Shown here: positions 1 through 64,000 of the stretch, piece by piece
Layout of the letters: every line of letters begins with the position of its first letter
Numbering within the stretch: position 1 is the first letter of the stretch
Assembly: GCA_016214565.1 (NCBI GenBank)
Contig: JACROE010000002.1
Span: 1,048,007-1,112,006, forward strand
Length of the DNA: 64,000 bases
DNA from: Candidatus Kerfeldbacteria bacterium
GTDB taxonomy: Bacteria > Patescibacteriota > Patescibacteriia > UBA10025 > JAHIVO01
Reading direction: 5' to 3'
Made by a program: the position numbers and the translations under genes
The notes under the pieces: model-generated
What the model saw: the letters and a program-made list of their open reading frames with translations, nothing else
The model's database searches: none
Told to the model about the DNA's origin: nothing

Positions 1-751
1 GTTTCAATACTTTCACCCAGGCGCTGTCGCCTCCTTGAACCCCTACCAGCAATTCATCTTCAGGACCACCATCAACATTTGCAGCCCCAACTACGATCCC
101 ACCTCGATAATCAGGATGAAAAGGAAATAAATTATCTTCAGGAATTCCGTATTGGTCAAAGACCCGAACATGAGCCGCGCCCCCGGCTCCAGCACCAGTG
201 ATTATTTCATCTTTGCCATCACCATCGAGATCTCCCACTGCTAAGTTTACTCCACCGCGGAACTGCGTATCATACGCAAAAAAACCTGGAGTAAAAATTG
301 GAGTGCCACTTTTGGAAAAAATTCGAACTTGTGGTGCGCCACCAGATTGCGGCGCAGTAACGATTTCCAATGACCCATCACCATTTAAATCCCCCACTGC
401 CACGTTTACGCCAGCGCGCATGTTTACATCATACGCAAAAAAATCCTCAATCGAGCTTCCATCTTGTCGCATTATTCTTATATGAGGTGCGCCACCAGCT
501 CCTGGTGCCGTAACGATTTCACTGATACCATCCTCATCAAAATCACCTACCGCTACTTGTACACCACCTGAAAATCTAAGGTCATATGCAGAAAAAGTAG
601 TTTGCCAGTCGTTTCCTTTAAAAAGAGACACGTCAGGTGTATGGGCATATCCAGCGTAAGTAGCTCGTGGCATTCCAAGCCAAAAAACGAGTGCCAAAAA
701 AATAAAAGCCCCCGCACGAATTGACAGCCATTGGACATTATTTTTTATCAT
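1..751 (-). CDS. secreted FG-GAP/VCBS-repeat protein (start at 751; 3' end/C-terminus truncated by window edge)
   Basis: My own minus-strand translation. ATG at 751-749, then signal peptide MIKNNVQWLSIRAGAFIFLALVFWLG. At least 4 tandem ~55-aa repeats follow, of the form F-x-A-Y-D-x-x-F-R-G-G-V-x-[VL]-A-V-G-D-[FL]-[DN]-G-D-G-x-x-E-I-[VI]-T-[AG]-[PA]-x-x-G-G-A-[PA]-x-[VI]-R-[IV]-F. This is an integrin-alpha FG-GAP-like Ca-binding motif. The ORF stays open to position 1. It is absent from the ORF track because there is no in-window stop. Confidence 0.7.
   Translation of the reverse strand, partial: MIKNNVQWLSIRAGAFIFLALVFWLGMPRATYAGYAHTPDVSLFKGNDWQTTFSAYDLRFSGGVQVAVGDFDEDGISEIVTAPGAGGAPHIRIMRQDGSSIEDFFAYDVNMRAGVNVAVGDLNGDGSLEIVTAPQSGGAPQVRIFSKSGTPIFTPGFFAYDTQFRGGVNLAVGDLDGDGKDEIITGAGAGGAAHVRVFDQYGIPEDNLFPFHPDYRGGIVVGAANVDGGPEDELLVGVQGGDSAWVKVLK
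150..660 (-). repeat. intragenic tandem repeats (~165 nt period) encoding FG-GAP modules
   Basis: Near-identical DNA segments recur ~170 nt apart, e.g. 258-282 (cgtatcatacgcaaaaaaacctgga) vs 428-452 (catcatacgcaaaaaaatcctcaat). They correspond to protein-level FG-GAP repeats, so they are coding rather than a CRISPR or satellite. Confidence 0.6.
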
Positions 752-782
752 TTTTATTGGTATTTTTTATTTTTATGTAATT

Positions 783-811
783 ATTATATCACAAAAAAAT
801 GCCTTTGTAAA
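783..811 (-). promoter_or_regulatory. sigma70-like promoter for the FG-GAP protein gene
   Basis: Minus-strand read: TTTACA (+806..811), a 17-nt spacer, then TGaTATAAT (extended -10, +783..788). About 30 nt separate the -10 from the ATG at 751. The region is AT-rich. Confidence 0.45.
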
Positions 812-834
812 GACATGTCGCTACTTTTTAAAAC

Positions 835-2544
835 TTAATTTACTTCTGTTTTTGATAATTCAGTCAGTACCCGCTGATCATGTCGACGCCACTCAGACAA
901 CATCTTGTTATCTATCCTTCCATCATGCACCAATGAGGCTAAGTGCTTCCCTCCCAAAAAATGAGGCAGCACCACATAATCAGCGCCTGCTTCGTAAAGA
1001 TGTCGAGCCTCCCACGCATTATACGCGGTTACAATAACTGTCGGTAATCGTTTTGCCATTTTCCTTAATGCGTTAATTTTTTCGACAATAACGATGTTGT
1101 CCTCCAAACTAGGAATAGTTGAAATAAGTATGTACGCGTCCTCCACATGCACAAGCTCAAGTGTTTCGGTATCAGTGATATCACCATAAACCACTTTATA
1201 CTTTTGCTGTTGCAATTGCTTGACAACAATAGGATCAAATTCAACAACGACTAATTTTTGCTTATCAATGGCATGGAGCAAATGTCCACCTAGACGATGA
1301 GCACCGACAAGTATTATTGGGCCACGTAAATTTTGCTGTATCACCACTTTCTCATGTGCATTCTTTTTTTCAAATATATTCAAGTAGTTCTGAATGCGTT
1401 TGTATACAGTATGACCGTGCAGTATTAAATAGGTTGAAAGCATCATTGTAAAAACAGCCACCATAGTAACCAGTGAAACCTCACGATTAGTGACATGCCC
1501 AATCGCCAAACCCATCGCCATTAGTATTAGGCTAAATTCTGAAACTTGGGCGGTCGTTACGCTAATAAAAAAACTTGTCTTCTTGCGGTAACCAAGCATA
1601 CCCATAATGGCCAGCATGATCAATGGATTACCGACTATCACAAATATTGAAAGTACAACCGCTGGTGCAAGCGTTGACTGAATATCCTTTATAACCAAAG
1701 ATGAACCTAAAATTATAAAAAATATCAGTATGAAAAAATCACGTAGCGGTCTCAATTGAGATTCAATCTGAAACTGTTGTAATGACTTTGCCAGGGCAAG
1801 GCCAGCCAGAAAACCGCCAATCTCTACCGAAAGGCCAATAAATTCGCTGGCGACAAAGGCGCTCAACCCAAGCGCCCAGGCGATACTCATAACAAATATT
1901 AACTCTTGGGTTCTCGCCAGCTTCGAAAATAGCCACGGAAAAAAATGATTTGAAAGTCCATAGATAACTGCAAATAACGCTATACTTTTGCCGAGTGTCA
2001 GAGCTACGCTGGAAAATTGAGGCGAGCTGGTTTCAGCATTAAACCCAGCCAGAAAAATAAGTAAAATAATCGCGACAATATCCTGTACGATCAAAAATCC
2101 CACAACAATCCTGCCGTATAAACTTTGAGTGTCACGAAGCTGATTCAGTAATCGTATAACAACGATGGTACTAGAAAATGTAAGCGCAAACGCTATATAG
2201 AGTGACGGCAATATTTCGAAACCAAGTAATCTGACGATAAAAAACCCAACGCCCCCAGTTATAATAATTTGTGCTGCACCACCTAATAACGACGCCTTAC
2301 CAATCGCGCCAAAATTATCGAGGCGCATTTGTAAGCCAACCAAAAATAGTAACAAGGTAACCCCCAGCGTTGCCATGACTTCAAATAATTCACTACTTCG
2401 AGTACTAAAAACACCCGAAGCGGCGAGTACCACTCCAGTTAATAAATACGCCACCATCGTGGGTTGTCGGAAAGCGCGTGCAACTAAACCAAAAAGTGCG
2501 GCGACAACGATGATCAGGGTTAAATCAAGGAAAGCATGGGACAT
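835..2544 (-). CDS. monovalent cation:proton antiporter (CPA2/KefB-type) with C-terminal RCK/TrkA-N domain
   Basis: ORF 835..2643 gives a 602-aa product with ~12 TM helices. The C-terminal Rossmann motif ILVGAHRLGGHLL (GxGxxG) plus DxxD marks an RCK_N domain. The start is most likely the internal Met (MSHAFLDL...) at 2544, because the upstream 33 aa are Cys/His-rich with no TM and overlap the neighbouring gene. Confidence 0.75.
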   Translation of the reverse strand: MSHAFLDLTLIIVVAALFGLVARAFRQPTMVAYLLTGVVLAASGVFSTRSSELFEVMATLGVTLLLFLVGLQMRLDNFGAIGKASLLGGAAQIIITGGVGFFIVRLLGFEILPSLYIAFALTFSSTIVVIRLLNQLRDTQSLYGRIVVGFLIVQDIVAIILLIFLAGFNAETSSPQFSSVALTLGKSIALFAVIYGLSNHFFPWLFSKLARTQELIFVMSIAWALGLSAFVASEFIGLSVEIGGFLAGLALAKSLQQFQIESQLRPLRDFFILIFFIILGSSLVIKDIQSTLAPAVVLSIFVIVGNPLIMLAIMGMLGYRKKTSFFISVTTAQVSEFSLILMAMGLAIGHVTNREVSLVTMVAVFTMMLSTYLILHGHTVYKRIQNYLNIFEKKNAHEKVVIQQNLRGPIILVGAHRLGGHLLHAIDKQKLVVVEFDPIVVKQLQQQKYKVVYGDITDTETLELVHVEDAYILISTIPSLEDNIVIVEKINALRKMAKRLPTVIVTAYNAWEARHLYEAGADYVVLPHFLGGKHLASLVHDGRIDNKMLSEWRRHDQRVLTELSKTEVN

Positions 2545-2555
2545 GCCTGTTTTTG

Positions 2556-2792
2556 TTATTCTTTTTTGGTTAAGGTGAGCAGCTGAACACTGACCGCAAC
2601 GACCAATAGTGTGACAACAATGGCATATACAAATTTCATCCAAAGTGCATTCGTACTCAGTGGAAATAGTGCATCAATAAGGGCCCGGACAGCGTCGTTC
2701 CAGGCCAGTCCCGCTACGAGACCAAGCGCGGCCACAATGTAGCCAGCTGTCTTTTCTCGTATTTCTTTCTTTAGATTTCTGCTCTCTGCCAT
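2556..2792 (-). CDS. small membrane protein, hypothetical
   Basis: ORF 2556..2837, trimmed to the Met at MAESRNLKK to remove a 37-nt overlap with the upstream gene. It has two predicted TM helices (AGYIVAALGLVAGLAW / FVYAIVVTLLVVAVSV). Confidence 0.4.
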   Translation of the reverse strand: MAESRNLKKEIREKTAGYIVAALGLVAGLAWNDAVRALIDALFPLSTNALWMKFVYAIVVTLLVVAVSVQLLTLTKKE

Positions 2793-2800
2793 GTCAAGAG

Positions 2801-3220
2801 TTATAAGCGAATAAAGAAGCTGACAAAGAGAGCCCAATAAACCACAAAGGAGGTTATCACAACCGTATTCATTCTAATATAGCGGTGATAATTGACATTG
2901 CGGTATCGCTTGATCATTAAATCTGAAAAAAATAAAAGTGTCACCCCAACGGTATAGAGCGACATGACGGAAAGAAGGGCAAATGCAATCATTTCAGAAA
3001 GGCGCCCACCAGTGGTGAACAAATTTGATGAGTAAAACGGGTCAGCCCATCGGTCGAGAATTTCTAAGATAAATTGGATCTCAAAATACAGGAGTGACCA
3101 TAAAATTATCATGATAAAAAGGTGCTGCAAAACTTCCCGAACAGTTAAAAAGTTATTCTGAATTTCAGGTTCGTTTACTGGCTTCGAAATAGGTGTGGCC
3201 GACGTTGACTTCATAGTCAT
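2801..3220 (-). CDS. membrane protein, hypothetical
   Basis: 139-aa ORF with 3-4 hydrophobic helices. A TATACT -10-like element lies upstream on the minus strand around +3240. Confidence 0.45.
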   Translation of the reverse strand: MTMKSTSATPISKPVNEPEIQNNFLTVREVLQHLFIMIILWSLLYFEIQFILEILDRWADPFYSSNLFTTGGRLSEMIAFALLSVMSLYTVGVTLLFFSDLMIKRYRNVNYHRYIRMNTVVITSFVVYWALFVSFFIRL

Positions 3221-3309
3221 TTGGTTGAATAGACTTAGTATAGCATTGATTGGTCGTGCCGAAAACTGCTTAATTTGAACCCTGGAATCAAGACATTACC
3301 AGCATTGCA

Positions 3310-3792
3310 CTATGCGTCCTTAATAAAGTGTACGACGGTTTGAGCGATGCGATACCCGAGTGATTGGTGGACGCGCTGACTGAGCGCATTAGTTGCTTCA
3401 GTATCAGAAGCAAACGTATCGCAGTTTTTATCTTTTGCCCAGCACTCGAACATACGATTTAAATCACGTGCCACGCCACGACGACGGTACTTCGGATCCA
3501 CATACAAACCCTCAAGGTAGCCGACTGGGCTACTCTGACTTCCCTCCACATATTCAAATCGAAGTGAACCATGAATAAAACCGACTAACCGATCACGTGC
3601 CAATTGTGCAATAAATAAACAATCATTTTTTGAATGTACATATTCATCAAATTCCTTCCGCAATTCACTAACTGCAGCATGAGGCCACAACTTCTTTCCA
3701 AGCTTAACCAAAGCTGCAACATGAGACTGTTGAGCCAATGAGTAAACAAATGGCTTGATTGGTGGCCTGGTCTTATTTATTTTCCGTGGCAT
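3310..3792 (-). CDS. GNAT N-acetyltransferase, AAC(6')-I-like (aminoglycoside 6'-N-acetyltransferase family)
   Basis: 160 aa. I recall the AAC(6')-Iy/Ic subfamily as carrying: LWP ... SSPVGYLEGLYVDPKYRRRGVA ... CDTFASDTEATNALSQRVHQSLGY. From memory AAC(6')-Iy reads SSPVVFLEGIFVLPSFRQRGVA...MASDTSPENTISQKVHQALGF. The start overlaps the secA stop by 16 nt. Confidence 0.6.
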   Translation of the reverse strand: MPRKINKTRPPIKPFVYSLAQQSHVAALVKLGKKLWPHAAVSELRKEFDEYVHSKNDCLFIAQLARDRLVGFIHGSLRFEYVEGSQSSPVGYLEGLYVDPKYRRRGVARDLNRMFECWAKDKNCDTFASDTEATNALSQRVHQSLGYRIAQTVVHFIKDA

Positions 3793-6566
3793 TGCTTAAA
3801 CTTTTTTCCACTACCACACGGGCAGGGATCATTTCTGCCTACTTTCTTTCCCTCAACCGTTTTTAAATTTCCCCCTGCGGTCGTTTGGGTATTCGTCGGA
3901 GCATCAGACCGGCTCGAAGGTGGTAATGACGTATTTTGATATGAAGGCGCAGACATGTCATCACTCGTTTTGGCAGGGGCGGATAATTGCTGCCGAGCTG
4001 ATAGCATTGGGTTTGAACCAACGGCCGAAGGAGTGCCGACTTTATATATAGTATATGCAATATTCTTCTGAATGTTGTTCATCAGCTCATTAAACAGGTT
4101 GTAAGCTTCTTTTTTATACTCAATGAGCGGGTCTTGCTGGCCATACCCACGTAAACCAATCCCCTGGCGCAAACTTGCCATTATATCCAAATGCTCTACC
4201 CACAGCGTATCGATGGCTCTCAAGTAAACCGCTTTTTCTATAATGCGCATTCGCTCACTATCACCAATCCGCTGCTCCAAATCTACATACGCACTCTGAG
4301 CGAGCGTAACCAAGTATTGAATCAGTCGCGTTCGCGCCTGAGCGTCCTGCTGCCGATCACCGGCTTTTTCTCGAATATCCTCTAGCCGTACACGTTGCGC
4401 AAGTTGAACTGGAAAGATGGTATCAACCACCTCATATATTTCATCTAAATTCCAACTAAATTCATCCTCGGCAGATGTATGAAAGGAAACAACCTGTTCT
4501 AATTCATTTTCAATTAAAGACAGTACGGACTGTTTCAAAGCTGGCACACCTTCGATCCCCTCGACTGTTTTTTCGGATAACTCCAAGATTTCTAATCTTT
4601 TCTTATATATAACCTCACGATGCTTATTAATCACATCGTCATATTCAACTAAATGCTTACGAATATCGAAATTATGACCTTCTACCTTTTTCTGAGCTGC
4701 TTCGATTGAGCGAGAAATCATCCGATTTTCAATTGGCATATCATCGGGAATACCCATGCGATCCATCAAACTCTTTACCCGATCTGATCCAAATATGCGC
4801 ATCAAATCATCATCCATCGAAACAAAAAATTGAGATGAGCCGGGATCGCCTTGACGTCCGGAGCGGCCTCGCAATTGATTATCGATGCGTCGTGACTCAT
4901 GGCGCTCGGTGCCAATAACATGTAAGCCGCCTAATTGTTTCACTCGGGCGCTATCTGCATCAGCGGCACCCTCACCACCTAAAACGATATCTACACCGCG
5001 ACCAGCCATATTTGTTGCGACGGTTACGGCGCCAATTTTACCCGCATCAGCAATAATCATAGCTTCACGTTCATGATTTTTTGCATTAAGAACATTATGC
5101 GGCACGCCTTCCCGCTCAAGTAGTTTACTAATTGCCTCATTTTTTTCCACTGATATCGTGCCGATGAGAATTGGCTGACCGAGGTCATGCCTGATTTTAA
5201 CTTCCCGTACAATAGCTTGATATTTACCGCTCAAATTTTTATAAATGCTATCCGGTCGGTCATCCCGTGCGGTTGGCTTATTAGTGGGGATACTCACGAC
5301 TTCTAACTCATATATTTTGTGAAATTCCTCTGCTTCGGTGGCAGCCGTACCAGTCATGCCGGATAGTTTATGATACATTCTGAAATAATTCTGAAATGTG
5401 ATGGTAGCCAACGTTCGACTCTCGCGCTTCACCTCGACACCCTCTTTCGCTTCAATTGCCTGATGCAAACCTTCAGAAAATCGACGACCAAACATTAACC
5501 GGCCAGTAAATTCGTCTACGATTATTATTTCGCCGTCTTTGACGACGTAATCACGGTCACGTTTAAAAAGAGCATGCGCTCTGAGCGACTGCTCGAGGTG
5601 ATGCACTGTTTCGATGCCCTCTGCTTCATATATATTTTGAATCCCAAGCGCCTTTTCCATTTTGCTGATGCCTGTTTCAGTCAATGTAGCTGCGCGCATC
5701 TTCTCATCAATATTATAGTCTTCACCTTCAGAAAGTTTATTAATCAATTGTGCAAACCGAGCATATTGATCGGTTGATTCTTCTGCTGGAGCGGAAATTA
5801 TCAGAGGCGTCCGTGCTTCATCAATCAAGATACTATCAACCTCGTCTACAATTGCATAATGCAAACCACGCTGCACCATATCCTCCACACGCGCCACCAT
5901 GTTATCCCGTAAATAATCGAATCCATATTCATTATTAGTGCCATAAGTAATATCTGCTCGATATGCCTCAGACCGAGTTACCGTGCGCAGGTGTATCAAC
6001 CGTGGGTCGGTAACCTCTGCTGCCGTAAAGCTCGGATCAAAAACGTATGCCTGTTCATGTGTAATGCACCCAACCGTGATGCCTAAAGCACTCAGGGCTG
6101 GTCCATACCAGCCTGCGTCGCGACGGGCCAAATAATCATTAACGGTAACAACATGCACGCCGCTGCCCGACAAAGCATTTACATATGCAGCAATCACGGC
6201 AGACAGCGTTTTTCCTTCACCTGTTTTTTGCTCAGCAATGTGTCCCTGGTGAAGCGCAAAGGCGGCCATTATCTGAACATCATACGCCCGTTGATTCACC
6301 GTTCGTTTAATTGATTCACGGATTATCGATGCCGCTTCGGCAAAAATGGCATCAGCCATCTCCTTATCACGTACTTGATTTCGAAATTCCTGCGAACGTG
6401 TGGCAAGTTCAGCATCACTTAATTTCTGGATGCTGGCCTCATACTCATTAACTGCTCGAACAATTGGGTCGTAGGACTTGACCACTTTTGTATTCGGATC
6501 GCCAAATATTTTGCTCAAAATAGACATACGCAAATAAGGTGATGGGTAGTGTTGTAGTATAGTCAA
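3777..6566 (-). CDS. secA: preprotein translocase ATPase SecA
   Basis: 929 aa. DEAD-like motor motifs are present (GEGKTL Walker A, VDEVDSILIDEARTPLIIS). The C-terminal Zn-binding tail reads CPCGSGKKFKQCHGK. Confidence 0.95.
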   Translation of the reverse strand: MTILQHYPSPYLRMSILSKIFGDPNTKVVKSYDPIVRAVNEYEASIQKLSDAELATRSQEFRNQVRDKEMADAIFAEAASIIRESIKRTVNQRAYDVQIMAAFALHQGHIAEQKTGEGKTLSAVIAAYVNALSGSGVHVVTVNDYLARRDAGWYGPALSALGITVGCITHEQAYVFDPSFTAAEVTDPRLIHLRTVTRSEAYRADITYGTNNEYGFDYLRDNMVARVEDMVQRGLHYAIVDEVDSILIDEARTPLIISAPAEESTDQYARFAQLINKLSEGEDYNIDEKMRAATLTETGISKMEKALGIQNIYEAEGIETVHHLEQSLRAHALFKRDRDYVVKDGEIIIVDEFTGRLMFGRRFSEGLHQAIEAKEGVEVKRESRTLATITFQNYFRMYHKLSGMTGTAATEAEEFHKIYELEVVSIPTNKPTARDDRPDSIYKNLSGKYQAIVREVKIRHDLGQPILIGTISVEKNEAISKLLEREGVPHNVLNAKNHEREAMIIADAGKIGAVTVATNMAGRGVDIVLGGEGAADADSARVKQLGGLHVIGTERHESRRIDNQLRGRSGRQGDPGSSQFFVSMDDDLMRIFGSDRVKSLMDRMGIPDDMPIENRMISRSIEAAQKKVEGHNFDIRKHLVEYDDVINKHREVIYKKRLEILELSEKTVEGIEGVPALKQSVLSLIENELEQVVSFHTSAEDEFSWNLDEIYEVVDTIFPVQLAQRVRLEDIREKAGDRQQDAQARTRLIQYLVTLAQSAYVDLEQRIGDSERMRIIEKAVYLRAIDTLWVEHLDIMASLRQGIGLRGYGQQDPLIEYKKEAYNLFNELMNNIQKNIAYTIYKVGTPSAVGSNPMLSARQQLSAPAKTSDDMSAPSYQNTSLPPSSRSDAPTNTQTTAGGNLKTVEGKKVGRNDPCPCGSGKKFKQCHGK

Positions 6567-6586
6567 TTACGACTTAACACACAAGT

Positions 6587-7492
6587 TTATTGTTCAAATC
6601 CAACATATTTAATTTCCTCCTGCAATTGTATGCCAAATCGATCCCGGACTTGCTGCTTGATGTAGCTAATAAGGATTGCCACATCCTCCGCAGTAGCCTT
6701 GCCAGTATTAACAATAAAATTAGAGTGCTCATCCGCAACCCGCGCCCCTCCAATTTGCTTTCCACGAAAACCAATTGCATCGACCAATTGCCATGACTTA
6801 TGGCCAGGCGGATTTTTGAAAATGGAACCAGCGCACGGTAAATGAATTGGTTGGTGCGAACGCTTGTCTAGAAACATCTTTACGTTTTGTTGTATCTCTG
6901 CGGCCGGCGCTTGGGACAGCGAAAAAGTCGCTGACAGTATTATTTCAGTTTCAGTGTACTTAAATCTGCTAAATCGATATGAAAAATCGCATTGTGATTT
7001 TGGGATTGTTTGCTGGTGACTTTCTGCATCCAAAATTTCCACTGATACCAAGTGCTCATCAATCCATTCTCCAGCGCGAGGGGTTCCAACGTTTCCAGCG
7101 ACACCTCCACCGATTGTGCCAGGGATGCCCATCAAATATTCCAAGCCAGTTAAGCCATGGCTGATTGTATCACGAATTAATTTTTGCAATTTAACGCCAG
7201 ACTCAGCAATTACCGTCGTACCCTGATAAATGATTTGATGATTATCCTGCTTTATGACTAAACCTGAAAAACCCTTGTCCGCAACTAGAATGTTGCTCCC
7301 ATTTCCCAAAATAAAATAGGGTATCCGTAATTCACGAGCAGTACGTATCGCGTGTACAAAGTCGGAGTTGTTCGTAGCCGAGTAAAAATACCGTGCCGGC
7401 CCACCAATTTTAAAGCTCGTATAGGGCGCCAAAATTTCGCGCTCCTTAACTCCGGGGAGAATAGTCAGTAATTGTGGGTTATTTTTTTCCAC
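6587..7492 (-). CDS. murB: UDP-N-acetylenolpyruvoylglucosamine reductase MurB
   Basis: 301 aa with an FAD-binding N-terminus (FKIGGPARYF) and a MurB C-terminal domain. It sits in dcw-cluster context. Confidence 0.9.
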   Translation of the reverse strand: MEKNNPQLLTILPGVKEREILAPYTSFKIGGPARYFYSATNNSDFVHAIRTARELRIPYFILGNGSNILVADKGFSGLVIKQDNHQIIYQGTTVIAESGVKLQKLIRDTISHGLTGLEYLMGIPGTIGGGVAGNVGTPRAGEWIDEHLVSVEILDAESHQQTIPKSQCDFSYRFSRFKYTETEIILSATFSLSQAPAAEIQQNVKMFLDKRSHQPIHLPCAGSIFKNPPGHKSWQLVDAIGFRGKQIGGARVADEHSNFIVNTGKATAEDVAILISYIKQQVRDRFGIQLQEEIKYVGFEQ

Positions 7493-8873
7493 GCATTTTT
7501 CTATTAATAGCTGAAATTAAGCGCTCGTTAATCTCAGTAATCGTACCGGCGCCCATGGTTATGATAATATCTCCAGTTCGTATCTGTCGCGTAACCGCAC
7601 TAACAATTGCCGAAAATGACTTATAATACTGCACATCAGGGTGAATCTTCGAAATTTCTTTAACCAATGAAGGTGTGGCCAGACGCTCCGCGGTTTCTCG
7701 CCCACTCACTAAATAAATGTCGGACAAAACAAGAGTGTCTGCATCACCAAAAGCTGTTACAAAGTCTTTAAATAAAGATTTAGTGCGATGGGTGCTATGC
7801 GGCTGGAAAATGCACCATATCCGCCGTTTGGGAAAATATTGTTTAGCTGTTTGTAGTGTAGCTCGAATTTCGGTTGGATGATGCGCATAGTCATCAACCA
7901 CTACAACACCGCCTGGTTCACCTGTTATTTCAAATCGACGCCAGCATCCTCGATAGACCAATAAGCCCCGCTGTATTTGATCTATAGAAATACCAAAAGA
8001 GCGAGCCATCAGCGCCGCGCCAAGCGCATTACGAATATTATGATCACCGGGGACGCGGATCGCCAAATCAAATCGCTCAATACCACGAACACTGAAGCGA
8101 GTTATCTCTCCGTGCCGTTCAATCTGACCAACATAATAATCACCATATGCCAGTCCAAATGTTGTCACATTAGCACGCAGTCGTTTTAGTACTTTCTGAA
8201 CATTAGAATCCTCTGCATTTGCTACCACCGTCCCGCCTTTTGGAACGCTCCGTGCTAGCTTGTCAAACGCAGTGACTACATTTTTTTCTGTCCTGTAGAA
8301 ATCAAGGTGATCCGACTCAATATTATTTATGATAAGTCCGTCCGGAGTATAGTGATGAAAAGCAGCTCGATATTCATCACCTTCGACGATGAAGTGTTTT
8401 CCTAAGCCAACATGGGAATTACCAAAAGCCGGAACCTGAGTACCGACGACAACCATTGGATCGAGACCAGCTTCAAGAAAGATCGTCGCCAGCATCGCCG
8501 TGGTGGTGCTCTTTCCATGCGTACCGCTCACCACGATGGGAATATGTTTATTCATAAACCAACCCAAAAACTCAGGATAACTCAGACACGGTATTTTTAA
8601 TTTTTTCGCTCGTACCAGTTCAGGATTTTTTTCTTGAACCGCATTTGAGTAAACCACCAGCGTGGTGCCTGCCTTCAAACTTTCTGCCCGATGTACGCCA
8701 ATTACAATAGTAATCCCCTCTTTTTTTAGTTGTTTTACTAATAATGAATCAAAAACATCGGTACCGAACACCGCTGAACCAAGTTGATGCAATATGCGAG
8801 CGACGGCCGATACGCCAATACCTCCTATACCGACACAGTGAACACGTTGTAATGAATAGTTTTGCATAATCAA
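7479..8873 (-). CDS. murC: UDP-N-acetylmuramate--L-alanine ligase MurC
   Basis: GIGGIGVSAVARIL Rossmann motif and the Mur ligase P-loop GTHGKSTTTAM. 464 aa. Confidence 0.9.
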   Translation of the reverse strand: MIMQNYSLQRVHCVGIGGIGVSAVARILHQLGSAVFGTDVFDSLLVKQLKKEGITIVIGVHRAESLKAGTTLVVYSNAVQEKNPELVRAKKLKIPCLSYPEFLGWFMNKHIPIVVSGTHGKSTTTAMLATIFLEAGLDPMVVVGTQVPAFGNSHVGLGKHFIVEGDEYRAAFHHYTPDGLIINNIESDHLDFYRTEKNVVTAFDKLARSVPKGGTVVANAEDSNVQKVLKRLRANVTTFGLAYGDYYVGQIERHGEITRFSVRGIERFDLAIRVPGDHNIRNALGAALMARSFGISIDQIQRGLLVYRGCWRRFEITGEPGGVVVVDDYAHHPTEIRATLQTAKQYFPKRRIWCIFQPHSTHRTKSLFKDFVTAFGDADTLVLSDIYLVSGRETAERLATPSLVKEISKIHPDVQYYKSFSAIVSAVTRQIRTGDIIITMGAGTITEINERLISAINRKMRGKK

Positions 8874-9925
8874 TTAATAAGCAGTGAGGCAATGGTACTA
8901 TCAGCGTCGGGTTTCATCATCTTCCCCATGGATGAGCTTAATTGCTCGCGACGGACTACATCAGTTGCCAATACGTTCAGTGTATTCATAAATCTTCCTG
9001 GTGACAAATCCTTTTGTAAAATAACCTCAGCGGCGTTCTTTTCAGCAAAATATAAAGCATTTTCTTCCTGATGTGAATCAGGAAGCGGTACGAGCAATGT
9101 TACTGCGGATACAGTCGAAAGTTCGCTCAAAGTAGAAAGGCCGGCTCGAGACACCACTACCTGTGCCGCCGCCATATAGTCAGCAATACCATCTGAAATA
9201 AATTCAAACTGCCGATAGTGCGCGTGATCGATGCCAGCCACACGCTTTCCGACACCAGTACAATGAATTATTTGATACTGTTCGATTAATTTAGGCAGTG
9301 ATTGTTGGACAATTGAATTAAGTCCAGTTGAGCCCGTCCCACCACCTAGGATTAAAATAATTGGAATGTTTTGATCAAAGTTCAATCCAGTGAATGCACG
9401 TTGTGGGTTCGGCTGGGTAAATATGTGACGAACAGGGTTTCCCGTCCATTCTGTTTTATGTGCGGGGAAACGCGCTAATGATTTTTCAAATGAAACGGTA
9501 ATTCGCTTGGCTACATTAAGCATCAAAATATTTGACAACGATGGGCGCACATCTTGCTGATGAATATAAATACGTGCCCCACACACCCAGCCCGCCCACA
9601 TGACCGGCACTTGGACGTATCCGCCCGAACCAATAATAACATCCGGACGCATGCGTAAAAAAATTCCGATTGACTGGAAAAACCCCAGCACAATTAAAAA
9701 TATATCAACTACATTTTTCAATGAAAAGTAACGTCTAAATTTTCCACAAAAAACTCGACGCGAGGATATGGCCTCTCCCTCAAATAGCTCAAATTCAATA
9801 GTTCCGTCGCGAGGTCCAATAAAATAAAGCTCCACATCAGGCCTGATGGCTTTCACCTTTTTTGCAACTGACAACAATGGCATAATCGACCCACCCGTGC
9901 CACCGCCAGTAAAAACGATCTTCAT
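8870..9925 (-). CDS. murG: undecaprenyldiphospho-muramoylpentapeptide beta-N-acetylglucosaminyltransferase MurG
   Basis: N-terminal MKIVFTGGGTGGS G-loop, a GT28 fold and a length of 351 aa. Confidence 0.9.
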   Translation of the reverse strand: MKIVFTGGGTGGSIMPLLSVAKKVKAIRPDVELYFIGPRDGTIEFELFEGEAISSRRVFCGKFRRYFSLKNVVDIFLIVLGFFQSIGIFLRMRPDVIIGSGGYVQVPVMWAGWVCGARIYIHQQDVRPSLSNILMLNVAKRITVSFEKSLARFPAHKTEWTGNPVRHIFTQPNPQRAFTGLNFDQNIPIILILGGGTGSTGLNSIVQQSLPKLIEQYQIIHCTGVGKRVAGIDHAHYRQFEFISDGIADYMAAAQVVVSRAGLSTLSELSTVSAVTLLVPLPDSHQEENALYFAEKNAAEVILQKDLSPGRFMNTLNVLATDVVRREQLSSSMGKMMKPDADSTIASLLIN

Positions 9926-11025
9926 GCTTTTGTCTGTTTAGAAATGTTAATCAAAATACCTATGGCAACTAAAGAGGTAACCAATGCTGAACTCCCATAA
10001 CTGATAAAAGGTAATGGAATACCGGTCAGCGGCACCAGCGTAACCATTGCTGCAATATTGATAAAAGCTTGCATGACGATCCAAATAACAATTCCCGTGG
10101 CTACTAATTTGCCAAATGTGTCGGGCGCTTTTTTCGCAATAAGTAGGCCGCGCTTCATAAACCAAATAAATAGCAAAATGAGTGCAACGGACATAAAAAG
10201 CCCCATTTCTTCAGCAACAATCGCAAAAATTGAATCCCCGGTTACCTCAGGTAAATACAGATATTTCTGGCGGGAATGACCGAGCCCAAGGCCGAACAAG
10301 CCGCCACTTCCGATCGCCAGCAACGCCTGATTGATATGATAGCCTATCCCCTGCGGATCAAGTGCTGGATTTAAAAAAACTGTAAATCGAGCAGCCCGAT
10401 ATGGCGCAAGCTTAATCAATACAAAAAACAACGAAACTGCGCTGGCAACAAGAATTGCCAAATGCTTGAGCGGAGCTCCGGCTACATAAAATATTAAAAA
10501 TCCAATCAATGCAATGGTAACCATTGTTCCCATGTCTGGCTGCAGCATGATCAGAAATACGACGCTGCCCGCAATAATAATAAAGGGAATCAAACCATAA
10601 CCAGCCTCTTTAATCCCCTCTTTATTTTTCTCAAAGAGAGTTGCCAAATACAAGATAAAAGCTAATTTCAGCATTTCGCTCGGCTGAAATATAATGGGCC
10701 CAAGCTGGATCCACCGTCTGGCTCCGCCATACTCAAAACCAATACCGGGAATAAGCACGCCTAGCAATAAAATTACCGTTACCGCCATGAGTGGAAAAGC
10801 GAACTTCCGCCACACGTGATAATCAATTTTTGCCATAACAATCAAACCAACCGTGCCGATCAGCACACCGTACAGTAACTGATGCTTGAGTAAATAATTA
10901 CTATCGCCAAACTTTTCGAATGACAGCACTGAGCTCGCTGAAGCAAGCATAACCAGCCCATACAGGACAATCACTCCTACTATGGCAATAATTCGATAAT
11001 CTGGTTTATGTGTGGATACGGACAT
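9922..11025 (-). CDS. ftsW: peptidoglycan glycosyltransferase FtsW/RodA (SEDS family)
   Basis: 367 aa with ~10 TM helices, SEDS-like, and positioned between murD and murG as in the conserved dcw order. Confidence 0.85.
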   Translation of the reverse strand: MSVSTHKPDYRIIAIVGVIVLYGLVMLASASSVLSFEKFGDSNYLLKHQLLYGVLIGTVGLIVMAKIDYHVWRKFAFPLMAVTVILLLGVLIPGIGFEYGGARRWIQLGPIIFQPSEMLKLAFILYLATLFEKNKEGIKEAGYGLIPFIIIAGSVVFLIMLQPDMGTMVTIALIGFLIFYVAGAPLKHLAILVASAVSLFFVLIKLAPYRAARFTVFLNPALDPQGIGYHINQALLAIGSGGLFGLGLGHSRQKYLYLPEVTGDSIFAIVAEEMGLFMSVALILLFIWFMKRGLLIAKKAPDTFGKLVATGIVIWIVMQAFINIAAMVTLVPLTGIPLPFISYGSSALVTSLVAIGILINISKQTKA

Positions 11026-11028
11026 ACG

Positions 11029-13170
11029 TTAACGAATTGATAAAACAAATTTGCTAAATTGATCGCCGCGATCAAATTCATTTTGAAACATACCGAAACT
11101 TGCCGCGCCTGGTGATAGTACAACTGGGTATCGACCCACGGATTTTTCCTGTGCAACTTGAATAGCTGCTTGCATCGAATGAACGGTCGTACATTGATAA
11201 TATTTTTTCTTTCGTAGTAACTGGTTAATTTTGTCTGAAGCGGAACCAGACAACAATATGCACCAAACTGCGTGCTGGCGTATTGTTTTCACAAACTCAT
11301 TAAAATCCAATCGCTTATCAGCGCCACCGGCGATCAGTACAACTTTCGAGTTGATTGATTTCAGTGTGGCTATAGCAGCGTCTGGAATAGTCGCGGTCGT
11401 ATCATTGATATACGCTACACCCTGTATTTCGCGAATGACCTCCATCCGGCCTGACAAACCGTGAAACGCAATAACCGCTTTTCGAATAATGGTATGTGAC
11501 ACACCAGAAATTCGCGCAGCCGCTATGGCCGCCAGAATATTTGATACATTATGAGCACCACGAAGTCCACAATCAGATAACCGCATAACTTCAGACAAAA
11601 CACCATTAATGCGCACAAATATGGCTCTTTTATGAACAAATACGGCGTGCTGCTCGTTAATTGATTTACGAGAAAACCACATGCGCTTGCCAGGCACTTC
11701 TCTTCCCCACATCCGAGTCGTGGGATCATCATAGTTCAAGATCGTCCAATCGTCCTGGCTTTGAAATCTAAAAATATTCTTTTTCGCATTATGGTAGCCG
11801 ATGACCGTTTTATGACGATTCAGATGATCATGCAGAATATTAGTTACTACGGCAATCGGTGGGCTGTGCCGTGCCTGCGCGCTATCCTCGAGCTGAAAAG
11901 AAGACAGCTCCAGTACCGCGGTACGACTACTAATTGTTTTTGAAAGCAAATCAAACGGTGAAATACGAATATTACCCCCAAGCAACGGTCGTTTCTTCGC
12001 GTGCTTAAGTATTTCATAAATCAATTGCGTCACTGTGGACTTGCCCTTCGTCCCAGTCACCCCAATGATTGGCGACTTACTCAAACGATAGAAAATACTT
12101 AATTCATTTTCGACGGGCACTTGTGCTTGATGAGCCGCTTTAATGTAAGGTGAATAATTTGGCACGCCAGGATTTTGGATTACTAAGTCAGTATGAGTAA
12201 AATCCCTCATTTGATGCTTGCCAAGCACGTACGTAATATTTTTCTTTGGTAACCGTTTGATTGATGCGGCTAGAATTTTGCGCGATCGTAAGTCAGTTAC
12301 GATAACGTGTGCACCACGCTTATGCGCCCAACGCGCCGCTGCTATTCCACCGCCGTGCAATCCTAATCCCATCACTGTTACCCGCTTTCCTTTCAGCCTT
12401 AGATCAGGGCCGATCCATTTATAAATAATGTCTTTTATTAAAGTTAATTGTTTTTTCTCACGAAATGTGTGCGGTGCATCTGGTATGAGGACAAACTTTT
12501 TTTGGCAGGTAAGGCGTTGATAGAGTTTAAAAACATGTTCTGCAGGAGTACTGTCATCTTTTTCTCCGACAATCAATAAAGTCGGCATAATTAAACGCTT
12601 TGCCTGAGGCAACACATCATATCGTAAACGATCTTCCATATGAGACCATTTTAATCGTTTGATTAACCCAGGTTTGCTTTTGCTGTATTTGATAAGCCAG
12701 CCTGTTCTTTCCCATTGAACATATTCCCTCTTCTTTTCAACGCGTGAGATACTCAGCTTGCCTGATACTACAGGAGATATGGGTATCAGTGATGCTACCT
12801 GCTCAGGATATCGTTGAGCATATAAAATTGAACAGATACCGCCAAGCGAGTGCCCGGTCAGCCAGAATGGCTGCTGAAACCAAGGCTGCGTCCGTGCCCA
12901 CTTAATAACATCTTCTAAATCTTGGTAATAATTAGTGACCGTCGCATTTTCATACGCCCCTCCGCTTTCACCCACACTATTTGTTGTATCAAAACGAACG
13001 ACCGTAAAATTTCGTTCATAAAATGTTTTCGCTACCAGCTCAATATGCTTTTGCTCTTTAAAACCACCCAATCCGTGCATAACAAAAACCAACCCACGGG
13101 CTCGAGGGTTGATCTGGATGAGCGTAACTAGGCGCAAACCATGCCGATTACGAATAATTTTCTTTACCAT
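11029..13170 (-). CDS. murD: fusion protein: N-terminal alpha/beta-hydrolase domain + UDP-N-acetylmuramoylalanine--D-glutamate ligase MurD
   Basis: 713 aa in one continuous ORF. Residues 1-250 carry the HGLGGF oxyanion motif and the GHSLGG nucleophile elbow. The rest is MurD: LKGKRVTVMGLGLHGGGIAAARW Rossmann N-terminus and the GVTGTKGKSTVT P-loop. No stop or alternative start lies at the junction. Confidence 0.8.
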   Translation of the reverse strand: MVKKIIRNRHGLRLVTLIQINPRARGLVFVMHGLGGFKEQKHIELVAKTFYERNFTVVRFDTTNSVGESGGAYENATVTNYYQDLEDVIKWARTQPWFQQPFWLTGHSLGGICSILYAQRYPEQVASLIPISPVVSGKLSISRVEKKREYVQWERTGWLIKYSKSKPGLIKRLKWSHMEDRLRYDVLPQAKRLIMPTLLIVGEKDDSTPAEHVFKLYQRLTCQKKFVLIPDAPHTFREKKQLTLIKDIIYKWIGPDLRLKGKRVTVMGLGLHGGGIAAARWAHKRGAHVIVTDLRSRKILAASIKRLPKKNITYVLGKHQMRDFTHTDLVIQNPGVPNYSPYIKAAHQAQVPVENELSIFYRLSKSPIIGVTGTKGKSTVTQLIYEILKHAKKRPLLGGNIRISPFDLLSKTISSRTAVLELSSFQLEDSAQARHSPPIAVVTNILHDHLNRHKTVIGYHNAKKNIFRFQSQDDWTILNYDDPTTRMWGREVPGKRMWFSRKSINEQHAVFVHKRAIFVRINGVLSEVMRLSDCGLRGAHNVSNILAAIAAARISGVSHTIIRKAVIAFHGLSGRMEVIREIQGVAYINDTTATIPDAAIATLKSINSKVVLIAGGADKRLDFNEFVKTIRQHAVWCILLSGSASDKINQLLRKKKYYQCTTVHSMQAAIQVAQEKSVGRYPVVLSPGAASFGMFQNEFDRGDQFSKFVLSIR

Positions 13171-13234
13171 ACGTAGGCACTACTATACCACAAAAGCTCA
13201 CTTTTTTGAAGTGAGATGTGCGAATGCTACCTGA

Positions 13235-13702
13235 CTATTTCCTTAATTTTGATGGTAGCTCAATAAAAACAGATAGCGGTATTACTTGTTTTCGGCGGTA
13301 TCGTTCAATAGCCGCCAAAACATTGTTACTGCGGATTTTACCTTGCTTCGCCAATGCTTTAATTTCATCGTATGAAAACCATTGTATTGCTGGATGTTCA
13401 GATGTAATTCGCAACCTCCCGCCAATAATTTTAGAAACTACCACAGGAGCTATCAGAGTATTGCCCCGCTGAGTAAGCCGCACCTGATAGATGCCAATTA
13501 ACTTGGTTGGTTTAACTCGAAAACCAGTTTCTTCAAACGCCTCCCGGGTGGCACATTCTACGATCGTTTCTCCTAGTTCCATATTACCAGCTGGAAAGTT
13601 ATATTGACCACGAACAAAGTATTTTGATTCCTGAACGAGCAAAAACTTACCGCCACGGCTTATCAGATTACATACTGCAATAAATACTCCGCGTCTTCGC
13701 AT
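13235..13702 (-). CDS. NUDIX hydrolase
   Basis: 155 aa. Nudix box G-x5-E-x7-REAFEETG (GNMELGETIVECATREAFEETGF). Inserted between mraY and murD. Confidence 0.8.
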   Translation of the reverse strand: MRRRGVFIAVCNLISRGGKFLLVQESKYFVRGQYNFPAGNMELGETIVECATREAFEETGFRVKPTKLIGIYQVRLTQRGNTLIAPVVVSKIIGGRLRITSEHPAIQWFSYDEIKALAKQGKIRSNNVLAAIERYRRKQVIPLSVFIELPSKLRK

Positions 13703-14751
13703 TATCGATCAACTAAAAATATTATTACGCCCAATACAGCAGTCACTGCCGCGATTATCCAAAATCGCATAACAATTTTTGGTTCTGGCCAACCCCGAGC
13801 TTCAAGATGATGGTGTAATGGCGACGAAATAAAAACTTTTTTATGAATTGTCTTACGCGCGATAATTTGAATAATAACGGAGCCAGAAACCAAAACAAAC
13901 ATAAACCCAATAATGGGAAGTAACAAAGCGGCATTTGTCAACATGGCAACGATGCCAAGCGTAACCCCAAGGGACATCGCACCCGTGTCACCCATAAAGA
14001 AACGTGCCGGATTGATGTTAAACCATAAAAAAGCAAGCAGTGAACCAATAATCACTCCACAGAAAGCGGCTAAATCCATCCTGCCTTGAGCAAACGCAAT
14101 TGCGCCAAAAGCACCGAACGCAGCTAAGAGCGTCCCGCCCGCCAAACCATCCAGACCATCAATTTCATTCACGGAAAAAGCGGTTGCTACGATAATAAAT
14201 AAAAAAATGGGGACATACCATATACCGATATCATAATTCCCCACAAATGGAACGTGGATGGTCGTCCAGTCGAGCCGATAATAAAACCACCAGGCACCAA
14301 CCACAGCAATAAGGGTGTAAAGTAGTAATTTATGCCTGACGCGAAGCCCTCCACTATGGGCGCCAACTCCTTTAATATTAAATATGTCATCAATAAATCC
14401 AATGATGGCAGAAGCAACGAGGGCGGCAAGCGGTAGCCAAGTTTGCGATCGATTAAGAAAATTGAGCTTATCAATAAATGGATTATCAACCATGTTTGCC
14501 AGGACAAAGAAAAAAATTGCCAGCACCGCCGTGGTTACCCAGATCAGCAACCCCCCCATGGTGGGAGTGCCAGCTTTTCCCTGATGTAATTTACTATAAA
14601 TTGGAGTTTCGCCTGTTTCACGGATCGTTTTCCCCATTTTAAACTTATACAAGTAATGGGTTAAAAGCGGGGTCCACGCAAGCGTCACCACAAAAGCGAT
14701 CGTGGTAAGCAAAAAAACTTTAATAATATCAATATTTTCGGGCAATTCCAT
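13702..14751 (-). CDS. mraY: phospho-N-acetylmuramoyl-pentapeptide transferase MraY
   Basis: 349 aa polytopic membrane protein, MraY/WecA family, in dcw context. Confidence 0.85.
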   Translation of the reverse strand: MELPENIDIIKVFLLTTIAFVVTLAWTPLLTHYLYKFKMGKTIRETGETPIYSKLHQGKAGTPTMGGLLIWVTTAVLAIFFFVLANMVDNPFIDKLNFLNRSQTWLPLAALVASAIIGFIDDIFNIKGVGAHSGGLRVRHKLLLYTLIAVVGAWWFYYRLDWTTIHVPFVGNYDIGIWYVPIFLFIIVATAFSVNEIDGLDGLAGGTLLAAFGAFGAIAFAQGRMDLAAFCGVIIGSLLAFLWFNINPARFFMGDTGAMSLGVTLGIVAMLTNAALLLPIIGFMFVLVSGSVIIQIIARKTIHKKVFISSPLHHHLEARGWPEPKIVMRFWIIAAVTAVLGVIIFLVDR

Positions 14752-14759
14752 AGTTATTA

Positions 14760-15161
14760 CTATAACGTGTTCTGACGCATAATCAAGTAACTGGCAACAA
14801 CTAACAGAACCTGACAGGCAAGAGAAAAACTAAGTTGTAATCGAGACAAAATAAAAGACTTTTTATGAAGCTGCCGGGCAAAAATTATATTAAGTATCAT
14901 GATGCCAGTACCTATTGCCGGCATCAAAAAAATTCTGTACCATTGGCCAACAAGGTCTACCCCAAAGTAAATGTTATAATGTAAGTACATAACCTCTTCA
15001 TACGGGCTGACGACCAATGCCAGGTATATCCACTGACCAACATTAAATGCCAATCCGGCTGCAATAAGCAGAACCGAAACCCGATCGCGAGAAAGAAATG
15101 GGTCGCGCCGTGAAACTAATCGCTTGAGTAGTGAAACAATATGCATTATCGTAAAATTCAA
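14760..15161 (-). CDS. membrane protein, hypothetical
   Basis: 133 aa with 3-4 TM helices. Its start region overlaps the divergent GT39 gene start. The real start may be Met6 at 15146. Confidence 0.4.
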   Translation of the reverse strand: MNFTIMHIVSLLKRLVSRRDPFLSRDRVSVLLIAAGLAFNVGQWIYLALVVSPYEEVMYLHYNIYFGVDLVGQWYRIFLMPAIGTGIMILNIIFARQLHKKSFILSRLQLSFSLACQVLLVVASYLIMRQNTL

Positions 15162-16925
15162 ATACTTGCAGTTATACTATTGCTAGGCGGAATGCTCGCA
15201 CTAGAGATATCATCTATTCGTTTAGAAACACAGACAACAGATGAAGGGGCGCATTTAGCAGCAGGCTACAGTTACTTAGCAACGGGCGATTTCCGTCTCA
15301 ATCGAGAGCACCCGCCGTTGATCAAGGAGTTAGCAGCGCTACCGCTGTATCTGATACATCATTCTCTAAATCAGCCATTTAATTCACAAGCTTGGAGAGC
15401 GTCAGATCAATGGCTATTTGCGAAAAACTTTTTATATTATAATCGAATTTCTGCTGATACGCTATTTTTCCTCGGGCGCCTACCGATCATGTGCCTGAGT
15501 CTACTGCTTGGCTGGTGGATATTCCGTTGGACCAAAGAAATGTTCGGCACGCCAAGCGCTTTTATTGCGCTTATATTTTACGTACTTGACCCTACTATTA
15601 TTGCGCATAGTCGGTATGTTACGACCGATCTGGCCTTGACGCTCTGCTTCTATATCACCATATATTATTTCTATAAATACCTCAAGTTTGGCCAAGTGCG
15701 CTGGTTAATTGGTTTTTGGGTGGTTTTTGGCATTGCCCAAGCGAGCAAGTATTCTGCAATTTTTCTTATTCCAATTATCCTAATCATGTATTTTTTGAGT
15801 TTATGGCGATCGCATGAACTAAGGGTACAGCAAACAGTGAAGAACTTTTTTCTGCTATTCGGCGGCATGGCGGCCGTGACCATAATGATACTCTCGGTAG
15901 TATACGGTTTTCAGGCACCAAAATTGATTGATGACATTTCTGTTCAAAAACTTCTTAATAAGCGCGAAGTTTTGATTGTTACTGATCAAGTAAAAAACCA
16001 GGACGTTTTAATCCAAAAAATTATTTCTCTAGCTGATCCTGCTTCTAAAAGCGGGAAAATAGTTTCTTCATTGATGCAATCAGTACCCATTCCATTTCTC
16101 CCGTATTTTGACGGATTGATCCAGGTGTACTTCCATGATTACTTTGGCCACACTTCCTACCTAATGGGAAACCATGCTGAATTTGGCTGGTGGTATTACT
16201 TTCCAGTTGCAGTCGCAATCAAAACACCAGCTATTACCTTGGTGGGACTAGCTGCGGTCATTTTATTCGGAGTGTATCGAGCTGTCCAAACGCTCAAAAC
16301 AACACGTTCTATAAAAAAAATGTTTGCACGCGTTCCTATTCATTTCTATTTTTTAATTCTACCACCGTCGATATTTTTTCTGATTAGTATGAATGGTAGT
16401 TTAAATCTCGGAATACGGCACGTACTTGTCATTTATCCATTTATTTTTAGTATTTTAGGGTGGGCTATTTACCGATTTTGGACAAACACTGGCTGGTTTC
16501 CGCGATTATTAATTATTATTGGCATGAGTTTGTACATACTTTCTTCAATAACAATTTTCCCCAACTACTTATCATATTTTAACGAATTTATTGGCGGGTC
16601 AAAAAATGGATATCGATATCTTGTCGATTCAAACAACGATTGGGGTCAGGATGTTAAAAAACTAAAAACATATTTACGGAAACATAATATACCATATGTT
16701 TGCATGGCATACTTCGGGCAAACAGAGTTAAATTATTACGGCATTGATTATCGGTATTTGCCGGATAATCAACATTTTACTTCAACAGACAACCTTAACT
16801 GCGTCGTCGCAATTAGCATCACCGCACTGTACTCAAAGGAAGGCGAATACGCTTGGTTGCAAAAATATTCACCAAATACGACGATTGGATACTCAATTCA
16901 TTTGTATGACTTTCGAAAACCCTAG
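15141..16925 (+). CDS. GT-C fold glycosyltransferase, GT39/GT83 (PMT_2/ArnT-like) family
   Basis: 594 aa with >10 TM helices. A DE motif lies in the first extracytoplasmic loop (TDEGAHLAAGYSYL), typical of polyprenyl-phosphate-sugar dependent GT-C enzymes (PMT/ArnT). Confidence 0.7.
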   Translation: MHYRKIQILAVILLLGGMLALEISSIRLETQTTDEGAHLAAGYSYLATGDFRLNREHPPLIKELAALPLYLIHHSLNQPFNSQAWRASDQWLFAKNFLYYNRISADTLFFLGRLPIMCLSLLLGWWIFRWTKEMFGTPSAFIALIFYVLDPTIIAHSRYVTTDLALTLCFYITIYYFYKYLKFGQVRWLIGFWVVFGIAQASKYSAIFLIPIILIMYFLSLWRSHELRVQQTVKNFFLLFGGMAAVTIMILSVVYGFQAPKLIDDISVQKLLNKREVLIVTDQVKNQDVLIQKIISLADPASKSGKIVSSLMQSVPIPFLPYFDGLIQVYFHDYFGHTSYLMGNHAEFGWWYYFPVAVAIKTPAITLVGLAAVILFGVYRAVQTLKTTRSIKKMFARVPIHFYFLILPPSIFFLISMNGSLNLGIRHVLVIYPFIFSILGWAIYRFWTNTGWFPRLLIIIGMSLYILSSITIFPNYLSYFNEFIGGSKNGYRYLVDSNNDWGQDVKKLKTYLRKHNIPYVCMAYFGQTELNYYGIDYRYLPDNQHFTSTDNLNCVVAISITALYSKEGEYAWLQKYSPNTTIGYSIHLYDFRKP

Positions 16926-16939
16926 ATAAATGGGGTACT

Positions 16940-16968
16940 TTGACGAAAGTGAGTTTTTCTGCTATATT
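16940..16968 (+). promoter_or_regulatory. sigma70-like promoter of pilus operon
   Basis: TTGACG (16940-45), a 17-nt spacer, then TGcTATATT as an extended -10 (16963-68). GGAGG sits at 16981-85, 15 nt before the pilB ATG. Confidence 0.5.
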
Positions 16969-17000
16969 ATACGAGCGAACGGAGGTAAAATTCGCTCAAA

Positions 17001-18728
17001 ATGATATCAAACGAAGAAATTAAAAAGATACTCGCAACGTCGAACGTGATCCCCGAGGATCAGTTAAAACAGGCTTTGCAAAAAAATGCTACAGAGGGCG
17101 GCGGGATCATCGAGTATCTGATTAGTAAAAACATCGTTTCGGAAAACGTTTTATACGAAGCGATTGGAAATTATTATAAAATCCCTTTTATTGACCTGCG
17201 GCGGTTATCCATCCGGAAGGATATCTTGACATTGATTCCGGAGACAATTGTTCAAACGTACCAAATAGTCGCTTTTGATCAATCTGAAACAGAACTCAAA
17301 GTTGGTACTACCGACCCAAAAAATTTACAAATAATTGAATTTCTCAAAAAAAAGACAGGTCTTCGCATCAAGGTACACGTCACCACCCCCTCAAGCATCA
17401 AAGAAGTGGCCACTCAATTCCACAAAGGCCTTTCATCAGAGTTCAAAAACATTACCAAAGGGGACGTCGCCCTAAAAGAAGGTGAAGAAAATTTACAACA
17501 ACTTGCACAAGACCTTCCTATTGTCCGAATTGTTGATACGCTGCTTGAGTATGCAATATTTGAAGGCGCGTCAGATATTCATATCGAACCAACCGATAAG
17601 GACATCATGGTTCGATATAGAGTTGATGGTGTGCTTCGTGAAGCGATGCGATTACCAAAAAATTTACAACCCGGTGTTACCGCTCGTATAAAAATATTAT
17701 CAAACCTCAAAATTGATGAACACCGCCTTCCTCAAGACGGTCGATTTAAGATCGCCACGTCCGAATATAAAATATCATTTCGCGTTTCTATTATACCTGT
17801 CTTTGATGGCGAAAAAATCGTCATGCGTTTACTCAATGAATCGTCAAAATCACTTTCACTTGAGCAGATCGGCTTTCAGCTTAAGGCGCTGGAAATTGTT
17901 CAGGCCAATGTGCTAAAACCGCAAGGAATGCTCCTCGTCACCGGGCCAACCGGAAGCGGTAAAACGACAACGCTGTACACATTAATGTCACTGCTCAATC
18001 GACCAGAAGTAAACATTTCGACAATTGAAGATCCCGTCGAATACCGGATGCCTCGGATAAATCAAAGTCAAGTTAACCCAAAAATTGGATTTACCTTTGC
18101 TGCTGGATTGCGTTCACTCTTACGACAAGATCCGAATATTATTATGGTCGGAGAAATTCGCGACAACGAAACTGCGCAAATTGCAACTCATGCGGCGCTA
18201 ACCGGACACTTAGTACTTTCTACTTTGCACACGAACGATGCTGTTACGACACTCCCCCGTCTCGAAGAAATGGACGTTCCACGGTTTTTAATTGCTTCTA
18301 CAACCAACGTTGTTATTGCACAGCGACTTGTGAGAAAAATTTGCTCAGGGTGCATCCAAAGTTACACACTTTCAAAAAAGGCTATCTTGGATTTAGAAAA
18401 AAAGTTCGATTTAAAGGCTATTTTGAAAGTTTTGGAAACTCAGGGAATTATTCAGTCTGCTGAAGTTCCAATAGAATCCCTCCTTTTTTATAAAGGCAAG
18501 GGTTGCAAACAGTGTGGTAATAGCGGATATAAAGGACGCGTTGGAATTTTTGAGGTTTTAGAAATTACCAAAAAAATTGCTAAAATGATCGTTGATCATG
18601 AACCGGTTCCGGTTATTTTAAAAGCGTCGATTGATGATGGCATGTTAACTATGATGCAAGATGGATTTATAAAAGCAAAAAATGGAGTTACCTCGATTGA
18701 AGAAATATTAAGAGCCACCCAAGAATAA
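17001..18728 (+). CDS. pilB: type IV pilus assembly ATPase PilB (GspE family)
   Basis: 575 aa. It has an N-terminal GspE_N (T2SSE_N) domain, a Walker A GPTGSGKTT, Asp/His boxes, and a tetracysteine motif (CSGC...CKQCGNSGYKGR). Confidence 0.9.
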   Translation: MISNEEIKKILATSNVIPEDQLKQALQKNATEGGGIIEYLISKNIVSENVLYEAIGNYYKIPFIDLRRLSIRKDILTLIPETIVQTYQIVAFDQSETELKVGTTDPKNLQIIEFLKKKTGLRIKVHVTTPSSIKEVATQFHKGLSSEFKNITKGDVALKEGEENLQQLAQDLPIVRIVDTLLEYAIFEGASDIHIEPTDKDIMVRYRVDGVLREAMRLPKNLQPGVTARIKILSNLKIDEHRLPQDGRFKIATSEYKISFRVSIIPVFDGEKIVMRLLNESSKSLSLEQIGFQLKALEIVQANVLKPQGMLLVTGPTGSGKTTTLYTLMSLLNRPEVNISTIEDPVEYRMPRINQSQVNPKIGFTFAAGLRSLLRQDPNIIMVGEIRDNETAQIATHAALTGHLVLSTLHTNDAVTTLPRLEEMDVPRFLIASTTNVVIAQRLVRKICSGCIQSYTLSKKAILDLEKKFDLKAILKVLETQGIIQSAEVPIESLLFYKGKGCKQCGNSGYKGRVGIFEVLEITKKIAKMIVDHEPVPVILKASIDDGMLTMMQDGFIKAKNGVTSIEEILRATQE

Positions 18729-18736
18729 AAAATACT

Positions 18737-19957
18737 ATGGCAGAATACCAATATACCGCCAGAACACCTGAAGGAAAACTAGTAAAAGACCGAATGCGAG
18801 CAAAAAGTACAGATGCGCTTGCAGACGATTTGAAAAATAAGGGTCTTATTCTTACTCAAGCCAAGGAAATGAGGCCAGGTGGAGGCACTAATTTTTTTCA
18901 GTCAATGATGAATTCAATGAGCGGTGTGCCAATAGTCGACAAAATATTTTTTACGCAAAACTTGTCGATTATGGTGAAAACTGGCTTTTCATTATCTCAA
19001 GCGCTAAAGACGCTTTCGGCACAAACATCAAATAAGAAATTTAAGGGCATCATTGATGATATTCGAAGCGACGTGGAGAGCGGCGCAGCTTTGTCAAACT
19101 CACTTCAGCGTTTTCCTAAAGTATTTCCCGAAATTTTTGTAAACATGATATCGGCTGGTGAAGCCAGCGGTAAGCTCGATGAAATATTAATTACGCTGAC
19201 GAATCAAATGAAAAAAGATCATCAGATTGTCAGCAAAGTTCGCGCAGCACTGACGTATCCCTCTATAGTCATTTTTGCCATGATTGTGATCGGCGTAGTC
19301 ATGATGGTTACCGTCGTCCCCCAGCTACTTTCAGTATTTGACGAGTCCACCACTGAATTGCCGGTGACTACAAAGATATTGGTTGCTTTTAGCGACCTGC
19401 TGAAAAATTATTTACTGTACGTAGTCGGCTTCGTCGCTGTTCTCGCAGTAGCATTTCTTCGCTTTCGCAAAACGAAGTCAGGGAAAAAATTAATTCATGC
19501 TACCATTTTGAAATTGCCGCTTATTTCTCCAGTGGTAAAAAAAGTTAATTTAGCCCGTTTTACTCGAACACTCAGCTCTTTGCTCAAAACTGATATTCCC
19601 ATTGTTCAAACTATGCAGATTATTTCAAAAGTATTGGGCAATGTGCATTACAGCAATGCAGTACTCATCGCCTCAGAACAAGTGAAAAAAGGTGTTAGTA
19701 TTGTAAAAACGTTAGAAAATGAATCAAAACTTTTTCCGCCAATTGTCACTCAAATGATTAGTGTCGGTGAGGAAAGCGGTACTCTGGATAGTATTACTGA
19801 AGAAATTGCTGATTTTTACGAAGAAGATGTGGATCAAACATTGAATACGCTTTCCAGTGTAATTGAACCTATTCTTATGCTTTTTATCGGAGGCGCTGTT
19901 GCTTTTCTAGCCTTATCAGTATTGCAACCTATGTATGGATTGGTCGAGGCGATTTAA
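18737..19957 (+). CDS. pilC: type IV pilus platform protein PilC (GspF family)
   Basis: 406 aa with two T2SSF repeats and 3 TM helices. Confidence 0.85.
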   Translation: MAEYQYTARTPEGKLVKDRMRAKSTDALADDLKNKGLILTQAKEMRPGGGTNFFQSMMNSMSGVPIVDKIFFTQNLSIMVKTGFSLSQALKTLSAQTSNKKFKGIIDDIRSDVESGAALSNSLQRFPKVFPEIFVNMISAGEASGKLDEILITLTNQMKKDHQIVSKVRAALTYPSIVIFAMIVIGVVMMVTVVPQLLSVFDESTTELPVTTKILVAFSDLLKNYLLYVVGFVAVLAVAFLRFRKTKSGKKLIHATILKLPLISPVVKKVNLARFTRTLSSLLKTDIPIVQTMQIISKVLGNVHYSNAVLIASEQVKKGVSIVKTLENESKLFPPIVTQMISVGEESGTLDSITEEIADFYEEDVDQTLNTLSSVIEPILMLFIGGAVAFLALSVLQPMYGLVEAI

Positions 19958-20909
19958 TACACAGACGTACACCTCATCTGGTTTTAGCATTATTGAATCT
20001 GTTGTTACCATTGGATTAACCAGCATTCTTATCATATTGTTTGGTGCAACGTACACCGCCACTACGACTGACCGCTACCTCCATCACCGCTCACTCGCAT
20101 ATATCGCAGCAGCGGAGGAGCTTGAAATTATTCGCAATACTGATTTTGACACTCTCGATACACGAACAAACGCTCCCTTCATCGGCGTAGCGTACACTCA
20201 GGGTACCTGGACCGTAGAAACACTAGCGTCTCCGCCAAGTGGAACTCATGTACTTACTGTGGTACCCAACGCTTCCTACACCCCGGCGAGTCAAATATTT
20301 ATTCCTGAATTTGGCTATAAAAACTTTGACTTTTCGAGCTCATTTATGGTCAATAATAGTTCAGGAAATGGCTGGTCGGTATACTATTTCTATCGCTACC
20401 AAGACCCACAAAACTATTACTCCCTAAACATCACGAGTACCCAAGCGGTTTTGGAAAAAAAAGTTGCTGGTGTAACCAGTCAACTAGGAACCACGAGTCA
20501 CGTTTTTTCAAAAAATTCTTGGTACACATTAGCCGCAAGCGTTACGGATGGCACTTTTACCATTACGCTTGATGGCTCCCCCCTGGTAACGGGTACTGAT
20601 GCCCAAAATGAACTAACCAAAGGCAAGCTTGGCTTTGGGGGGAATGCCCAAACGCGTATGTATTTTGATTCAGTCTCAATCACTGGACTCAATACCCACA
20701 GTTATAATTTCGACAGCGATACATCAGGAAGCCTTCCTGACCAATGGCAGCGCTACGGCGTACCCCAGCTACCCAGCGCAGCTGGTTTGCTAACGATTAG
20801 CCATCCGGATCCACTTTTTGATGATTTAAAAGCTGTAACCGCGCAGGTTACCTGGTCAGAACGTGGCGCTACAAAAAGTGTTGAACTATCTACTTTAATC
20901 TCACCTTAA
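19935..20909 (+). CDS. modular type IV pilin with C-terminal LamG/ConA-like lectin domain
   Basis: Class III signal: leader MDWSRRFNTQTYTSSG, then mature FSIIESVVTIGLTSILIILFG with Glu at +5. The C-terminal ~170 aa match laminin-G/concanavalin-like patterns (W..L...TDGTFT..LDG.......NELTKGKLGFGGN....YFDSVSI). Overlaps the pilC stop by 23 nt. Confidence 0.75.
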   Translation: MDWSRRFNTQTYTSSGFSIIESVVTIGLTSILIILFGATYTATTTDRYLHHRSLAYIAAAEELEIIRNTDFDTLDTRTNAPFIGVAYTQGTWTVETLASPPSGTHVLTVVPNASYTPASQIFIPEFGYKNFDFSSSFMVNNSSGNGWSVYYFYRYQDPQNYYSLNITSTQAVLEKKVAGVTSQLGTTSHVFSKNSWYTLAASVTDGTFTITLDGSPLVTGTDAQNELTKGKLGFGGNAQTRMYFDSVSITGLNTHSYNFDSDTSGSLPDQWQRYGVPQLPSAAGLLTISHPDPLFDDLKAVTAQVTWSERGATKSVELSTLISP

Positions 20910-20912
20910 GCC

Positions 20913-21461
20913 ATGAATTTGCAGGAATTGCTCGTCACTCTCATTATCGTTGTTATAATCTTTAGCATTGTTTTTGCTTCGTATTTGACGTACATCAATG
21001 TGTACAAAGTGCAACTCGTACGAAATACGCTTTCGACCGAACTCAGCCGCATCTTTGCAGTCAGTACGAAATCAGTTCGCGGCGCTACCGAAGTAGTCGC
21101 GAGCCTCACCATAGGTGGGAATACATATACAACCGGCTCTCATACAGTAATTGTTAAATCACCTGCTATCGATGCGAATGATTTGATAGTCAACAACGCG
21201 TACGACTACTTTATTCTTACTAGCCCAGTTGGTACTCCTAATTCCTTAGTGATGATCACAGAGGCCGACCCAGCCAGTGCACGAAGCTCAACCACGACAA
21301 CCCTTACGACTCATCTCAGTTCATTACAAATTAACTACGATTCAGAAACAACGGTGGACATCTCCCGCGTAGAATTAATTCTTTCCCTGAGCCAATTTGC
21401 CGCAAATCGGACAATAACAAACACTGGCCAATCGACTATCTTTTTAAGAAACTCACCGTAG
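20913..21461 (+). CDS. pilin-like protein with non-canonical N-terminus (ComGG-like minor pilin?)
   Basis: 182 aa. Hydrophobic N-terminal helix MNLQELLVTLIIVVIIFSIVFASYL without the G-F-x-x-x-E signature. Thr/Ser-rich C-terminus. Embedded among pilin genes. Confidence 0.5.
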   Translation: MNLQELLVTLIIVVIIFSIVFASYLTYINVYKVQLVRNTLSTELSRIFAVSTKSVRGATEVVASLTIGGNTYTTGSHTVIVKSPAIDANDLIVNNAYDYFILTSPVGTPNSLVMITEADPASARSSTTTTLTTHLSSLQINYDSETTVDISRVELILSLSQFAANRTITNTGQSTIFLRNSP

Positions 21462-21463
21462 CT

Positions 21464-23245
21464 ATGCCGGCACAACGCGGACAAACAATTATTATAGTCA
21501 TTATATTTATCTCGGTATTTTTAACTATTGGAGCGACGTTGTTTGCTCAATCAAATAACACCCGTCAAATAGTACAGCGCCAAGCCGTACTAGAAAAAGC
21601 TCGTAACATCGCTGAAGCAGGCATTGCAAAAGCTACCTGGTGCTTAAATAACCCCACCGAATGCAGTAGTCCCTATACCGGCGAAACGACAACTTTTGAC
21701 AATGGCCAATTTAGCACTACATTAACGTCTGTTGGATTAAGTTATCGTATCGTCTCAACTGGTACCTATCTTTCTGTTACAAAAGTTGTGACTGAAGAAA
21801 TTACTCAGCAATCAGTTTCTTCCGGTGCATCCTTTTTTTATGGCGTTCAAGTCGGAGCCGGTGGATTAGACATGGCTAACAATAGTTATGTCAATGGTAA
21901 CGTATATTCCAATGGTTCAATTACAGCGGGTAATGGGGCATACGTCACTGGCGATGTCTATGTAGCAGGCGGAACTGCCCTTGCAACAAACCAAGAACAA
22001 ACAACAACTACATCTGATTTCCCCTTCGGGCAGGCGAGCCCCAATCCATCAGACATCGCCCAGAGTTTCAAAACAAATATTTCAGAGGTGGTTAATAAAG
22101 TAAGTCTATATTTAAAAAAGGTTGGGTCTCCTGGAAATGCTACTGTTCACATATACTCCGACAATTCCGGAAACCCAGGCACTTCTTTAACCAGCGGCAC
22201 ACTTAGTGCAAGCCTAGTCACCACAAGTTACGGTTGGGTTGATGTAACCTTTAACACCAATCCACAACTTACTGCCGGAACAACTTACTGGGTTATTGTT
22301 GACGGTGGCAGTCGGAATGACCGCTATTACATTTCTGGCAAAACCACAGATACTGCATATACAAATGGTACGGGTAAATCGAGTACTAACCTCAGCAGTT
22401 GGACGAGTGCCAGTGGCGACTTTACGTTTAAAATTTGGCTCGGCGGCATAGTCACTTCTATCAACGGATTACAAATTGGTGATAAAGGGCACACGTGCGA
22501 TAACGGCCACTATGCCACACACCATGGCAATGCCTACGCTCATCGCATCCTGAATAGCTGGGTTGAATGTGACGCTTTTTTTACTGCTGACCCCGGTGAT
22601 ATTACCGGAACCACGGTGGGTAGAACAAAGCATGCAAATAGCACGGATCCTGCTCCTGAAAATATGCCCGTATCTGATGGTCAGATCACTGAATGGAAAT
22701 CGATTGCAGAAGCAGGAGGAACTATTACGGGCGACTATACTCTTACTAATTTTGCGACTGCTACCCTTGGCCCAACAAAGATTACAGGAAATATGTTAAT
22801 CGATAACGGGGCTCAATTAACTATCCGTGGGACGATTTGGGTGTCAGGTACGATTACGTTAAGCAATGGGGCGGTTATCTCGCTTGACCCAGGCTATGGA
22901 GCAACCAGCGGCATCGTCGTAGCTGATGGTAAGATTAATGTTAATAACAACTGTGTTTTTAATGGTTCTGGTACTTCAGGCAGCTATATTATGTTTTTGA
23001 CTACCAGTAGCACGCTCGACAATGATATTATAATAAGCAATAACGCTGAAACTGTTATTTTTTACGCCGGTAATGGTATGATAAATGTGTCCAACAATGC
23101 CGCCTTAAAAGAAGCAACTGCGTATAAATTATACTTATCCAACGGCTCCACCGTGTCATATGAATCTGGATTGGCCAATGCGTCTTTCGCAAACGGCCCC
23201 GGCGGCATATGGACTACCAGTAAAACTAATTGGCTCGAATTGTAG
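21464..23245 (+). CDS. PilX_N-domain minor pilin with large C-terminal beta-helix-like repeat region (putative tip adhesin)
   Basis: 593 aa. The N-terminus MPAQRGQTIIIVIIFISVFLTIGATLFA matches the PilX N-terminal pattern (RGQ + TM). Further on there are Gly/Asn-rich repeats (NGNVYSNGSITAGNGAYVTGDVYVAGG; NNNCVFNGSGTSGSY) and a Cys/His-rich segment (GHTCDNGHYATHHGNAYAH). Confidence 0.65.
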   Translation: MPAQRGQTIIIVIIFISVFLTIGATLFAQSNNTRQIVQRQAVLEKARNIAEAGIAKATWCLNNPTECSSPYTGETTTFDNGQFSTTLTSVGLSYRIVSTGTYLSVTKVVTEEITQQSVSSGASFFYGVQVGAGGLDMANNSYVNGNVYSNGSITAGNGAYVTGDVYVAGGTALATNQEQTTTTSDFPFGQASPNPSDIAQSFKTNISEVVNKVSLYLKKVGSPGNATVHIYSDNSGNPGTSLTSGTLSASLVTTSYGWVDVTFNTNPQLTAGTTYWVIVDGGSRNDRYYISGKTTDTAYTNGTGKSSTNLSSWTSASGDFTFKIWLGGIVTSINGLQIGDKGHTCDNGHYATHHGNAYAHRILNSWVECDAFFTADPGDITGTTVGRTKHANSTDPAPENMPVSDGQITEWKSIAEAGGTITGDYTLTNFATATLGPTKITGNMLIDNGAQLTIRGTIWVSGTITLSNGAVISLDPGYGATSGIVVADGKINVNNNCVFNGSGTSGSYIMFLTTSSTLDNDIIISNNAETVIFYAGNGMINVSNNAALKEATAYKLYLSNGSTVSYESGLANASFANGPGGIWTTSKTNWLEL

Positions 23246-23247
23246 CA

Positions 23248-24324
23248 ATGTCAATATTTAACTACAATCATTTCAATAACCTAATCGGATTAGATATTAG
23301 TGATTCTAAAATTCGCTTTATTCAATTTCGCCAAAGCGGGAAAAATAAATATCGAATTATAAGCTTCAGCGAAAAATCAATTCCTCAAGATTTAATTCGA
23401 TCAGGTACGGTCAGTAACCCCGATGCAGTTACAAAACTTTTGGTTTCAATGGTAAAAGAGCCTGATTATGGAAAACTGCAGTCAAAATTTGTAAACTTCT
23501 CAGTTCCTGAAAAAAGATCATTTGTGAAGGTTGTTACCGTCCCGTTAGTACCATCTGATGAACTAGCGGGAACTGTTCGCTGGGGAATTGAACAAAACAT
23601 TCCAGTTAATATCAACGAAGTCCAATACGATTGGCACGTCGTCAAAAGCTCACCGTCCCTCGCCAAAGATAAAATGCAGTGCATGGTTGCAGTCAGCCCA
23701 AAAAATATTATCGATGGCTACGCAGATATTGTTACCCGAGCTGGTTTGGTGCCCATTTGTGCAGAAAATGAATCTGTTGCAATTTCACGGTCTCTTATTA
23801 ACACCAAAACAAATCCCGATGCGTCGATTATGATTATTGACCTTGGCAGAAGCCGAACTAATATTATTATATTTCACAATGACGCAGTTCAATTTTCATC
23901 ATCGATTGAGGTAAGTGGAAATGAAATGACTCGAGCGGTTGCCCATAAATTATCTTTATCATTTGAAGATGCTGAAAAAATTAAAATACTATACGGCCTT
24001 GATTACCACAAAGGTCGCGGACAGATAAAATCTGTACTTGAACCACTCATGGCACAATTAGTCAACAAACTGAAGGAGTACGTCCAATATTACAGCGAGT
24101 ACATGCTCGGGAAAAAATCGATAACGCAGGTTTTGCTTACTGGCAATGTAGGCAAATTATCAGGAATTCAGCAATATTTGGCTGCTCAATTAAACATTCC
24201 GATATCGATTGGCGACAGCTACACAAATATTCGCGTACTCAAGTCACACGATGAACACATTGCTAAACTTAACACGGCCTCTTATTCAACAGCGATTGGT
24301 CTGGCTTTGAAAAAAATACTATGA
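23248..24324 (+). CDS. pilM: type IV pilus assembly protein PilM (actin-like ATPase)
   Basis: Actin/FtsA-like fold, with LIGLDISDSKIRFIQF as the phosphate-1 motif. The ATG at 23248 sits 2 nt after the upstream TAG. The track's 23230 start is a TTG inside the previous gene. PilN follows via an ATGA overlap. Confidence 0.8.
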   Translation: MSIFNYNHFNNLIGLDISDSKIRFIQFRQSGKNKYRIISFSEKSIPQDLIRSGTVSNPDAVTKLLVSMVKEPDYGKLQSKFVNFSVPEKRSFVKVVTVPLVPSDELAGTVRWGIEQNIPVNINEVQYDWHVVKSSPSLAKDKMQCMVAVSPKNIIDGYADIVTRAGLVPICAENESVAISRSLINTKTNPDASIMIIDLGRSRTNIIIFHNDAVQFSSSIEVSGNEMTRAVAHKLSLSFEDAEKIKILYGLDYHKGRGQIKSVLEPLMAQLVNKLKEYVQYYSEYMLGKKSITQVLLTGNVGKLSGIQQYLAAQLNIPISIGDSYTNIRVLKSHDEHIAKLNTASYSTAIGLALKKIL

Positions 24325-24884
24325 GCCTATACCCTGGGGTGAACCTATTATCTCGCATGCAGAAAAAGCAAATTCAGCTGGAATGGTATGGTTTTGTATC
24401 AAAAAACATACTATTTATTACGGTTAGCGTATTGGCGATCACCAGTATTGTCATAATATTTTCGATTACTTTATTAGATAATCAAGCAAATAATTTAGAT
24501 GCCCAAATAGAAGATGAGCGTATCATTAAAGAAGATGGAAAGCTGTCAACCATCAACGATGCCACTGCAACGCTTAATACCACTATTGAACGTGTTCGCT
24601 CAATTCAGAAAAACTATATAAGTTGGACCGATTTTCTTACTACATTTTCAACACTTATTCCAAAGGATATTACTATCAATTCTATTTCGATTGTGGGGAA
24701 AAATCAGGAAATAAACATTTCAGGAAGCGCCCCTACTCGCGAGTCGTACCAAAATTTGTTAAAAGCATTGGAGTCAACCCCCCTGCTTTCAAATGTCCAA
24801 TCTCCTATATCAAATCTTGTACAACGAGAAAATATAACTTTTGCCATCACCGCTCAAATAACGCCTGAGGAATTGTATGAATAA
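24321..24884 (+). CDS. pilN: type IV pilus assembly protein PilN
   Basis: 187 aa, single N-terminal TM helix (ILFITVSVLAITSIVIIF), coiled coil, in PilM-N-O order. Confidence 0.7.
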   Translation: MSLYPGVNLLSRMQKKQIQLEWYGFVSKNILFITVSVLAITSIVIIFSITLLDNQANNLDAQIEDERIIKEDGKLSTINDATATLNTTIERVRSIQKNYISWTDFLTTFSTLIPKDITINSISIVGKNQEINISGSAPTRESYQNLLKALESTPLLSNVQSPISNLVQRENITFAITAQITPEELYE

Positions 24885-25389
24885 GTTTTTGAAGTACAAA
24901 CAACTATTGATTTTTGGTGGCAGCGCATCAATTGTGTTGATAGTGACTTTAGTATTATTTGTTATTCCTCAGCTACACGAAATATCCGAAGCAAAAACGA
25001 GTATACATGACAAGCGCGTTCAGCTCGAAATTTTGAAACGAGAACGATCCAATATCGAACAAACGCAGCGAGAACTTTCGAGTATTGAAGAAAATATTAA
25101 AGACTTAGAAAAAATATTTATTGATGGGGAGGAAGTGCTTAATCTTATTTCCGCATTGGAAACAGTCGCTGAAGATAATGGCGTTGAACAAGAATTGGCA
25201 TTACTCGGAGAACCAACACAAAATACATTTAGCATGAAATTAACTATTTCCTGCACGTGGGCTGAGTGTTTGAATTATTTATCAATCCTCGAGCAACTTG
25301 ATCAGTATGTCAGCTTAAGCGATCCTCTCATAACGAGGGTTAATAGTCGCTTGACCATGAGTTTTAACGCGTATGCATATACCAAATAG
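24877..25389 (+). CDS. pilO: type IV pilus assembly protein PilO
   Basis: 170 aa with a single TM helix, a coiled coil (KRVQLEILKRERSNIEQTQRELSSIEENIKDLEK), and its position after pilN. Confidence 0.65.
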   Translation: MNKFLKYKQLLIFGGSASIVLIVTLVLFVIPQLHEISEAKTSIHDKRVQLEILKRERSNIEQTQRELSSIEENIKDLEKIFIDGEEVLNLISALETVAEDNGVEQELALLGEPTQNTFSMKLTISCTWAECLNYLSILEQLDQYVSLSDPLITRVNSRLTMSFNAYAYTK

Positions 25390-25681
25390 TAAACAACTTT
25401 TTCAGCAATACTCTGTTTCAATAGTTTTTTGGCTGAAGCGTCATATTGCCCTGGCAGTAAACAGTGTAGTATTAATACTTTTGATTATTTTGGCTCAATT
25501 TATTTATACAAACGTTTATCTGAGCGTTATTAATCCAGAGCCAATCGATCAAACCGAAATAATTGCTCGCCGCAAAAAAGTCAACACTACGGAGTTCGAA
25601 ACTGCTCTCAATCAAATACAGCAAAAACAGACGCCGACAGATGGACGCGTCTTTAAGGAAATTGCCAATCCTTTTGACTAG
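25373..25681 (+). CDS. small membrane protein (possible PilP-like accessory), hypothetical
   Basis: 102 aa, one TM helix (AVNSVVLILLIILAQFIY). Last gene of the pilus operon. Overlaps the pilO end. Confidence 0.45.
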   Translation: MHIPNSKQLFQQYSVSIVFWLKRHIALAVNSVVLILLIILAQFIYTNVYLSVINPEPIDQTEIIARRKKVNTTEFETALNQIQQKQTPTDGRVFKEIANPFD

Positions 25682-25687
25682 CTCATC

Positions 25688-25716
25688 TTGACAAGCTTGA
25701 ACATACCCGATATATT
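25688..25716 (+). promoter_or_regulatory. sigma70-like promoter upstream of rpmA
   Basis: TTGACA (25688-93), a 17-nt spacer, then TATATT (25711-16). A ~60 nt leader precedes the rpmA start. Confidence 0.5.
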
Positions 25717-25777
25717 TGAAATCACAATTTTAAGCTACCCTTAACTAATAACAAAATCTTCTAACTAAATTAATGGT

Positions 25778-26056
25778 ATGGCACACGTAAAAGGAGCAGG
25801 CACTACATCACTTGGTCGCGATAGTCACGGTCAACGCTTAGGGGTCAAATTATTTGCTGGCCAAAAAGCACAAGCCGGTAATATTATTATCCGACAACGC
25901 GGTACGAAATTTCGAGCTGGCACAAACGTACGACGCGGTCTCGATGACACGTTATATGCAGAAAAAACAGGCGTTATTGCATTTTCACGACGCAAAATTC
26001 GCCGATACAACGGTAAGTTAGTATCAGCGCAATTTGTGAGTGTGAAAACTGCTTAG
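25778..26056 (+). CDS. rpmA: 50S ribosomal protein L27
   Basis: 92 aa: [29 protein letters not shown]..., a canonical L27 N-terminus. No rplU (L21) lies upstream. Confidence 0.9.
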
Positions 26057-26085
26057 CGGCAAAAATAACTCCTTAGTTAACCTGC

Positions 26086-26113
26086 AAAACCCGAGCGATA
26101 AGCGAGGGTTTTT
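26086..26113. terminator. putative bidirectional intrinsic terminator between rpmA and pyrG
   Basis: aaaaccc-gagcgataagcga-gggttttt. A 7-bp stem flanked by an A-run and a T-run, sitting between two convergent genes. The stem is short, so confidence is modest. Confidence 0.35.
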
Positions 26114-27743
26114 AGGTACGTTCGCGCTTTACGCAGGCTCTGACAAAATCTCGGAAAAGCGGGTGCGGACGTAACGGACGCGACTTAAATTCAGGGTGGA
26201 ATTGCACACCCACAAACCAAGGATGGTCAGTTAACTCAACTATTTCGACTAACAGGCCATCTACACTAGTCCCTCCAATCCGTAATCCGGCTTGCTCAAA
26301 TTGCTCTCGGAATGCGTTATTAAATTCGTAGCGATGACGATGGCGCTCAGCAATACGCTCCTCTCCGTACGCGTGATAGCTATGCGATCCTTTTACCAGC
26401 TTGCAATCCCAGCTGCCGAGACGCATGCTGGCACCATACTCAAATTTAAGCATCTTTTTTTCCTGTTCCGGCATAATGTGAATGACTGGAAACGGGGTTT
26501 TCGCATCAAATTCAGTGCTGTTGGCGCCCTTCAATTTCACGACATTTCGAGCAAATTCTATAGTTGCGATTTGCATGCCAAGACACAAGCCAAGGTATGG
26601 AATCTTTTGTTCACGGGCATATTTAGCGGCAGCGATTTTCCCCTCTGATCCACGACTGCCAAAACCACCAGGAATAATAATACCATCAGCCGTTTTAAGC
26701 TTACTCCACTCTTTCCGATCGCGTTGTTCCAGTTTTTCCGCATCGGCCCAGTCAACCTTCAAACGAGCATTTTGGACTGCGGCAGAGGCCTTCAGGGCCT
26801 CCATAATGCTAATATAAGCGTCACCGTGCTCCACATACTTGCCCACCATGGTCAGTTGTAGTTTATGCTTACCATCCTTAATTTTTTTTACCAACGTTTT
26901 CCACGGCTGAAGATCGGGTCGGCGCGGACGCATGCTAAAATTTTTGAAAATAATTCCAGAAATGTTAAATTTTTCAAGATTTACTGGTACTTCGTAAATG
27001 GACTTAATCGTCGGGGCTGGAATGACAGCCTCAAGCGGTACATCGCAGAATTGAGCAATCTTGTCAGTCAGCTCTTTTGATACCGGATAATCAGATCGTG
27101 CCAAAATAATATCGGGCATGATGCCAGCACTTCGCAGTTCTCTTACCGACATTTGAATTGTTTTTGTTTTCAATTCATGCGAAGTCTTGAGATACGGCAT
27201 TAATGCTACGTGAACGAATAATACCCGTTCGCTGCCCAATTCTCGCCGCATTTGGCGAGCCGCTTCAAGATAGGGCTGCCCCTCAATGTCACCCACGGTT
27301 CCGCCAATTTCCATTATCAAAAAATCAGCTTTTGACTTTTCAGCAGCAATAAAGGCGCGTTCTTTTATCTTATTCGTAATATGAGGCACAATCTGAATCG
27401 TCTTACCCAGATACTTCCCTTTGCGCTCCTCAGCTAATAATTCTTGATATATTTGACCCGTCGTGACATTGCTCAGCTGACTTAAGTTTTCGTCAAAAAA
27501 ACGCTCATAGTGCCCAAGGTCAAGGTCGGTTTCCGTACCATCATCGAGCACAAAGACCTCACCATGTTGATACGGACTCATCGTACCTGGGTCAACATTT
27601 AGGTACGGGTCGAACTTAATGCTAAAGACCCGATAGTGACAAGCCTTCAGGATAGCGCCAATAGATGCCGCGGCAATACCCTTGCCTAAGCCTGAGACAA
27701 CGCCTCCAGTAACGAAAATGTAGCGGGTTTTAGTTGACGTCAT
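26112..27743 (-). CDS. pyrG: CTP synthase
   Basis: 543 aa. N-terminal synthetase P-loop YIFVTGGVVSGLGKGIAAASIG. C-terminal class I glutamine amidotransferase (GLCLGMQ). Confidence 0.95.
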   Translation of the reverse strand: MTSTKTRYIFVTGGVVSGLGKGIAAASIGAILKACHYRVFSIKFDPYLNVDPGTMSPYQHGEVFVLDDGTETDLDLGHYERFFDENLSQLSNVTTGQIYQELLAEERKGKYLGKTIQIVPHITNKIKERAFIAAEKSKADFLIMEIGGTVGDIEGQPYLEAARQMRRELGSERVLFVHVALMPYLKTSHELKTKTIQMSVRELRSAGIMPDIILARSDYPVSKELTDKIAQFCDVPLEAVIPAPTIKSIYEVPVNLEKFNISGIIFKNFSMRPRRPDLQPWKTLVKKIKDGKHKLQLTMVGKYVEHGDAYISIMEALKASAAVQNARLKVDWADAEKLEQRDRKEWSKLKTADGIIIPGGFGSRGSEGKIAAAKYAREQKIPYLGLCLGMQIATIEFARNVVKLKGANSTEFDAKTPFPVIHIMPEQEKKMLKFEYGASMRLGSWDCKLVKGSHSYHAYGEERIAERHRHRYEFNNAFREQFEQAGLRIGGTSVDGLLVEIVELTDHPWFVGVQFHPEFKSRPLRPHPLFRDFVRACVKRERT

Positions 27744-28180
27744 GTTTGTATAACTACCGAAAGATTAGCCTGGTGCGAGCCAATGAAAATAGGAATACTA
27801 TAGGTACCTACCTCTTTAATCGGTTTTTGTAGCCCTATGTGATCTGGTTTCAGTCTGTATTTCAGCTGCTGATAAATAGCTTCGGCTAATGAGTGGCGAT
27901 CAATTCCTTGGAAAAGCCTTCCCTGATCATTCGCCTTTACCCGGATTTGAACAGTAGAACCAGAAATATTTGAAACAAAGGTACGTTCATCTTCTGCCGC
28001 CCGCTCTATCTGATGCTGGCGTTTTTGTAGATCAAGCTGATACTGTCGACGGGACTGGTCCGTGACCCTGGTGGCAAGCCGCCTTGGCAGTAAAAAGTTA
28101 CGTGCATAACCCTCGGTTACATCCTTAATTTCACCCCGATGGCCACTCCCGGGTACGTCTGATAAAAATAGCACTTCCAT
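27740..28180 (-). CDS. rplI: 50S ribosomal protein L9
   Basis: 146 aa: MEVLFLSDVPGSGHRGEIKDVTEGYARNFLLPRRLA, a canonical L9 N-domain. Confidence 0.9.
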   Translation of the reverse strand: MEVLFLSDVPGSGHRGEIKDVTEGYARNFLLPRRLATRVTDQSRRQYQLDLQKRQHQIERAAEDERTFVSNISGSTVQIRVKANDQGRLFQGIDRHSLAEAIYQQLKYRLKPDHIGLQKPIKEVGTYSIPIFIGSHQANLSVVIQT

Positions 28181-28204
28181 AAGCTTTTCTTTGTTTCTAG
28201 TGTA

Positions 28205-28474
28205 CTACAGAATTTTAAAACCATCAAACGTCTGGGGAGCGACCGTCTCCGAGACCTGAACACTGATATCCCGACCAACGGGAATTTCATATCTCAACCA
28301 CTCAATAAATTGAGTTATTTCTGCCGCTGATGCCTGTGCCATGATAGCGACCGTACCATTGCGCATATTCTTGACCCAGCCAACAATACCATGCTGACGG
28401 GCATAGATCTGGACAGTCAGCCGCATCGTAACCCCCTGAACGAGACCTGAAAGGGTTAACTGCACAGTACGCAT
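28205..28474 (-). CDS. acylphosphatase
   Basis: 89 aa. Signatures VQGVTMR and GWVKNMRNGTV. Confidence 0.8.
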   Translation of the reverse strand: MRTVQLTLSGLVQGVTMRLTVQIYARQHGIVGWVKNMRNGTVAIMAQASAAEITQFIEWLRYEIPVGRDISVQVSETVAPQTFDGFKIL

Positions 28475-28480
28475 ACAACG

Positions 28481-29752
28481 CTATTTTTTAAGCTCTTCCT
28501 GCGCTCGGTCAAGCTGGGGATCCCGATCGTTATTATAATCCTCAGCAGACTGCTCAACGACAATATCAGGCGTAATCCCCTCCTCATCAATTGATGATCC
28601 AAGCGGGGTCAACCATTTCGACACGGTTAATTTTAGTGAAGAGCCATCGCTAAACTGCTCATAATCCTGCACAGAACCCTTGCCAAACGTTTGTGTTCCG
28701 ATAATGGTTGCCCGTTCATTATCCTGCAGCGCGCCAGCTAAAATTTCTGAAGCAGAAGCGCTTCCTTCATTTACCAAAACCACAATCGGAATGTCCGTGA
28801 GTAAACCCTGGCCTTCCGCATGATACTCCTTTCGCTCCGAACCAGAATTTTCGATCACAATAATTTCCTGCCCCGCGAAAAATTGTCCTGCTAAGTCAAC
28901 CACGGTATCCAGATACCCTCCTGGATTATTCCGAACATCAATAATAAGACCCGATGGATTCTTCAGCAGCATCTCCTGAGCGATTTGGCGAAATTCTTGA
29001 TCCGTTTCCGTATCAAAATGGGTTATCTCGACATACGCATTACCGTCATCGAGCATCTCCCAATCAATACTTTTTACGGTAATTATATCGCGGGTAATTG
29101 AAACATCACGGGGTTCATCTGAGTCCGCTGAAGCGATAGTTAAAACAACGGTGGTGCCCTGAGGGCCACGAATTAAATTAACCGCTGTATCAATACTCAT
29201 ATTAAGCGTGTCAGTACCATCAATAGCTAAAATTAAATCACGAGCCTTCAAGCCTGCATGAGCAGCAGGTGAATCTGGTAACGGTGCAATAATGGTTAAT
29301 TGGTCATTTTTTATGCCAATTTCCGTACCGATACCTTCAAAACTTCCAGACAATTCCTGATTAAACTTAGTGGTCTCATCGGGATCTAAGAAACGTGAGT
29401 ACGGATCGTCGAGTCCAGCCACCAGTCCGTGTAACGCTCCATAAAACAATTTTGTTTCATCAACCGGAGTGCCAACATATTTTGTGGTAATGGTATTCCA
29501 AACATCTTCAAATAGCTGAGGGTTAACGGATCCGCCATTAATGCTTCGATCAACTGACAATAATACTTCATCAAGCGTGATTGACCCATCGCTATTAATA
29601 TCGCGTGCCTGCTGTGCTACCCCGACCACATACCCGCCGACAGCGCAACCGGCCATGGCACCAATAACTAATAAAAAAATAACCCCTCGCAGAAACCAAT
29701 TTGGCTGATTGCCTTTATTTGTTTGATCTGACATGGAATAGTAATTAATCAA
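28481..29752 (-). CDS. C-terminal processing peptidase (S41 family, PDZ domain)
   Basis: N-terminal TM anchor, a PDZ domain, the catalytic Ser in GSASASEILAGALQ and the Lys in TFGKGSVQ. The start may be Met7 (29734). Confidence 0.85.
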   Translation of the reverse strand: MINYYSMSDQTNKGNQPNWFLRGVIFLLVIGAMAGCAVGGYVVGVAQQARDINSDGSITLDEVLLSVDRSINGGSVNPQLFEDVWNTITTKYVGTPVDETKLFYGALHGLVAGLDDPYSRFLDPDETTKFNQELSGSFEGIGTEIGIKNDQLTIIAPLPDSPAAHAGLKARDLILAIDGTDTLNMSIDTAVNLIRGPQGTTVVLTIASADSDEPRDVSITRDIITVKSIDWEMLDDGNAYVEITHFDTETDQEFRQIAQEMLLKNPSGLIIDVRNNPGGYLDTVVDLAGQFFAGQEIIVIENSGSERKEYHAEGQGLLTDIPIVVLVNEGSASASEILAGALQDNERATIIGTQTFGKGSVQDYEQFSDGSSLKLTVSKWLTPLGSSIDEEGITPDIVVEQSAEDYNNDRDPQLDRAQEELKK

Positions 29753-31001
29753 TTTTCTTAATATGCGCTCCTAATGCACAAAGACGATCAGCTAATCGTT
29801 CATACCCTCGATCAATTAATTCAGCTCGTTCAATAACACTTTTCCCTTGAGCAATAATAGCAGCAATGACCAGCGTCGCACCTGCTCGTAAATCAAGACT
29901 GGTGATTTCCTTGCCATACAACGGACTCGGGCCCTGGATCACTGCCGTATGCGGATCGCGAATGGTCATTGAGGCCCCCATTTTGCACAGTTCACGAATA
30001 TAGCCCAATCGCCCCTCAAACAATGTCTCGAAAATCGTACTCGTGCCTGTTGCCTGAGTCAACAAGACTGAAAAAGGCGCTTGTAAATCGGTAGGAAAAC
30101 CGGGATAGGGACGAGTATCTATATTTACTGCCCGAAACATAGTCGTGGGTTTAATATGAAGAGTGTCGGTTCCCTTGATTTCAAATGAGACATTTGCAGC
30201 GGCTAGCTTCTGCAACACAAGGTCAAGATGAGTGGTATTGCAATGAGTAATAGTAACATCACCTCGGCTTACTGCAGCCGCGACCGCCAGTGTGCCTGCC
30301 TCAATGCGATCAGGCAAGACGGTATGATCGACGCCCAGAAGTGAACTCACGCCATGCACCGTAATAACTGAGGTGCCAGCACCTTCGATCCGTGCACCCA
30401 TCGCATTTAACATAACTGCTAGATCTTCAATTTCAGGCTCAGACGCTGCCAATCGGATTTCAGTAGTCCCTTCGGCGCAGACCGCCGCCATGAGAACGTT
30501 TTCAGTTGCGGTAACGCTCATCTCGGGCAATACGACCCGTGTCCCACGTAATTGTTTCACTGAAAAAGTGTATAGCTCGTCTTTTTGCTCCACCGAAACT
30601 CCCAACTGCTCCAATCCACGAATATGAGTATCAATCGGCCGAGAACCAATGAGACACCCGCCCGGCTGAGGAATTCGAACATTCTTAAAGCGGGCCAACA
30701 GCGGACCAATAATCACCACCGACCCACGCAGGTGCTTTACGAGCTGTATGTCAGGTTCGGCACCGCGAACCTCCCGTGCAGAAATTGTCATCACATGATC
30801 AGTAAAATCAATCGTTGCGCCCAGCGACTCAAGAATTGATTGCATGGTATGAATATCTGAAATATCTGGCACATTACGTAATACAACGGTTTTATCGGTC
30901 AACAAAGCGGCGGCCATCATTTTCAGAGCAGCATTTTTCGCTCCGGACACTGAAATTGTCCCGTTTAATGAGGTGCTTCCTTCAATCAATAATCGCGCCA
31001 T
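29745..31001 (-). CDS. murA: UDP-N-acetylglucosamine 1-carboxyvinyltransferase MurA
   Basis: 418 aa. Active-site Cys loop PGGCLIGSRPIDTH. Not clustered with the other mur genes. Confidence 0.9.
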   Translation of the reverse strand: MARLLIEGSTSLNGTISVSGAKNAALKMMAAALLTDKTVVLRNVPDISDIHTMQSILESLGATIDFTDHVMTISAREVRGAEPDIQLVKHLRGSVVIIGPLLARFKNVRIPQPGGCLIGSRPIDTHIRGLEQLGVSVEQKDELYTFSVKQLRGTRVVLPEMSVTATENVLMAAVCAEGTTEIRLAASEPEIEDLAVMLNAMGARIEGAGTSVITVHGVSSLLGVDHTVLPDRIEAGTLAVAAAVSRGDVTITHCNTTHLDLVLQKLAAANVSFEIKGTDTLHIKPTTMFRAVNIDTRPYPGFPTDLQAPFSVLLTQATGTSTIFETLFEGRLGYIRELCKMGASMTIRDPHTAVIQGPSPLYGKEITSLDLRAGATLVIAAIIAQGKSVIERAELIDRGYERLADRLCALGAHIKKID

Positions 31002-31100
31002 GCAAATAATCTTAGCTATTAATCAATCAGAAGTATAGCCAAGGCTGAGGAATTAATCAATCTATAGACGAAAAAGTGAAAATTCCGGTATACTAGCTGC

Positions 31101-32387
31101 ATGCGACTTCGCCACCGTAGAATATATTTTATCATTATGACGCTTGCCTTTTTTTTAGCGGCGCCAATTTTAATAGGTTATGGAATAGGTTGGCGATATA
31201 ATTCTACATCTCGGCATTTAGAAAAAGTTTCAGCGTTAAGCATTACTTCAACTCCACGCGGCGCGTCGGTCTATGTTAATAATGAACTTCAACAAAAACA
31301 AACGCCATTTTCAATTAATCATCTGTATGCCAGTAACTACCAGGTAAAACTCGAGAAAAGCGGATATTACGCTTGGGAAAAAAATGTGCGTACATACGCA
31401 GATCGCGTTACCCGTTTGCCCAATGCGTACCTTGTCAAAAAACAAAATTTTGAAGCGAGCATTCTTACCACCCCCATTGAATCAATGTATGTATCTCCCT
31501 CGGGCTCACGAATAATGATAGCTCATCAACTGGAGTTAACAGCTTATTTGCAAACAGGCATTCGTCAGTGGGAATACAGATTACCTGCTGAAGTCGCAGA
31601 CATTCAATGGTCGGCAGACGAATCACTGCTGTTGGTTACCACGGCTTCATCTTCCACTCCCCTGGTGATTAATTCATACGATGGCAGCCGCAGCAATTTT
31701 GCATTACCTGACACAGGTACCATATATGAATATTTCTGGTCTCAGGATGTCGGCACTATCCTCTACTGCCGAACCAATCAGGCTGTGTACGAAATAAACT
31801 TAGCCAGACAAATAACACAGCAACTCCCTGAGCCACCAATCCAAAAATATGGAGATACTTCGCTTCGAATAATGAGAGATTTGGAATTAGCGACCTGGGA
31901 AACAAGTGATGGAGAACTCATAGCGAGCTTACCAGTTCCCATTTTGCATACTTTAAAAATTGTTGCATCGGGTCATTTCTTGTTTGTTCAGGATGCAACC
32001 AATCGCTCATTATTTACGATTGATGTGCAAACACGCCAATCAAAACCACTTGGGAAAAACATTATTGCCACAATGTGGGGAGCAGAACGAAAGCAACTAT
32101 TGTATGCATCATCAAATGAACTGTGGCTCTACGACCCTCAAACCGTTACCCAAGAACTAATATTGCGTACCTCGCAGGAAATCACGAACGCTCAACTTAT
32201 GATCAATGATCAATACATTGGCTATGTGCCCGGCGGACAAAATCTTACTCTTTTTGAAATAAGCGATTTGCCTCGTAACACCTATGTTCTGCCAACAGAT
32301 AAAACAACCGGTTTGGTTACCTTGCCAAACCGAATGACGGCATATCTCAGTACTGAGACTGAAGTTTTCCCACTTGTTTTTGAGTGA
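31101..32387 (+). CDS. membrane-anchored PEGA-domain / beta-propeller-like protein, hypothetical
   Basis: N-terminal TM helix (IYFIIMTLAFFLAAPILIGYGIGW), a PEGA motif (TPRGASVYVNNELQQKQTPF), and TolB-like repeat segments (WSADESLLLV, WSQDVGTILYC). Divergent from murA. Confidence 0.55.
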   Translation: MRLRHRRIYFIIMTLAFFLAAPILIGYGIGWRYNSTSRHLEKVSALSITSTPRGASVYVNNELQQKQTPFSINHLYASNYQVKLEKSGYYAWEKNVRTYADRVTRLPNAYLVKKQNFEASILTTPIESMYVSPSGSRIMIAHQLELTAYLQTGIRQWEYRLPAEVADIQWSADESLLLVTTASSSTPLVINSYDGSRSNFALPDTGTIYEYFWSQDVGTILYCRTNQAVYEINLARQITQQLPEPPIQKYGDTSLRIMRDLELATWETSDGELIASLPVPILHTLKIVASGHFLFVQDATNRSLFTIDVQTRQSKPLGKNIIATMWGAERKQLLYASSNELWLYDPQTVTQELILRTSQEITNAQLMINDQYIGYVPGGQNLTLFEISDLPRNTYVLPTDKTTGLVTLPNRMTAYLSTETEVFPLVFE

Positions 32388-32390
32388 TAT

Positions 32391-33116
32391 CTAGGAATCA
32401 GCTTTCTGCTGTTCACGCGCGGCGATATAATTCCCCGCCTCGAGCAGTGAATCAAAAGTACCGGCGTCAAACCATTTTCCCTCAATAACACGCACGTCAA
32501 GTTCGCCAAGCTCTAAATACCGTTTATGCAATTCCGTTATTTCAATCTCTCCGCGAGCCGAGGGGACGACTTCCTTTGCAAATTGTGAAACACGATTATC
32601 AAAAATGTAGAGCCCAGGAATAGCATAGTCGCTGATCCACTGCTGTGGCTTTTCTACAATTTGTATAACTTTTTTATGTTCATCAAACTGTACAACGCCT
32701 AAACGCTCAGGATCTGGAACTTTTTTTGCAAAAATACGGCCACCCTTCTTAAATGACTGTAGTGCCTCGGTAAAATTATCCTCAAAAATGTTGTCCCCCA
32801 ATATCATTGCCACTGAATCATTATTCAAAAAATCTTCGCCAACGATAAATGCATCAGCAAGACCTCGTGGAGTTTCTTGTATCTCATAGGTAAATTTCGC
32901 GCCAAATTCCTTGCCCGATCCGAGCAAATGCAAAAAATGACCAGCATACTCAGGCGCTACAATAATCAATATTTCTTTAATGCCTGCCTGTAGTAACGTT
33001 TCGAGCGGATAGTAAATCATCGGTTTATTATAAACCGGAAGTAGCTGTTTACTAGTTATTTTGGTGAGTGGTCGAAGCCGAGTCGCCCGGCCACCAGCTA
33101 GGATAATGCCTTTCAT
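32391..33116 (-). CDS. rfbA: glucose-1-phosphate thymidylyltransferase
   Basis: MKGIILAGGRATRLRPLT... is the G-G-x-G-T-R-L motif. 241 aa, short RmlA-type. Confidence 0.85.
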   Translation of the reverse strand: MKGIILAGGRATRLRPLTKITSKQLLPVYNKPMIYYPLETLLQAGIKEILIIVAPEYAGHFLHLLGSGKEFGAKFTYEIQETPRGLADAFIVGEDFLNNDSVAMILGDNIFEDNFTEALQSFKKGGRIFAKKVPDPERLGVVQFDEHKKVIQIVEKPQQWISDYAIPGLYIFDNRVSQFAKEVVPSARGEIEITELHKRYLELGELDVRVIEGKWFDAGTFDSLLEAGNYIAAREQQKADS

Positions 33117-33120
33117 ACAA

Positions 33121-33681
33121 CTAAGAATTACTCATGGTAAAAGGAAATTCACGGCCGGAAAGCGGCTCTAGTGCCGCATCTTTATCTGACAAAATTGCAT
33201 CAGACATTGGCCAATCAATGTGCAACGTAGGGTCATTCCATATGATACCACTATCGTATTCTGGTGCATATGGATTGTCCACTTTGTAGAGGAATTCAGT
33301 ATGTGGCTCGAGCGTCAGAAAACCATGAGCAAAACCGCGTGGAATGTACAGCATGTTAAAATTCTCGGCTGATAATTCAAATGATTCCCATTGGCAAAAG
33401 GTTTCCGAATCTTTCCGAAGATCAACAATAACATCAAAAACTTTTCCCGCTGTTACCCGGACGAGCTTTGCTTGAGTAAACGGTGGAAGCTGAAAATGTA
33501 AACCACGGAGTATCCCGGCGGATTTTGAAAATGAATGGTTGTCTTGAACGAACGCTCGGGTGATTCCATGCCGGACAAACGTACTCTGAAAAAAAGTCTC
33601 CAAAAAAAATCCGCGTTCATCTTGAAATACTTTTGGAATGATAAGCCAGGCGTCTTTAAATTTTGTAGGTTTAAATTCCAT
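33121..33681 (-). CDS. rfbC: dTDP-4-dehydrorhamnose 3,5-epimerase
   Basis: 186 aa cupin. RGLHFQ and HGF motifs. Confidence 0.85.
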   Translation of the reverse strand: MEFKPTKFKDAWLIIPKVFQDERGFFLETFFQSTFVRHGITRAFVQDNHSFSKSAGILRGLHFQLPPFTQAKLVRVTAGKVFDVIVDLRKDSETFCQWESFELSAENFNMLYIPRGFAHGFLTLEPHTEFLYKVDNPYAPEYDSGIIWNDPTLHIDWPMSDAILSDKDAALEPLSGREFPFTMSNS

Positions 33682-34519
33682 GTGAAATGAATTCTGCTAA
33701 TGCTGTTTGCCACGATCTCATGGCCGGTAACTTGGTGTTGATTAAAATACCATAGGCGGGTCGTACCGCTGGACGGGGAAATACGCTCCCGGGCACTGCT
33801 GCCAGTTTAGCACTAACACCAGCTAATTTAAATATTTCCTGTGCAAAACCAAACCAGGTACAGGACCCGATATTTGTAACATGGTAGGTGCCAAATGGCA
33901 ACTGAGAATCTACAATATACTTACTCTGAACGGCGAGGTCTGGGGCATACGTCGGACAAGATACTTCTTCGTCAATTGCTTGAACGACCGAGTTCGTTTG
34001 GGCTCGCTCAAGTATTTTGTGCACAAAACTCTTCTTGCCAGATTCCCCAATCCCCGGCTTACCAAACAATCGGGATAATCGAATAATGTAATAGCGTTGT
34101 GTCCGCTCTCGTACTCGCTGCTCCCCTCGGTATTTTGATCGTCCATATGCTGACTGAGGGTCGGGCTGATCAGCCTCGGTATAGCCCTTTTCCTGATTGC
34201 CCCTAAAAACGTATTCCGTGCTGTAATGCACCAGAATGCCCCCCACAGCGTCTACTGCCTGGGCGAGGTATCCTGGAGCCTCCCCATTAACAAAATTAGC
34301 TATAGAGGCGCTTTTTTCAGCTCCATCAACGTCGTTATAAGCAGCGGCATTCAAAACAATGTTTGGCCTTAATTCCCGGATCTTCTGAGTAACCATAGCT
34401 TGATCCGTAATATCCAACTGTTCACGATCCCAACACTGAGGTTGCTCATTATTAAAAGCTTGAGCAAGTTCTTGCCCGAGCATGCCTTGTGCTCCAATAA
34501 TCAAAATAGTTCGTTTCAT
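33671..34519 (-). CDS. rfbD: dTDP-4-dehydrorhamnose reductase
   Basis: 282 aa SDR-like fold with an N-terminal ILIIGAQGMLG Rossmann motif. Located between rfbC and rfbB. Confidence 0.85.
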   Translation of the reverse strand: MKRTILIIGAQGMLGQELAQAFNNEQPQCWDREQLDITDQAMVTQKIRELRPNIVLNAAAYNDVDGAEKSASIANFVNGEAPGYLAQAVDAVGGILVHYSTEYVFRGNQEKGYTEADQPDPQSAYGRSKYRGEQRVRERTQRYYIIRLSRLFGKPGIGESGKKSFVHKILERAQTNSVVQAIDEEVSCPTYAPDLAVQSKYIVDSQLPFGTYHVTNIGSCTWFGFAQEIFKLAGVSAKLAAVPGSVFPRPAVRPAYGILINTKLPAMRSWQTALAEFISHGI

Positions 34520-35124
34520 GGTACCAATTTTTCAATCGAATGGTTAGTCAGAAGCTGCAACTCTTCATGGATTGCCGCCAACCGCTCAACGCTTTTGCCA
34601 TACTGAGCAAACCGATGATAAGCCCGACGAAATGATCCAATGTGCCTACCTTGTTTTGCAGAATAGGTATTTCGCGCGTCAGCATAGGCCAGAATTTTCT
34701 CCTCAATGCTCGTCGGAAAAAAATCTCTACCAATAAATTTGTATTGCTTGCACACACGTGCATCAAGACCGGTTCCACCCATGTGCACAATACATACTCG
34801 TGCGAGTTTTTCTCCATACCCTTTACGCTTCACCAATCGGTATCCGATAAACGCATGATATGTGGCGTCCATCAATTCCACAGACGCTTTGCTTCCGGTT
34901 ACCATACGGCCGATGTCGTGCACCATGCACGCCACTTTCAAAAAGTGACGGTCAACGGGGATGCCCCGTTTCGTCAAAATTTTCGCTATTCGATCAGCAA
35001 ATTTCCAATTCAATAATGAATGGCTCCAGGTATCGCGAGCTTGTTGAGGAATATGGTGTTCGCGAGCCAATCGTGTCATCCATTTTCGAATCTCTGAAAG
35101 AGATGGTACTTTAGCGCTCTTCAT
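34516..35124 (-). CDS. HD-domain phosphohydrolase
   Basis: H...HD motif (ACMVHDIGR). The start is trimmed to the Met at 35124 (MKSAKVPS...) to avoid a 92-nt overlap with rfbB. Embedded within rfbB-rfbDCA. Confidence 0.65.
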   Translation of the reverse strand: MKSAKVPSLSEIRKWMTRLAREHHIPQQARDTWSHSLLNWKFADRIAKILTKRGIPVDRHFLKVACMVHDIGRMVTGSKASVELMDATYHAFIGYRLVKRKGYGEKLARVCIVHMGGTGLDARVCKQYKFIGRDFFPTSIEEKILAYADARNTYSAKQGRHIGSFRRAYHRFAQYGKSVERLAAIHEELQLLTNHSIEKLVP

Positions 35125-36265
35125 ACTGGCGCCGAAAATATTCCTTAAATGCCCCTGATTTAATAGGACGCCACCAGGCTTCATGCTGCTGATACCATTC
35201 AATCATTTTTTCTAAATACACATCGAGCGAATACTCTGGCTGGTATCCTAGTTCTCGCTTTGCTTTTGTCCAATCAACGGCATAGCGACGATCATGCCCC
35301 GGACGATCCTTAACATAATAAATCCGATCTTCCCCGAGCTTCATGATCTTCAAAACGCGACGAATAAGTTCTAGATTATTAACGTCATCCTCCATGCCAC
35401 CAATACAATACGTTTCACCCACCGTGCCATTATGCAATATCATATCGATTGCCCGACAATGGTCATCGACATACAACCAATCGCGCACATACTTACCATC
35501 ACCGTAGATAGGAACCTTCTTTCCTTCAAGCAATTCTGTTATTGCCAGCGGCAGCAATTTCTCAGGAAACATATACGGTCCGTAATTATTAGAAGTATTG
35601 GAAATAGTCACCGGCAAGCCAAAACTGACGCCATAGGAGCTAGCCAGATGATCCGCCGCGGCTTTTGACGCAGAATAGGGACTTCGCGGATTATAGCGTG
35701 TCTGTTCATTAAACTTATTCGGGTCATCAAGCGTCAATGCCCCAAATACTTCATCGGTTGAAATCAAATGAAACCTTTTCCCTTGGTTGTAACTACCGTC
35801 CTGCTTTCGCCAAGCCTTAACTGCGGCTTCTAACATGATATGCGTTCCCCAGGTATTTGATAAAATGAAGTCATACGCATCAGGTCGCTCTGGACCGGCA
35901 TTTAAAACCGATCGGTCGACGTGGGATTCGGCAGCAAAATGAACAACCATATCCGCTGACGCAATCCACTGCTTGAGCATTTGAAATGCTTCACGATCAA
36001 ATCGACCGTATTCATCCTCAAACTTTGCTTTTGAATAAAGAATAGGACAAGTAATATCAAATTTATGAAATTCCAATCGAGAATCTCCCTCCAAATCTAC
36101 AAGATTTGCCGGCTTTTGTATTCCAGTCTTTTCATCAGTGTATGGGTTGCCAGCGTATGACAATTTATCCAGGTTAATGATCGAATCACCAGGATATTTC
36201 GCTAACCAATATCGAATAAAATTTGATCCAATGAATCCGGCGCCACCGGTTACTAATAATTTCAT
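35111..36265 (-). CDS. rfbB: dTDP-glucose 4,6-dehydratase
   Basis: N-terminal LVTGGAGFIGSNF and catalytic YSASKAAADH (YxxxK). At 384 aa it is slightly long because of insertions. Confidence 0.85.
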   Translation of the reverse strand: MKLLVTGGAGFIGSNFIRYWLAKYPGDSIINLDKLSYAGNPYTDEKTGIQKPANLVDLEGDSRLEFHKFDITCPILYSKAKFEDEYGRFDREAFQMLKQWIASADMVVHFAAESHVDRSVLNAGPERPDAYDFILSNTWGTHIMLEAAVKAWRKQDGSYNQGKRFHLISTDEVFGALTLDDPNKFNEQTRYNPRSPYSASKAAADHLASSYGVSFGLPVTISNTSNNYGPYMFPEKLLPLAITELLEGKKVPIYGDGKYVRDWLYVDDHCRAIDMILHNGTVGETYCIGGMEDDVNNLELIRRVLKIMKLGEDRIYYVKDRPGHDRRYAVDWTKAKRELGYQPEYSLDVYLEKMIEWYQQHEAWWRPIKSGAFKEYFRRQYEER

Positions 36266-36813
36266 AAATGGAGAAAAATTTTAGCGCGGGTTAATGCAGC
36301 AATGCTTACAGCATCATTAATTTTTCCTGTTTGAACCCACCTGAATGCTTTTGAAAATGGAATGGTTGCTACTGACTGATCACTCTCCTCGGATATGGTT
36401 ACTGTGCCAACCTTTTTTAATTCTCGTGCTAAGAAAATACTGACAAGTTCATTCACGATCCCTGGACAGTCAGCCACGCGTCCTAATGATTTCCATGATT
36501 GTGCCACTAAACCAGCTTCTTCGCGCAATTCACGCTTGGCAGCCTGCAAGTAGGTTTCGCGTGGCTTCCGGCCACCCCAGGGCAATTCAAGTGTATACGA
36601 TGATAACGGATAGCGCCACTGCTTGACAAGATACAATTCTCCCGCCTTATTCAGGGCAACGATAATGCTCGATCCGGTCATATCGACCACCCCATAAATT
36701 CCCGATTTCCCATCCGGACGCACGACCTGATCCTCCCTAACCGAAATCCACGGATTGTGATAAACAACTCGCGAGGATTTGGTCTGCCAATGTCCTAACC
36801 GTTTAGGTGCCAA
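36262..36813 (-). CDS. NUDIX hydrolase (ADP-ribose/nucleotide-sugar pyrophosphatase-like)
   Basis: Nudix box GGRKPRETYLQAAKRELREEAGL. 183 aa. Sits between ahcY and rfbB. Confidence 0.8.
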   Translation of the reverse strand: MAPKRLGHWQTKSSRVVYHNPWISVREDQVVRPDGKSGIYGVVDMTGSSIIVALNKAGELYLVKQWRYPLSSYTLELPWGGRKPRETYLQAAKRELREEAGLVAQSWKSLGRVADCPGIVNELVSIFLARELKKVGTVTISEESDQSVATIPFSKAFRWVQTGKINDAVSIAALTRAKIFLHL

Positions 36814-38050
36814 GTTCCCAACTGGATAAATATTTCTTTTGCTCAGGAGTCAATTGATCTAAAGTAATGCCCATGCTCTTCAATTTCATAGCGGCAATTT
36901 TTTCATCCAAATGTTTTGGAACCGGGTACACGCTGACTGGAATATTTTTGTAAAATCGAACCAGATATTCCACTGACAATGCTTGATTGGCAAAACTCAT
37001 GTCCATCACCGATGCCGGGTGGCCGTCACCAGCCGCCAAATTAATCAGACGACCATCGGCCAAAATATGAATGCGGCGTTTATTGGGCAAGGTATACTCC
37101 ATGACCTGATGCCGCACTTCAGTTTGCTTTTTACTTATCTTCTTCAAACCAGGCAAATCAATTTCGACATTGAAGTGTCCAGAATTACATACAATAGAAT
37201 TGTCTTTCATCTTACGAAAATGTTCTGGTCGAATCACATTAATATCGCCCGTCAACGTGATAAAAATATCACCAAGCGATGCGGCTCGACTCATGGGCAT
37301 TACCTGAAAACCATCCATCACCGCCTCAATTCCTTTGACTGGATCGATCTCAGTCACGATCACATGTGCGCCCATGCCTTTTGCGCGCATTGCCGCACCC
37401 CGACCACACCAACCATAGCCAGCGATCACGACCGTTCGTCCGGCAAAGAGAACATTGGTGGCACGGATTATCCCGTCAATCGTTGACTGGCCAGTGCCAT
37501 AGCGATTGTCGAAAAGGTGTTTTGTTTTGGCGTCGTTAACCGCAATAATCGGATAGCGTAAAACTTTATGCGCAGCCATACTTTTCAGACGAATAACCCC
37601 GGTGGTTGTCTCTTCAGTACCTGCCCAGATCTGTGGTAATTGATTTTTTCGTTTTTTATGGAGCTCAGACACCAAATCAGCTCCATCATCCATGGTGATC
37701 TGTGGCTTAAAATCAAGTGCTTGATTGATATGTCGAAAATATTCTGCGTGTGATGCGCCATAACGTGCGTACACCGGAATATCGTATTCTTTCTGAAGTG
37801 CTGCCACTACATCATCTTGGGTTGATAAAGGATTTGAAGCCGCCAAGACAACGCGCGCACCTCCGGCTTTCAGGGTAATCATAAGATTTGCCGTTTCTGT
37901 CGTGACGTGCAAACAGGCGGCGATTCGAATATTGCGCAAGGGTTTCCGCTTGCTGAAGTCCTGACGGATAGTGCGAAGCACATTCATGTCTCGTTCTGCC
38001 CAGGTGATACGATTAATTCCTAATTTAAGCTGCTTCCTCGGTGTCGTCAT
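36803..38050 (-). CDS. ahcY: adenosylhomocysteinase (S-adenosyl-L-homocysteine hydrolase)
   Basis: 415 aa. NAD Rossmann IAGYGWCGRGAAMRAKGMGA, and the N-terminus matches the AhcY pattern. Confidence 0.9.
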   Translation of the reverse strand: MTTPRKQLKLGINRITWAERDMNVLRTIRQDFSKRKPLRNIRIAACLHVTTETANLMITLKAGGARVVLAASNPLSTQDDVVAALQKEYDIPVYARYGASHAEYFRHINQALDFKPQITMDDGADLVSELHKKRKNQLPQIWAGTEETTTGVIRLKSMAAHKVLRYPIIAVNDAKTKHLFDNRYGTGQSTIDGIIRATNVLFAGRTVVIAGYGWCGRGAAMRAKGMGAHVIVTEIDPVKGIEAVMDGFQVMPMSRAASLGDIFITLTGDINVIRPEHFRKMKDNSIVCNSGHFNVEIDLPGLKKISKKQTEVRHQVMEYTLPNKRRIHILADGRLINLAAGDGHPASVMDMSFANQALSVEYLVRFYKNIPVSVYPVPKHLDEKIAAMKLKSMGITLDQLTPEQKKYLSSWELGT

Positions 38051-38450
38051 ACGAATATAAATATAGCGTTAATTGATAAATAATAAAGCCTGCAACCAAA
38101 GAAATAATGACTGCAACTATACCATGATCGTGAATCCTCGTATATACCAATCCTGCACCAGCCAATGCCCAGGCGCCATTCCAGAGATGGCCGCTCTTCT
38201 TTCGCGCTGCAGCAGCTTCATCCAGGGCAATAAATGTGTAATTATTTTGCAAAATTATAACCAAAAATCCACACCCAATTGTTCCCCAAAGGAAATAATT
38301 AAATTCCAAAAAATTTCCTACAAATCCCGGCTGTATATCTTCCAATACATACAACATAAGAAAGGTAACTAGCATCACCTTAAATACTTCTCGGGCTATA
38401 AATACCGCCCACTGGAGTACCCGCTCCCCTTTTGTATTTGGGATAAACAT
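38025..38450 (-). CDS. membrane protein, hypothetical
   Basis: 141 aa with 4 TM helices. In an operon between the 570-aa protein and ahcY. Confidence 0.45.
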   Translation of the reverse strand: MFIPNTKGERVLQWAVFIAREVFKVMLVTFLMLYVLEDIQPGFVGNFLEFNYFLWGTIGCGFLVIILQNNYTFIALDEAAAARKKSGHLWNGAWALAGAGLVYTRIHDHGIVAVIISLVAGFIIYQLTLYLYSYDDTEEAA

Positions 38451-38454
38451 ATCG

Positions 38455-40167
38455 TTACTGAGATGAGCTGCCCAAATTATTTCTTATTTTTTGCATAACA
38501 TTATCAAGTGTTAATGGATCCTTATGAAATTCAAAGGTGAGACCGTGCACGAGTAATTTTTTCCGTGCCTCGGGCAAACCAGGCATAACAATAATAAATT
38601 CGGTTTTTTTGGTTTCTGCATTTGTGTACAGCATAGGGATTTCAATCGTAGCTGTTGCGTACATCCATTTCCCGCGACGTTCTACCTGCGCATATCGAGC
38701 GATAATATAATCGTACGTATCAATATTTTCCACCTCAGGCAAATCAACCACGCCAGAATACTGTGGATCAAAGAATTGATCCTGACTTACTGCAAAATAT
38801 CCATTTCCGTCAATGGTCATATCATTTTTGGGAATATAGGCATATGGTGTACCTGATAATCTACTCATAACGTACGGGGTGTTAAGATCGACCAGCGGCT
38901 GTGGCACGCCATTGAGCGTAAATGTCTGAAGCCCTTCTTCATGCTCTGTCATAAACTCTACCTTTTCTGATTTAAAATAAACGCCACTTGGACGTGTGGG
39001 GTGCGTACCAATAATGGAAGCATATACAGGATTATCAGCTAAGTATATATGATTACGGAATACGATAAGGTGTTGTTTACTCAAAATCTGCTTGATAAAG
39101 ACGTCGTTCTCCCCTGGATCAAACTTCACATGATAGAGCCCGAAGGGCAAATCATCCTGACTAATTCGAAAACGATACTCCGGCTGTCCACCATCGTTAG
39201 ATTCAGTCGTGGCGATATTGGTATCTAATTCAACCTCATCAATAAAAGTTTCAGCTGAGGAATACAATTGCAAAGTAATCGGGCTTGGATCGGTTGAGCG
39301 GGAAGCAATCCGAACCGCAAATTCGAAGTACAATGGCTCACCCTGACCAATATACGTATATAAATCATGCTGCCCGCGTAGTACTGTATTAATGACCGTA
39401 TATGACTGTTTCGGCTCATACCCAGGTAATTCATGATACAGTGACAAATCAAAATTATACTTAATAATTGTCTGCAAGTCGGGTAGATTACGCAAAAAAG
39501 AATCAATAGTAAATCTAGGGGTCACCGATTCCTCCAACGGCGTTAACTGTGCGTCACGATTCTTCGTCAACTGCTGAATTTGCGCATCATATTCGGCTCG
39601 CGTAGATTCATCAAGAGCGTCGACGGGACCAAATGACTTTTCGATAGACTGCTTTTGCAGCTCAAAATCTCTCAGAATAGATGCATACTGAGATTGATAT
39701 TCTCGATCGCGATACCAAAGAACATTGTTCCCTTCTCGCACCGGAATCCAGTACGGAGGTAGGGATTCCAAACGCGGTTCATAATATGCTAAATCGGTAT
39801 AGGCATAAGCGCCATTCGGCTGAAAAACCCCAAGTTTAATAACCTCTTGTGCGTCAGGATTTTGATATTGCAGGCCGACCTTAACCGAATTGAACAATCG
39901 AGGCGTTGTCACATTAAAATACAAAGGTGAGGCGGTGATTGCTTGAAACGATTCATCACTGCCTCCAAACGTCCCCGTCATTGTTACCGGCTCTTTTGAA
40001 GCAAAACTTGAAACAAAAGGAGACGGGTCATCAACGGTATGAGAAAACCTCATAGTGCCTGAGGGGGTAAAATTTGCAATGCCAAGATACGCCAACACAG
40101 CAACGGGAATCAACCATTTAGTGATCCGAATTATTGAAAACAATGAATTATTTTGTGGTTCTTGCAT
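38455..40167 (-). CDS. secreted/anchored hypothetical protein (570 aa), partner of adjacent GT-C enzyme
   Basis: N-terminal TM/signal (WLIPVAVLAYLGIANF). The large extracytoplasmic domain has no motif I recognise. Immediately downstream of the GT-C gene on the same strand. Confidence 0.5.
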   Translation of the reverse strand: MQEPQNNSLFSIIRITKWLIPVAVLAYLGIANFTPSGTMRFSHTVDDPSPFVSSFASKEPVTMTGTFGGSDESFQAITASPLYFNVTTPRLFNSVKVGLQYQNPDAQEVIKLGVFQPNGAYAYTDLAYYEPRLESLPPYWIPVREGNNVLWYRDREYQSQYASILRDFELQKQSIEKSFGPVDALDESTRAEYDAQIQQLTKNRDAQLTPLEESVTPRFTIDSFLRNLPDLQTIIKYNFDLSLYHELPGYEPKQSYTVINTVLRGQHDLYTYIGQGEPLYFEFAVRIASRSTDPSPITLQLYSSAETFIDEVELDTNIATTESNDGGQPEYRFRISQDDLPFGLYHVKFDPGENDVFIKQILSKQHLIVFRNHIYLADNPVYASIIGTHPTRPSGVYFKSEKVEFMTEHEEGLQTFTLNGVPQPLVDLNTPYVMSRLSGTPYAYIPKNDMTIDGNGYFAVSQDQFFDPQYSGVVDLPEVENIDTYDYIIARYAQVERRGKWMYATATIEIPMLYTNAETKKTEFIIVMPGLPEARKKLLVHGLTFEFHKDPLTLDNVMQKIRNNLGSSSQ

Positions 40168-40205
40168 TGGTACTATTTGTACTATACTAATTTATCATCG
40201 TATCA

Positions 40206-41876
40206 TCAATTTCCAATCGGCACTACCCGTGTCAGATTCATCTGATCGGGCAGTATAGCGCGTTGTTCAGTCGTGAGATGACTTCGAGATAATAGTTCAC
40301 GTACTCTGACCATGTCTACATTTAAGCTATTTTCGTACACGTACAATGAGGTTTGACTGGCTACCTGGGCAAGCGCTTCAGCCGCAACTGAGCTTGAGGC
40401 GGGCAATGTTGCAATCACGCGTCGATCAGGAAAAAAGAACCGATCGGCCCCACCGGCGATAATAACGGCCTCAGACGGTGTATTTGCCAAAACTTCAGAA
40501 CGTACCTGCTCATACGTTTCTATATGCCGTTGTAACTGCATAAGTCCTTGAAGCGGATCGGCTACCGTTAAGCTTACTGACAATCCGACAATCACAAAAA
40601 CTAAAAAAATAGTTACCGCCGCCTGGTATCGCGTGGCCCATAAGCTAACGACCCATAGCATACCGCGAACAGCGATCGGAATACCCATGATAAGAATTGG
40701 CAACCAATAACGGAGATATGAAGACCCGAGCAATACTTTGGTTGGGTCAATATATTCTTTAAACGTGAAAGCTCCATAATACAATATCATCCAAACAGAA
40801 ATAATGACGAACAAACACGTATAAACTATCTCCGGGATCGTAACCGTATTTATGGTTTCAAGAGAATATAGCGTACGCCGAACCCAGCTACGAATCGAGT
40901 TAAAAAATATTAAACTCATACCCGCTATGACAAAAAGGCTGTACCACGGCATATACGCAATAAGATACGTGTAGGCCATTTGTAGGGATTGAGATAAATT
41001 AATGCCAAAAGGAAAGAAATATTGCAACCAACTCGCACCGGGATCCTGCGTACGAGAAACGGTATCGAGAGTATCACTCAGTGATGGCATGGAGTAGGAA
41101 AAAGTAAATGCTGAGCCGTACAATTCATTGTTAACAAACAAAACTGGTGTAAATACCAAAACGGCTGGAATGATAAATGATACAATTCGAGAAATAGTCA
41201 ATTGACGGCGATGCACCATTGCTATCGATCCTAAAAGTATCAGAACCCAAATAACCTCTGAAATGCGTACTGAAAATGCCATACCCAAAGCAAGTCCGGC
41301 GATAATGAAAAAAGTGTTTCTTCCACGTTCTGATTTATCAAATGCCCGCATCAAGGCAGAAAGACAGATTAACAAAAGAGAAACAAAAAGAACATTATGA
41401 AACATCCCTCGACTTGCGTAGAGCCAAAACGGTGGAAGGATCAATAAAAGCAACAGTGAAGTAATAGCAGTTACAAAGCCAAATAATCGTTTACAAATAA
41501 AGTAAAAAGACAACGCACCAATAATTGCAGCCATCGGGGTCAACCAAAGCAATGCCCAATTACCAAGTGCTGACGCTGCCATTCCATAATACAGTGGCAA
41601 TCCAATAAAACTATTTGGCACTAAATCTCCGTCGGCATTTATTTTTATACTGCGAGGATGGACGATCCCCGGGCTACCGACATTAATCGAATCATGAGCA
41701 AGCGGCATACCGCTCTCAGCCACCTTTGTCGCAAAAAAGTAATTCGCTGTTTCATCAGGAGAGGTAAATACGCTATCCCCCTGGTAGTAGCTGCCGTAGA
41801 TGCATAAAAAAAATAACAATAAAACAGCAATCGATAACGAAGCAAAAGGAATGCGGGCTTTGGCAAATGTAGTCAT
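40206..41876 (-). CDS. GT-C fold membrane glycosyltransferase (ArnT/PMT_2-like)
   Basis: 556 aa with >10 TM helices. A DE motif lies in the first loop (FTSPDETANYFFATKVAESG). The C-terminal soluble domain is ~120 aa. Confidence 0.65.
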   Translation of the reverse strand: MTTFAKARIPFASLSIAVLLLFFLCIYGSYYQGDSVFTSPDETANYFFATKVAESGMPLAHDSINVGSPGIVHPRSIKINADGDLVPNSFIGLPLYYGMAASALGNWALLWLTPMAAIIGALSFYFICKRLFGFVTAITSLLLLLILPPFWLYASRGMFHNVLFVSLLLICLSALMRAFDKSERGRNTFFIIAGLALGMAFSVRISEVIWVLILLGSIAMVHRRQLTISRIVSFIIPAVLVFTPVLFVNNELYGSAFTFSYSMPSLSDTLDTVSRTQDPGASWLQYFFPFGINLSQSLQMAYTYLIAYMPWYSLFVIAGMSLIFFNSIRSWVRRTLYSLETINTVTIPEIVYTCLFVIISVWMILYYGAFTFKEYIDPTKVLLGSSYLRYWLPILIMGIPIAVRGMLWVVSLWATRYQAAVTIFLVFVIVGLSVSLTVADPLQGLMQLQRHIETYEQVRSEVLANTPSEAVIIAGGADRFFFPDRRVIATLPASSSVAAEALAQVASQTSLYVYENSLNVDMVRVRELLSRSHLTTEQRAILPDQMNLTRVVPIGN

Positions 41877-41969
41877 AGTACATCGGTCACTATACCATTA
41901 AATATGCCCTTTTCAAAGTAAATGCTATCTGATACGATAGTAATCAATATTAAGCAAATTCAGTGATTT

Positions 41970-42272
41970 TTGGATAATTTTGCTATGCAATTCCTGGATT
42001 ATATGCGCATCGCGGTCGGTGTCACTGTTGCCCTTGGACTGCCTGGTTTTTGCATTAGTTTAGCGCTATGGCCTCAGCAGCGGCGATGGTCATTTGAACG
42101 GATCATTATAAGTATCATCATATCAATTATTACGACCTCTGGTCTCACCTATGCCGCCAATCAGCTCGGCGCCCCATTCAGCCTGCTCACCATTGGCATT
42201 GTCATCAGTGTAACAAGTCTTATCAGTCTCATTATTTACTATTTTATTAAGTCAAAAAGTAATCCTGTATGA
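41970..42272 (+). CDS. small membrane protein, hypothetical
   Basis: 100 aa with 3 TM helices. Overlaps the start of the WbpB-like gene. Confidence 0.35.
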   Translation: MDNFAMQFLDYMRIAVGVTVALGLPGFCISLALWPQQRRWSFERIIISIIISIITTSGLTYAANQLGAPFSLLTIGIVISVTSLISLIIYYFIKSKSNPV

Positions 42273-43213
42273 AAAATTTTGCCATTACCGGCGTTGCTGG
42301 ATATATTGCGCCGCGCCATCTCAAAGCAATTAAGGAAACCGGTAATACTGTCGTAGCCGCTCTTGACCCGCACGACTCGGTTGGAATTCTCGATAGTTAC
42401 TTTCCTGAAGCGCGTTTTTTTACTGAATTCGAGCGATTTGATCGCCACGTTGATAAACTTCGCCGTCACAATAAGGAAAAAGAGGTGCACTATGTCAGTA
42501 TTTGCACGCCAAACTATTTACACGACGCTCACATGCGATTTGCGCTTCGCATCGGTGCTGATGCAATTTGTGAAAAACCCCTAGTGCTCAATCCATGGAA
42601 TATCGATGCCCTCCAGGAACTTGAAAAAGAATACGGGAAAAAAATATATACGGTTCTCCAACTACGGTTACACCCAAAACTTGTCGAGCTAAAGAAAAAA
42701 TTAGCCGACGATACAAAGCGGCGCCACCAGGTTAGTTTGACTTATATTACCTCCCGCGGCTCCTGGTACCTTTCATCATGGAAAGGATCGTTGGAAAAAT
42801 CAGGCGGACTAGCCACAAACATTGGCATACACTTTTTCGACTTACTCCTATGGCTCTTTGGTCCCGCCATCCGGAATGATGTTCACGTCAATGATGAAAA
42901 AAGGGTTAGTGGATTTCTCGAACTTAAAAATGCAGATGTCCAATGGTATCTCTCAATTGAGAGTGAAGACTTGCCAAAAGAAGCCGGGGACAAAAAGACG
43001 TTTCGTTCCATGACGCTGGATGGTAATGAAATAGAATTTTCTGATGGCTTTACTGACCTTCACACGCTTGTTTACAAAGATATTTTAGAAGGTGGCGGTT
43101 TTGGAACCGCTGATGCGCGCGATTCGATCCAGTTGGCTCATGATATCCGCCATGCCACTCCAAAAGCCTCTGCAGAGCTGATTCACCCTCTTGCCAGCCA
43201 CTTCGCTAAATAG
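42269..43213 (+). CDS. UDP-N-acetyl-2-amino-2-deoxy-glucuronate 3-dehydrogenase-like oxidoreductase (WbpB/WlbA family, Gfo/Idh/MocA)
   Basis: 314 aa. I recall WbpB/WlbA as carrying these motifs: MKNFAITGVAGYIAPRH...SICTPNYLH...ICEKPLV...LTYITSRGSWYLSSWKG...ATNIGIHFFD...EFSDGFTDLHT. Confidence 0.7.
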   Translation: MKNFAITGVAGYIAPRHLKAIKETGNTVVAALDPHDSVGILDSYFPEARFFTEFERFDRHVDKLRRHNKEKEVHYVSICTPNYLHDAHMRFALRIGADAICEKPLVLNPWNIDALQELEKEYGKKIYTVLQLRLHPKLVELKKKLADDTKRRHQVSLTYITSRGSWYLSSWKGSLEKSGGLATNIGIHFFDLLLWLFGPAIRNDVHVNDEKRVSGFLELKNADVQWYLSIESEDLPKEAGDKKTFRSMTLDGNEIEFSDGFTDLHTLVYKDILEGGGFGTADARDSIQLAHDIRHATPKASAELIHPLASHFAK

Positions 43214-43349
43214 CATTTTCTAACTTACCCAGCTACGTCGCTAACGGCTCAAAGTTTAGATTTTGAAATATTGGAGAAATTTGTTATAATATTGCAGCAT
43301 TCGGCAACTTGTTAAGTAATTTTTGATACGTAAAATTACAGATAAAACT

Positions 43350-43925
43350 ATGCCCACTGACTACTTTGCCCACGAATCGAGCTATATCGACGAAGGTGCC
43401 AAAATCGGAACCGAAACTAAGATTTGGCATTTTTGCCACATTATGTCTGGCGCCATAATCGGGGCTCACTGTTCACTGGGGCAGAACGTAAATGTCGCCG
43501 GCGGAGCAGTGGTAGGTAATCACGTGAAGATCCAGAACAATGTTTCAATATATGACGGAGTTACTGTTGAAGACTATGTCTTTTGTGGGCCTTCAATGGT
43601 TTTTACGAATGACCCAACCCCGCGCGCAAAATTTCCGCTTGGTCGAACTAATTATAAAAAAACGATTTTAAAAGAAGGCTCAAGTATTGGTGCGAATGCA
43701 ACCATTGTGTGTGGCAACACCATTGGCAAATCTGCTTTTATTGGATCGGGTTCAGTAGTCACAAAAGACATCCCTGACTATGCTATTGCTTATGGCAACC
43801 CTGCTCGCGTTCATGGCTGGATATGTGAGTGCGGTAGTAAACTTGTTTTTGCGGATGAAAAAGCTATCTGTGCAAGATGTAGCAGTAATTACCTAAAAAA
43901 AGATGACCACGTAACTAAACAATAA
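43350..43925 (+). CDS. UDP-2-acetamido-3-amino-2,3-dideoxy-glucuronate N-acetyltransferase-like (WbpD/WlbB family, left-handed beta-helix)
   Basis: Hexapeptide-repeat acyltransferase. From memory WlbB/WbpD carries: IWHFCHIMSGAIIG...SLGQNV...KIQNNVSIYDGV...VFCGPSMVFTND...ANATIVCG. Start taken at ATG 43350, because the track's 43323 start is a TTG codon. Confidence 0.7.
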   Translation: MPTDYFAHESSYIDEGAKIGTETKIWHFCHIMSGAIIGAHCSLGQNVNVAGGAVVGNHVKIQNNVSIYDGVTVEDYVFCGPSMVFTNDPTPRAKFPLGRTNYKKTILKEGSSIGANATIVCGNTIGKSAFIGSGSVVTKDIPDYAIAYGNPARVHGWICECGSKLVFADEKAICARCSSNYLKKDDHVTKQ

Positions 43926-43933
43926 AAAATGTT

Positions 43934-45034
43934 ATGAAACTCGTCGACCTTCACCGCCAGTATACGTCAATTAAAAAACCGATTGATGCTGCAATTAAAC
44001 GAATCATCAATTCGACTGATTTTATTCTAGGGAAAGATGTTGATGAACTAGAACACGCTATCGCTAAATTCTGCAAGGTACCTTATGCAGTAGGACTTAA
44101 TTCTGGAACTGACGCACTCTTATTTGCTCTCCGAGCTCTCGGTATCAAACGAGGCGATGAAGTAATTACCACTCCCTTCACCTTTATCGCTACTGCGGAA
44201 ATGATTGCGCTTGAGGGAGCTCGACCAGTTTTTGCCGATATTGACCCTGCCACCTTTAATATTGACCCCAAAGAGATTGAAAAACATATTACTAAGCGCA
44301 CTAAGGCCATAATTCCAGTTCACCTTTACGGCCAGCCAGCTGCGATGCAGGCGATTATGAAAATAGCCCACAAACATAAGCTACCCGTTATCGAAGACGC
44401 CGCGCAGGCAATCGGCGCGAAGATAGCAAATCAGCCGGTATGCACCTTTGGTGAAGTGGGTTGTTTGTCTTTCTTTCCAGCAAAAAATTTAGGATGCTAC
44501 GGTGATGGTGGGATGCTTTTAACGCGCGACAAAAAAGTTGCTGATCGAGTCCGGATGATGCTCAATCACGGATCTCGCATCCGCTACCACCATGAATTTA
44601 TCGGCGATTCTTCGCGATTAGACAATCTTCAAGCGGCAATTCTGAATGCTAAACTCCCCTACTTAAATGGCTGGAACAAAAAAAGAGCTGCGGTTGCTCG
44701 TTTATATAATACCCTATTAAAATCACCAGTCATCACCCCGTATGTACCAAAAGGGTTCACTTCGGTCTTTCAGCAGTACACGATTCGCATCCCGAATCGG
44801 ACGGCGGTTCGTAAACGATTGGAGAAATTAGGGATACCCACTGCTATTCACTATCCCATCCCACTGCATCTCCAGCCGGCCATCAAAAAATTAAAACTTG
44901 GATACCGCCAAGGTGATTTTCCTCATTCGGAAAAAGCCAGCCGCGAAGTATTATCGCTTCCGATGTACCCAGAAATAACTAAATCTGAAATTATCACGGT
45001 AGCTCGCGCTATCAACCAAGCAGTACACGTATGA
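43934..45034 (+). CDS. DegT/DnrJ/EryC1-family PLP aminotransferase (WbpE/WlbC-like, UDP-3-keto-sugar aminotransferase)
   Basis: 366 aa with an AAT-fold sugar aminotransferase pattern (TTPFTFIATAE...IPVHLYGQPA...SFFPAKNLGCYGDGG). Confidence 0.8.
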   Translation: MKLVDLHRQYTSIKKPIDAAIKRIINSTDFILGKDVDELEHAIAKFCKVPYAVGLNSGTDALLFALRALGIKRGDEVITTPFTFIATAEMIALEGARPVFADIDPATFNIDPKEIEKHITKRTKAIIPVHLYGQPAAMQAIMKIAHKHKLPVIEDAAQAIGAKIANQPVCTFGEVGCLSFFPAKNLGCYGDGGMLLTRDKKVADRVRMMLNHGSRIRYHHEFIGDSSRLDNLQAAILNAKLPYLNGWNKKRAAVARLYNTLLKSPVITPYVPKGFTSVFQQYTIRIPNRTAVRKRLEKLGIPTAIHYPIPLHLQPAIKKLKLGYRQGDFPHSEKASREVLSLPMYPEITKSEIITVARAINQAVHV

Positions 45035-46014
45035 GCAAAGGCAAACTCAAGGTCGCCGTCATCGGCGTGGGAAACATGGGTCGCCACCACGCACGAAATT
45101 ATTATGAAATGAAAGAATGTAATCTGGTGGCGATCTGCGACATTGATCCAACAAAAGCAGAATTAGCCAAACAGTATAGCTGTGCTTTTTATACTGACTT
45201 TCGGCGTATGCTGAAAAATGAAAAAATTGACGCGATTTCCATTGCCGTTCCCACCAAACATCACTTTGCAATAGCAATGCACTGCATTAAAGACAGAAAG
45301 CATGTTCTCGTCGAAAAGCCAATTGCTGCTTCCGTTTCTGATGCGAGACGGATGATAGCTTTAGCTGCCAAAATGAAAGTAACGTTTACCGTTGGTCATA
45401 TTGAACGATTCAATCCTGGTGTACAAAAAATGCACGAGCTGATAAACCAAGGTAAGCTCGGCTCAATCATTTCCATAATTTCTAAGCGGGTCGGTCCATT
45501 CGCGCCGCGCATCAAAGATTCGGGTGTGTTGATTGATCTAGCAGTGCATGATATTGACATCATTGGCCACCTGCTTCATAAACTGCCGACCCATGTCACG
45601 GTAAATGGGGGCAAAGCCATTAATAAGAAAATTGATGACTTTGCGGAAATATTTCTTCGTTATGGAAACCAATCCGGATATATCCAAGTAAACTGGATCA
45701 CTCCGGTGATCATCCGAGAATTGCATGTTACGGGCACCAAGGGATACGCTCATCTAAACTACATTACCCAAGAATTAGGATTCTATAAATCACGTTACAA
45801 AGAACAGTTTAATAATTACGGAGATTTTGTTATTCAGTTCGGCAAATCACACCGTCTCAATGTACCAATCCAATCCCATGAGCCATTGCGCAGAGAATTG
45901 CAATCATTTTTAGCAAATATAACCCGCCACACACGACCCGTAGTCTCGGGACAAGATGGGCTCGAAGCTCTCCGCATTGCTCTTCGTGCATTACATACCA
46001 TCAAATATGCTTAA
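45031..46014 (+). CDS. Gfo/Idh/MocA-family NAD-dependent sugar oxidoreductase (second copy)
   Basis: KVAVIGVGNMGRHH Rossmann motif and EKP motif (VLVEKPIA). 327 aa. Confidence 0.75.
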   Translation: MSKGKLKVAVIGVGNMGRHHARNYYEMKECNLVAICDIDPTKAELAKQYSCAFYTDFRRMLKNEKIDAISIAVPTKHHFAIAMHCIKDRKHVLVEKPIAASVSDARRMIALAAKMKVTFTVGHIERFNPGVQKMHELINQGKLGSIISIISKRVGPFAPRIKDSGVLIDLAVHDIDIIGHLLHKLPTHVTVNGGKAINKKIDDFAEIFLRYGNQSGYIQVNWITPVIIRELHVTGTKGYAHLNYITQELGFYKSRYKEQFNNYGDFVIQFGKSHRLNVPIQSHEPLRRELQSFLANITRHTRPVVSGQDGLEALRIALRALHTIKYA

Positions 46015-46969
46015 CTTTCGAGGAAAAAATATTTTGATAACCGGTGGCGCTGGATTTATCGGTAGTCACTTAATTGATCAGTTAATAACCGAGCAGCCAC
46101 GAAACATCATCGTCGTAGACAATCTTTTTCTTGGCAAGCTGGCTAATTTGAAGGATGCTCAAAAGAATTTTCCTCGGCTTATCTTTTACCGTCATGACGC
46201 TTCAGATTACTCATTTATGAAGCGGCTGGTTGCCAAGCATCGGATTCATGTCATTTACAATCTCGCTACCAAGGCTCTCCCCTATTCTTTCACCGATCCC
46301 GAGGATGCATATCTGATAAACGTAAAACTTTCAACCACCTTATTGCGTCTTTTGCTCGATAAACAATACCAGACACTGATTCACTTTTCTTCGTCTGAAG
46401 CATACGGTTCCTCACTGACTTCATCAATGTCAGAACTGCATCCATTGGTCCCCCACACACCCTATGCCGCAGGCAAGGCCTCGGCTGACCTCCAAGTCAT
46501 GGCTTGGCGCCATTTCTTTAAGCTTGATATTGCCATTATTCGCCCTTTTAATAATTATGGCCCGCGGCAAAATGAAGGAATGTATGCCGGCGTCATCCCC
46601 ATTACCATTAAACGAATTATGAAAGGTCAGCCACCCATTCTCCAGGGTGACGGAAAGCAAACTAGAGATTTTATTTATGTGACGGATACGGCACGTGCGG
46701 CGATCGCAATCTACAAAAATCCACGTACCCGTGGCACTATTCTCAATATTGCAAGTGGTAAAGAATTATCAATCAAAAAAATTATTGCATCAATCTCAAA
46801 GTTAATGAATTACCACGGTCCAGTTATTAAAAAACCCAGTCGTACTGCTGATGTCCGCCGACATCTCGCCAATGTGTCAATGGCAAAAAAAATTCTTCAT
46901 TTTAAACAGTCGATTTCATTTACCACCGGAATTGCTAAAACGATCGAATGGTATAAGCATAGCGTATAA
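46007..46969 (+). CDS. NAD-dependent nucleotide-sugar epimerase/dehydratase (extended SDR)
   Basis: ILITGGAGFIGSHL and catalytic YAAGKASAD. The ATG at 46007 lies in an ATGCTTAA overlap with the upstream stop. The track start 45956 runs through the upstream gene. Confidence 0.75.
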   Translation: MLNFRGKNILITGGAGFIGSHLIDQLITEQPRNIIVVDNLFLGKLANLKDAQKNFPRLIFYRHDASDYSFMKRLVAKHRIHVIYNLATKALPYSFTDPEDAYLINVKLSTTLLRLLLDKQYQTLIHFSSSEAYGSSLTSSMSELHPLVPHTPYAAGKASADLQVMAWRHFFKLDIAIIRPFNNYGPRQNEGMYAGVIPITIKRIMKGQPPILQGDGKQTRDFIYVTDTARAAIAIYKNPRTRGTILNIASGKELSIKKIIASISKLMNYHGPVIKKPSRTADVRRHLANVSMAKKILHFKQSISFTTGIAKTIEWYKHSV

Positions 46970-46972
46970 TGT

Positions 46973-48091
46973 ATGATTAAACTCATTATCCCCGAAGTTT
47001 CACTGAAAGCCGTAGCGCGAGATTACGAAAAAATATTTAAGTCCGGCATGCTAACGCAGGGTCCGTACGTGAAACTATTTGAAAAAAAAGTTGCGCGCAT
47101 GATTGGTGTACGCTACGCGTTTGCCACTACCTCGGCTACAACCGCGCTACATCTTTCCTTAGCGGCGCTTGGCATCGGCCCAGGTGATGAGGTCTTGGTG
47201 GCTGATTTTACCTTTCCCGCAACAGCAAACGTTGTGGTTCAATTAGGGGCAAAACCGGTTCTCGTTGATGTCCGAACCGATGACTTCACCATCGACATAC
47301 ATGACCTCAAAAGTAAAATAACACGCCGCACAAAAGCAATTATGCCAGTGGATACGTTCGGCTATCCAGCAAATATGCCAGCAATTATCAACGTTGCCAA
47401 ACGCCATAAACTGCATGTCATCGAAGATGCGGCGTGCTCGATCGGCGCTCGCATCGCCGGCCGGTATTGCGGGAGCTTCCCTACCATGGGTTGCTTTAGC
47501 TTTCACCCCCGCAAATCAATCACCACAGGCGAGGGTGGCATGCTGACGACTAATGACAGCACCTTAGCAAAAACGATTTCAGTGTTACGAAACCACGGAG
47601 GCGTTTTCAATGAATCTCGAGGTTACTATGACTACGTCGAAGCTGGCTTTAATTACCGCATGTCCGAAATTCAGGCAGCCCTTGGTCTCAGCCAATTTGC
47701 GCAAATTAAAACAATTATTAAAAACCGTCGGCATGTAGCGGCCATTTACAATAAAGCATTTGCTCATCACCCTTACATTACTCCTCCGACTGAGCAAAAG
47801 GGACGTCTGCACACATACCAATCATACGTCGTGAAATTACATCCAGACATACCCCGCGATGCACTCATGAAGAAAATGCGCAACCGTGGCATTGAAGTTA
47901 CGCTCGGCACTTACTCACTTCACATGCAGCCATTCTTTAGAAAAAAATACGGCTACCGACCTGGCGCATTACCAAATTCACAAGCGGCATTCGAACACGC
48001 CATGACCCTACCTCTTCACGCACGCATGACCCAAGCACAGCTCAGCAGTGTCATCAAAACGCTGAATAAAACTATTGAAGAATACGTATGA
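46973..48091 (+). CDS. DegT-family PLP-dependent sugar aminotransferase (second copy)
   Basis: 372 aa with the DegT/ArnB/PseC-like pattern ([13 protein letters not shown]...DTFGYPANM...[14 protein letters not shown]). Confidence 0.8.
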
Positions 48092-48618
48092 ACCAACGCC
48101 CGACCCGAACCAGTCACGGGACTGGTGAATTTAGTCAAGACCAGTTTGCTCATTACGGGTCCAATGTTGTCATTGAGCCAGGAGTATTAGTATTCCATCC
48201 TGAAAATATTTTTTTGGATAATGGAGTGTACATTGGACATAACACAATTCTCAAAGGGTACCACCGCAACACTATGCGTATCGGTGCCGGCACCTGGATT
48301 GGGCAGCAGTGCTTTTTTCATAGCGCGGGTGGTATTTCCATCGGTGAAGACGTCGGCATCGGACCAGGAGTAAAAATACTTACCTCAACCCATGATATTG
48401 CAGAGTTAGATCGACCTATCATCCAGGCCACCCAGCTGATTACAAAACCAGTCACGATCAAGGAGTGGAGCGATATTGGCGTAAACGCCATAATTATGCC
48501 TGGCGTTACTATTGGGCGAGGCGCCCAAATTGGTGCAGGCGCGGTCGTTACCAAAGATGTACCTGATTTTGAAGTCTGGGGAGGGGTGCCCGCAAAATTA
48601 ATTAGAAAAAGAAAATAA
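48088..48618 (+). CDS. hexapeptide-repeat sugar N/O-acetyltransferase (LbH)
   Basis: 176 aa with left-handed beta-helix repeats (IGHNTILKG...[10 protein letters not shown]...[11 protein letters not shown]). Confidence 0.7.
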
Positions 48619-48626
48619 CAATCCTT

Positions 48627-49748
48627 ATGCAAACCTGTACTCGTTGTATCTACGATGATCATATACCGAATATTTCCTTTGACCACGAAGGTATTTGTAA
48701 TTACTGTCGTCAAATTGAGGTCCTAGAGCACGATTATCCAAATGGGAGGGTCGGTGAGGAAAAATTTTCTCAGATGGTAGAGGAAATCAAACGCGCGGGA
48801 AAAGGAAAAAAATATGATTGCATTATCGGTGTCAGCGGCGGATGCGATTCATCCTACCTCGTATATATTGCGAAGAAATATGGTCTGCGACCTTTAGCGG
48901 CTCATTTTGATAATACTTGGAATTCATCAATCGCAACTGATAACATCAAAAAGGTTCTAAAGAAACTCGATGTCGACTTATTTACCTATGTAATTGATAA
49001 TGATGAATTCAATGATCTAGCACATTCATTTTTAGACGCTTCAGTCCCCGAAATTGACTCGCTGTCCGATGTGGCACTGACGACCGTTCACTATATGGCG
49101 GCAGCAAAGTACAATATTAAATATATCCTTGATGGTCATAATTTTCGTACCGAGGGCATGACGCCGCTTGGGTGGTTTTACTTTGATGGCAAATACGTCT
49201 CCGATATTCATAAAAAATTTGGAAAGTTGCCAATGAAAACCTATCCTAACCTTTGGTTCCATAAATGGATGAAGTGGTTACTTATTAATCGACCTAAGCG
49301 GATCCGTCCGCTGTATTACCTCGACTATGATAAGGAAAAAGTGAAAGAATTCCTGACCAAAGAATTTGACTGGGAATGGTACCATGGACACCATATGGAA
49401 AATAAATACACACTTTTTTGTGATAATTACATAATGCCTCGAAAATTCAAAATCGACCTACGCTACGTCGAATTTTCAGCATTGATTCGTTCAGGACAAA
49501 TGACACGCGAACAGGCATTACTAGACATTCAAACCCCTCCGCCGGTGAGCGAAGAATTAATTACCGAGGTAAAAAAACGACTAAAGATTTCTGACAGTGA
49601 ATTTGACGCTATTATGTCAAAACCACTGAAAACAGCAAAAGACTACAAAACATACCATCAGCTATTTCGTTGGCTGAGACCATTTTTTTGGCTAATGCTC
49701 CAGGCCGACTTAATCCCCAAAAGCTTCTACATTAAATACACCAAATAA
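48627..49748 (+). CDS. N-acetyl-sugar amidotransferase (WbpG/WbuX/PseA family, PP-loop ATP pyrophosphatase) - acetamidino group formation
   Basis: N-terminal Cys cluster (CTRCIY...CNYC) and PP-loop SGGCDSS. 373 aa. Immediately followed by HisH- and HisF-like genes, as in characterised wbuXYZ and wbpG-hisH2-hisF2 loci. Confidence 0.75.
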   Translation: MQTCTRCIYDDHIPNISFDHEGICNYCRQIEVLEHDYPNGRVGEEKFSQMVEEIKRAGKGKKYDCIIGVSGGCDSSYLVYIAKKYGLRPLAAHFDNTWNSSIATDNIKKVLKKLDVDLFTYVIDNDEFNDLAHSFLDASVPEIDSLSDVALTTVHYMAAAKYNIKYILDGHNFRTEGMTPLGWFYFDGKYVSDIHKKFGKLPMKTYPNLWFHKWMKWLLINRPKRIRPLYYLDYDKEKVKEFLTKEFDWEWYHGHHMENKYTLFCDNYIMPRKFKIDLRYVEFSALIRSGQMTREQALLDIQTPPPVSEELITEVKKRLKISDSEFDAIMSKPLKTAKDYKTYHQLFRWLRPFFWLMLQADLIPKSFYIKYTK

Positions 49749-49752
49749 TCGC

Positions 49753-50388
49753 ATGCCGGGTATTGTCATCATTGATTATGACATGGGTAATGTCGGATCA
49801 ATCCGAAACATGTTCAAGAAAATTGGACACGACGTTACAATTTCCGCAAAATCAGAAGATATTCTCAATGCTACCGGCCTCATATTACCAGGCGTCGGCG
49901 CTTTTGATACTGGTATGGCTAGCCTTGCTGCTCGAAATATAATACCGCTGCTCAAAAAGCGAGCCCTTGACGATCATATTCCGGTCTTGGGCATTTGTCT
50001 TGGCATGCAACTATTAACTGACAGTAGTGAAGAAGGCTCTCTCCCCGGGCTCGGTTTAGTACCTGGCAAAACAATTAAATTCAATTTTACGAGTACTGAA
50101 AATAAATCACTCCGCATCCCCCACATGGGATGGAATACGACTACAGTGCAAAAAAAGAACCGGCTATTTACCGGGCTCGAAGCAGAATCCCGTTTTTACT
50201 TTGTCCACTCATACCACGTGGTCTGTGCCAACCAGGAAGATATATTGACCACGACACCGTACGGTTTTGAATTTTGTTCCTCATTACAAAAAAATAATAT
50301 ATATGGGGTACAATTTCACCCAGAAAAAAGTCACAAATTTGGGATGCAACTTCTTTCTAACTTTTTTAGTATTACTCAATCATTGTAA
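49753..50388 (+). CDS. HisH-like class I glutamine amidotransferase subunit (WbuY-type)
   Basis: 211 aa. IVIIDYDMGNVGSI, catalytic Cys in GICLGMQLL, and a His/Glu tail. Confidence 0.8.
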   Translation: MPGIVIIDYDMGNVGSIRNMFKKIGHDVTISAKSEDILNATGLILPGVGAFDTGMASLAARNIIPLLKKRALDDHIPVLGICLGMQLLTDSSEEGSLPGLGLVPGKTIKFNFTSTENKSLRIPHMGWNTTTVQKKNRLFTGLEAESRFYFVHSYHVVCANQEDILTTTPYGFEFCSSLQKNNIYGVQFHPEKSHKFGMQLLSNFFSITQSL

Positions 50389-50424
50389 AGACATTTCATA
50401 TCTTACCAGAAATAATTAGTTAAT

Positions 50425-51189
50425 ATGCTGCAAACCCGCGCCATCCCCTGCCTACTCAAAAAGGGTTCTTCGCTTGTAAAAACAAAACAATTTGGCGAAC
50501 TGCAATATATTGGAGATCCAGTCAATACCATCCAAATTTTCAATAATCTTGCTGCCGATGAAATTATTGTTCTGGATATAACTGCATCGGTAGAACGGAG
50601 ATCGCCTGACTTAGAATTTATCAGCCAATTGACAGATGAATGCTTTATGCCATTTGCATATGGTGGCGGTGTTCGTACCATTGATGACATGAAGCGAATT
50701 TTTAGCTTAGGGGTGGAAAAAATTATTATCTGCAGTTACGCGGTCGAATCGCCGCAGTTTATTAAAGACGCCGCCTTACAGTTTGGTAACCAAAGTATAA
50801 TTGTATCAATCGATGTCAAAAAAAATTTTCTTGGTAGATATCACGTATATACCCATTCTGCTACGATAGATACGAAACGTAATCCGGTTGATTTTGCGCA
50901 AGAGATGGAACGTTCAGGAGCTGGAGAAATTTTCTTGAATTCAATCAATAATGATGGCATGATGCATGGTTTTGACCTTGAGCTTATCAATGACATTTCA
51001 AAAGTAATAACGATACCACTGATTGCCTGTGGCGGAGCGGGCACGCTCGCTCACATCAAACAAGCTATTGACGCTGGCGCAACGGCAGTTGCTGCCGGTA
51101 GTTTATTTGTATATCAAAATGGTAACCGTGCCGTGCTTATTAATTACCCAGAACGTCAGGAATTAGATGCATTATTTCAGAATCAATGA
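50425..51189 (+). CDS. HisF-like cyclase subunit (WbuZ-type, TIM barrel)
   Basis: 254 aa with HisA/HisF (beta/alpha)8 signatures (AIPCLLLK..., DGMMHGFDLELI, GGAGT). Confidence 0.8.
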   Translation: MLQTRAIPCLLKKGSSLVKTKQFGELQYIGDPVNTIQIFNNLAADEIIVLDITASVERRSPDLEFISQLTDECFMPFAYGGGVRTIDDMKRIFSLGVEKIIICSYAVESPQFIKDAALQFGNQSIIVSIDVKKNFLGRYHVYTHSATIDTKRNPVDFAQEMERSGAGEIFLNSINNDGMMHGFDLELINDISKVITIPLIACGGAGTLAHIKQAIDAGATAVAAGSLFVYQNGNRAVLINYPERQELDALFQNQ

Positions 51190-52193
51190 AAATTTTACAT
51201 GCACCATTTAATGTAGCCGGACAGCCAGCAATAATAGCCGAGGCTCAACGTGCGCTGGGGCATACGAGTGATGTTTTGGTTTTTAATGATAATTATTTAC
51301 ACTATCATTATGACAAAAACCTTGCTGTTGCAGGTCGATCTACAATCCATAAAACCATTATTTATTTGACAAATCTCTTTGCTGCGCTTGCGCATTACGA
51401 TGTATTTCACTTTCATTTTGGTGGGAGTTTGCTCCCCTGGAACCTTGACCTTCAACTTGAACGTTTGCTTAGAAAGAAAGTGTTAATGCACTATTGGGGA
51501 TCAGATGTTATTCAAACAGACATTGCTCGCCACTACACTCTCTGGGGCCCAGAGTTACTAACAAAAATTTATCCTAATCGTAACGACGATTTACAAAGAA
51601 AAAAACTTAATAAAGTAAAACAAATTGTTAATAAAACTATTGTTGGCGACTTCTCATTATTAGCGTACTCACCTGACAGCATGGTCATTCGTCAGGCATT
51701 TAACTTATCCAACGTTCCTTTTGTCGGGGTGCTGTCAAAAAAGAACCGAATTAACATTGTTCATGCCCCAACTCATCGAGGAATCAAGGGTACCTCACAA
51801 ATAAATGCAGCGATGAAAATAATCTGCCAACGGTACCCCGTCGACTATCAGCTTATTGAACATAGGCCTCATAGCGAAGCCATGGCTTTATATGCCAAGG
51901 CGGATATTATAGTTGATGACCTGCTGCACGGACCGTATGGCATACTTGCGATTGAGTGCATGGCATTGGGCAAACCAGTTTTGGCGCGTATTGATAAAAA
52001 GCTAGTCCATTACTATCCGAATCTTCCTATTGTAAATTCAAACCCGGACACAATAGTCGACGACATAATACGCCTTATCACCAATTGGGATCTAAGAAAA
52101 AGTCTTGGAATAGCCGGACGAGAGTACGTCAAAAGACACCATAATGCGCACGCTATCGCCCAGCAACTAGTAGACTTGTATAAATCAATCTGA
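51186..52193 (+). CDS. putative GT-B (GT4-like) glycosyltransferase
   Basis: 335 aa. C-terminal GT4-type motif HGPYGILAIECMALGKPVLA (E-x7-E-like). Confidence 0.5.
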   Translation: MKILHAPFNVAGQPAIIAEAQRALGHTSDVLVFNDNYLHYHYDKNLAVAGRSTIHKTIIYLTNLFAALAHYDVFHFHFGGSLLPWNLDLQLERLLRKKVLMHYWGSDVIQTDIARHYTLWGPELLTKIYPNRNDDLQRKKLNKVKQIVNKTIVGDFSLLAYSPDSMVIRQAFNLSNVPFVGVLSKKNRINIVHAPTHRGIKGTSQINAAMKIICQRYPVDYQLIEHRPHSEAMALYAKADIIVDDLLHGPYGILAIECMALGKPVLARIDKKLVHYYPNLPIVNSNPDTIVDDIIRLITNWDLRKSLGIAGREYVKRHHNAHAIAQQLVDLYKSI

Positions 52194-53660
52194 GGGACCA
52201 ATAACAGAATTCTTACTCTTGCCTAATAAGCTTTTAAAAAAAGTGATTTCAGTTTTTGTGATTGCTTGCGTCATATAAATACCAGCACCATAGAATATGG
52301 TACTTAATACAACCGCAAGCACCAAGCTAAGTAATGAGTATGGTTGGAAAATAAGCAACATCAAGCCGAATAACCCACTAAGTGCCACGCTTTTTCCAAT
52401 AATGACCCAGTCAAAAGTGAAAGAAAGAAGTCGCTTTCCCTGAAAGTACAAAATAAAAAATACGATAGCGAAGGCAACTAATGTAGTCACCGCAGCTGCC
52501 CGAATCCCGTAGCGTGGCACCAACAGAAGATTTAACCCAATATTTATAACACCGGCAATAACCCATGCTTGGGCGATCTGACGTGTTTTTTTAAATAATG
52601 AGTATATTTCACTTATGATTGAGGTAAGACCGTAAAACAAAATTGCGATGGCGACATAGGGAGTAATCATATAGGCCTTTTCAGCGATTTCTGGTGTTGA
52701 TAGGACCAAAAGCAAAGGTTTTGCTAGCACTGAAAGACCAACAACTAATGGAATCCCAATAACCAAAAAATACTTAAATGAATAATGTATAAATGTACGA
52801 ACTTGATCTTCTCGCTTATTATCAAATGCGTCAGCCAAAAAAGGACTTAAAATAAACGCAAAAGGCTCTACCAACATAGATATCATGGTTCCAAGTGTAT
52901 AAGCTGGTGTATAAATACCGACCGCGCCAAGACCGAGGTAATAAGCAATAACATAACGATCACTTAATTGTACTGCCTTACCTGAAATATTTGACGGTAC
53001 TGAGGGTGTACTAAAATGCATATATTCGCGAATATGCCCAAACCGTGGGATTCCAATGCCAATATCTCTTACAATAAAATACGCGATAACAAAAAACTTT
53101 AAAAGTTTTAGTAAAAATAATCCAAATAGAATATCATAAATGTGATAACCACCGGTAACCATAAAGTAAATCAATATTAGTCCTCCATAACTTTCCGATA
53201 GAAAAAGAACTGAATATTTGACTGTTTGTTTAAAAGTACGAAAATACGCAAGCCCAAGTTGAATAATGGTAAATAAGATTAATGTTGCGCATAACAAATA
53301 TAAAAGTGATAGGCTCCCATCAAAAAAACGATCAGCCAAAAAGCTACCAAAGGTGACAATTAGCAAAACGGCGAGAACGGCTAATCCGAGCATAATTGCT
53401 AAAATGGAATAAAAACCTTCCCTGATTTTTTGTCTATCTCGTTCAGCGGCTAAAAAACGTGTCAATGCGCCGGTCAATCCAAGCGATATAATAGGAAATA
53501 AAAACTCCATACTTACTGTAAATTGAGACCACATACCATATTCAACAACACCAAGTATTTTTGTAATTAGGGGTAAAATAAAAATCGCCCGCAATCGAAT
53601 AAGTACTTGCAGTATGCCAACCAGGCTTAATTGTTTCGTAAATGATGAATACGTCGACAT
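52185..53660 (-). CDS. wzx: polysaccharide flippase (Wzx, MOP superfamily)
   Basis: 491 aa with ~14 TM helices in a Polysacc_synt-like topology. It sits in a GT-rich cluster. Confidence 0.65.
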   Translation of the reverse strand: MSTYSSFTKQLSLVGILQVLIRLRAIFILPLITKILGVVEYGMWSQFTVSMEFLFPIISLGLTGALTRFLAAERDRQKIREGFYSILAIMLGLAVLAVLLIVTFGSFLADRFFDGSLSLLYLLCATLILFTIIQLGLAYFRTFKQTVKYSVLFLSESYGGLILIYFMVTGGYHIYDILFGLFLLKLLKFFVIAYFIVRDIGIGIPRFGHIREYMHFSTPSVPSNISGKAVQLSDRYVIAYYLGLGAVGIYTPAYTLGTMISMLVEPFAFILSPFLADAFDNKREDQVRTFIHYSFKYFLVIGIPLVVGLSVLAKPLLLVLSTPEIAEKAYMITPYVAIAILFYGLTSIISEIYSLFKKTRQIAQAWVIAGVINIGLNLLLVPRYGIRAAAVTTLVAFAIVFFILYFQGKRLLSFTFDWVIIGKSVALSGLFGLMLLIFQPYSLLSLVLAVVLSTIFYGAGIYMTQAITKTEITFFKSLLGKSKNSVIGPSD

Positions 53661-53705
53661 ACGGGCATATCCTCTTAGACCATTCTATATTAGTATAGTC
53701 CATTT

Positions 53706-53720
53706 TTGAATGTTATTCAA
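53706..53720. repeat. perfect 6-bp inverted repeat TTGAAT-gtt-ATTCAA in divergent promoter region (possible operator)
   Basis: Seen directly in the wzx / GT4 intergenic region (53661-53809). Confidence 0.25.
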
Positions 53721-53809
53721 TTTGCTCGCCCTATGAAAAATGTCTAAGAAAATGCTATACTTAGTACGGCAATCCGAATAAAGAAGGGTATTTTATCATG
53801 TATTAAACT

Positions 53810-55039
53810 TTGCCTATGCCATCGGTCATGACATCAAAGTGTATATGCATCTTCGTGACAAACGACGTCACCCATGATTCCCGTGTACTTCGAACGGCAA
53901 GTTATTTCGCGTCCAAGGGACATACGGTAGAAATCATTGGCCTTACTTCAAAGCGAGAGGCTTTGACCGACGAATCGATTGATAGAAATACCCATATTCA
54001 TAGAGTCCCACGATATGACCAGCCAACGACTGAATCTAAAAACATTTTCAAAATTGCTAAATACTATTTGCCATTACTGTATACTGGAACAGAAAATACG
54101 CGTCGGATGCTCCAATATGCACGAACTCTTCAACCGAAGATCGTATACGCTAATGATCTCGACACTCTCCTTCTAGCTTATCGTTTTGCTCGTGCTTCGC
54201 GTGTACCGCTCATTCTTGATGCTCATGAAATACTTACGGAAACGATTTCTCAATCTAAACTTCCTTCTTATATCTCATGGGCTTTTAAAAAATATTATAC
54301 TTATATTGAAAAAAGATATTTGCCCAAAACACAATTACTTGTTACCGTTTGCAACTCTATCGCTGATTATTACCATAATAAATACCCAGGTCTTGCCATA
54401 CAGGTAATTAAAAATGTTCCTTCAAAATCATTAGTCCCCAAAAAAACAGAAAATTTACACGCCTTGTTTAAAATTCCTAATAATACAAAAATTGTATTAT
54501 ATCAAGGAAAATTTCTTCCTGGACGAGGAATTTTACAACTTATTGATGCAATAAGATTACTTCCTCAACAATACGTTCTTTGCTTAATTGGAGAAGGTTC
54601 GATGGAAAATGAGATGAAGAAACGAATTGATTTACTACAAATTACTTCGCGCGTTTTTTTTACAGGCCAATTGCCGATCGAAAAATTATTATCATACACT
54701 GCCGGTGCGTCTCTCGGTACAGTATTAATTGAAGATATTAATCTTAGTAAGCGCTTTGCACTCCCAAACAAGCTATTTGAGTACATGGCAGCGGGAATAC
54801 CTATACTTGGTTCTTCACTACCAGAAATAAAGCGCGTCATTTTAGATAATGCCTGCGGTCAGGTCATTGATAAACTTGACCCACAAACAATCGGAAATGC
54901 AATTGAAAATATATTGAACTCAACTAATCTATTTCGTTTAGGTAAAAATGGCCAAATCGCATTTCAAACCACCTATAATTGGGACTTAGAGTCAGTCAAA
55001 TTGCAATCAGTTATTGATACTTATACAAAATTTGAATAG
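53810..55039 (+). CDS. glycosyltransferase family 4
   Basis: 409 aa. GT4 motif RFALPNKLFEYMAAGIPILGS. Confidence 0.8.
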   Translation: MPMPSVMTSKCICIFVTNDVTHDSRVLRTASYFASKGHTVEIIGLTSKREALTDESIDRNTHIHRVPRYDQPTTESKNIFKIAKYYLPLLYTGTENTRRMLQYARTLQPKIVYANDLDTLLLAYRFARASRVPLILDAHEILTETISQSKLPSYISWAFKKYYTYIEKRYLPKTQLLVTVCNSIADYYHNKYPGLAIQVIKNVPSKSLVPKKTENLHALFKIPNNTKIVLYQGKFLPGRGILQLIDAIRLLPQQYVLCLIGEGSMENEMKKRIDLLQITSRVFFTGQLPIEKLLSYTAGASLGTVLIEDINLSKRFALPNKLFEYMAAGIPILGSSLPEIKRVILDNACGQVIDKLDPQTIGNAIENILNSTNLFRLGKNGQIAFQTTYNWDLESVKLQSVIDTYTKFE

Positions 55040-56195
55040 TTTTTTCAGCCGCCTTTTTCCAGCTATACTGTCTTTCAACAAGGTGTCTACCACGTTGACC
55101 CATCGCATTCCATTCATTGCGTCGGTTAATCATTTGAAGTAATGCATTTTTCAAAGCATTAACCGAATCATCCCCTGCAACAACCCCAGTATCGTATTTT
55201 TTTACTAGTTCACCTACGCCGGAAATACAAGTTGTTAATACGGGCTTTCCAGACGCTAGATACTCAAACAGCTTCAATGGTGATAGCCCAATTGACTCAT
55301 TACGCATCAAAGTAAACGGCGCCAAACAAACGTCAAAAGAAGCTACATACCGCGGGACATCATCATACGAGACCATACCGACAAAATTGTAAGAGCCCTT
55401 TGGTAAATACTGAGATGCAATTTCCTCCCATTGTGCTCGTGCAGGGCCGTCTCCCACAACGGCTAAAGACATATTACTACTCCAAGATTGTGCCAATGCA
55501 CGTATCATCTCCCCCATTCCCTGCCAAGGAGCACAATGTCCTACAAAACCAAACTTTATTTTTTCGCTCGATACCTTAAACTGGCTTGAAGTAATTGGCT
55601 TAAAGTGGTCTGTATTCACTCCATTTGGGACAACATAATAATTGTCGAGTATGTTGTATTCACGCTTAATCACTTCAGTTAATTTGGCGGTAACACATAT
55701 AAGAGCACAAGCTTTCTTAAAAAAATACCGTTCAATAAAAATATGTAGTCGAAGGGTAGCTGTAACAAAACGATTTTTACTAAAACGAGTCGCACCATGC
55801 TGAGCAAGTCCATTGACTTCGATAATAAACTTTTTTCGAAGGATGATATAAAAAATGGGGGCAAAACTCAGATAGCGCGATCGAATATAAATAATATCAG
55901 GCTTAAAAATGACGGCGTGCCAAACGCAAAATAAGTCATAAATGATTGACGAAAAAATGAACTTAAATTTACGTAACACGGAGAATGCCGTAATGCGACG
56001 TGTGCCGGGGACAAATACTACATGGGTATAATCGAGCGTCTTTTTAAATTGTTCATAAGCATTTCTGTCAGGCTGAGGAAATAATAACCGTACTGAATCG
56101 GTTAATGTATGTAAGTGATGCCGCCATACTTCAATCGTATGGGTTGAACCGGCATCTTCACCGAGATACACAAATGCATTAACTAAAATTCTCAT
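55011..56195 (-). CDS. glycosyltransferase family 4
   Basis: 394 aa. GT4 motif IGLSPLKLFEYLASGKPVLTT. Confidence 0.8.
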   Translation of the reverse strand: MRILVNAFVYLGEDAGSTHTIEVWRHHLHTLTDSVRLLFPQPDRNAYEQFKKTLDYTHVVFVPGTRRITAFSVLRKFKFIFSSIIYDLFCVWHAVIFKPDIIYIRSRYLSFAPIFYIILRKKFIIEVNGLAQHGATRFSKNRFVTATLRLHIFIERYFFKKACALICVTAKLTEVIKREYNILDNYYVVPNGVNTDHFKPITSSQFKVSSEKIKFGFVGHCAPWQGMGEMIRALAQSWSSNMSLAVVGDGPARAQWEEIASQYLPKGSYNFVGMVSYDDVPRYVASFDVCLAPFTLMRNESIGLSPLKLFEYLASGKPVLTTCISGVGELVKKYDTGVVAGDDSVNALKNALLQMINRRNEWNAMGQRGRHLVERQYSWKKAAEKTIQILYKYQ

Positions 56196-57811
56196 AATTG
56201 TGAAGCGACAAATAAGGAATAATCACCTTCTGAAAAAACTGGGGTAAGTTCCTTTGATCTGACAAGCTGGGAGTAGCGACCATACGCTCCATCAATTAAA
56301 TAAATTACGCCAGCTGTATCTATTATTTCTCGATTTTCCGAGTCTTCAAAATCAGTACTTTGAATTGGCGTATACATTAATGAGTTTAAGTCGTTTTCAC
56401 TAGCTACATAAATGCTATAAAAACTGATCGGATGAGAAATGAGAATGTCTTCAGGTTGTACATGAGTTGAAAGGTAGTTCACCAGCCCGACCGGTGGTTT
56501 TGTTATGACATTGCCACTAAAACCGATTATATTTGGGATTGAGGTTATAAATATTGCGCAGACCAATAGCGGAATAACTGATCTAAAAAGACGATAGTGC
56601 TGCATTTGATAAATCCCAAATACGGCAATAACTGGCCCAAGCACGGAAATATACAACATCGCCCGTGGCGAATTGCTTGATGGCTCAATCCCAAAATACG
56701 GACCAATCATGACAATAAACACGGAGAGAGAAATGGTCAAAGTAAACGGCAAAAAACGCGCATCAAGCAATTTCTTGGTAAATATCATCCCTAATATTGA
56801 GATTACACCAAGTAGCGCGATAATCGGGTTTACGCCAAGTCGCGATGCACCATTATCGAGAAAATATCGTGATAGATTTTGGTCAACTTTTTGGGTAAAC
56901 TGATCATACCGCCAATATTGTTCTGTAGTAACGACATGAAATATGTATGAATGAAAAAGAAACAATAAAACCGATATTCCAATAATAAAAGCAATAAGTG
57001 TTTGAAGCCGATGAATACCGAAGCGTTTATTAAGGATGTCACAGATTAGAACAAAAATTGAAAGACAAAAAGATAGTGCAAAAGGTATTTTAACGTAATT
57101 AAGCCAAAATAAATCACCATTAATTATAACTGTATTGTAATAACTTATAATTGAGGCAATGATCAGAGCCCCAGCGATTGTAATAAGATGTGAATATTTC
57201 TTTTGCCATATAAGAACGGGGATAATAAGCACAATCACTGAAAGTGCCATCGAACTGGTCAAGACATTAGTCAGTAATACGCAGCCTAAAATAATACCGC
57301 CCAAAACAATGCGTAGCCACGTGCGAAAATCAGAAATAAACTCAACGTAGACATATGAAGTAAATAATACAATAGAAAGATTCTCAGGTAAAAAAAGTGA
57401 AAAACGGCGTCCAACATAATAAGTTAAAACAGAAAATAGCACAACAATAAACCCCAAAATATTTGAAGTAAAGAGTTGTTTCCCAATCAAAAAAGAAACG
57501 GAACACAAAAGTAATAAAATAATGAAGCTGACAATATTTGCCAGCACCACATAATCAGTTACGCCGGTCATTTTTTGAATAACCGCTGAAAATGAGTACA
57601 ATAATGGTGGATACACAGAACGAATATTTCCCCAAAAATATGTATCGTGTATGAAAGTTTCTTCCGTACTGATCTTTTTAACTATGGTAAGGTGATATAA
57701 TGAGTCAAAACTTCCAGCCACATCGTTGTTTACAAAAAATAAACTAACAACCAGTATCGTAAGACTCGCCGCGATGGTGACAATAATAATTTTTTTTAAG
57801 TTAGCTCTCAT
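56192..57811 (-). CDS. large polytopic membrane protein (candidate Wzy-type polymerase or GT-C glycosyltransferase)
   Basis: 539 aa with ~14 TM helices and a C-terminal ~100-aa soluble domain. Very AT-rich. No unambiguous motif. Confidence 0.45.
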   Translation of the reverse strand: MRANLKKIIIVTIAASLTILVVSLFFVNNDVAGSFDSLYHLTIVKKISTEETFIHDTYFWGNIRSVYPPLLYSFSAVIQKMTGVTDYVVLANIVSFIILLLLCSVSFLIGKQLFTSNILGFIVVLFSVLTYYVGRRFSLFLPENLSIVLFTSYVYVEFISDFRTWLRIVLGGIILGCVLLTNVLTSSMALSVIVLIIPVLIWQKKYSHLITIAGALIIASIISYYNTVIINGDLFWLNYVKIPFALSFCLSIFVLICDILNKRFGIHRLQTLIAFIIGISVLLFLFHSYIFHVVTTEQYWRYDQFTQKVDQNLSRYFLDNGASRLGVNPIIALLGVISILGMIFTKKLLDARFLPFTLTISLSVFIVMIGPYFGIEPSSNSPRAMLYISVLGPVIAVFGIYQMQHYRLFRSVIPLLVCAIFITSIPNIIGFSGNVITKPPVGLVNYLSTHVQPEDILISHPISFYSIYVASENDLNSLMYTPIQSTDFEDSENREIIDTAGVIYLIDGAYGRYSQLVRSKELTPVFSEGDYSLFVASQL

Positions 57812-58598
57812 TCTTTTGGATCAGTACAAAATATTGGGAAGCGAAATGGTGCCCAAAAAATGTACGGTATACCCGTTCTATAATGCCATAGGCCTGCTTG
57901 TACAGACGGGGCAACCCCCCGGTTGAGGGAATGTGGTAACTGGGAATGCGGCGCACGATCGTCGCCGGAGCAACTAATTTCTGAAACTTACTGGCGGTAA
58001 AAATTTTTGGATTAATCGTGCCCTGGTCATGCCGATGGGTCGAAAATTTTGTTGCTTTTCGAACAAGTGGTCCAAACGCGGACAGACTGTGGTAATTGGT
58101 CATCTCGAGAATGACATATTTTTTTGAAACTCGCAGCATTTCAGCAACCGCTTTTCGGGGATCTTCTAAATGCATAATCACGTGTACCGAATAAACCACG
58201 TCAAACGTATTGTCAGCAAATGGCATGGCATACACATCTCCCTGAACCGGGGCTACACTCGCTTTCGCCTGAGCAATACTGAGCATTTCAGATGATTGAT
58301 CAAGTCCCGTTAAATTGGTGAAACCTGCCTGGTGTAACGTTTCCAAAAAACGACCAGTGCCACAACCAGCTTCAAGAATCTTCAATTGCCTGCCGCCAGC
58401 TGAGGCAAGTAGTTCCATCAACGCATCCGCTTGCTTCTGATGGATCATTCTGCCAAAATTGTCACGAAACCGGTGCTGGTCATATTGAACAGCCTCCTGG
58501 TCGTAGAATGAATTTATATATTGGTCATTCAGTTGCTTGCTCATATAGGGAGATATACCGCTTACCAATTTGGTCAAGATCAAATTGGGCCGATTCAA
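57801..58598 (-). CDS. class I SAM-dependent methyltransferase
   Basis: Motif I ILEAGCGTGRF and motif II FDVVYSVHVIMHL. The start may be an internal Met (58514), which would reduce the 74-nt overlap with the upstream GT4. Confidence 0.75.
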   Translation of the reverse strand: MNRPNLILTKLVSGISPYMSKQLNDQYINSFYDQEAVQYDQHRFRDNFGRMIHQKQADALMELLASAGGRQLKILEAGCGTGRFLETLHQAGFTNLTGLDQSSEMLSIAQAKASVAPVQGDVYAMPFADNTFDVVYSVHVIMHLEDPRKAVAEMLRVSKKYVILEMTNYHSLSAFGPLVRKATKFSTHRHDQGTINPKIFTASKFQKLVAPATIVRRIPSYHIPSTGGLPRLYKQAYGIIERVYRTFFGHHFASQYFVLIQKNES

Positions 58599-59691
58599 TG
58601 TACGCTTGATTAATAATAGGCTTGATGTCTACCGCTTCCTCAATCACGTCTGCCAAGGTAACACTCAGAGCGACTGAGTCACGCGGTGATACCTTCAATA
58701 AATTATGACCTGCTTTCAGAAACAATGGTAATTCTTGTAAATCGGAGGTAATCACCAATGTTTTACTTGCCATGCTTTCGAGGATACACGATGGATTTGC
58801 CTCGGTTGCTAATAGGTGTGGGTACGGCAAGACAACCACATCAGCCATGCTCACATACTCTTCGATTGGGTCGGCGTGCTTCAGTACTGTAATAATACCA
58901 TGTGTTTGCGTCTCCGCAAGTAACCGGTCATAGGTTCTGAAATCACCCAACCCACTCCAAGCTAATAAAACACGAAATGATTTTTTCGTCCGCTTCATAA
59001 GCGCAGGAATTGCCCGAATCAAATATTCCACACCTTTAACTTCAAGAAAATGACCATAATAGAGTATGACAAACCGATCGGCGAATCCATGTAATTGTTT
59101 AAGTGATTTTTTATCCCGGGGCTTAAATTTTTTTGTGTTAATGTGTGAGGGAATAATTTGGATCCGCTTCGGAGCCACCCCTTTTCGCTCAAGATAATCC
59201 CGCTGAAACTCGGTCTGGACTGTTATTGCGTCAAAAAATCGAGCAACACGACGAGGGAAATATGCCCCTAATCGATATTGTGAAATTGACTTGAACGAAT
59301 GAATAAGCGAAATTCGCCGTCGTAATAACATTTTTGCCAAGACTGCCCGATACATAAGTAAAGGGGCTGCACTAAAGCTATGAAGTACGTCGAAACGAAT
59401 ATTTTGATGCCGCTCAGCCCAACGTACTCCCAGTGCATGCGCAATGACCAGATCAAAAAAATGCAATGGATTATACCCACTACCAATAGCAAATTTAAAA
59501 AACGAGTACGGACGAATAATCTGAATACCAGCCTGAGTCATTTCTGTGTGAGTTAATCCGCGTTCTCGATTTTGTATAATAATCACGGTGTGACCCTGAT
59601 CACGCAAATACTCGGCCAATGAAGTCAGCGTGATCACACTAGCTTCGAGTTGCCTTGGGTCAAATGCTGGAGTTAAAAAAGCAATGTTCAT
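58525..59691 (-). CDS. glycosyltransferase family 4
   Basis: 388 aa GT-B fold. The C-terminal domain carries conserved acidic residues (CILESMASKTLVITSD). Confidence 0.7.
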   Translation of the reverse strand: MNIAFLTPAFDPRQLEASVITLTSLAEYLRDQGHTVIIIQNRERGLTHTEMTQAGIQIIRPYSFFKFAIGSGYNPLHFFDLVIAHALGVRWAERHQNIRFDVLHSFSAAPLLMYRAVLAKMLLRRRISLIHSFKSISQYRLGAYFPRRVARFFDAITVQTEFQRDYLERKGVAPKRIQIIPSHINTKKFKPRDKKSLKQLHGFADRFVILYYGHFLEVKGVEYLIRAIPALMKRTKKSFRVLLAWSGLGDFRTYDRLLAETQTHGIITVLKHADPIEEYVSMADVVVLPYPHLLATEANPSCILESMASKTLVITSDLQELPLFLKAGHNLLKVSPRDSVALSVTLADVIEEAVDIKPIINQAYIESAQFDLDQIGKRYISLYEQATE

Positions 59692-59719
59692 GAGGGTTTA
59701 ATAGAATAGATAATCTGGC

Positions 59720-60838
59720 TCATTGCACATATGTTTGTAAAAGCGCCCAGGTCGATGCTGCTGTACGTTCCCAGGATAATTGACGCTTGACTAACTGATA
59801 CCCCTGTTCTCCAAGTTTTGCGCGCTGTGAATCATGAAGCAGATTTGCCAACGCGCTAGAAAGACCTGGCGCGTCACCAGATGGTACTAATCGGCCGTTT
59901 TCCCCATCAATGAGATACTGGCCAACGTCACCTACATCTGTCGCTACTACCGGTAATCGAGCCGCCCAGGCCTCTAGGAGTGTTAAAGGATGGCCCTCTG
60001 ACAAAGATGGTAGCGCGAACATCCAGGATGACTGATACAGGGCAATTAAGGCCCTTCCAGTAATTTTGCCGAGGAAATCCACTCGCTGACTCATACCCAG
60101 TTCCTGCGCCAATTGCTTGAGCCGCGCTGCTTCGTAGCCATAGCCGACAATGCGCAACCGACTGTCCCTATCTCCAGAAGTAATTAGCGCCTGGTACGCG
60201 TGTAATAATATGTCAACACCCTTCACTGCGTCGAGACGACCAACAAAAAGGATACTTGGATAATCGGTTTTTTCTGCTATCACGCTATCAAATACCGTAA
60301 CGTCCACACCGTTTGGAATAACGGTAATATGTTTATTAACATTCGGCACATTGATGAATGATTGACTCACACTAATAATAGAAGTATAGCGTATCTTAGT
60401 TAAGATAAATCGCTCAATGAAATACTGAATCCCCTCTTTGGCTTTTTGGTTTGTCAATTGCGAGCCGTGGACCACCATAATGACCGGCCGTCGCTTGCAC
60501 CAGCCGACAATTTTTCCAACAATTCCTGGCGTTATGGATTGAGGTACATACACATCCGCGGCTGAATGAAATAATAAATATGCAGTGCTCGCACATAAAA
60601 ACCACGCGCGTACAAAAACATTGCTAAACGAACTCGATGGCCCCAGGGAAACCAGCCGCACTGACGGATCAAGATCATATGCTATTGGCTCACCGCTGAT
60701 ACGCCGAGTAATGATCTCAACGCTGCACCCATATAACCGTACCAGCCGATTGGCCATTTGACGAACATACTCCTGCCCCCCACCGATCAGCGGATACCAA
60801 GCATCGATGATAAATGTTATATGTCGGCTTTGTTTCAT
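59720..60838 (-). CDS. glycosyltransferase family 4
   Basis: GT4 motif LSEGHPLTLLEAWAARLPVVATDVG. Confidence 0.8.
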   Translation of the reverse strand: MKQSRHITFIIDAWYPLIGGGQEYVRQMANRLVRLYGCSVEIITRRISGEPIAYDLDPSVRLVSLGPSSSFSNVFVRAWFLCASTAYLLFHSAADVYVPQSITPGIVGKIVGWCKRRPVIMVVHGSQLTNQKAKEGIQYFIERFILTKIRYTSIISVSQSFINVPNVNKHITVIPNGVDVTVFDSVIAEKTDYPSILFVGRLDAVKGVDILLHAYQALITSGDRDSRLRIVGYGYEAARLKQLAQELGMSQRVDFLGKITGRALIALYQSSWMFALPSLSEGHPLTLLEAWAARLPVVATDVGDVGQYLIDGENGRLVPSGDAPGLSSALANLLHDSQRAKLGEQGYQLVKRQLSWERTAASTWALLQTYVQ

Positions 60839-61962
60839 ACAAGAGTTTGATAATATGAATCCACGGCAGCCGCCTGCTCATGCCACTGATATCGTGCTAA
60901 TAGTGTTGGTAATTCTTTTTGTTTCTGCTGATAGAATGTTTCATTATACAACAGTTGCTCTAATGCTTTTGCCAACACTTCAATGTCACCAACTGGATAC
61001 AAAATTCCACCAACCCCATCTCGAGTCACCTCGCGAATAGCTGGAATATCTGTAGCCACATATGGTCGACCGACAAGTGCTGCCTCAAGCGTCACGATGC
61101 CAAATCCCTCCACCGATGACGGATGGCACAATATGTTACACGACTGCAGCTGACGCAGTACATCTCCATGCTTGGGCAGAAAACCGTGGAATGTGACCAA
61201 AGAAGCAACGCCGAGGTCAACGGCTAATTTCTCCAGAGAATCCGCGGATGGACCTGAACCGATTATATGGCTGTGGACTTCTTTCCCGCGACTGTGTAAT
61301 AACGCCTGAGCATGCAATACGTCGGCCACCCGCTTATAGGGAACCAGCCGACTTACAACACAAAGGCTATGCGCTATTGGCTGGTTGGCGGTAACCGGAG
61401 CGTGCTCATGATCAATACCGTTATACACTACCTGAATACGACATTTAATACGATTCTTTATTTTATCAAAGGTATATTGTGAATTAGCAATGACCCCGTT
61501 CCAGCCAAGGCGTAAATAAATCCGCTCAACGATCTCGCCGATCAAACCAAGCCAGCCAAAAAGTTTGACCCATTGCCCTAACCACAAATCATGCAGAGTT
61601 ATTACTGCGCGTGCTTGATACCGCCGCGCCAAAAAATACCCTGGTATATATGCAACAATCGCCTGAGTATCAATGAGATCGGGTCGCTGGGGTAAACGTA
61701 CGCAGCATATCGACAGTGCAAAGAGAAATCGGCTCCACAAGCCTTGGTGGTGTGTATAATTTCGCGCTGGACCAACACGTAATACAGTAACATCTCCAAT
61801 TTGGCCATACCGCACAGCACCTGGCTCATGGCTCGCAATAACCGTAACCTGATTTTTACGCGCTAATTCCTTGGCAATATAAAAACAACGCGCTTCCACG
61901 CCCCCCCGCATTTCGCGCTCCTCTGTGTGCGGGAAATATTCACTAATGAGTACGATGTTCAT
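60835..61962 (-). CDS. glycosyltransferase family 4
   Basis: GT4 motif SSVEGFGIVTLEAALVGRPYVATD. Confidence 0.8.
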   Translation of the reverse strand: MNIVLISEYFPHTEEREMRGGVEARCFYIAKELARKNQVTVIASHEPGAVRYGQIGDVTVLRVGPARNYTHHQGLWSRFLFALSICCVRLPQRPDLIDTQAIVAYIPGYFLARRYQARAVITLHDLWLGQWVKLFGWLGLIGEIVERIYLRLGWNGVIANSQYTFDKIKNRIKCRIQVVYNGIDHEHAPVTANQPIAHSLCVVSRLVPYKRVADVLHAQALLHSRGKEVHSHIIGSGPSADSLEKLAVDLGVASLVTFHGFLPKHGDVLRQLQSCNILCHPSSVEGFGIVTLEAALVGRPYVATDIPAIREVTRDGVGGILYPVGDIEVLAKALEQLLYNETFYQQKQKELPTLLARYQWHEQAAAVDSYYQTLV

Positions 61963-62290
61963 CCTGCTTCTTCGCGGCTGCTAATGCTTTTTTTCTAACC
62001 AGCTGGGTAATTTCCCGCTCCATAAACTCAAGTTTGACGTACAAGCGAAACACTCCATAAAATAATGCAACAACTGACATGTATACGAGCGCGTCAGCTC
62101 CACGTCCGACACCAACTGACCGAGCTATAATTCCGCTCGCATGCGGCCACCATACAAAAAAGGCAACGGCGCCCCAAAGAAACAGCCAAATAAATAAGGC
62201 GAGATACGTGATTGAACCGCTGCGAAAACGCAAGTACGCCCGTGAGGCAGCAAATAAAACAAATAGTGTAATAAGTATCTTAATAATCAT
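61943..62290 (-). CDS. small membrane protein, DUF2304-like (partner of GT2; possible lipid-linked sugar flippase role)
   Basis: 115 aa with 3 TM helices. In the conserved pairing directly downstream of a Dpm1/GtrB-like GT2. I recall similarity to the DUF2304 family but cannot verify it here. Confidence 0.5.
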   Translation of the reverse strand: MIIKILITLFVLFAASRAYLRFRSGSITYLALFIWLFLWGAVAFFVWWPHASGIIARSVGVGRGADALVYMSVVALFYGVFRLYVKLEFMEREITQLVRKKALAAAKKQDEHRTH

Positions 62291-62961
62291 CGCATGAGTC
62301 GGCCAATAATATATTTGAAAAGTACTTTACCGAACGCCATCGTGCTTTGTCCTTTTTCTGTCGAATACGCGCTGTAATGAATGGTAACAGGCACCTCCAC
62401 AAATCGAAGCTGATTTCGATTAATCTCATCCAAAATTTCCGAGGCGTGGGCCATACGGTCTTGATGAATTTTTATGCGATGTGCAGCGTCTCGAGTAAGC
62501 GCCCGCAACCCATTATGGGTATCGGTTACATTAAGCCCTGAGGCGAAACGCGTAAAAATGACAGCTGCGCGTAGCATTACTTTCCGCAATAACGGCATAT
62601 TTTCTGCAGTATTTTCTAAAAATCTCGAACCAAGCACAATATCAGCTCGACCATCCTGGATCGGCTGCAGCAGCCGATCGATATCGTCGGCATTGTGTTG
62701 GCCATCAGCATCAAATGTCACAATTGCTTCAGCGTCATGCTCAAGTGCATATACAATACCGGTTTTCAATGATGCTCCCTGGCCTCGATTAATTTCGTGT
62801 GTCAGAACAATTGCACCAGCCTGGGCTGCGGTCATTCCTGTACCATCATCTGAGCCGTCATCAATGACAACTACCTGGGGATATCGCTGTCGTACCTGCT
62901 CAACTACGGTAGCAATTCTTTGTCCCTCATTTAATGCTGGAATAATTACAAATGTGTTCAT
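62287..62961 (-). CDS. GT2 polyprenyl-phosphate glycosyltransferase (Dpm1/GtrB/CsbB-like)
   Basis: 224 aa. IIPALNEGQRI..., DDGSDDGT (DxD) and FDADGQH motifs, typical of dolichol/undecaprenyl-phosphate sugar synthases. Confidence 0.8.
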   Translation of the reverse strand: MNTFVIIPALNEGQRIATVVEQVRQRYPQVVVIDDGSDDGTGMTAAQAGAIVLTHEINRGQGASLKTGIVYALEHDAEAIVTFDADGQHNADDIDRLLQPIQDGRADIVLGSRFLENTAENMPLLRKVMLRAAVIFTRFASGLNVTDTHNGLRALTRDAAHRIKIHQDRMAHASEILDEINRNQLRFVEVPVTIHYSAYSTEKGQSTMAFGKVLFKYIIGRLMR

Positions 62962-64000
62962 CGTCCAATCCCTCGATAAATTAATCCGGCGGCGATTATT
63001 TTCTCTTTATCCAAACAATTTTTTCCATCAATTACTACTTTCACATTATTCTTTCTTAGCATTGCGGGCGAAATATTCAAAAACTCACGATGATTAGTGG
63101 CAACGACGATTGCTTCCACGCGTTTAAGTAAAGTAGCTAAATCAGGTGTAGTAGATTCTTTTGGGAAAAAGGGATCAAATACTTCTACGGTTGCACCTTC
63201 TGACTTTAATAGTTTGAGAATATCTAACGCTGGACTTTCGCGTAAGTCGTCAACATCAGCTTTGTAGGAAAGGCCCAATAATCCAATTTTAGTACCCTTG
63301 AGCGGTTTACGCACTTGATTAAGACCCTTCATCAGCAGTTCAACGGTATAAGCCGGCATGCTGTTATTAATGTCGCGAGCCAGCTTAAGAAAACGATGAT
63401 CAAATCCTGCCACCCGTGCCCGCTCAATCAAATAATATGGATCAACAGGAATGCAATGGCCACCAACACCACACGAGGGATAGTGCGCCATAAAAGCAAA
63501 AGGTTTTGTTTTCGAGCCCTCAATCACATCGACTAAATCAATGCCGAGCACCTCAAATGATTTAGCAAGCTCATTAACAAAAGCGATATTAATATCCCGG
63601 AATGAATTTTCAATAATTTTGGTCGCTTCTGCTGCCTTAATTGATTTCATCGGACGAACCTCTCCTTCTAAAATTGATCGATAAAACTTTACCGAGAGCT
63701 GTAGTCCTTTCGCTGACGTAGCGCCAACACACCGGGGAATGTTTCGCACTGTCCAATGCGGATCCCCCGGATTAATCCGTTCCGGGGAATGTGCTAAATA
63801 AAAATCTTTGCCACACACCAAACCCGACCCCTTTTCCAATATCGGTTGAATTATTTCCTCACAAACGCCCGGATTGACGGTTGATTCCATAATGACTAAT
63901 TGACCGCGCTTCAAAAAACGAGCAATACTCTTACTCGCGCTGCGAACCGGTTCCAGGTCGGGGTTGTGGCGCTCATCAATTGGCGTTGGCACGCAAATCA
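62958..64000 (-). CDS. nucleotide-sugar dehydrogenase (UDP-glucose/GDP-mannose dehydrogenase family; WbpA/WecC-like), 5' end beyond window
   Basis: Central and C-terminal UDPG_MGDP_dh domains, with the catalytic Cys in YPSCGVGGHCIPVDP. The N-terminal Rossmann part (~80 aa) is missing because the window ends. The track's Met at 63992 is internal. Confidence 0.8.
   Translation of the reverse strand, partial: ICVPTPIDERHNPDLEPVRSASKSIARFLKRGQLVIMESTVNPGVCEEIIQPILEKGSGLVCGKDFYLAHSPERINPGDPHWTVRNIPRCVGATSAKGLQLSVKFYRSILEGEVRPMKSIKAAEATKIIENSFRDINIAFVNELAKSFEVLGIDLVDVIEGSKTKPFAFMAHYPSCGVGGHCIPVDPYYLIERARVAGFDHRFLKLARDINNSMPAYTVELLMKGLNQVRKPLKGTKIGLLGLSYKADVDDLRESPALDILKLLKSEGATVEVFDPFFPKESTTPDLATLLKRVEAIVVATNHREFLNISPAMLRKNNVKVVIDGKNCLDKEKIIAAGLIYRGIGR

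Follow-up and report, generated by a model that had tools for sequence, protein, structure and literature searches.

Does the joining of a serine hydrolase to MurD reveal a proofreading step in the synthesis of peptidoglycan precursors, or is it the trace of a gene capture? The question is raised by a 64,000-nucleotide stretch (the window) of a 1.1-Mb Candidatus Kerfeldbacteria genome, in which one ORF encodes an alpha/beta serine hydrolase (aa 1-257) followed by a full-length MurD (aa 258-713). A sequence-only reading of this locus had claimed an in-frame fusion of the two, and the claim holds: the ORF runs without a stop and the fusion is conserved in a second species (Table 1). All of the motifs quoted in support, FVMHGLGGF and TGHSLGG in the hydrolase and the junction LKGKRVTVMGLGLHGGG leading into a canonical MurD N-terminus, were located in the ORF. 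The host of this esterase-MurD fusion is a tiny groundwater bacterium.

Table 1. Features of the hydrolase-MurD locus (window coordinates).
Feature	Position	Strand	Basis
ftsW, downstream boundary	9922..11025	-	PF01098, 5e-102
Hydrolase-MurD fusion ORF	11029..13170	-	single 713-aa ORF, ATG start, zero internal stops (ORF listing)
MurD half, aa 258-713	11029..12399	-	TIGR01087, 1.4e-116, full profile length
Domain junction, aa 254-262 (GPDLRLKGK)	12385..12411	-	join essentially linker-less
Alpha/beta serine hydrolase (esterase-like) domain, aa 1-257	12400..13170	-	Pfam, family identity, AF2, Foldseek
His234 codon, predicted triad base, in DAPHTF	12469..12471	-	invariant column
Asp205 codon, predicted triad acid	12556..12558	-	invariant column; kept in P0002
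Ser108 codon, nucleophile in G-H-S-L-G-G	12847..12849	-	invariant in 20/20 aligned family members
64-nt spacer with promoter-like element, NUDIX to fusion ORF	13171..13234	-	consensus scan
NUDIX hydrolase gene (155 aa), between mraY and fusion ORF	13235..13702	-	PF00293, 6.6e-18
mraY (349 aa), upstream boundary of insert	13702..14751	-	PF00953, 5.7e-32, and MraY_sig1

A sequencing or assembly frameshift, or a missing stop, could have merged two distinct genes, and we take the chance of this to be negligible. The identical protein is recorded twice, in NCBI and in an independent Logan assembly, and a 714-aa orthologue (P0002, from GCA_049325535.1), 61% identical, has the same junction (WIGPDLRL-) at a locus of the same order, mraY-NUDIX-fusion-ftsW. 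Five more proteins of 710-714 aa, from other assemblies, fall into the 90% cluster of P0002, and no homopolymer run was found in the junction DNA. Nothing in favour of an artefact was found, and we reject one because independent assemblies, and a diverged orthologue as well, show the fusion. A separate MurD started from within the ORF was also considered; the only in-frame candidates, GTG266 and ATG267, would cost the N-domain its first beta strand and such a start was therefore judged unlikely. At the junction the C-terminal end of the stand-alone hydrolases maps to aa 253-257 in the family alignment and MurD beta-1 (KRVTVMGLG) starts at aa 261. The full-length structure prediction that had been proposed gave a pTM of 0.87, with aa 254-262 modelled as coil (pLDDT ~86-88).

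The MurD half has every sign of an ordinary ligase. It matches the TIGR01087 murD equivalog from aa 263 to 709 over profile positions 1-439 of 441 (390.2 bits, cut-off 211.95), shows the three-domain Mur ligase layout with PF21799 (MurD-like_N), PF08245 (Mur_ligase_M) and PF02875 (Mur_ligase_C) all above cut-off, carries the P-loop GTKGKST and an HDHLNRH motif, and is 67% identical to the MurD half of P0002. It occupies the dcw position between mraY and ftsW, an order repeated in the genomic loci L001, L082, L083, L164 and L165, and the window MraY is 81-89% identical to that of the same-synteny relatives; beyond ftsW the ORF list continues with murG, murC and murB. From its sequence, these C-terminal 456 residues would be expected to catalyse the usual MurD reaction, the ATP-dependent addition of D-Glu to UDP-MurNAc-L-Ala.

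The nature of the N-terminal domain had been left between esterase and peptidase. HMM searches place it with Hydrolase_4 (4e-20; 72.5 bits, cut-off 27) and Abhydrolase_1 (2e-14; 54.1 bits, cut-off 25.8), spanning aa 23-252, and the structures nearest to a confident AF2 model of the domain (pLDDT 90.7, pTM 0.89) are not peptidases but feruloyl/cinnamoyl esterases and monoacylglycerol lipases. Est1E (2wtm), GthFAE (7wwh) and LJ0536 (3pf8) head the PDB matches, with Foldseek TM-scores of 0.75-0.82 across these and 8skm, and E-values down to 2e-18. Ser108 aligns with the serine of GHSQGG in the cinnamoyl esterase 7xrh, Asp205 with the Asp of its IVGSNDQ and His234 with its DADHSF, in canonical Ser-Asp-His order, and H32-G33 of the oxyanion loop are invariant across the family. 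The triad, whose loss would have made the domain non-catalytic, is conserved in sequence in both fused orthologues; the serine and histidine motifs of P0002 read G-A-S-I-G-G and GAPHIF.

Conservation beyond the triad bears on whether the domain still works. It may be a passenger in decay, an N-terminal appendage of an essential protein with no enzymatic role, heading for the deletion seen in sister lineages (below). P0002 would fit such a fate, as it sits on a very long branch and keeps only 50 of the 65 family positions that are at least 95% conserved, the 15 losses including the K-E-Q motif that follows the oxyanion loop and the His preceding the nucleophile; moreover, deletion has been tolerated in L083 and L082. 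However, the window copy retains 62 of these 65 positions and models with confidence, and in both copies Ser, Asp and His survive in an unbroken 257-codon frame over ~49% divergence, so that decay seems to us unlikely. Retention of the fusion over ~33-49% protein divergence with its triad intact argues for some selective value. The two fused hydrolase domains share 51% identity, less than their MurD halves do (67%) or than stand-alone hydrolases do among themselves (62%). Judged on these alignments, the fused domain probably retains its activity, with constraint on it looser.

The NUDIX gene reported at the mraY-murD junction is confirmed by its PF00293 match (65.5 bits, cut-off 21.1) and a complete Nudix box in the translation, G39-x5-E45-x7-R53-E54-x2-E57-E58-x-G60 followed by F61, read against the pattern GX5EX7REUXEEXGU. 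Its start shares one base with the mraY stop, and no NCBIfam equivalog reaches its cut-off on the protein. L001 has a NUDIX gene at the same place that is 73% identical, and none is present at this junction in L082, L083 or L164. Within the spacer that separates the gene from the fusion ORF lie a promoter-like element, with TTCAAA at 13210-13205 and, after 17 nt, a TG-TATAGT that ends at 13182, and a 7-bp hairpin at 13215-13197, with only 11 nt between the -10 hexamer and the fusion ATG. In the consensus scan the element by itself does not score above shuffle expectation. However, the same TGGTATAGT-N11-ATG block recurs ahead of the L001 fusion and ahead of the stand-alone murD in L082 and L083, and from this conservation we infer that it may act as a promoter. 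The suggestion that the two hydrolytic activities are physically and transcriptionally wired into precursor synthesis thus stands for the physical fusion of the hydrolase and holds only in part for transcription, given the conserved promoter-like element between NUDIX and fusion ORF.

The combination of hydrolase and MurD is extremely rare. A full-length phmmer search of 1.84 billion protein representatives, which would have revealed a widespread architecture, found only the query's own cluster (P0001), a single 50%-identity cluster, and the remaining top MurD matches are all ~450-490 aa. The search for such fusions elsewhere yielded the 61%-identical orthologue and the five further assemblies. 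Literature searches turned up neither hydrolase-MurD nor PgeF-MurD fusions as described proteins, in line with the initial impression that the architecture was undescribed. A survey of Mur chimeras catalogued only Mur-Mur, Mur-Ddl and Mur-FtsW fusions (PMC10214165); it left out unidentified species, which places candidate phyla outside its coverage.

Stand-alone relatives of the hydrolase, by comparison, abound. Approximately 1,950 homologues were found, nearly all of 254-275 aa and stand-alone (253-300 aa in 118 of the best 120), defining a family of ~256-aa proteins that spans many CPR phyla and DPANN archaea at ~61% identity. The window domain is 55-62% identical to them over its full length, beyond the 50% taken to mark membership, and differs from the single-domain form in being fused to MurD. 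Among GTDB species representatives there are 207 family loci, including Woesearchaeota and Nanoarchaeia contigs on which archaeal RFC and XPD genes are also found. Mean identity is 62% between archaea, 62% between bacteria and 61% between the two, and the archaeal sequences are dispersed through a star-like tree.

Gene context within the family is variable. A mur gene is the immediate neighbour in 2 of 79 other loci, roughly chance level, namely L031 (between murC and murB) and L058 (before murE). The latter was considered as a precursor with the hydrolase next to MurD and dropped when the neighbour proved to be murE, not murD. A NUDIX domain is fused or lies within three genes at 19 of 511 positions, versus 10 of 726 farther away (odds ratio 2.8, p = 0.012); the two are fused in L021, L038, L046 and P0182 and form adjacent pairs in L002 and the archaeal L014, with the NUDIX partners belonging to at least three subfamilies. 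The family is therefore modestly enriched beside or fused with NUDIX genes, and not beside mur genes. A conserved NUDIX-hydrolase cassette was rejected when viewed from the NUDIX side, since the best 80 metagenomic relatives of the window NUDIX, at most 40% identical, are not beside the hydrolase family; none of these 80 has mur genes beside it. One metagenomic NUDIX relative has a distant alpha/beta hydrolase (23% identical) downstream. A mobile origin was set aside for want of relatives on IMG/VR viral contigs, as was a defence origin, the hydrolase having no PADLOC match and the NUDIX only a generic match to PDC-S07.

How the fusion arose can be approached through genomes of the same synteny. 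L082, L083 and L164 have identical gene order and lack both the hydrolase and the NUDIX inserts. A tree of four flanking genes gives (WIN,(L001,(L082,L083))) with 97% support, which renders the two fusion genomes paraphyletic. Moreover, the stand-alone murD of L083 begins MMKKVISNRQ, 6 of whose 10 residues match the N-terminus of the fused hydrolase, a score that none of the 1,196 control ORFs attains. In the DNA, L001 is matched at 22 of the first 30 nt, and L083 also has the shared promoter-like and leader block. A 10-codon hydrolase remnant on L083 murD implies that the domain was removed while murD itself was kept. Together, the flanking trees and this remnant indicate, on sequence grounds, that sister lineages later deleted hydrolase and NUDIX. 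However, the MurD tree unites the two fused genes (100%), contrary to the flanking-gene tree, and could instead reflect one late acquisition, after which the murD region was exchanged. No NUDIX remnants were found in the mraY-murD spacers of L083 (270 bp) or L082 (76 bp). The same junction holds seven unrelated small genes in L165 and PgeF-MurD fusions in L166 and L167; in this lineage it repeatedly receives inserts.

What the comparison with relatives suggests is a gene capture, rare and dispensable, and not a new system of cell-wall proofreading. We consider it reasonably probable that a captured NUDIX-esterase pair was read through into murD and that the two halves work independently. The 713-aa protein would then be a genuine chimera, born when NUDIX and ~256-aa serine esterase genes, the latter of a family circulating among CPR bacteria and DPANN archaea, were inserted between mraY and murD of an ancestral Kerfeldbacteria-like genome. 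The esterase ORF would have come to lie right behind the murD-proximal promoter, continuing into murD without a linker. Most likely the N-terminal domain remains an active carboxylesterase-type enzyme using Ser-Asp-His; it probably acts on the same small substrate as its stand-alone relatives and may plausibly work with a NUDIX pyrophosphatase on a metabolite that is esterified and linked to a nucleoside diphosphate. The main benefit of the fusion would be co-expression, MurD function being independent of the hydrolase, and both inserts would later have been deleted together in sister lineages.

The sequence-only reading had pointed elsewhere, to editing or recycling of UDP-MurNAc precursors. 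In such a functional coupling the esterase domain, with or without the NUDIX, would act at the MurD step to edit, recycle or destroy UDP-MurNAc-amino acid precursors that are aberrant, as a non-homologous counterpart of PgeF, the fusion channelling substrate or proofreading beside the MurD active site. PgeF is a proven UDP-MurNAc-monopeptide editing enzyme (PMC12280929), with activity shown on UDP-MurNAc-Ser and -Gly and a preference for UDP-MurNAc-monopeptides, the substrate class of MurD (PMC12280929, PMC8844914). The PgeF-MurD fusions (P0262 in L166; P0340 in L167, 148 bits on TIGR00726) fill the same N-terminal slot after mraY, making the idea of editing next to MurD concrete, and this occupancy of the identical position in a distant clade shows that N-terminal partners of MurD can be pathway-relevant. 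The linker-less join and the modelled pTM, higher than expected for a free-floating hydrolase, may indicate a fixed interface and hence possible functional coupling. However, only 2 sequences span both domains, leaving the AF2 packing without co-evolution support, and in the full-length MAFFT alignment ~60-70 N-terminal residues of the stand-alone MurDs are wrongly set against the hydrolase region, so the full-length model is to be taken with care. Conservation of the triad in both orthologues and the stand-alone hydrolases within or beside mur genes in L031 and L058 also count towards coupling, as do weak Pfam matches of the domain to S33, S9 and S15. Alpha/beta hydrolases include amidases and peptidases.

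Neither the window nor the fetched flanks contain a PgeF homologue, a point in favour of coupling, but 64 kb of a 1.1-Mb genome makes this absence little informative; aa 1-257 show no homology to PgeF by Pfam or NCBIfam (PF02578/TIGR00726). Against coupling, DPANN archaea conserve the family equally well, ~97% of its loci are unlinked to mur genes, carboxylesterases and lipases are its closest structures (TM ~0.8), evolution is faster in the fused copies than in the stand-alone ones with no added constraint, and sister lineages dropped the domain and NUDIX yet retained murD. The editing claim is therefore not upheld, the closest same-synteny genomes being without either insert and L083 keeping but 10 hydrolase codons, and we rate functional coupling as quite improbable. 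Its strongest form, in which the esterase-like domain, possibly with the NUDIX, replaces PgeF as a proofreading or salvage serine hydrolase that is rigidly docked on MurD and removes wrongly charged or damaged UDP-MurNAc precursors, strikes us as very doubtful.

If the halves are independent, as the capture reading has it, the locus documents streamlined CPR genomes building and then dismantling multi-domain proteins at an insertion-prone operon junction, and cautions against inferring function from one 'Rosetta-stone' fusion. Were the PgeF replacement true, quality control of peptidoglycan precursors would have a second class of enzyme, unrelated to the first and physically tied to MurD, and MurD in this CPR lineage would have recruited an N-terminal editing partner twice independently, PgeF and an alpha/beta hydrolase, in different clades. 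Two by-products may outweigh the main finding: a serine hydrolase family common to CPR and DPANN and recurrently paired with NUDIX, and natural PgeF-MurD fusions that bear on the coupling of PgeF to MurC/MurD, which was sought by pulldown and not detected (PMC12280929).

Among the closest known systems, the stand-alone CPR/DPANN family shares with the window domain full-length similarity and a NUDIX partner nearby. The window hydrolase, however, is fused at its C-terminus to MurD, whereas its relatives are free or NUDIX-fused, and the window NUDIX is a separate upstream gene of another subfamily than the YfcD/IDI-like NUDIX domains of P0182, L021, L038 and L046. Feruloyl/cinnamoyl esterases and monoacylglycerol lipases have in common with the domain the alpha/beta fold with a small cap after strand 6, the GxSxG nucleophile and a Ser-Asp-His triad in the same order, but sequence identity is just 18-24% and the sequence of the substrate-binding cap is not conserved. 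The likeness lends no support to hydroxycinnamate-ester or glyceride substrates in the CPR/DPANN family. PgeF-MurD fusions likewise carry a ~255-aa hydrolytic domain N-terminal on MurD directly after mraY, within the same T2SS-PMT-mraY-murD-ftsW synteny, in a more distant clade; PgeF (Cu-oxidase_4/TIGR00726) is unrelated in fold and family, the hydrolase family is also archaeal, and PgeF, unlike that family, has demonstrated activity.

Finally, the known dcw Mur chimeras (MurE-MurF, MurC-Ddl, MurC-MurB, MurG-MurC, MurD-FtsW and MraY-MurG; PMC10214165) resemble the hydrolase-MurD protein in joining a Mur enzyme in frame to the product of a neighbouring dcw-cluster gene. They too include linker-less head-to-tail joins, their partners may catalyse non-consecutive steps, and both halves of the MurE-MurF chimera have been shown to function independently (PMC10214165). 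All of the described partners are peptidoglycan or division proteins, whereas the partner here is an esterase-family enzyme that is no dcw component in related genomes and that appears to have arrived by insertion.

A single uninterrupted ORF carries both the hydrolase and the MurD domains by Pfam and NCBIfam, and a NUDIX gene does lie at the mraY-murD junction, as the sequence-only reading had claimed. The motifs quoted in that reading (FVMHGLGGF, TGHSLGG and LKGKRVTVMGLGLHGGG) are all found in the translation. An independent Logan assembly also contains this protein in identical form (MBI5038078.1, on a 1.1-Mb contig of a Candidatus Kerfeldbacteria MAG). Moreover, an orthologue of 714 aa (P0002, locus L001 of GCA_049325535.1) is 61% identical, has the same junction peptide, WIGPDLRL, and the same locus order, mraY-NUDIX-fusion-ftsW-murG-murC-murB; its 90% cluster holds five further members of 710-714 aa from other assemblies. 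Assembly error is therefore excluded, there is no split into two genes, and the probability of an artefact is negligible.

Features of the window, of relatives' loci sharing its synteny (L001, L082, L083, L164-L167) and of loci carrying the hydrolase family (L002-L081)
Feature	Location	Strand	Details
Hydrolase-MurD ORF	window 11029..13170	(-)	713 aa, ATG start
Alpha/beta-hydrolase domain	residues 23-252		Pfam Hydrolase_4 4e-20, Abhydrolase_1 2e-14
Three Mur-ligase domains	residues 262-680		Pfam
murD TIGR01087	residues 263-709		NCBIfam, whole profile, 390 bits, cut-off 212
NUDIX protein gene	window 13235..13702	(-)	155 aa, PF00293 6.6e-18, Nudix box complete
mraY	window 13702..14751		directly upstream of NUDIX gene
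ftsW, murG, murC, murB			downstream of fusion ORF, in that order
mraY-upstream membrane protein	window 14760-15161; L001:8013-8408; L082:5477-5878; L031:1649-2008	(-) in window	
Extended -10-like element	window 13171-13215; L001:9955-10000; L082:6955-7000; L083:6955-6997; L166:5985-6000	(-) in window	TGGTATAGT or TGGTATACT
mraY-murD junction	window, L001		NUDIX + hydrolase-MurD
mraY-murD junction	L082 (GCA_964419765.1), L164		empty
mraY-murD junction	L083		270-bp spacer
mraY-murD junction	L165:4925-8635		seven unrelated small genes, 63-208 aa, mostly without Pfam match
mraY-murD junction	L166, L167		PgeF-like domain fused to MurD
PgeF-MurD ORFs	L166:6001-8127; L167:6001-8145		P0262, 708 aa; P0340, 714 aa (GCA_016204645.1)
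Apparent MurG-MurB fusion	L167:9229-11095		622 aa; Glyco_transf_28, FAD_binding_4
Hydrolase	about 8001-8770 in most of L002-L081		
Hydrolase with added domain	L023:7113-8762		549 aa; ~295-aa N-terminal domain ahead of hydrolase domain
Hydrolase-NUDIX fusions	L021:7983-9353; L038:14-1252; L046:7971-9251; P0182		412-456 aa

The remaining close MurD relatives are ~440-490 aa. A phmmer search with the full-length protein covered 1.84 billion cluster representatives. In it the hydrolase alone scores ~330 bits and MurD ~400 bits, so any protein combining them should outrank all stand-alone MurDs; only the query's own cluster did. The fusion is therefore very rare; the architecture is restricted to one small lineage and appears undescribed so far.

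Residues 1-257, searched alone, retrieved ~1,950 proteins, nearly all of them stand-alone, 254-275 aa long and sharing 55-62% identity along their entire length. Ser108, Asp205, His234 and the HG oxyanion loop are invariant in the family alignment, and the three residues line up with the catalytic residues of the cinnamoyl esterase 7xrh. The closest solved structures to an AF2 model of the domain (pLDDT 90.7, pTM 0.89) are feruloyl, cinnamoyl and chlorogenate esterases (2wtm, 7wwh, 8skm, 3pf8) and monoacylglycerol lipases, at TM ~0.75-0.82 and ~20% identity. On these grounds the N-terminal domain, residues 1-250 of the sequence-only reading, is by predicted class a carboxylesterase-type serine hydrolase. 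A scan of GTDB species representatives gave 207 hydrolase loci, the best 80 of which come from many CPR groups, Woesearchaeota and Nanoarchaeia; two archaeal contigs encode replication factor C and XPD-type helicases and are therefore genuinely archaeal. Mean hydrolase identity is 62% for archaeal pairs, likewise 62% for bacterial pairs and 61% for pairs across the two domains, and archaeal sequences are dispersed in a star-like tree, a pattern that suggests extreme constraint or repeated inter-domain transfer. Since the family is equally uniform in organisms with and without murein, a peptidoglycan-specific job is unlikely. A by-product of the analysis is a serine hydrolase family common to many CPR phyla and DPANN archaea.

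Relatives of the window locus share the order T2SS-F/E, PMT_2, a ~125-aa ORF, mraY, murD, ftsW, murG and murC. All the junction states in the table are seen among them, and the mraY-murD junction is therefore an insertion hotspot; MurD has gained an N-terminal domain there at least twice. At L166 and L167 a PgeF/YfiH-type domain (PgeF, peptidoglycan editing factor) stands N-terminal to MurD, directly after mraY; it matches Cu-oxidase_4 and scores 148 and 127 bits against TIGR00726 (cut-off 141). Such PgeF-MurD fusions are not mentioned in the PgeF literature examined. The apparent MurG-MurB fusion of L167 suggests that fusions of neighbouring genes of the division/cell-wall (dcw) cluster are frequent in this lineage. 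Other composite proteins among the nearest representatives are a GrpB-MurD (P0306, 600 aa), a MurD with a C-terminal lactonase-like beta-propeller (P0314, 855 aa) and a protein of three Mur ligases (P0378, 1330 aa). A conserved predicted membrane protein of ~120-133 aa, without Pfam match, is always encoded directly ahead of mraY in this group of genomes, as well as in a Komeilibacteria locus (L031); it may be FtsL-like or an otherwise uncharacterised dcw component.

A neighbour-joining tree of the flanking genes (T2SSE, PMT, MraY and FtsW; 1,733 columns, 8 taxa) has the form (WIN,(L001,(L082,L083))), where WIN is the window. The L001+L082+L083 split has 97% bootstrap and therefore the two fusion genomes are paraphyletic. 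The MurD tree, by contrast, joins WIN and L001 (100%). MurD evolves much faster than the flanking genes in this clade (window 11029-12399 compared); between L082 and L083 it is 59% identical, and T2SSE, MraY and FtsW are 82-90% identical. Directly upstream of the fusion ORF is TGGTATAGT-N11-ATG, a block also conserved in L082 and L083, where it precedes a murD that stands alone. The -10-like element lies only 8-11 nt ahead of the ATG of murD or the fusion, suggesting a putative murD-proximal promoter inside the dcw cluster with a very short or absent leader. Moreover, the N-terminus of L083 murD, MMKKVISNRQ (L083:6998-7040), equals the hydrolase N-terminus at 6/10 positions, including the family-invariant K3, N8 and R9, a level reached by 0/1,196 control ORF N-termini, and its first 30 nt match L001 at 22/30. 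This start appears to be the scar of an in-frame hydrolase deletion. The simplest history would then have three steps: the common ancestor of the four genomes would have acquired a NUDIX-hydrolase pair at the junction, with the hydrolase joined to murD; the L082/L083 lineage would have dropped NUDIX and, by in-frame deletion, hydrolase codons ~11-255; and murD would have outlived the deletion. The architecture is demonstrably dispensable.

At 65 positions, each >=95% conserved among stand-alone members, the window copy retains 62 and P0002 only 50. The hydrolase domains of the two are 51% identical and their MurD halves 67%; stand-alone hydrolases average 62% identity to one another, and the P0002 hydrolase forms a long branch. 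The Ser-Asp-His triad is intact in both. This pattern fits relaxed or shifted constraint on the fused domain, not the tighter constraint of a newly integrated functional unit. That the domain is a decaying passenger, for which P0002 makes the strongest case, we regard as unlikely.

The remaining 79 loci (best 80 of 207, the window aside) lie in highly variable gene contexts. Only in L031 is the hydrolase flanked by mur genes on both sides (mraY-murD-ftsW-murG-murC-hydrolase-murB, ORFs overlapping). At L058:1189-3146 the first 4 nt of a Mur ligase ORF are shared with a stand-alone hydrolase gene; murD is ruled out here, as NCBIfam assigns murE. Compared with the MurE profile, the ORF as called is ~80-100 residues short at its N-terminus, which may reflect a misplaced start codon or a truncated MurE. 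Given roughly 12 pathway genes among the about 1,000 of a genome, hydrolase-mur adjacency is about as frequent as expected by chance. Counted with an HMM built from local NUDIX proteins, NUDIX is fused to or <=3 genes from the hydrolase at 19/511 positions and occurs further off at 10/726 (odds ratio 2.8, Fisher p = 0.012); it also ranks first among the Pfam families of directly adjacent genes (7/144). Four hydrolase-NUDIX fusion proteins, from bacterial and archaeal contigs, have a YfcD/IDI-like C-terminal NUDIX, and close gene pairs occur at L002 and the archaeal L014. The link is real yet loose: the partners span at least three subfamilies, and among metagenomic relatives of the window NUDIX none of the nearest 80 (<=40% identity) adjoins this hydrolase family or mur genes.

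The sequence-only reading took the architecture to point to UDP-MurNAc editing or recycling. True coupling of the hydrolase to this process would find a parallel in the PgeF-MurD fusions, and the full-length AF2 model (mean pLDDT 93.9, 9-residue junction coil 254-262) has a pTM, 0.87, high enough to suggest that a definite hydrolase-MurD packing is predicted, from an input in which only two sequences span both domains and the alignment misplaces about 60-70 residues of stand-alone MurDs. However, the comparative evidence, including family uniformity irrespective of murein and near-chance mur adjacency, gives coupling no support, and we consider it quite improbable. The best explanation, and probably the correct one, is a captured NUDIX-esterase pair whose esterase is read through into murD. 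Here the esterase ORF would sit behind the murD-proximal promoter and the two halves would act independently, MurD ligating D-Glu to UDP-MurNAc-L-Ala and the esterase doing the same job as its stand-alone relatives. From the NUDIX association we infer that its reaction is plausibly de-esterification of a nucleoside-diphosphate-linked metabolite.

Lastly, a survey of Mur chimeras that excluded unidentified species lists MurE-MurF, MurC-Ddl, MurC-MurB, MurG-MurC, MurD-FtsW and MraY-MurG, with no hydrolase partner (PMC10214165). Like these, the window protein is a linker-less fusion of adjacent genes; unlike them, it does not join two cell-wall enzymes, their defining feature. It resembles the PgeF-MurD fusions in the position and size of the N-terminal domain, but its hydrolase and PgeF are not homologous. 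PgeF cleaves UDP-MurNAc-Ser and -Gly monopeptides, and a PgeF pulldown in E. coli gave no interaction with MurC or MurD (PMC12280929). The UDP-MurNAc-monopeptides that PgeF edits are the substrate class of MurD. The window locus is of a known kind, that of Mur-enzyme chimeras and gene capture in the dcw cluster.

Follow-up and report, generated by a model that had tools for sequence, protein, structure and literature searches.

What do three consecutive pilin-like genes of a Candidatus Kerfeldbacteria (Patescibacteria) genome contribute to a type IV pilus, and could the non-pilin modules that they encode serve attachment to another cell? The genes occupy positions 19935-23245 of the window, by which we mean the whole 64-kb stretch of DNA analysed; coordinates below refer to it and the operon features lie on its + strand. 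They are translationally coupled within an operon of the order pilB-pilC-(three pilin genes)-pilM-pilN-pilO, recognised as a type IV pilus operon by the first-pass annotation and borne out as such by the Pfam and NCBIfam matches of the neighbours: the PilB-type assembly ATPase (17001..18728; T2SSE, E = 3e-126, plus MshEN), the PilC platform protein (18737..19957; T2SSF, E = 1.8e-55), whose gene overlaps the first pilin gene by 23 nt, PilM (23230..24324; PilM_2, E = 1.3e-44; TIGR01175, 169.7 bits), PilN (24321..24884; Pfam PilN, 28.7 bits for a cut-off of 22.8) and PilO (24877..25389; Pfam PilO, 27.8 bits for a cut-off of 22). The last gene (25373..25681) encodes a 102-aa protein without a family match in Pfam or NCBIfam, whose hydrophobic stretch was read as a single transmembrane segment; a 92-aa gene takes its position in a syntenic related locus (L001). 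A sigma-70-like promoter motif with TG, TTGACG-17-TATATT (16940..16968, +), lies upstream of pilB and gives a weak, consensus-only hint of the operon start, and a second such motif (25688-25716) precedes the L27 gene past the operon end. The same window also holds a very large gene cluster for the biosynthesis of surface polysaccharide, with rmlABCD among its genes.

As had been noted previously, no canonical small major pilin is present in the operon, nor did motif scans and Pfam searches find a small major pilin, PilD or PilT in the 64-kb window (the four final ORFs that reach 100 aa, at 60835-63992, being covered by motif scans only; for PilD, the 64 kb searched belong to a genome of 1.1 Mb). 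Because these components are absent from the 64 kb, pilin processing and filament formation are assumptions here. The ORF limits of the three genes were confirmed as 19935-20909 (324 aa), 20913-21461 (182 aa) and 21464-23245 (593 aa). Their Gly+Ala+Ser+Thr content reaches 36-43% compared to 23-28% in the machinery proteins, which is, as judged from composition, a signature of exported pilins (criterion of PMC11623550).

The 324-aa protein (19935..20909) starts with the prepilin signal MDWSRRFNTQTYTSSG|FSIIE, in which Glu occupies mature position 5. The short polar leader ends with Gly and gives way to a hydrophobic segment of some 20 aa, and the G-[F]-S-I-I-E type motif occurs only once in the window. 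In agreement with the class III signal proposed earlier, the columns of G16 (Gly-1) and E21 (Glu5) are at least 90% conserved among 55 full-length homologues, of which 19 match Pfam N_methyl, a family that the 324-aa protein itself reaches only below the cut-off (11.3 bits). The leader (aa 1-16, with predicted cleavage after G16), the mature FSIIE N-terminus and helix alpha1 (aa 17-76) are encoded by 19935..20162. The AF2 model (pLDDT 93.9) contains a helix at residues 19-68, a beta-sandwich and strands at 283-289, 299-309 and 312-322, in line with the structure check suggested by the first-pass annotation; the predicted structure thus has the lollipop pilin fold, a long N-terminal helix on an antiparallel beta-sheet. 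The family profile matches pilin N-termini of the PDB (E = 7e-5 to 3e-3).

Where does the lectin module sit in this protein? It had been placed in the C-terminal ~170 aa; the ConA-like fold holds, the position does not. The sandwich spans residues ~77-269 (20163..20741), and residues ~270-324 (20742..20906) form pilin-core beta-strands, as supported by the AF2 strands, BLASTP and an HMM segment. Orthologues of only 125-175 aa, found at 41 loci, align exclusively to HMM positions 4-69 and ~262-316; with a short homologue of 124 aa, the N-terminal part of the 324-aa protein aligns at 97% probability in hhalign and the C-terminus at 40% identity in BLASTP (E = 8e-8). Sequence and model together indicate that the lectin module interrupts a small minor pilin, at a position predicted to be its alpha-beta loop. 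We place this pilin in the GspI/PilV class; the I and J assignments go by protein size, by the order of the genes and by the number of strands rather than by a search with the folds of the pilin cores.

The lectin-fold search proposed earlier returned a significant match, to PF06439 (DUF1080) and CBM66, and left the lectin proposal standing. PF06439 scored marginally in the 324-aa protein (27.0 bits for a cut-off of 26.8) and matched 28 of the 55 family members, whereas the family profile hit CBM66 in the PDB with E = 6.6e-16. Profile comparison therefore confirms a predicted ConA-like fold far above chance level; the module is a beta-sandwich (jelly-roll), and its nearest match in both sequence and structure is CBM66, a non-catalytic binding module. 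The expected PF13385 family (Laminin_G_3) was not recovered, its score being 21.3 bits versus 27.6, and Laminin_G_2 was also sub-threshold (17.9 bits versus 22.9). Nevertheless, 20 of the 55 homologues match laminin G at E < 1e-3, which places the module in the same superfamily although laminin G is not its best family. In the alignment with CBM66, the shared residues resemble, in our reading, motifs of the fold core more than a binding site; glycan binding is a candidate function of the module.

The 182-aa protein (20913..21461), which we assign to the GspJ/PilW slot, lacks a leader: it starts directly with M-N-L-Q-E5-L-L-V, and no in-frame start codon is found upstream of the ORF. It is nonetheless 27% identical (E = 4e-15) to a normally led orthologue at a related locus (L002), 28 of its 40 orthologues match Pfam N_methyl, and its family profile matches PDB pilin N-termini. 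Three pilin genes had been noted by the first-pass annotation, which overlooked that they form an I-J-K set, that this pilin is leaderless and that the next one carries a jelly roll.

The 593-aa protein (21464..23245) is a cap pilin of the GspK/PilX class. Its N-terminus, MPAQRG|QTIIIVIIF, has Ile and not Glu at position 5 past the Gly; among 51 homologues, 43 keep this Gly, which are all those that align at this point, and 26 have the GQ pair. The model (pLDDT 86.9) comprises an N-terminal helix (aa 4-62) and a four-stranded pilin sheet (aa 73-115; together 21464..21808), a pilin core that superposes on GspK, to which a bulky non-pilin beta-solenoid is joined. The N-terminal part of the solenoid (aa 128-196; 21845..22051; Gly+Asn 28%) is followed by a jelly roll (aa 197-326; 22052..22441), recognised as NCBIfam choice_anchor_R (choice-of-anchor R) with 46 bits for a cut-off of 30 and a second candidate binding module, and the C-terminal part covers aa 420-565 (22721..23158). 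The earlier description as a PilX_N protein with beta-helix-like repeats was right as to a PilX/GspK-like pilin with a beta-solenoid, but not as to the Pfam family: PilX_N (PF14341) gave no match at E <= 1, and among the matches listed a precomputed one occurs in 2 of 120 homologues. The Cys/His-rich insert also described at that time is indeed present within the solenoid (HTCD-x3-HYATHHG-x-A-x-AH...EC; 22475..22579). It is clade-specific: only the closest homologues keep the motif (about 15 of 17), and 32 of the 51 proteins of the wider family lack the segment. The insert may be a metal site or a disulfide.

Both the three-gene module and the family of the 593-aa protein occur widely among Patescibacteria, and the latter is conserved full-length at 35-60% identity in many lineages. 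Contiguous I-, J- and K-like genes, whose order and sizes fit I-J-K, were found in the window as well as at 80 related Patescibacteria loci, 13 of which carry the CBM66-type insert and 41 a short I-type pilin without it. In many Paceibacteria-type loci a fourth pilin gene, of ~150 aa, lies upstream, where an H-like subunit would sit; it is missing in the window and its closest relatives, in which PilC lies directly 5' of the I-like gene.

Taken together, these results suggest, with a probability of roughly 0.6, that the three genes encode an I-J-K tip and priming complex showing glycan-binding modules for host attachment. The set would be the core minor-pilin set, equivalent to GspI-GspJ-GspK or PilV-PilW-PilX. 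The K-type subunit, which could be placed only at the very top since it has no Glu5, would cap the filament with its solenoid and jelly-roll bulk, and the I-type and J-type subunits would sit below it via their hydrophobic N-terminal helices. Such a ternary complex, on the PilC/PilM/PilN/PilO platform, would prime the PilB-driven polymerisation of a major pilin assumed to be encoded elsewhere in the genome, outside the window; a trimer that primes polymerisation would be located at the pilus tip, and type 4 filaments are known to be capped by HIJK complexes (10.1101/2022.08.25.505150). The tip would then show two non-pilin modules, the CBM66/ConA-like sandwich of the I-type and the choice-of-anchor-R jelly roll of the K-type subunit, and the most plausible ligand of both would be polysaccharide on the surface of the cell, host or partner, on which this ultrasmall bacterium lives. 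Lectin-like minor pilins and host glycans matter in host binding by TM7x (PMC11623550). With predicted sugar-binding or adhesin-like domains on two of three tip-type pilins, the complex is a candidate, though not an unprecedented one, for how ultrasmall epibionts grip host cells.

Could the tip rather serve DNA uptake, with the K-type subunit as a ComZ-like DNA receptor and nucleotides or DNA scavenged via ComEC? We consider this competence reading unlikely. In structure, the K-type pilin is indeed most like ComZ, a DNA receptor rather than a glycan adhesin, but the likeness is one of fold alone, identity being only 18%. The absence of PilT near the operon counts for DNA uptake, and so would a general lack of nucleotide synthesis in Patescibacteria. 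The composition of the 593-aa protein argues weakly against DNA binding: it is net acidic, with 4.7% Lys+Arg compared to 12.7% in PilB, and the N-terminal part of its solenoid contains no basic residue. A competence-specific subfamily exists among the cyanobacterial solenoid PilX variants (10.64898/2026.02.12.705559); on the other hand, the dispensable pilus T4P-2 of TM7x has no effect on competence (PMC11623550), and DNA uptake would leave both the CBM66-like module of the I-type pilin and the CBM-like jelly roll unexplained.

It is rather improbable, too, that the modules act on the cell's own surface or secreted polysaccharide, for instance as a motility track, an idea taken from the cyanobacterial PilX-EPS (10.64898/2026.02.12.705559) with which the polysaccharide cluster containing rmlABCD would agree, or that the PF06439-type domain is a pilus-borne glycan-active enzyme. 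PF06439 is named for an enzyme family and annotated as '3-keto-disaccharide hydrolase', so that the module may be catalytic, but CBM66, the nearest match, is non-catalytic, no catalytic motif was noticed, and the presence of this domain type 11-13 times over in giant proteins is typical of binding repeats, not of enzymes. Least probable in our view is a purely structural role, in which the extra domains would cap or stabilise the tip or gate how it crosses the envelope (compare the plug role ascribed to PilY1) without any ligand. A plug role has been proposed for the cyanobacterial PilX solenoids (10.64898/2026.02.12.705559), and the short I-type pilin of 41 loci implies that the insert is dispensable for assembly; yet an insert that is dispensable but conserved where present, as in the 55 full-length homologues, suggests an added function, and both extra folds are classic carbohydrate-binding scaffolds.

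The glycan-binding tip complex can be set against several known systems. It resembles GspI-GspJ-GspK and PilV-PilW-PilX in its small, medium, large gene order and in having Glu5 in the first two subunits and not in the third. By contrast, GspI and PilV are not modular, GspK bears an alpha-helical insert instead of a solenoid, the J-type subunit has no leader peptide and the operon has no H/FimU subunit. CBM66 itself, from the Bacillus subtilis levanase SacC (PDB 4AZZ, 4B1L, 4B1M), binds fructans, particularly levan (cited in PMC8715580); it is an appendage of a GH32 enzyme, whereas the module studied here is built into a pilin.

The first-pass annotation had drawn a parallel with Gram-positive modular pilins. 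It is sound as far as a lectin-module pilin is concerned: PilC of Streptococcus sanguinis, which belongs with PilA and PilB to a tip complex of modular minor pilins and is an experimentally demonstrated lectin (10.1101/2022.08.25.505150), likewise combines a class III signal with a module of the ConA-like lectin/glucanase superfamily and is encoded in a pilus operon. The architecture of S. sanguinis PilB and PilC, a C-terminal graft, does not apply, as the Kerfeldbacteria module follows helix alpha1 and precedes the beta-sheet that completes the pilin core. Moreover, this module is of the CBM66/PF06439 type, S. sanguinis PilC is not among the PDB entries that the family profile matches by sequence, and for PilC a tip position next to a GspI-like partner has been proposed whereas here the module is on the assigned I-class subunit itself.

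The nearest precedents are not Gram-positive pilins alone: they include ComZ, PilX of cyanobacteria and, in Saccharibacteria, minor pilins with a likeness to lectins (PMC6561018; 10.64898/2026.02.12.705559; PMC11623550). ComZ of Thermus thermophilus (PDB 6QVI) combines, like the 593-aa protein, a GspK-like pilin fold with a large beta-solenoid, triangular and of the ice-binding-protein type; its N-terminus is non-canonical and its bulk fits nowhere but at the tip (PMC6561018). Besides its 18% identity with ComZ, the 593-aa protein differs in the additional jelly roll (aa 197-326), the Cys/His insert and its acidity, and the partner of ComZ is PilA2, not a lectin-bearing pilin. Cyanobacterial PilX-EPS and PilX-Com are cap pilins without Glu5 whose fold is interrupted by an ice-binding-like bulky solenoid, and they strictly co-occur with a dedicated PilV partner (10.64898/2026.02.12.705559); compared by description, they belong to another phylum and carry another inserted extra domain, and no lectin module is reported for their PilV, unlike the I-type pilin described here.

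Within Patescibacteria, the type IV pili of Nanosynbacter lyticus TM7x (Saccharibacteria) have PilX1 and PilX2, large minor pilins without a PilD-type signal. They carry lectin-like domains, namely a beta-propeller and a jelly roll similar to L-type lectins or CBMs, and are implicated in host binding via cell-wall glycans (PMC11623550). These modules are carried by X-type pilins and described as C-terminal domains; that study reports neither a solenoid nor a V/I-type pilin with an inserted lectin domain (PMC11623550). Since lectin-like minor pilins of Patescibacteria were thus already published, as were lectin-module pilins (S. sanguinis PilC) and solenoid cap pilins (ComZ, cyanobacterial PilX), the novelty implied by the first-pass annotation was too high. 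Whereas pilins are described as poorly conserved beyond Saccharibacteria (PMC11623550), the 593-aa family retains its 35-60% identity across many Patescibacteria lineages.

The three pilin-like genes lie in a compact operon, entirely on the plus strand, in which intergenic gaps do not exceed 8 nt and several genes overlap. Pfam and NCBIfam profiles identified PilB (17001-18728) and PilC (18737-19957) upstream of the trio and PilM (23230-24324), PilN (24321-24884) and PilO (24877-25389) downstream, the trio itself encoding proteins of 324 aa (gene 1, 19935-20909), 182 aa (gene 2, 20913-21461) and 593 aa (gene 3, 21464-23245). The products of genes 1 and 3 are 100% identical to HZC01_05285 and HZC01_05295, two hypothetical proteins of a Candidatus Kerfeldbacteria MAG. 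After PilO, the last gene of the operon (25373-25681, plus strand) encodes a protein of 102 aa that contains a hydrophobic stretch and has no family match; it could be PilP-like or another component of the alignment complex. Promoter-like motifs, weak and resting on a consensus match only, were found directly upstream of pilB and directly after the last gene. The gene arrangement is identical in a second Kerfeldbacteria genome (locus L001), where a 92-aa gene occupies the position of the 102-aa protein gene and where the flanking genes are also shared (MraY, a PMT_2 glycosyltransferase, L27 and CTP synthase). The PMT_2-family membrane glycosyltransferase (594 aa, 15141-16925) abuts pilB upstream on the same strand, as it does in L001 (1639-3444), and might have pilins or other surface proteins as glycosylation targets; a second, weak PMT_2 match was obtained at 40206-41876. 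Neither PilD, PilT nor a major pilin was found in the 64-kb window by motif scans of the whole stretch and by Pfam searches of the ORFs of 100 aa or more, up to the final four (60835-63992), which the motif scans covered.

A 713-aa protein (11029-13170), in which an N-terminal alpha/beta-hydrolase (Hydrolase_4 / S33-like) is fused to a complete MurD-type Mur ligase, is encoded in a dcw-like cluster (MurB, MurC-like, MurG, FtsW, MraY). At 32391-36265 and 42269-63992, genes for dTDP-rhamnose synthesis (RmlA, RmlC, RmlD and RmlB-like) adjoin a long surface-polysaccharide cluster with aminotransferases, hexapeptide acyltransferases, GT4 glycosyltransferases and a flippase, which takes up a big share of a small genome. 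ORFs 38455-40167 (570 aa), 48627-49748 (373 aa) and 56192-57811 (539 aa) had no Pfam match at E <= 1e-5, and no tRNA was found in the window.

The N-terminus of the 324-aa protein, MDWSRRFNTQTYTSSG/FSIIESVV..., is the sole canonical prepilin motif detected by motif scan in the 64 kb. Word-index searches with the 324-aa and 182-aa proteins returned only the queries or 2 weak matches, with no relatives for the former; for the 324-aa protein, an exhaustive HMMER scan recovered 424 relatives (E <= 1e-3), of which about 90 are full-length (300-345 aa, 25-40% identity). In an alignment of 55 full-length homologues, Gly(-1) at the cleavage site and Glu5 are conserved in at least 90%. The first-pass annotation had proposed a lectin-like fold for this pilin, and a lectin-like domain is well supported: the protein scores 27.0 bits against PF06439 (cut-off 26.8), this family matching 28 and Laminin_G_3 matching 20 of the 55 homologues, the family profile matches the CBM66 levan-binding module of the B. 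subtilis levanase with E = 6.6e-16, and the AlphaFold2 model has a pLDDT of 93.9. The module is also found in giant metagenomic proteins among the HMMER relatives, repeated 13 times in P0122 (3465 aa), 11 times in P0124 (3027 aa) and 4 times in P0155 (1787 aa); one of them has a terminal DUF1302 domain and another bears PhoD and He_PIG domains.

The position of the module proved to be different from the C-terminal one proposed earlier. In the model, a helix (19-68) is followed by the sandwich strands (77-257) and then by three strands of the pilin core (283-289, 299-309 and 312-322), and the N-terminal part of the family profile matches solved type IV pilins. Using a 17-sequence alignment as query, we fetched 80 Patescibacteria loci via relatives of the 593-aa gene; the taxon labels of several of these MAG loci ('uncultured Gammaproteobacteria' and 'Saccharibacteria' bins) look generic and were not relied on. 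The gene two upstream of the 593-aa homologue encodes a full-length 324-aa homologue (300-345 aa) at 13 loci and a short pilin (median 146 aa) at 41. These short pilins align to the family HMM at positions 4-69 and ~262-316 only, skipping the central ~190 positions; for one of 124 aa, the N-terminal match reached 97% probability (hhalign) and the C-terminal match 40% identity (E = 8e-8). The two-piece match and the strands of the model therefore indicate that the 324-aa protein is a minor pilin of GspI/PilV size whose loop connecting alpha1 to the beta-sheet contains an inserted CBM66-type module.

Regarding the 593-aa protein, more than 448 homologues were retrieved, nearly all full-length and at ~40% identity, those that are named being 'PilX' or 'choice-of-anchor R domain-containing protein' of Patescibacteria. 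Its relatives are encoded at 214 genome loci, and the family is conserved full-length at 35-60% identity in many Patescibacteria lineages. The model (pLDDT 86.9) comprises a helix (4-62), a four-stranded sheet (73-115) and a beta-sandwich (197-326), with short parallel strands typical of solenoids at 128-190 and 420-565. The sandwich corresponds to the jelly-roll domain choice_anchor_R of NCBIfam (46 bits, cut-off 30), for which likenesses to PHR and CBM jelly rolls and to tapirin adhesins are listed, and Foldseek matched the model to ComZ (E = 1.8e-3) as well as to proteins of phage baseplates or fibres and to CBM6. The conserved Gly is followed by QTIII, so that Glu5 is absent. The PilX_N domain assigned to this protein by the first-pass annotation was not recovered with the Pfam profile; the Cys/His-rich motif it described is real and is limited to about 15 close relatives. 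Of the 17 closest relatives, about 15 keep this motif, HTCD-x3-HYATHHG-x-A-x-AH...EC (22475-22579, aa ~338-372). In the wider family, the segment that contains it is missing from 32 of the 51 members. Another pair of Cys residues (WCLNN..EC, aa 60 and 67) occurs only in a subset of the same sort. From their sequence, these Cys and His residues possibly form a metal site or disulfides.

The middle gene differs by its N-terminus. A 188-aa orthologue at the related locus L002, with a normal leader (KKGF-VTLIE), shares 27% identity with the 182-aa protein (E = 4e-15); 28 of 40 positional orthologues match the N_methyl motif, their profile matches pilin N-termini in the PDB, and orthologues of other lineages have a normal leader and G/FTLIE. 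The 182-aa protein itself begins M-N-L-Q-E-L-L-V, and only one codon lies between its start and the upstream TAA. The corresponding pilins of four related genomes start with MTLADVLV, MSIQEVLV, MSLAETLV and MSLSEMLV, none having an in-frame upstream start codon, and the pattern M-x-[LI]-x-[ED]5-x-L-V is thus read from the initiator Met in the window (20913-21461) and at loci L001 (7452-7997), L004 (5440-5985), L006 (5448-5990) and L008 (5453-5998). A missed upstream start was rejected on these grounds. Since no in-frame upstream start exists in the five genomes, the middle pilin of this clade lacks a leader peptide and retains an acidic fifth residue, the initiator Met being the first. This arrangement suggests that the protein may enter the filament without cleavage by the prepilin peptidase; we know of no described case of a pilin entering a type IV filament without such processing, and a leaderless pilin, if confirmed, would inform how pilins are recognised for assembly. 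Where Ser or Thr occupies position 2, removal of the Met would move the register by one. Genes 1 and 2 share a reading frame and are separated by the TAA and one codon (20907-20915). A single read-through protein, or a split gene, was considered and rejected, because every gene 1 homologue ends at the same position and the TAA is thus a real stop.

Taken together, the order of the three genes, the sizes of their products (small core, medium and large), the presence of Glu5 in the first two and its absence from the third, and the GspK-like core of the latter agree with the set of core minor pilins GspI-J-K / PilV-W-X, the I and J classes being assigned solely by protein size, order of the genes and number of strands. 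In type 4 filaments, this set makes up the complex that sits at the tip or primes assembly (10.1101/2022.08.25.505150; PMC6561018; 10.64898/2026.02.12.705559). Many other lineages have a fourth pilin gene of ~150 aa before the trio, in the H position, which is absent from the window operon. Gly, Ala, Ser and Thr make up 36-43% of the three pilins compared with 23-28% of the machinery proteins, and richness in these residues has been used as a signature of exported pilins (PMC11623550). From the match and the composition, the trio probably primes filament assembly and remains at the pilus tip, which would display the CBM66-type module together with a jelly roll carried by a rigid solenoid. Attachment of these modules to a polysaccharide of a host or partner cell would be the most plausible function. 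In several Daviesbacteria-type loci (L033 4061-4942, L044 4075-5010, L050 4032-4946, L052 3314-4267, L054 4095-4973, L071 4072-4965 and L074 3992-4918), an additional, shorter protein (~290-317 aa) with a 'GQ' N-terminus is encoded directly upstream of the I-J-K trio and after another pilin gene set, which suggests two minor-pilin sets in tandem.

Other functions can be proposed for these domains. The similarity of fold to ComZ is the sole argument for the 593-aa protein being a DNA receptor for competence, a role that we find unlikely given its acidic, Lys/Arg-poor composition and the presence of two carbohydrate-module folds. The modules could also recognise the cell's own polysaccharide, for which the window holds a large gene cluster including rmlABCD, or the PF06439 domain could be enzymatic; the closest relative of the inserted module is non-catalytic, and we regard this explanation as slightly more doubtful still. 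Least probable to us is that the extra domains are purely a structural plug: the insert is absent from 41 of the 80 loci, so assembly does not need it, which points to an added function more than to a structural requirement. We propose, with a probability of roughly one in four, that the Patescibacteria I-J-K tip is a modular host-range device. A solenoid cap pilin common to the phylum would serve as the scaffold, with binding cassettes swapped in by individual lineages (here a CBM66-type lectin placed in the I-type pilin's alpha-beta loop, at 13/80 loci) to retarget the pilus to a new host glycan, and in the Kerfeldbacteria-related clade a leaderless J-type pilin, with the initiator Met as residue 1 and Glu/Asp at position 5, would enter the filament unprocessed by prepilin peptidase.

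To our knowledge, Kerfeldbacteria are uncultivated, and beyond a few cultivated Saccharibacteria there is little information on the ways in which ultrasmall Patescibacteria locate their hosts and hold on to them. The locus offers testable candidates, namely residues 77-269 of the gene 1 product and residues 197-326 of the gene 3 product, both small soluble domains that are expressible and usable on glycan arrays or as host-fishing probes. The cap pilin is conserved full-length in many lineages and therefore could mark the tip complex, and the lineage-specific lectin insertion could mark host specificity.

Targeted literature searches on Candidate Phyla Radiation pilins/ComZ and on 'choice-of-anchor R' found no paper that ties such pilins to ComZ or mentions 'choice-of-anchor R'. 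Nor did the literature consulted contain a description of a lectin module lying within an I-type pilin, as opposed to a C-terminal graft, of one solenoid and jelly-roll cap pilin conserved over many Patescibacteria lineages, or of a leaderless J-type pilin. The conservation of the 593-aa family contrasts with an earlier report of pilins as poorly conserved and too divergent to compare. Each single element already has a published precedent, so that the finding, though well founded and of use to experimenters, will not surprise a pilus specialist. PilC of S. sanguinis, a pilin with a ConA-like module shown by experiment to be a lectin, is the precedent for the module of the 324-aa protein, and ComZ and cyanobacterial PilX, both solenoid cap pilins, are those for the 593-aa protein. 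Within the Patescibacteria, lectin-like minor pilins are known from TM7x, whose PilX1 and PilX2 have been linked to host binding (PMC11623550).

Follow-up and report, generated by a model that had tools for sequence, protein, structure and literature searches.

Canonical rmlBDAC (rfbBDAC) operons encode the four enzymes of dTDP-L-rhamnose synthesis. Among the described Nudix proteins, the ADP-ribose pyrophosphatases (ADPRases) and NDP-sugar hydrolases, such as the M. tuberculosis ADPRase (1mk1), the Bdellovibrio NDPSase Bd3179 (5c7q), NudF, NudK and NudE of E. coli and the B. methanolicus ACT, are built of two domains, a domain-swapping N-terminal sheet and a Nudix fold. The ADP-ribose/NDP-sugar pyrophosphatase family cleaves NDP-X to NMP and X-phosphate. 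EvaA is a protein of about 470 aa. It carries two Nudix-fold domains per subunit, and sugar 2,3-dehydratases are Nudix superfamily members that act on the RmlB product (PMC8987622). ACT activates an NAD-dependent methanol dehydrogenase purely via hydrolysis of inhibitory ADP-ribose (PMC12926040), and NUDT22 feeds pyrimidine salvage by hydrolysing UDP-glucose (PMC10101856). A Nudix hydrolase encoded within, and co-transcribed with, a nucleotide-sugar operon is known from E. coli, namely WcaH (Gmm, NudD) of the colanic-acid operon, which was proposed to limit the GDP-mannose flux through destruction of the activated sugar (PMC10037897).

The locus analysed here comes from an ultra-small CPR bacterium, Candidatus Kerfeldbacteria, and lies in a 64-kb window, the whole stretch of DNA that was analysed. 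Similar to the canonical operons, it encodes all four rml enzymes, three of them scoring above equivalog cut-offs, but in the order B-(HD)-D-C-A, with two hydrolase genes and ahcY interleaved, a short-form RmlA and an RmlB carrying an insertion. As with WcaH, one of the hydrolases is a Nudix protein within a nucleotide-sugar operon; however, WcaH is a single-domain enzyme of another subfamily that serves the GDP-mannose/fucose rather than the dTDP-rhamnose pathway and cuts the sugar-phosphate bond to give GDP and mannose, while the protein found here is of the two-domain ADPRase/NDPSase type, with NMP and sugar-phosphate as expected products. The model NF011963 matched only a short NUDIX protein of a related locus (L065), weakly. 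We tentatively favor the reading, a real possibility though short of probable, that this is a lineage-conserved envelope-glycan operon into which two nucleotide hydrolases have been inserted and kept, limiting or recycling the sugar-bound nucleotide.

Layout of the operon

ORF and family checks confirmed seven minus-strand genes, ahcY, NUDIX, rmlB, HD, rmlD, rmlC and rmlA, with the identities and the order given in a preliminary description. The junctions, said there to be overlapping or a few nucleotides apart, are indeed overlaps of 11 nt (ahcY/NUDIX), 4 nt (NUDIX/rmlB), 14 nt (rmlB/HD), 4 nt (HD/rmlD) and 11 nt (rmlD/rmlC), and a 4-nt gap (rmlC/rmlA). While these seven genes stand, the unit itself is larger than described, as the co-directional string continues upstream of ahcY through genes for a 141-aa membrane protein, a 570-aa protein and a glycosyltransferase, making ten genes (41876-32391) that overlap or are separated by gaps of ≤38 nt.

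The first gene of the string (40206..41876) encodes a GT-C-type, PMT_2-like membrane glycosyltransferase of 556 aa (PF13231, 1.1e-07), and a GT-C gene also lies upstream of ahcY in relatives. The adjoining gene (38455..40167) encodes the 570-aa protein, for which Pfam and NCBIfam searches returned zero family matches; it is syntenic at 26-65% identity in L001, L002, L005-L007 and L010, and found at 31-36% in further metagenome loci (e.g., L065, L067, L068, L071, L072, L075, L076 and L111). The gene for the 141-aa membrane protein (38025..38450), kept in L002, L005 and L007, shares 26 nt with the start of ahcY. AhcY (36803..38050) was assigned as adenosylhomocysteinase (TIGR00936, 606.6 bits, cut-off 497.6), which as a general enzyme recycles SAH from all methylation reactions, and its gene precedes rmlB in about 17 related loci.

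The rml genes encode the 384-aa dTDP-glucose 4,6-dehydratase RmlB (35111..36265; TIGR01181, 382.1 bits, cut-off 365.1), in which alignment with PDB entries placed a lineage-specific insertion between residues 41 and 103, the dTDP-4-dehydrorhamnose reductase RmlD (33671..34519; TIGR01214, 244.8 bits, cut-off 224.05), the dTDP-4-dehydrorhamnose 3,5-epimerase RmlC (33121..33681; TIGR01221, 223.2 bits, cut-off 155.75) and the 241-aa glucose-1-phosphate thymidylyltransferase RmlA (32391..33116; PF00483, 4.8e-61). The best PDB matches of the latter are all RmlA proteins, and it aligns to residues 1-243 of the 297 of 4ho0 (2.7e-81), lacking about 50 C-terminal residues found in most solved RmlAs.

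Across the whole window, 43 of the 53 same-strand junctions are ≤10 nt (median -4) and 98% of the DNA is coding, with overlapping genes throughout. Tight packing is therefore the rule in this genome, and the tight junctions of the operon are not by themselves above chance. Further, the entire 14-kb neighbourhood is syntenic in relatives, including murA, ctp, rplI and also pyrG, so that position alone is weak evidence and co-transcription is cheap evidence. Independent promoters or terminators separating the seven genes had been named as grounds for refuting the preliminary reading, and the intergenic room for them is absent. One promoter-like site, TTGAAA with a 16-nt spacer and TG-TATAGT (41889..41916, minus strand), lies upstream of the string, 12 nt before the GT-C ATG. 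Matching by consensus only, it is a candidate operon promoter, from which the transcript would be near-leaderless; promoter-like matches in the region were not enriched over shuffles (35 found, 28.2 +/- 5.6 expected). Downstream, one terminator-like hairpin (32308..32333, minus strand) with a 9-bp stem, five G-C pairs and a T-rich tail was found 58 nt past the rmlA stop.

The NUDIX and HD proteins

The 183-aa NUDIX hydrolase (36262..36813; PF00293, 2.9e-11) begins at a TTG that overlaps the ahcY stop. It carries a canonical Nudix box at residues 80-102, its orthologues carry PF28549 (NDPSase_N) in addition to PF00293, and its residues 9-174 align to the M. tuberculosis ADPRase 1mk1 (3.2e-18), of which the EE-x-D loop falls on residues 142-145 (SEESDQ). 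By sequence it falls, with its two domains and an intact catalytic Nudix box, in the dimeric ADP-ribose/NDP-sugar pyrophosphatase family. It is also homologous to ACT (8zr8, 1.8e-13), while the NudE model gave only 61.8 bits (cut-off 169). The specificity for dTDP-sugars or dTDP/dTMP suggested earlier found no support, as the protein is closest to ADPRases among solved structures, carries the ADPRase-marker proline, and has D-A-V in place of the D-x-K motif of the hexose-preferring (GDP-mannose/UDP-glucose) NDPSases. In contrast to this full-length likeness, a placement beside rmlB is not described for ADPRases and NDP-sugar hydrolases; non-CPR homologues with 45-47% identity reside in unrelated gene contexts.

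The HD-domain metal-dependent phosphohydrolase (34516..35124; PF01966, 8.7e-09) was first delimited as an ORF at 34516-35202 with a 228-aa translation. Translation most probably begins at the ATG at 35124 and yields 202 aa; NCBI has the same call, and homologues share the N-terminal 15 residues. The family alignment has 32 invariant columns, among them all the metal ligands, H35, H69-D70, H90, H114 and D149, that is, the full H...HD...H...H...D set expected of a binuclear metal phosphohydrolase, and the family of this protein is small and uncharacterised. With a canonical Nudix box in the one and invariant metal ligands in the other, both hydrolases look functional.

No characterised close relative of the HD protein was found, the nearest being the PgpH (7TMR-HD)/HD-GYP cyclic-dinucleotide phosphodiesterases. 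Its AF2 model (pLDDT 89) is closest to the PgpH HD domain (TM 0.52, prob 1.00) and HD-GYP proteins among solved folds, and the nearest profiles are PgpH (E 0.0023) and the HD-GYP protein V-cGAP3 (E 0.064). It shares with them an HDIG-type HD domain and the six-residue binuclear ligand set, and the HxGGTGL motif of its family stands at the HHExxDGxGYP position; however, the TM-score is about 0.5 at 14-16% identity, and the protein is soluble and stand-alone, with neither the 7TM module and HH pair nor the GYP motif. The best NCBIfam match was TIGR00295, a family of stand-alone HD proteins from archaea, which also occur as a fusion with aTrm56 (PRK12703). Although residues 59-217 of the 228-aa translation covered profile positions 15-162 of 164, the 62.6 bits are far below the cut-off of 172, and TIGR00295 is itself uncharacterised, with zero papers mentioning it found in a literature search. 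DPANN and other archaea have relatives with about 30% identity, the distant archaeal ones adjoining DNA-repair and tRNA genes, with Ogt, EndoV and Endo-dU among their neighbours, and not sugar genes, and a fused relative sits in an EPS cluster.

Hydrolase genes in related loci

A synteny search showed the rmlB-HD-rmlD arrangement to be conserved in about 12 related loci of Patescibacteria, with HD identities as low as 42%. The order rmlB-HD-rmlD is kept in L001, L002, L005, L006, L007/L072, L065, L068 and L111, and HD-rmlD in L008, L064 and L069, whose contigs are truncated, as well as in L010, even though an IS200 element has inserted there. Around the HD gene, the overlaps of 11-14 nt and 4 nt persist down to 42-47% HD identity. 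As HD presence falls mostly in one clade, it may represent a single insertion that persisted. The operon-type NUDIX gene is always found in the ahcY-rmlB interval or immediately before rmlB, the latter also in the more distant clusters L063, L081, L083 and L090, and in L090 it remains with rmlB where ahcY is absent. Each gene is missing from some otherwise equivalent clusters, the NUDIX from L001, L065 and L068, which retain ahcY and rmlB, and the HD from L063, L066, L067 and L071, indicating that they are dispensable in some relatives.

Other hydrolases occupy the same clusters. A short MutT-like NUDIX gene lies between rmlD and rmlA in L010, L064, L065, L066 and L067, a third NUDIX type was found in L080, and a YfbR-like HD_3 protein in L065. 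Altogether, NUDIX genes of three unrelated types and HD genes of two types occupy three different slots in the ahcY-to-rmlA clusters of relatives, and the recruitment appears to have been independent. ORFs with a Nudix box made up 16 of the 48 accessory ORFs inside these clusters (33%) vs. 2 of the 286 flanking ORFs (0.7%), an enrichment inflated by the shared ancestry of the loci. The tie between nucleotide hydrolases and the rml pathway, as proposed in the preliminary description, is non-random. The NUDIX gene that it placed in the dcw cluster is likewise real; it encodes a second, short MutT-like protein of 155 aa (13235..13702, minus strand; PF00293, 6.6e-18) between mraY and murD, which is 35% identical to the short rml-cluster NUDIX of relatives (L065:6887-7327, E 1e-20). 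HD orthologues were found between murC and murG in L003, L004 and L009, so both the HD and the short NUDIX alternate between two nucleotide-sugar clusters, rml and mur.

Possible roles of the hydrolases

The repeated placement of hydrolases in the rml operons of relatives points to nucleotide recycling or control; they may plausibly take part in nucleotide(-sugar) turnover, for which WcaH and NUDT22 are precedents. The operon of about 9.5 kb combines, in this Kerfeldbacteria-type CPR bacterium, the GT-C protein, two uncharacterised, presumed envelope proteins, AhcY and the complete dTDP-L-rhamnose pathway (RmlA-RmlD), and both hydrolases would serve the nucleotide end of envelope-precursor metabolism. 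The NUDIX may split surplus or dead-end NDP-sugars, or ADP-ribose, into NMP and sugar-phosphate, the HD enzyme may hydrolyse a nucleotide-type phosphoester, and jointly they would limit or recycle the nucleotide held in activated sugars. CPR bacteria generally rely on scavenged nucleotides, and such recycling, if true, would matter in an organism with this dependence.

Somewhat less likely, in our estimate, is that two housekeeping genes are simply caught up in one of the long transcription units into which this streamlined genome packs unrelated genes, the NUDIX being an ordinary ADPRase for ADP-ribose detoxification or for adenine-nucleotide salvage with AhcY, and the HD protein a general nucleotide or nucleic-acid enzyme. 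The dense packing of the window, the presence of murA, ctp, rplI and pyrG in the same syntenic block, the ADPRase affinities of the NUDIX, the repair-gene neighbours of the archaeal HD relatives and the loss of each gene in some relatives all suit it. In L010, moreover, a PfkB-family kinase gene precedes ahcY with a 4-nt overlap, which, if it is an adenosine kinase, as is possible, would hint at adenosine salvage. It is opposed by the three NUDIX and two HD types at three slots, the Nudix-box enrichment inside the clusters, the retention of the NUDIX with rmlB in L090, and the alternation of HD and short NUDIX specifically between the rml and mur clusters.

For the HD protein, a degenerate stand-alone PgpH/HD-GYP relative that degrades a cyclic (di)nucleotide, e.g., c-di-AMP, would couple messenger turnover to envelope-precursor operons. 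In monoderm bacteria, c-di-AMP is linked with the homeostasis of the cell wall, and the fold and profile matches, the aligned HxGGTGL motif, the invariant six-ligand set and the occurrence of the gene in rml, mur and EPS clusters are consistent with this role. We nevertheless consider it improbable, as the similarity is weak, the second His and Glu of HD-GYP proteins are missing along with the motifs named above, no cyclase was seen in the 64-kb window out of 1.1 Mb, and a literature search for c-di-AMP in CPR bacteria found nothing.

Less probable still is that the NUDIX protects AhcY and RmlB, the products of its flanking genes, both with tightly bound NAD+, by clearing ADP-ribose, an NAD+ breakdown product that would compete for their NAD sites. 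The homology to ACT and ADPRases, the ACT precedent with an NAD-dependent dehydrogenase (PMC12926040) and the constant position next to rmlB argue for it, but it would call for an as yet hypothetical inhibition of AhcY or RmlB by ADP-ribose, the short rmlD-rmlA NUDIX and the HD gene are left unexplained, and L001, L065 and L068 keep ahcY and rmlB without the NUDIX.

Sugar modification, with the NUDIX as an EvaA-like dTDP-sugar 2,3-dehydratase acting on the RmlB product or with AhcY serving rhamnose O-methylation, O-methylated sugars having been suggested in the preliminary description, is disfavoured and highly improbable, for although such dehydratases are of the Nudix superfamily and a class I methyltransferase is encoded in the window (57801-58598), neither the operon nor any related cluster compared holds a methyltransferase, AhcY serves all methylation, and the 183-aa NUDIX bears the canonical box of a hydrolase and matches ADPRases from one end to the other, unlike EvaA with its two Nudix-fold domains.

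Structure of the minus-strand gene string

The HD protein is 100% identical to one that NCBI lists from a Candidatus Kerfeldbacteria MAG, on a contig of 1,116,013 bp, which places the window in a CPR/Patescibacteria genome. The seven ORFs that the preliminary description had placed on the minus strand, ahcY, NUDIX, rmlB, HD, rmlD, rmlC and rmlA (rmlABCD, also named rfbABCD, being the dTDP-L-rhamnose pathway genes), were all found in place, and profile matches firmly assigned five of them to families. AhcY (TIGR00936, 606.6 bits vs. a cut-off of 497.6), RmlB (35111–36265, minus strand; TIGR01181, 382.1 vs. 365.1), RmlD (TIGR01214, 244.8 vs. 224.05) and RmlC (TIGR01221, 223.2 vs. 155.75) scored above their cut-offs. 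RmlA (32391–33116, minus strand) matched PF00483 at 4.8e-61 and its top PDB matches were all RmlA (2.7e-81), while its equivalog score of 296.1 fell below the cut-off of 360.65 because about 50 C-terminal residues are missing; it is a 241-aa short form compared with most solved RmlAs. Where the 384-aa RmlB has residues 41–103, solved RmlBs have about 32 residues, which makes a net insertion of about 30 aa; a second small insertion lies past the VDRS motif. The RmlBs of relatives measured 355–382 aa, and no correlation was found between the insertion and the presence of HD, as locus L063 encodes a long RmlB without HD.

The HD gene (34516–35124) most likely starts at ATG 35124, giving 202 aa, rather than at TTG 35202, because the NCBI call agrees and homologues conserve its first 15 residues; with this ATG, its first 14 nt lie within the end of rmlB and its last 4 nt within the start of rmlD. 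Judged from its homologues, which are about 179 aa long and carry an N-terminal NDPSase_N (NDP-sugar hydrolase) domain, the NUDIX gene (36262–36813) must start at TTG 36813, in an overlap with the ahcY stop. With its 139 aa, the public annotation (P0017) begins at an internal Met, so that the NDPSase_N domain is cut off.

The co-directional string runs further upstream to 41876, through genes for a 141-aa membrane protein (38025–38450, minus strand), a 570-aa protein (38455–40167, minus strand) and a GT-C/PMT_2 glycosyltransferase. The 141-aa and 570-aa proteins had no family match and occur clade-wide between the GT-C gene and ahcY. A further PMT_2-type GT-C gene (15141–16925, plus strand) adjoins the dcw cluster, which holds mraY, murD and others.

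The best promoter-like site on the minus strand (41916–41889; TTGAAA, a 16-nt spacer and TG-TATAGT) was located with its extended −10 element ending only 12 nt ahead of the first gene's ATG, and this short distance implies that the leader would be very short or absent. A good terminator-like hairpin was found downstream of rmlA (32333–32308, minus strand). Independent promoters or terminators separating the genes had been named in the preliminary description as refuting its reading; the promoter-like consensus matches inside the unit were at chance level (35 vs. 28.2 ± 5.6 in shuffles), none of them being intergenic since the unit has no such gaps. Coding sequence takes up about 98% of the window, and 43 of its 53 same-strand junctions are ≤10 nt, with 32 overlapping and a median of −4. 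The overlapping genes, the one upstream promoter-like site and the one downstream hairpin are indirect evidence that make co-transcription of the predicted operon likely, but in this genome it is weak evidence of shared function.

Hydrolase recruitment in related clusters

A word search returned only 16 HD homologues. Looking up gene contexts, scanning GTDB species genomes with the HD alignment and scanning metagenome data with RmlD yielded more than 140 loci of relatives (numbers prefixed L), which were compared by tblastn with the window proteins. The synteny search proposed in the preliminary description found that the rmlB-HD-rmlD arrangement recurs in relatives (L001, L002, L005, L006, L007/L072, L065, L068 and L111). 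HD-rmlD was also found in L008, L064 and L069, where the contigs are cut, and in L010, where an IS200 transposase (L010:7352–7858) lies between rmlB and HD and the 4-nt HD/rmlD overlap is kept. In a neighbour-joining tree of RmlD, the HD-bearing clusters formed one clade plus the outlier L010, with the HD-less L063, L066, L067 and L071 nested inside the clade, while in about 15 more distant loci rmlD directly followed rmlB. This distribution fits a single old acquisition of HD, with long retention and few losses. The neighbourhood is syntenic as a whole, including a PEGA-domain gene, murA, ctp, an acylphosphatase gene, rplI and pyrG, and this weakens any argument from position only.

Three variable slots were recognized in the ahcY-to-rmlA cluster. 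The first, between ahcY and rmlB, held an NDPSase_N-type NUDIX in the window and in L002, L005, L006, L007, L063, L081, L083, L111 and L090 (the last without ahcY), a different 160-aa NUDIX in L080, a YfbR-like HD_3 protein together with an FdtA-like cupin in L065, and an alpha/beta hydrolase in L068. The second, between rmlB and rmlD, held the window-type HD, a DAGK/YegS-like lipid kinase (L077:729–1592, L078:270–1136), a DUF3830 protein (L082:2898–3302, L083:5522–6007) or the L010 transposase, or was empty in some loci; this junction is an insertion hot-spot among relatives. The third, between rmlD and rmlA, held rmlC, a short MutT-like NUDIX of about 146 aa (L010, L064, L065, L066 and L067) or other small genes.

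A Nudix box was present in 16 of 48 accessory ORFs within the clusters vs. 2 of 286 outside (ORFs ≥80 aa). Although shared ancestry inflates this difference, the roughly 18 accessory gene types in our tally include no fewer than three families of NUDIX and two of HD proteins. This slot-by-slot recruitment of hydrolases is the most informative result of the analysis.

The 146-aa FdtA/WxcM-like cupin was found between ahcY and rmlB in L065 (3167–3607) and L071 (4247–4687), and between ahcY and NUDIX in L002, L005, L006 and L111. Some cupin-bearing clusters, such as L065, are without rmlC, as are many other relatives, and the product of the cupin-bearing lineages may be a dTDP-sugar different from L-rhamnose. 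Among relatives, the RmlA slot is shared by two types, one at 74–84% identity (L001, L063, L064, L067, L068, L071 and L111) and one at 46–51% (L002, L005–L008, L065, L066 and L069); these do not track the similarity of the neighbour genes, which suggests xenologous replacement.

Both hydrolase types were also found at dcw/mur loci. The NUDIX of the dcw cluster mentioned in the preliminary description, a second, short MutT-like one (13235–13702, minus strand), is flanked by mraY and the gene for an alpha/beta-hydrolase-MurD fusion, and is kin to the short NUDIX of the relatives' rml clusters (35% identity). In L003, L004 and L009, HD orthologues of 42–44% identity are lone genes between murC and murG, encoded on the opposite strand. 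Together, these placements indicated that both hydrolase types alternate between two envelope clusters that consume nucleotide sugars. The fusion protein directly downstream of the short NUDIX (713 aa; 11029–13170, minus strand) carries Hydrolase_4/Abhydrolase_1 at residues 23–250, and secA lies downstream of murB in this region. In E. coli, mutT adjoins secA at the end of the dcw region, and by this analogy the vicinity of NUDIX and dcw genes may be old.

Predicted activities of the NUDIX and HD proteins

The 183-aa window NUDIX carries the superfamily box GX5EX7REUXEEXGU as GGRKPRETYLQAAKRELREEAGL at residues 80–102 (PF00293, 2.9e-11), and its orthologues have PF28549, the domain-swapping N-terminal NDPSase_N domain. 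Its residues 9–174 aligned end to end with residues 6–173 of the M. tuberculosis (Mtb) ADP-ribose pyrophosphatase (ADPRase; 3.2e-18), followed by the Bdellovibrio NDP-sugar hydrolase (NDPSase) Bd3179 (1.6e-17) and the B. methanolicus Nudix protein ACT (1.8e-13), while NudF, NudK, NudE and NUDT5 matched more weakly. It scored below the equivalog cut-offs of NudE (NF008736, 61.8 vs. 169 bits) and YffH-AdpP (TIGR00052, 40.4 vs. 79.55 bits). ADPRases combine a domain-swapping N-terminal domain with the Nudix fold. They are marked by a Pro about 15 residues past the last Gly of the box, and hexose-preferring NDPSases by D-x-K on helix alpha-3 (PMC4629899). The window protein has a Pro at G22N+16 by our count, aligned with that of the Mtb ADPRase, and 'CPG' is common to all CPR orthologues; at the NDPSase (NudK/Bd3179-type) position it reads N-D-A-V, and the CPR orthologues D-A-V or D-A-T, the Asp being kept and the Lys missing. 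In non-CPR homologues (45–47% identity), the box is one residue longer, the Pro is missing and the gene contexts are unrelated. By homology, the window NUDIX thus belongs to the ADPRase-type NDP-X pyrophosphatases, which neither points to specificity for dTDP-sugars nor rules it out.

The window HD protein carries the superfamily H...HD...D motif (PF01966, 8.7e-09). An alignment of 16 sequences had 32 invariant columns, which include the motifs HDIGRMxTG, CxxHxGGTGL and EEKxxxYxD and the residues H35, H69-D70, H90, H114 and D149, six ligands of the kind that typify binuclear HD enzymes. The window HD scored 62.6 bits, far below the 172.35 cut-off of TIGR00295, and neither PF13023 nor PF12917 of the YfbR-like 5′-deoxynucleotidases matched; the HD_3 protein of the L065 cluster (2.3e-29) is unrelated to it apart from the HD motif. 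Literature searches on HD proteins with dTDP-rhamnose or Patescibacteria, or on TIGR00295, found nothing relevant.

An exhaustive HD profile search with a limit of E ≤ 0.001 returned 917 representatives (clustered at 50% identity), most of them from CPR, DPANN and other archaea, but at E ≤ 1e-30 there were only 11; relatives of about 30% identity came from DPANN and other archaea and from Nitrospirota. No sugar genes were found among the neighbours of 46 distant relatives. The neighbours of the archaeal and Nitrospirota relatives (L011–L060) included the O6-methylguanine methyltransferase Ogt (6), EndoV (4), Endo-dU (3) and SpoU methylase (2), a weak DNA-repair/tRNA theme, and also TFIIE-alpha (5); together they hint that the wider family works on nucleic acids or in nucleotide sanitation. 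Some relatives (P0143–P0151, P0287, P0288; L144:7001–8059) carry, fused at the N-terminus, a conserved domain of about 110–145 aa that has no annotation and contains the motif EWSEDPPFGDDRHY. As Pfam found no domain in these extra 110–145 residues (P0143–P0158), they gave no Rosetta-stone clue, and the contexts were one EPS cluster (WecG, EpsH, Bac_transf) and two uninformative loci. A 302-aa MazE/AbrB-like gene is the divergent neighbour of fused relatives in two loci.

Possible roles in nucleotide-sugar metabolism

The four-enzyme synthesis of dTDP-rhamnose is textbook knowledge and a target for antibacterials, and enzymes dedicated to its turnover are not known. CPR/Patescibacteria, a very large share of bacterial diversity, are thought to rely on scavenged nucleotides, yet spend dTTP on surface glycans. 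The unit is of a known kind, a nucleotide-sugar operon with embedded hydrolases, to which an uncharacterised HD family is added here. The preliminary description had interpreted the hydrolases as built-in turnover or flux control; its observation was confirmed, and of its interpretation the association with NUDIX and HD proved real and recurrent, while the mechanism and the dTDP specificity are hypothetical.

The best-supported reading, proposed tentatively and at somewhat short of an even chance, is that both hydrolases have a function connected with the nucleotide-sugar metabolism of the envelope, via pool control or salvage. The presumed nucleotide auxotrophy of CPR bacteria would fit this reading, and so do WcaH, a precedent encoded inside the colanic-acid operon (PMC10037897), and NUDT22, which hydrolyses UDP-glucose for pyrimidine salvage (PMC10101856). 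If it holds, the recurrent recruitment of several NUDIX and HD families into rml and mur clusters would show nucleotide economy being weighed against envelope synthesis, and would offer a testable function for the HD family.

The main rival, which is rather unlikely but has to be weighed seriously, is that housekeeping enzymes hitch-hike passively in a streamlined genome; the compact layout and the conserved neighbourhood leave room for it, and the repeated recruitment of hydrolases speaks for the functional tie. Mere passengers would still be an instructive caution on inferring function from operons of streamlined genomes.

It is conceivable, though unlikely, that the two enzymes form a reclaim-and-proofread module built into the envelope-sugar operons of nucleotide-scavenging CPR bacteria. 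The NUDIX would convert surplus or dead-end dTDP- or NDP-sugars to NMP and sugar-phosphate, and the new binuclear HD hydrolase family would act on the resulting nucleotide or on a signalling nucleotide, so that activated sugars would never lock up scarce thymidylate. On this view, the family would provide the first HD enzyme devoted to a pathway of nucleotide sugars.

That HD is a cyclic-dinucleotide phosphodiesterase is improbable. The AF2 model (pLDDT 89.4) is all-helical and soluble, and its best fold match among solved structures was the PgpH HD domain (TM 0.52, weak), together with HD-GYP proteins; a profile search of PDB sequences gave the same ranking (PgpH 0.0023, V-cGAP3 0.064; marginal), while a sequence search of PDB chains found nothing significant. 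PgpH has an extracellular domain and a 7TM module before its HD domain, with H..HD..H..HH..D ligands, whereas the window HD has only 202 aa and no N-terminal module. The profile alignment set HxGGTGL opposite the HHExxDGxGYP signature of HD-GYP proteins, but the C-x-x-H-x-G-G-T-G-L of the window family has one His, no Glu and no Tyr-Pro. A scan of the 64-kb window (of 1.1 Mb) for DAC, GGDEF and EAL motifs was empty, which at this coverage is uninformative, and nothing relevant was found in the literature on c-di-AMP in CPR.

Still less probable is a reading by analogy with ACT (PMC12926040), in which the ADPRase-type NUDIX would clear ADP-ribose and so protect the NAD-holding AhcY and RmlB. 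A role in sugar modification, by O-methylation or by an EvaA-like dehydratase, is scarcely credible: O-methylated sugars, which the preliminary description had derived from AhcY and a methyltransferase of the GT cluster (57801–58598), were rejected as no related cluster contains a methyltransferase. EvaA is about 470 aa long. Each subunit of EvaA-type NDP-sugar 2,3-dehydratases has two Nudix-fold domains (PMC8987622), and an EvaA-like reading of the window NUDIX was rejected on its 183 aa and single Nudix domain. In L010, ahcY is preceded by a gene for a PfkB-family kinase, which, read as a possible adenosine kinase, hints at adenosine salvage.
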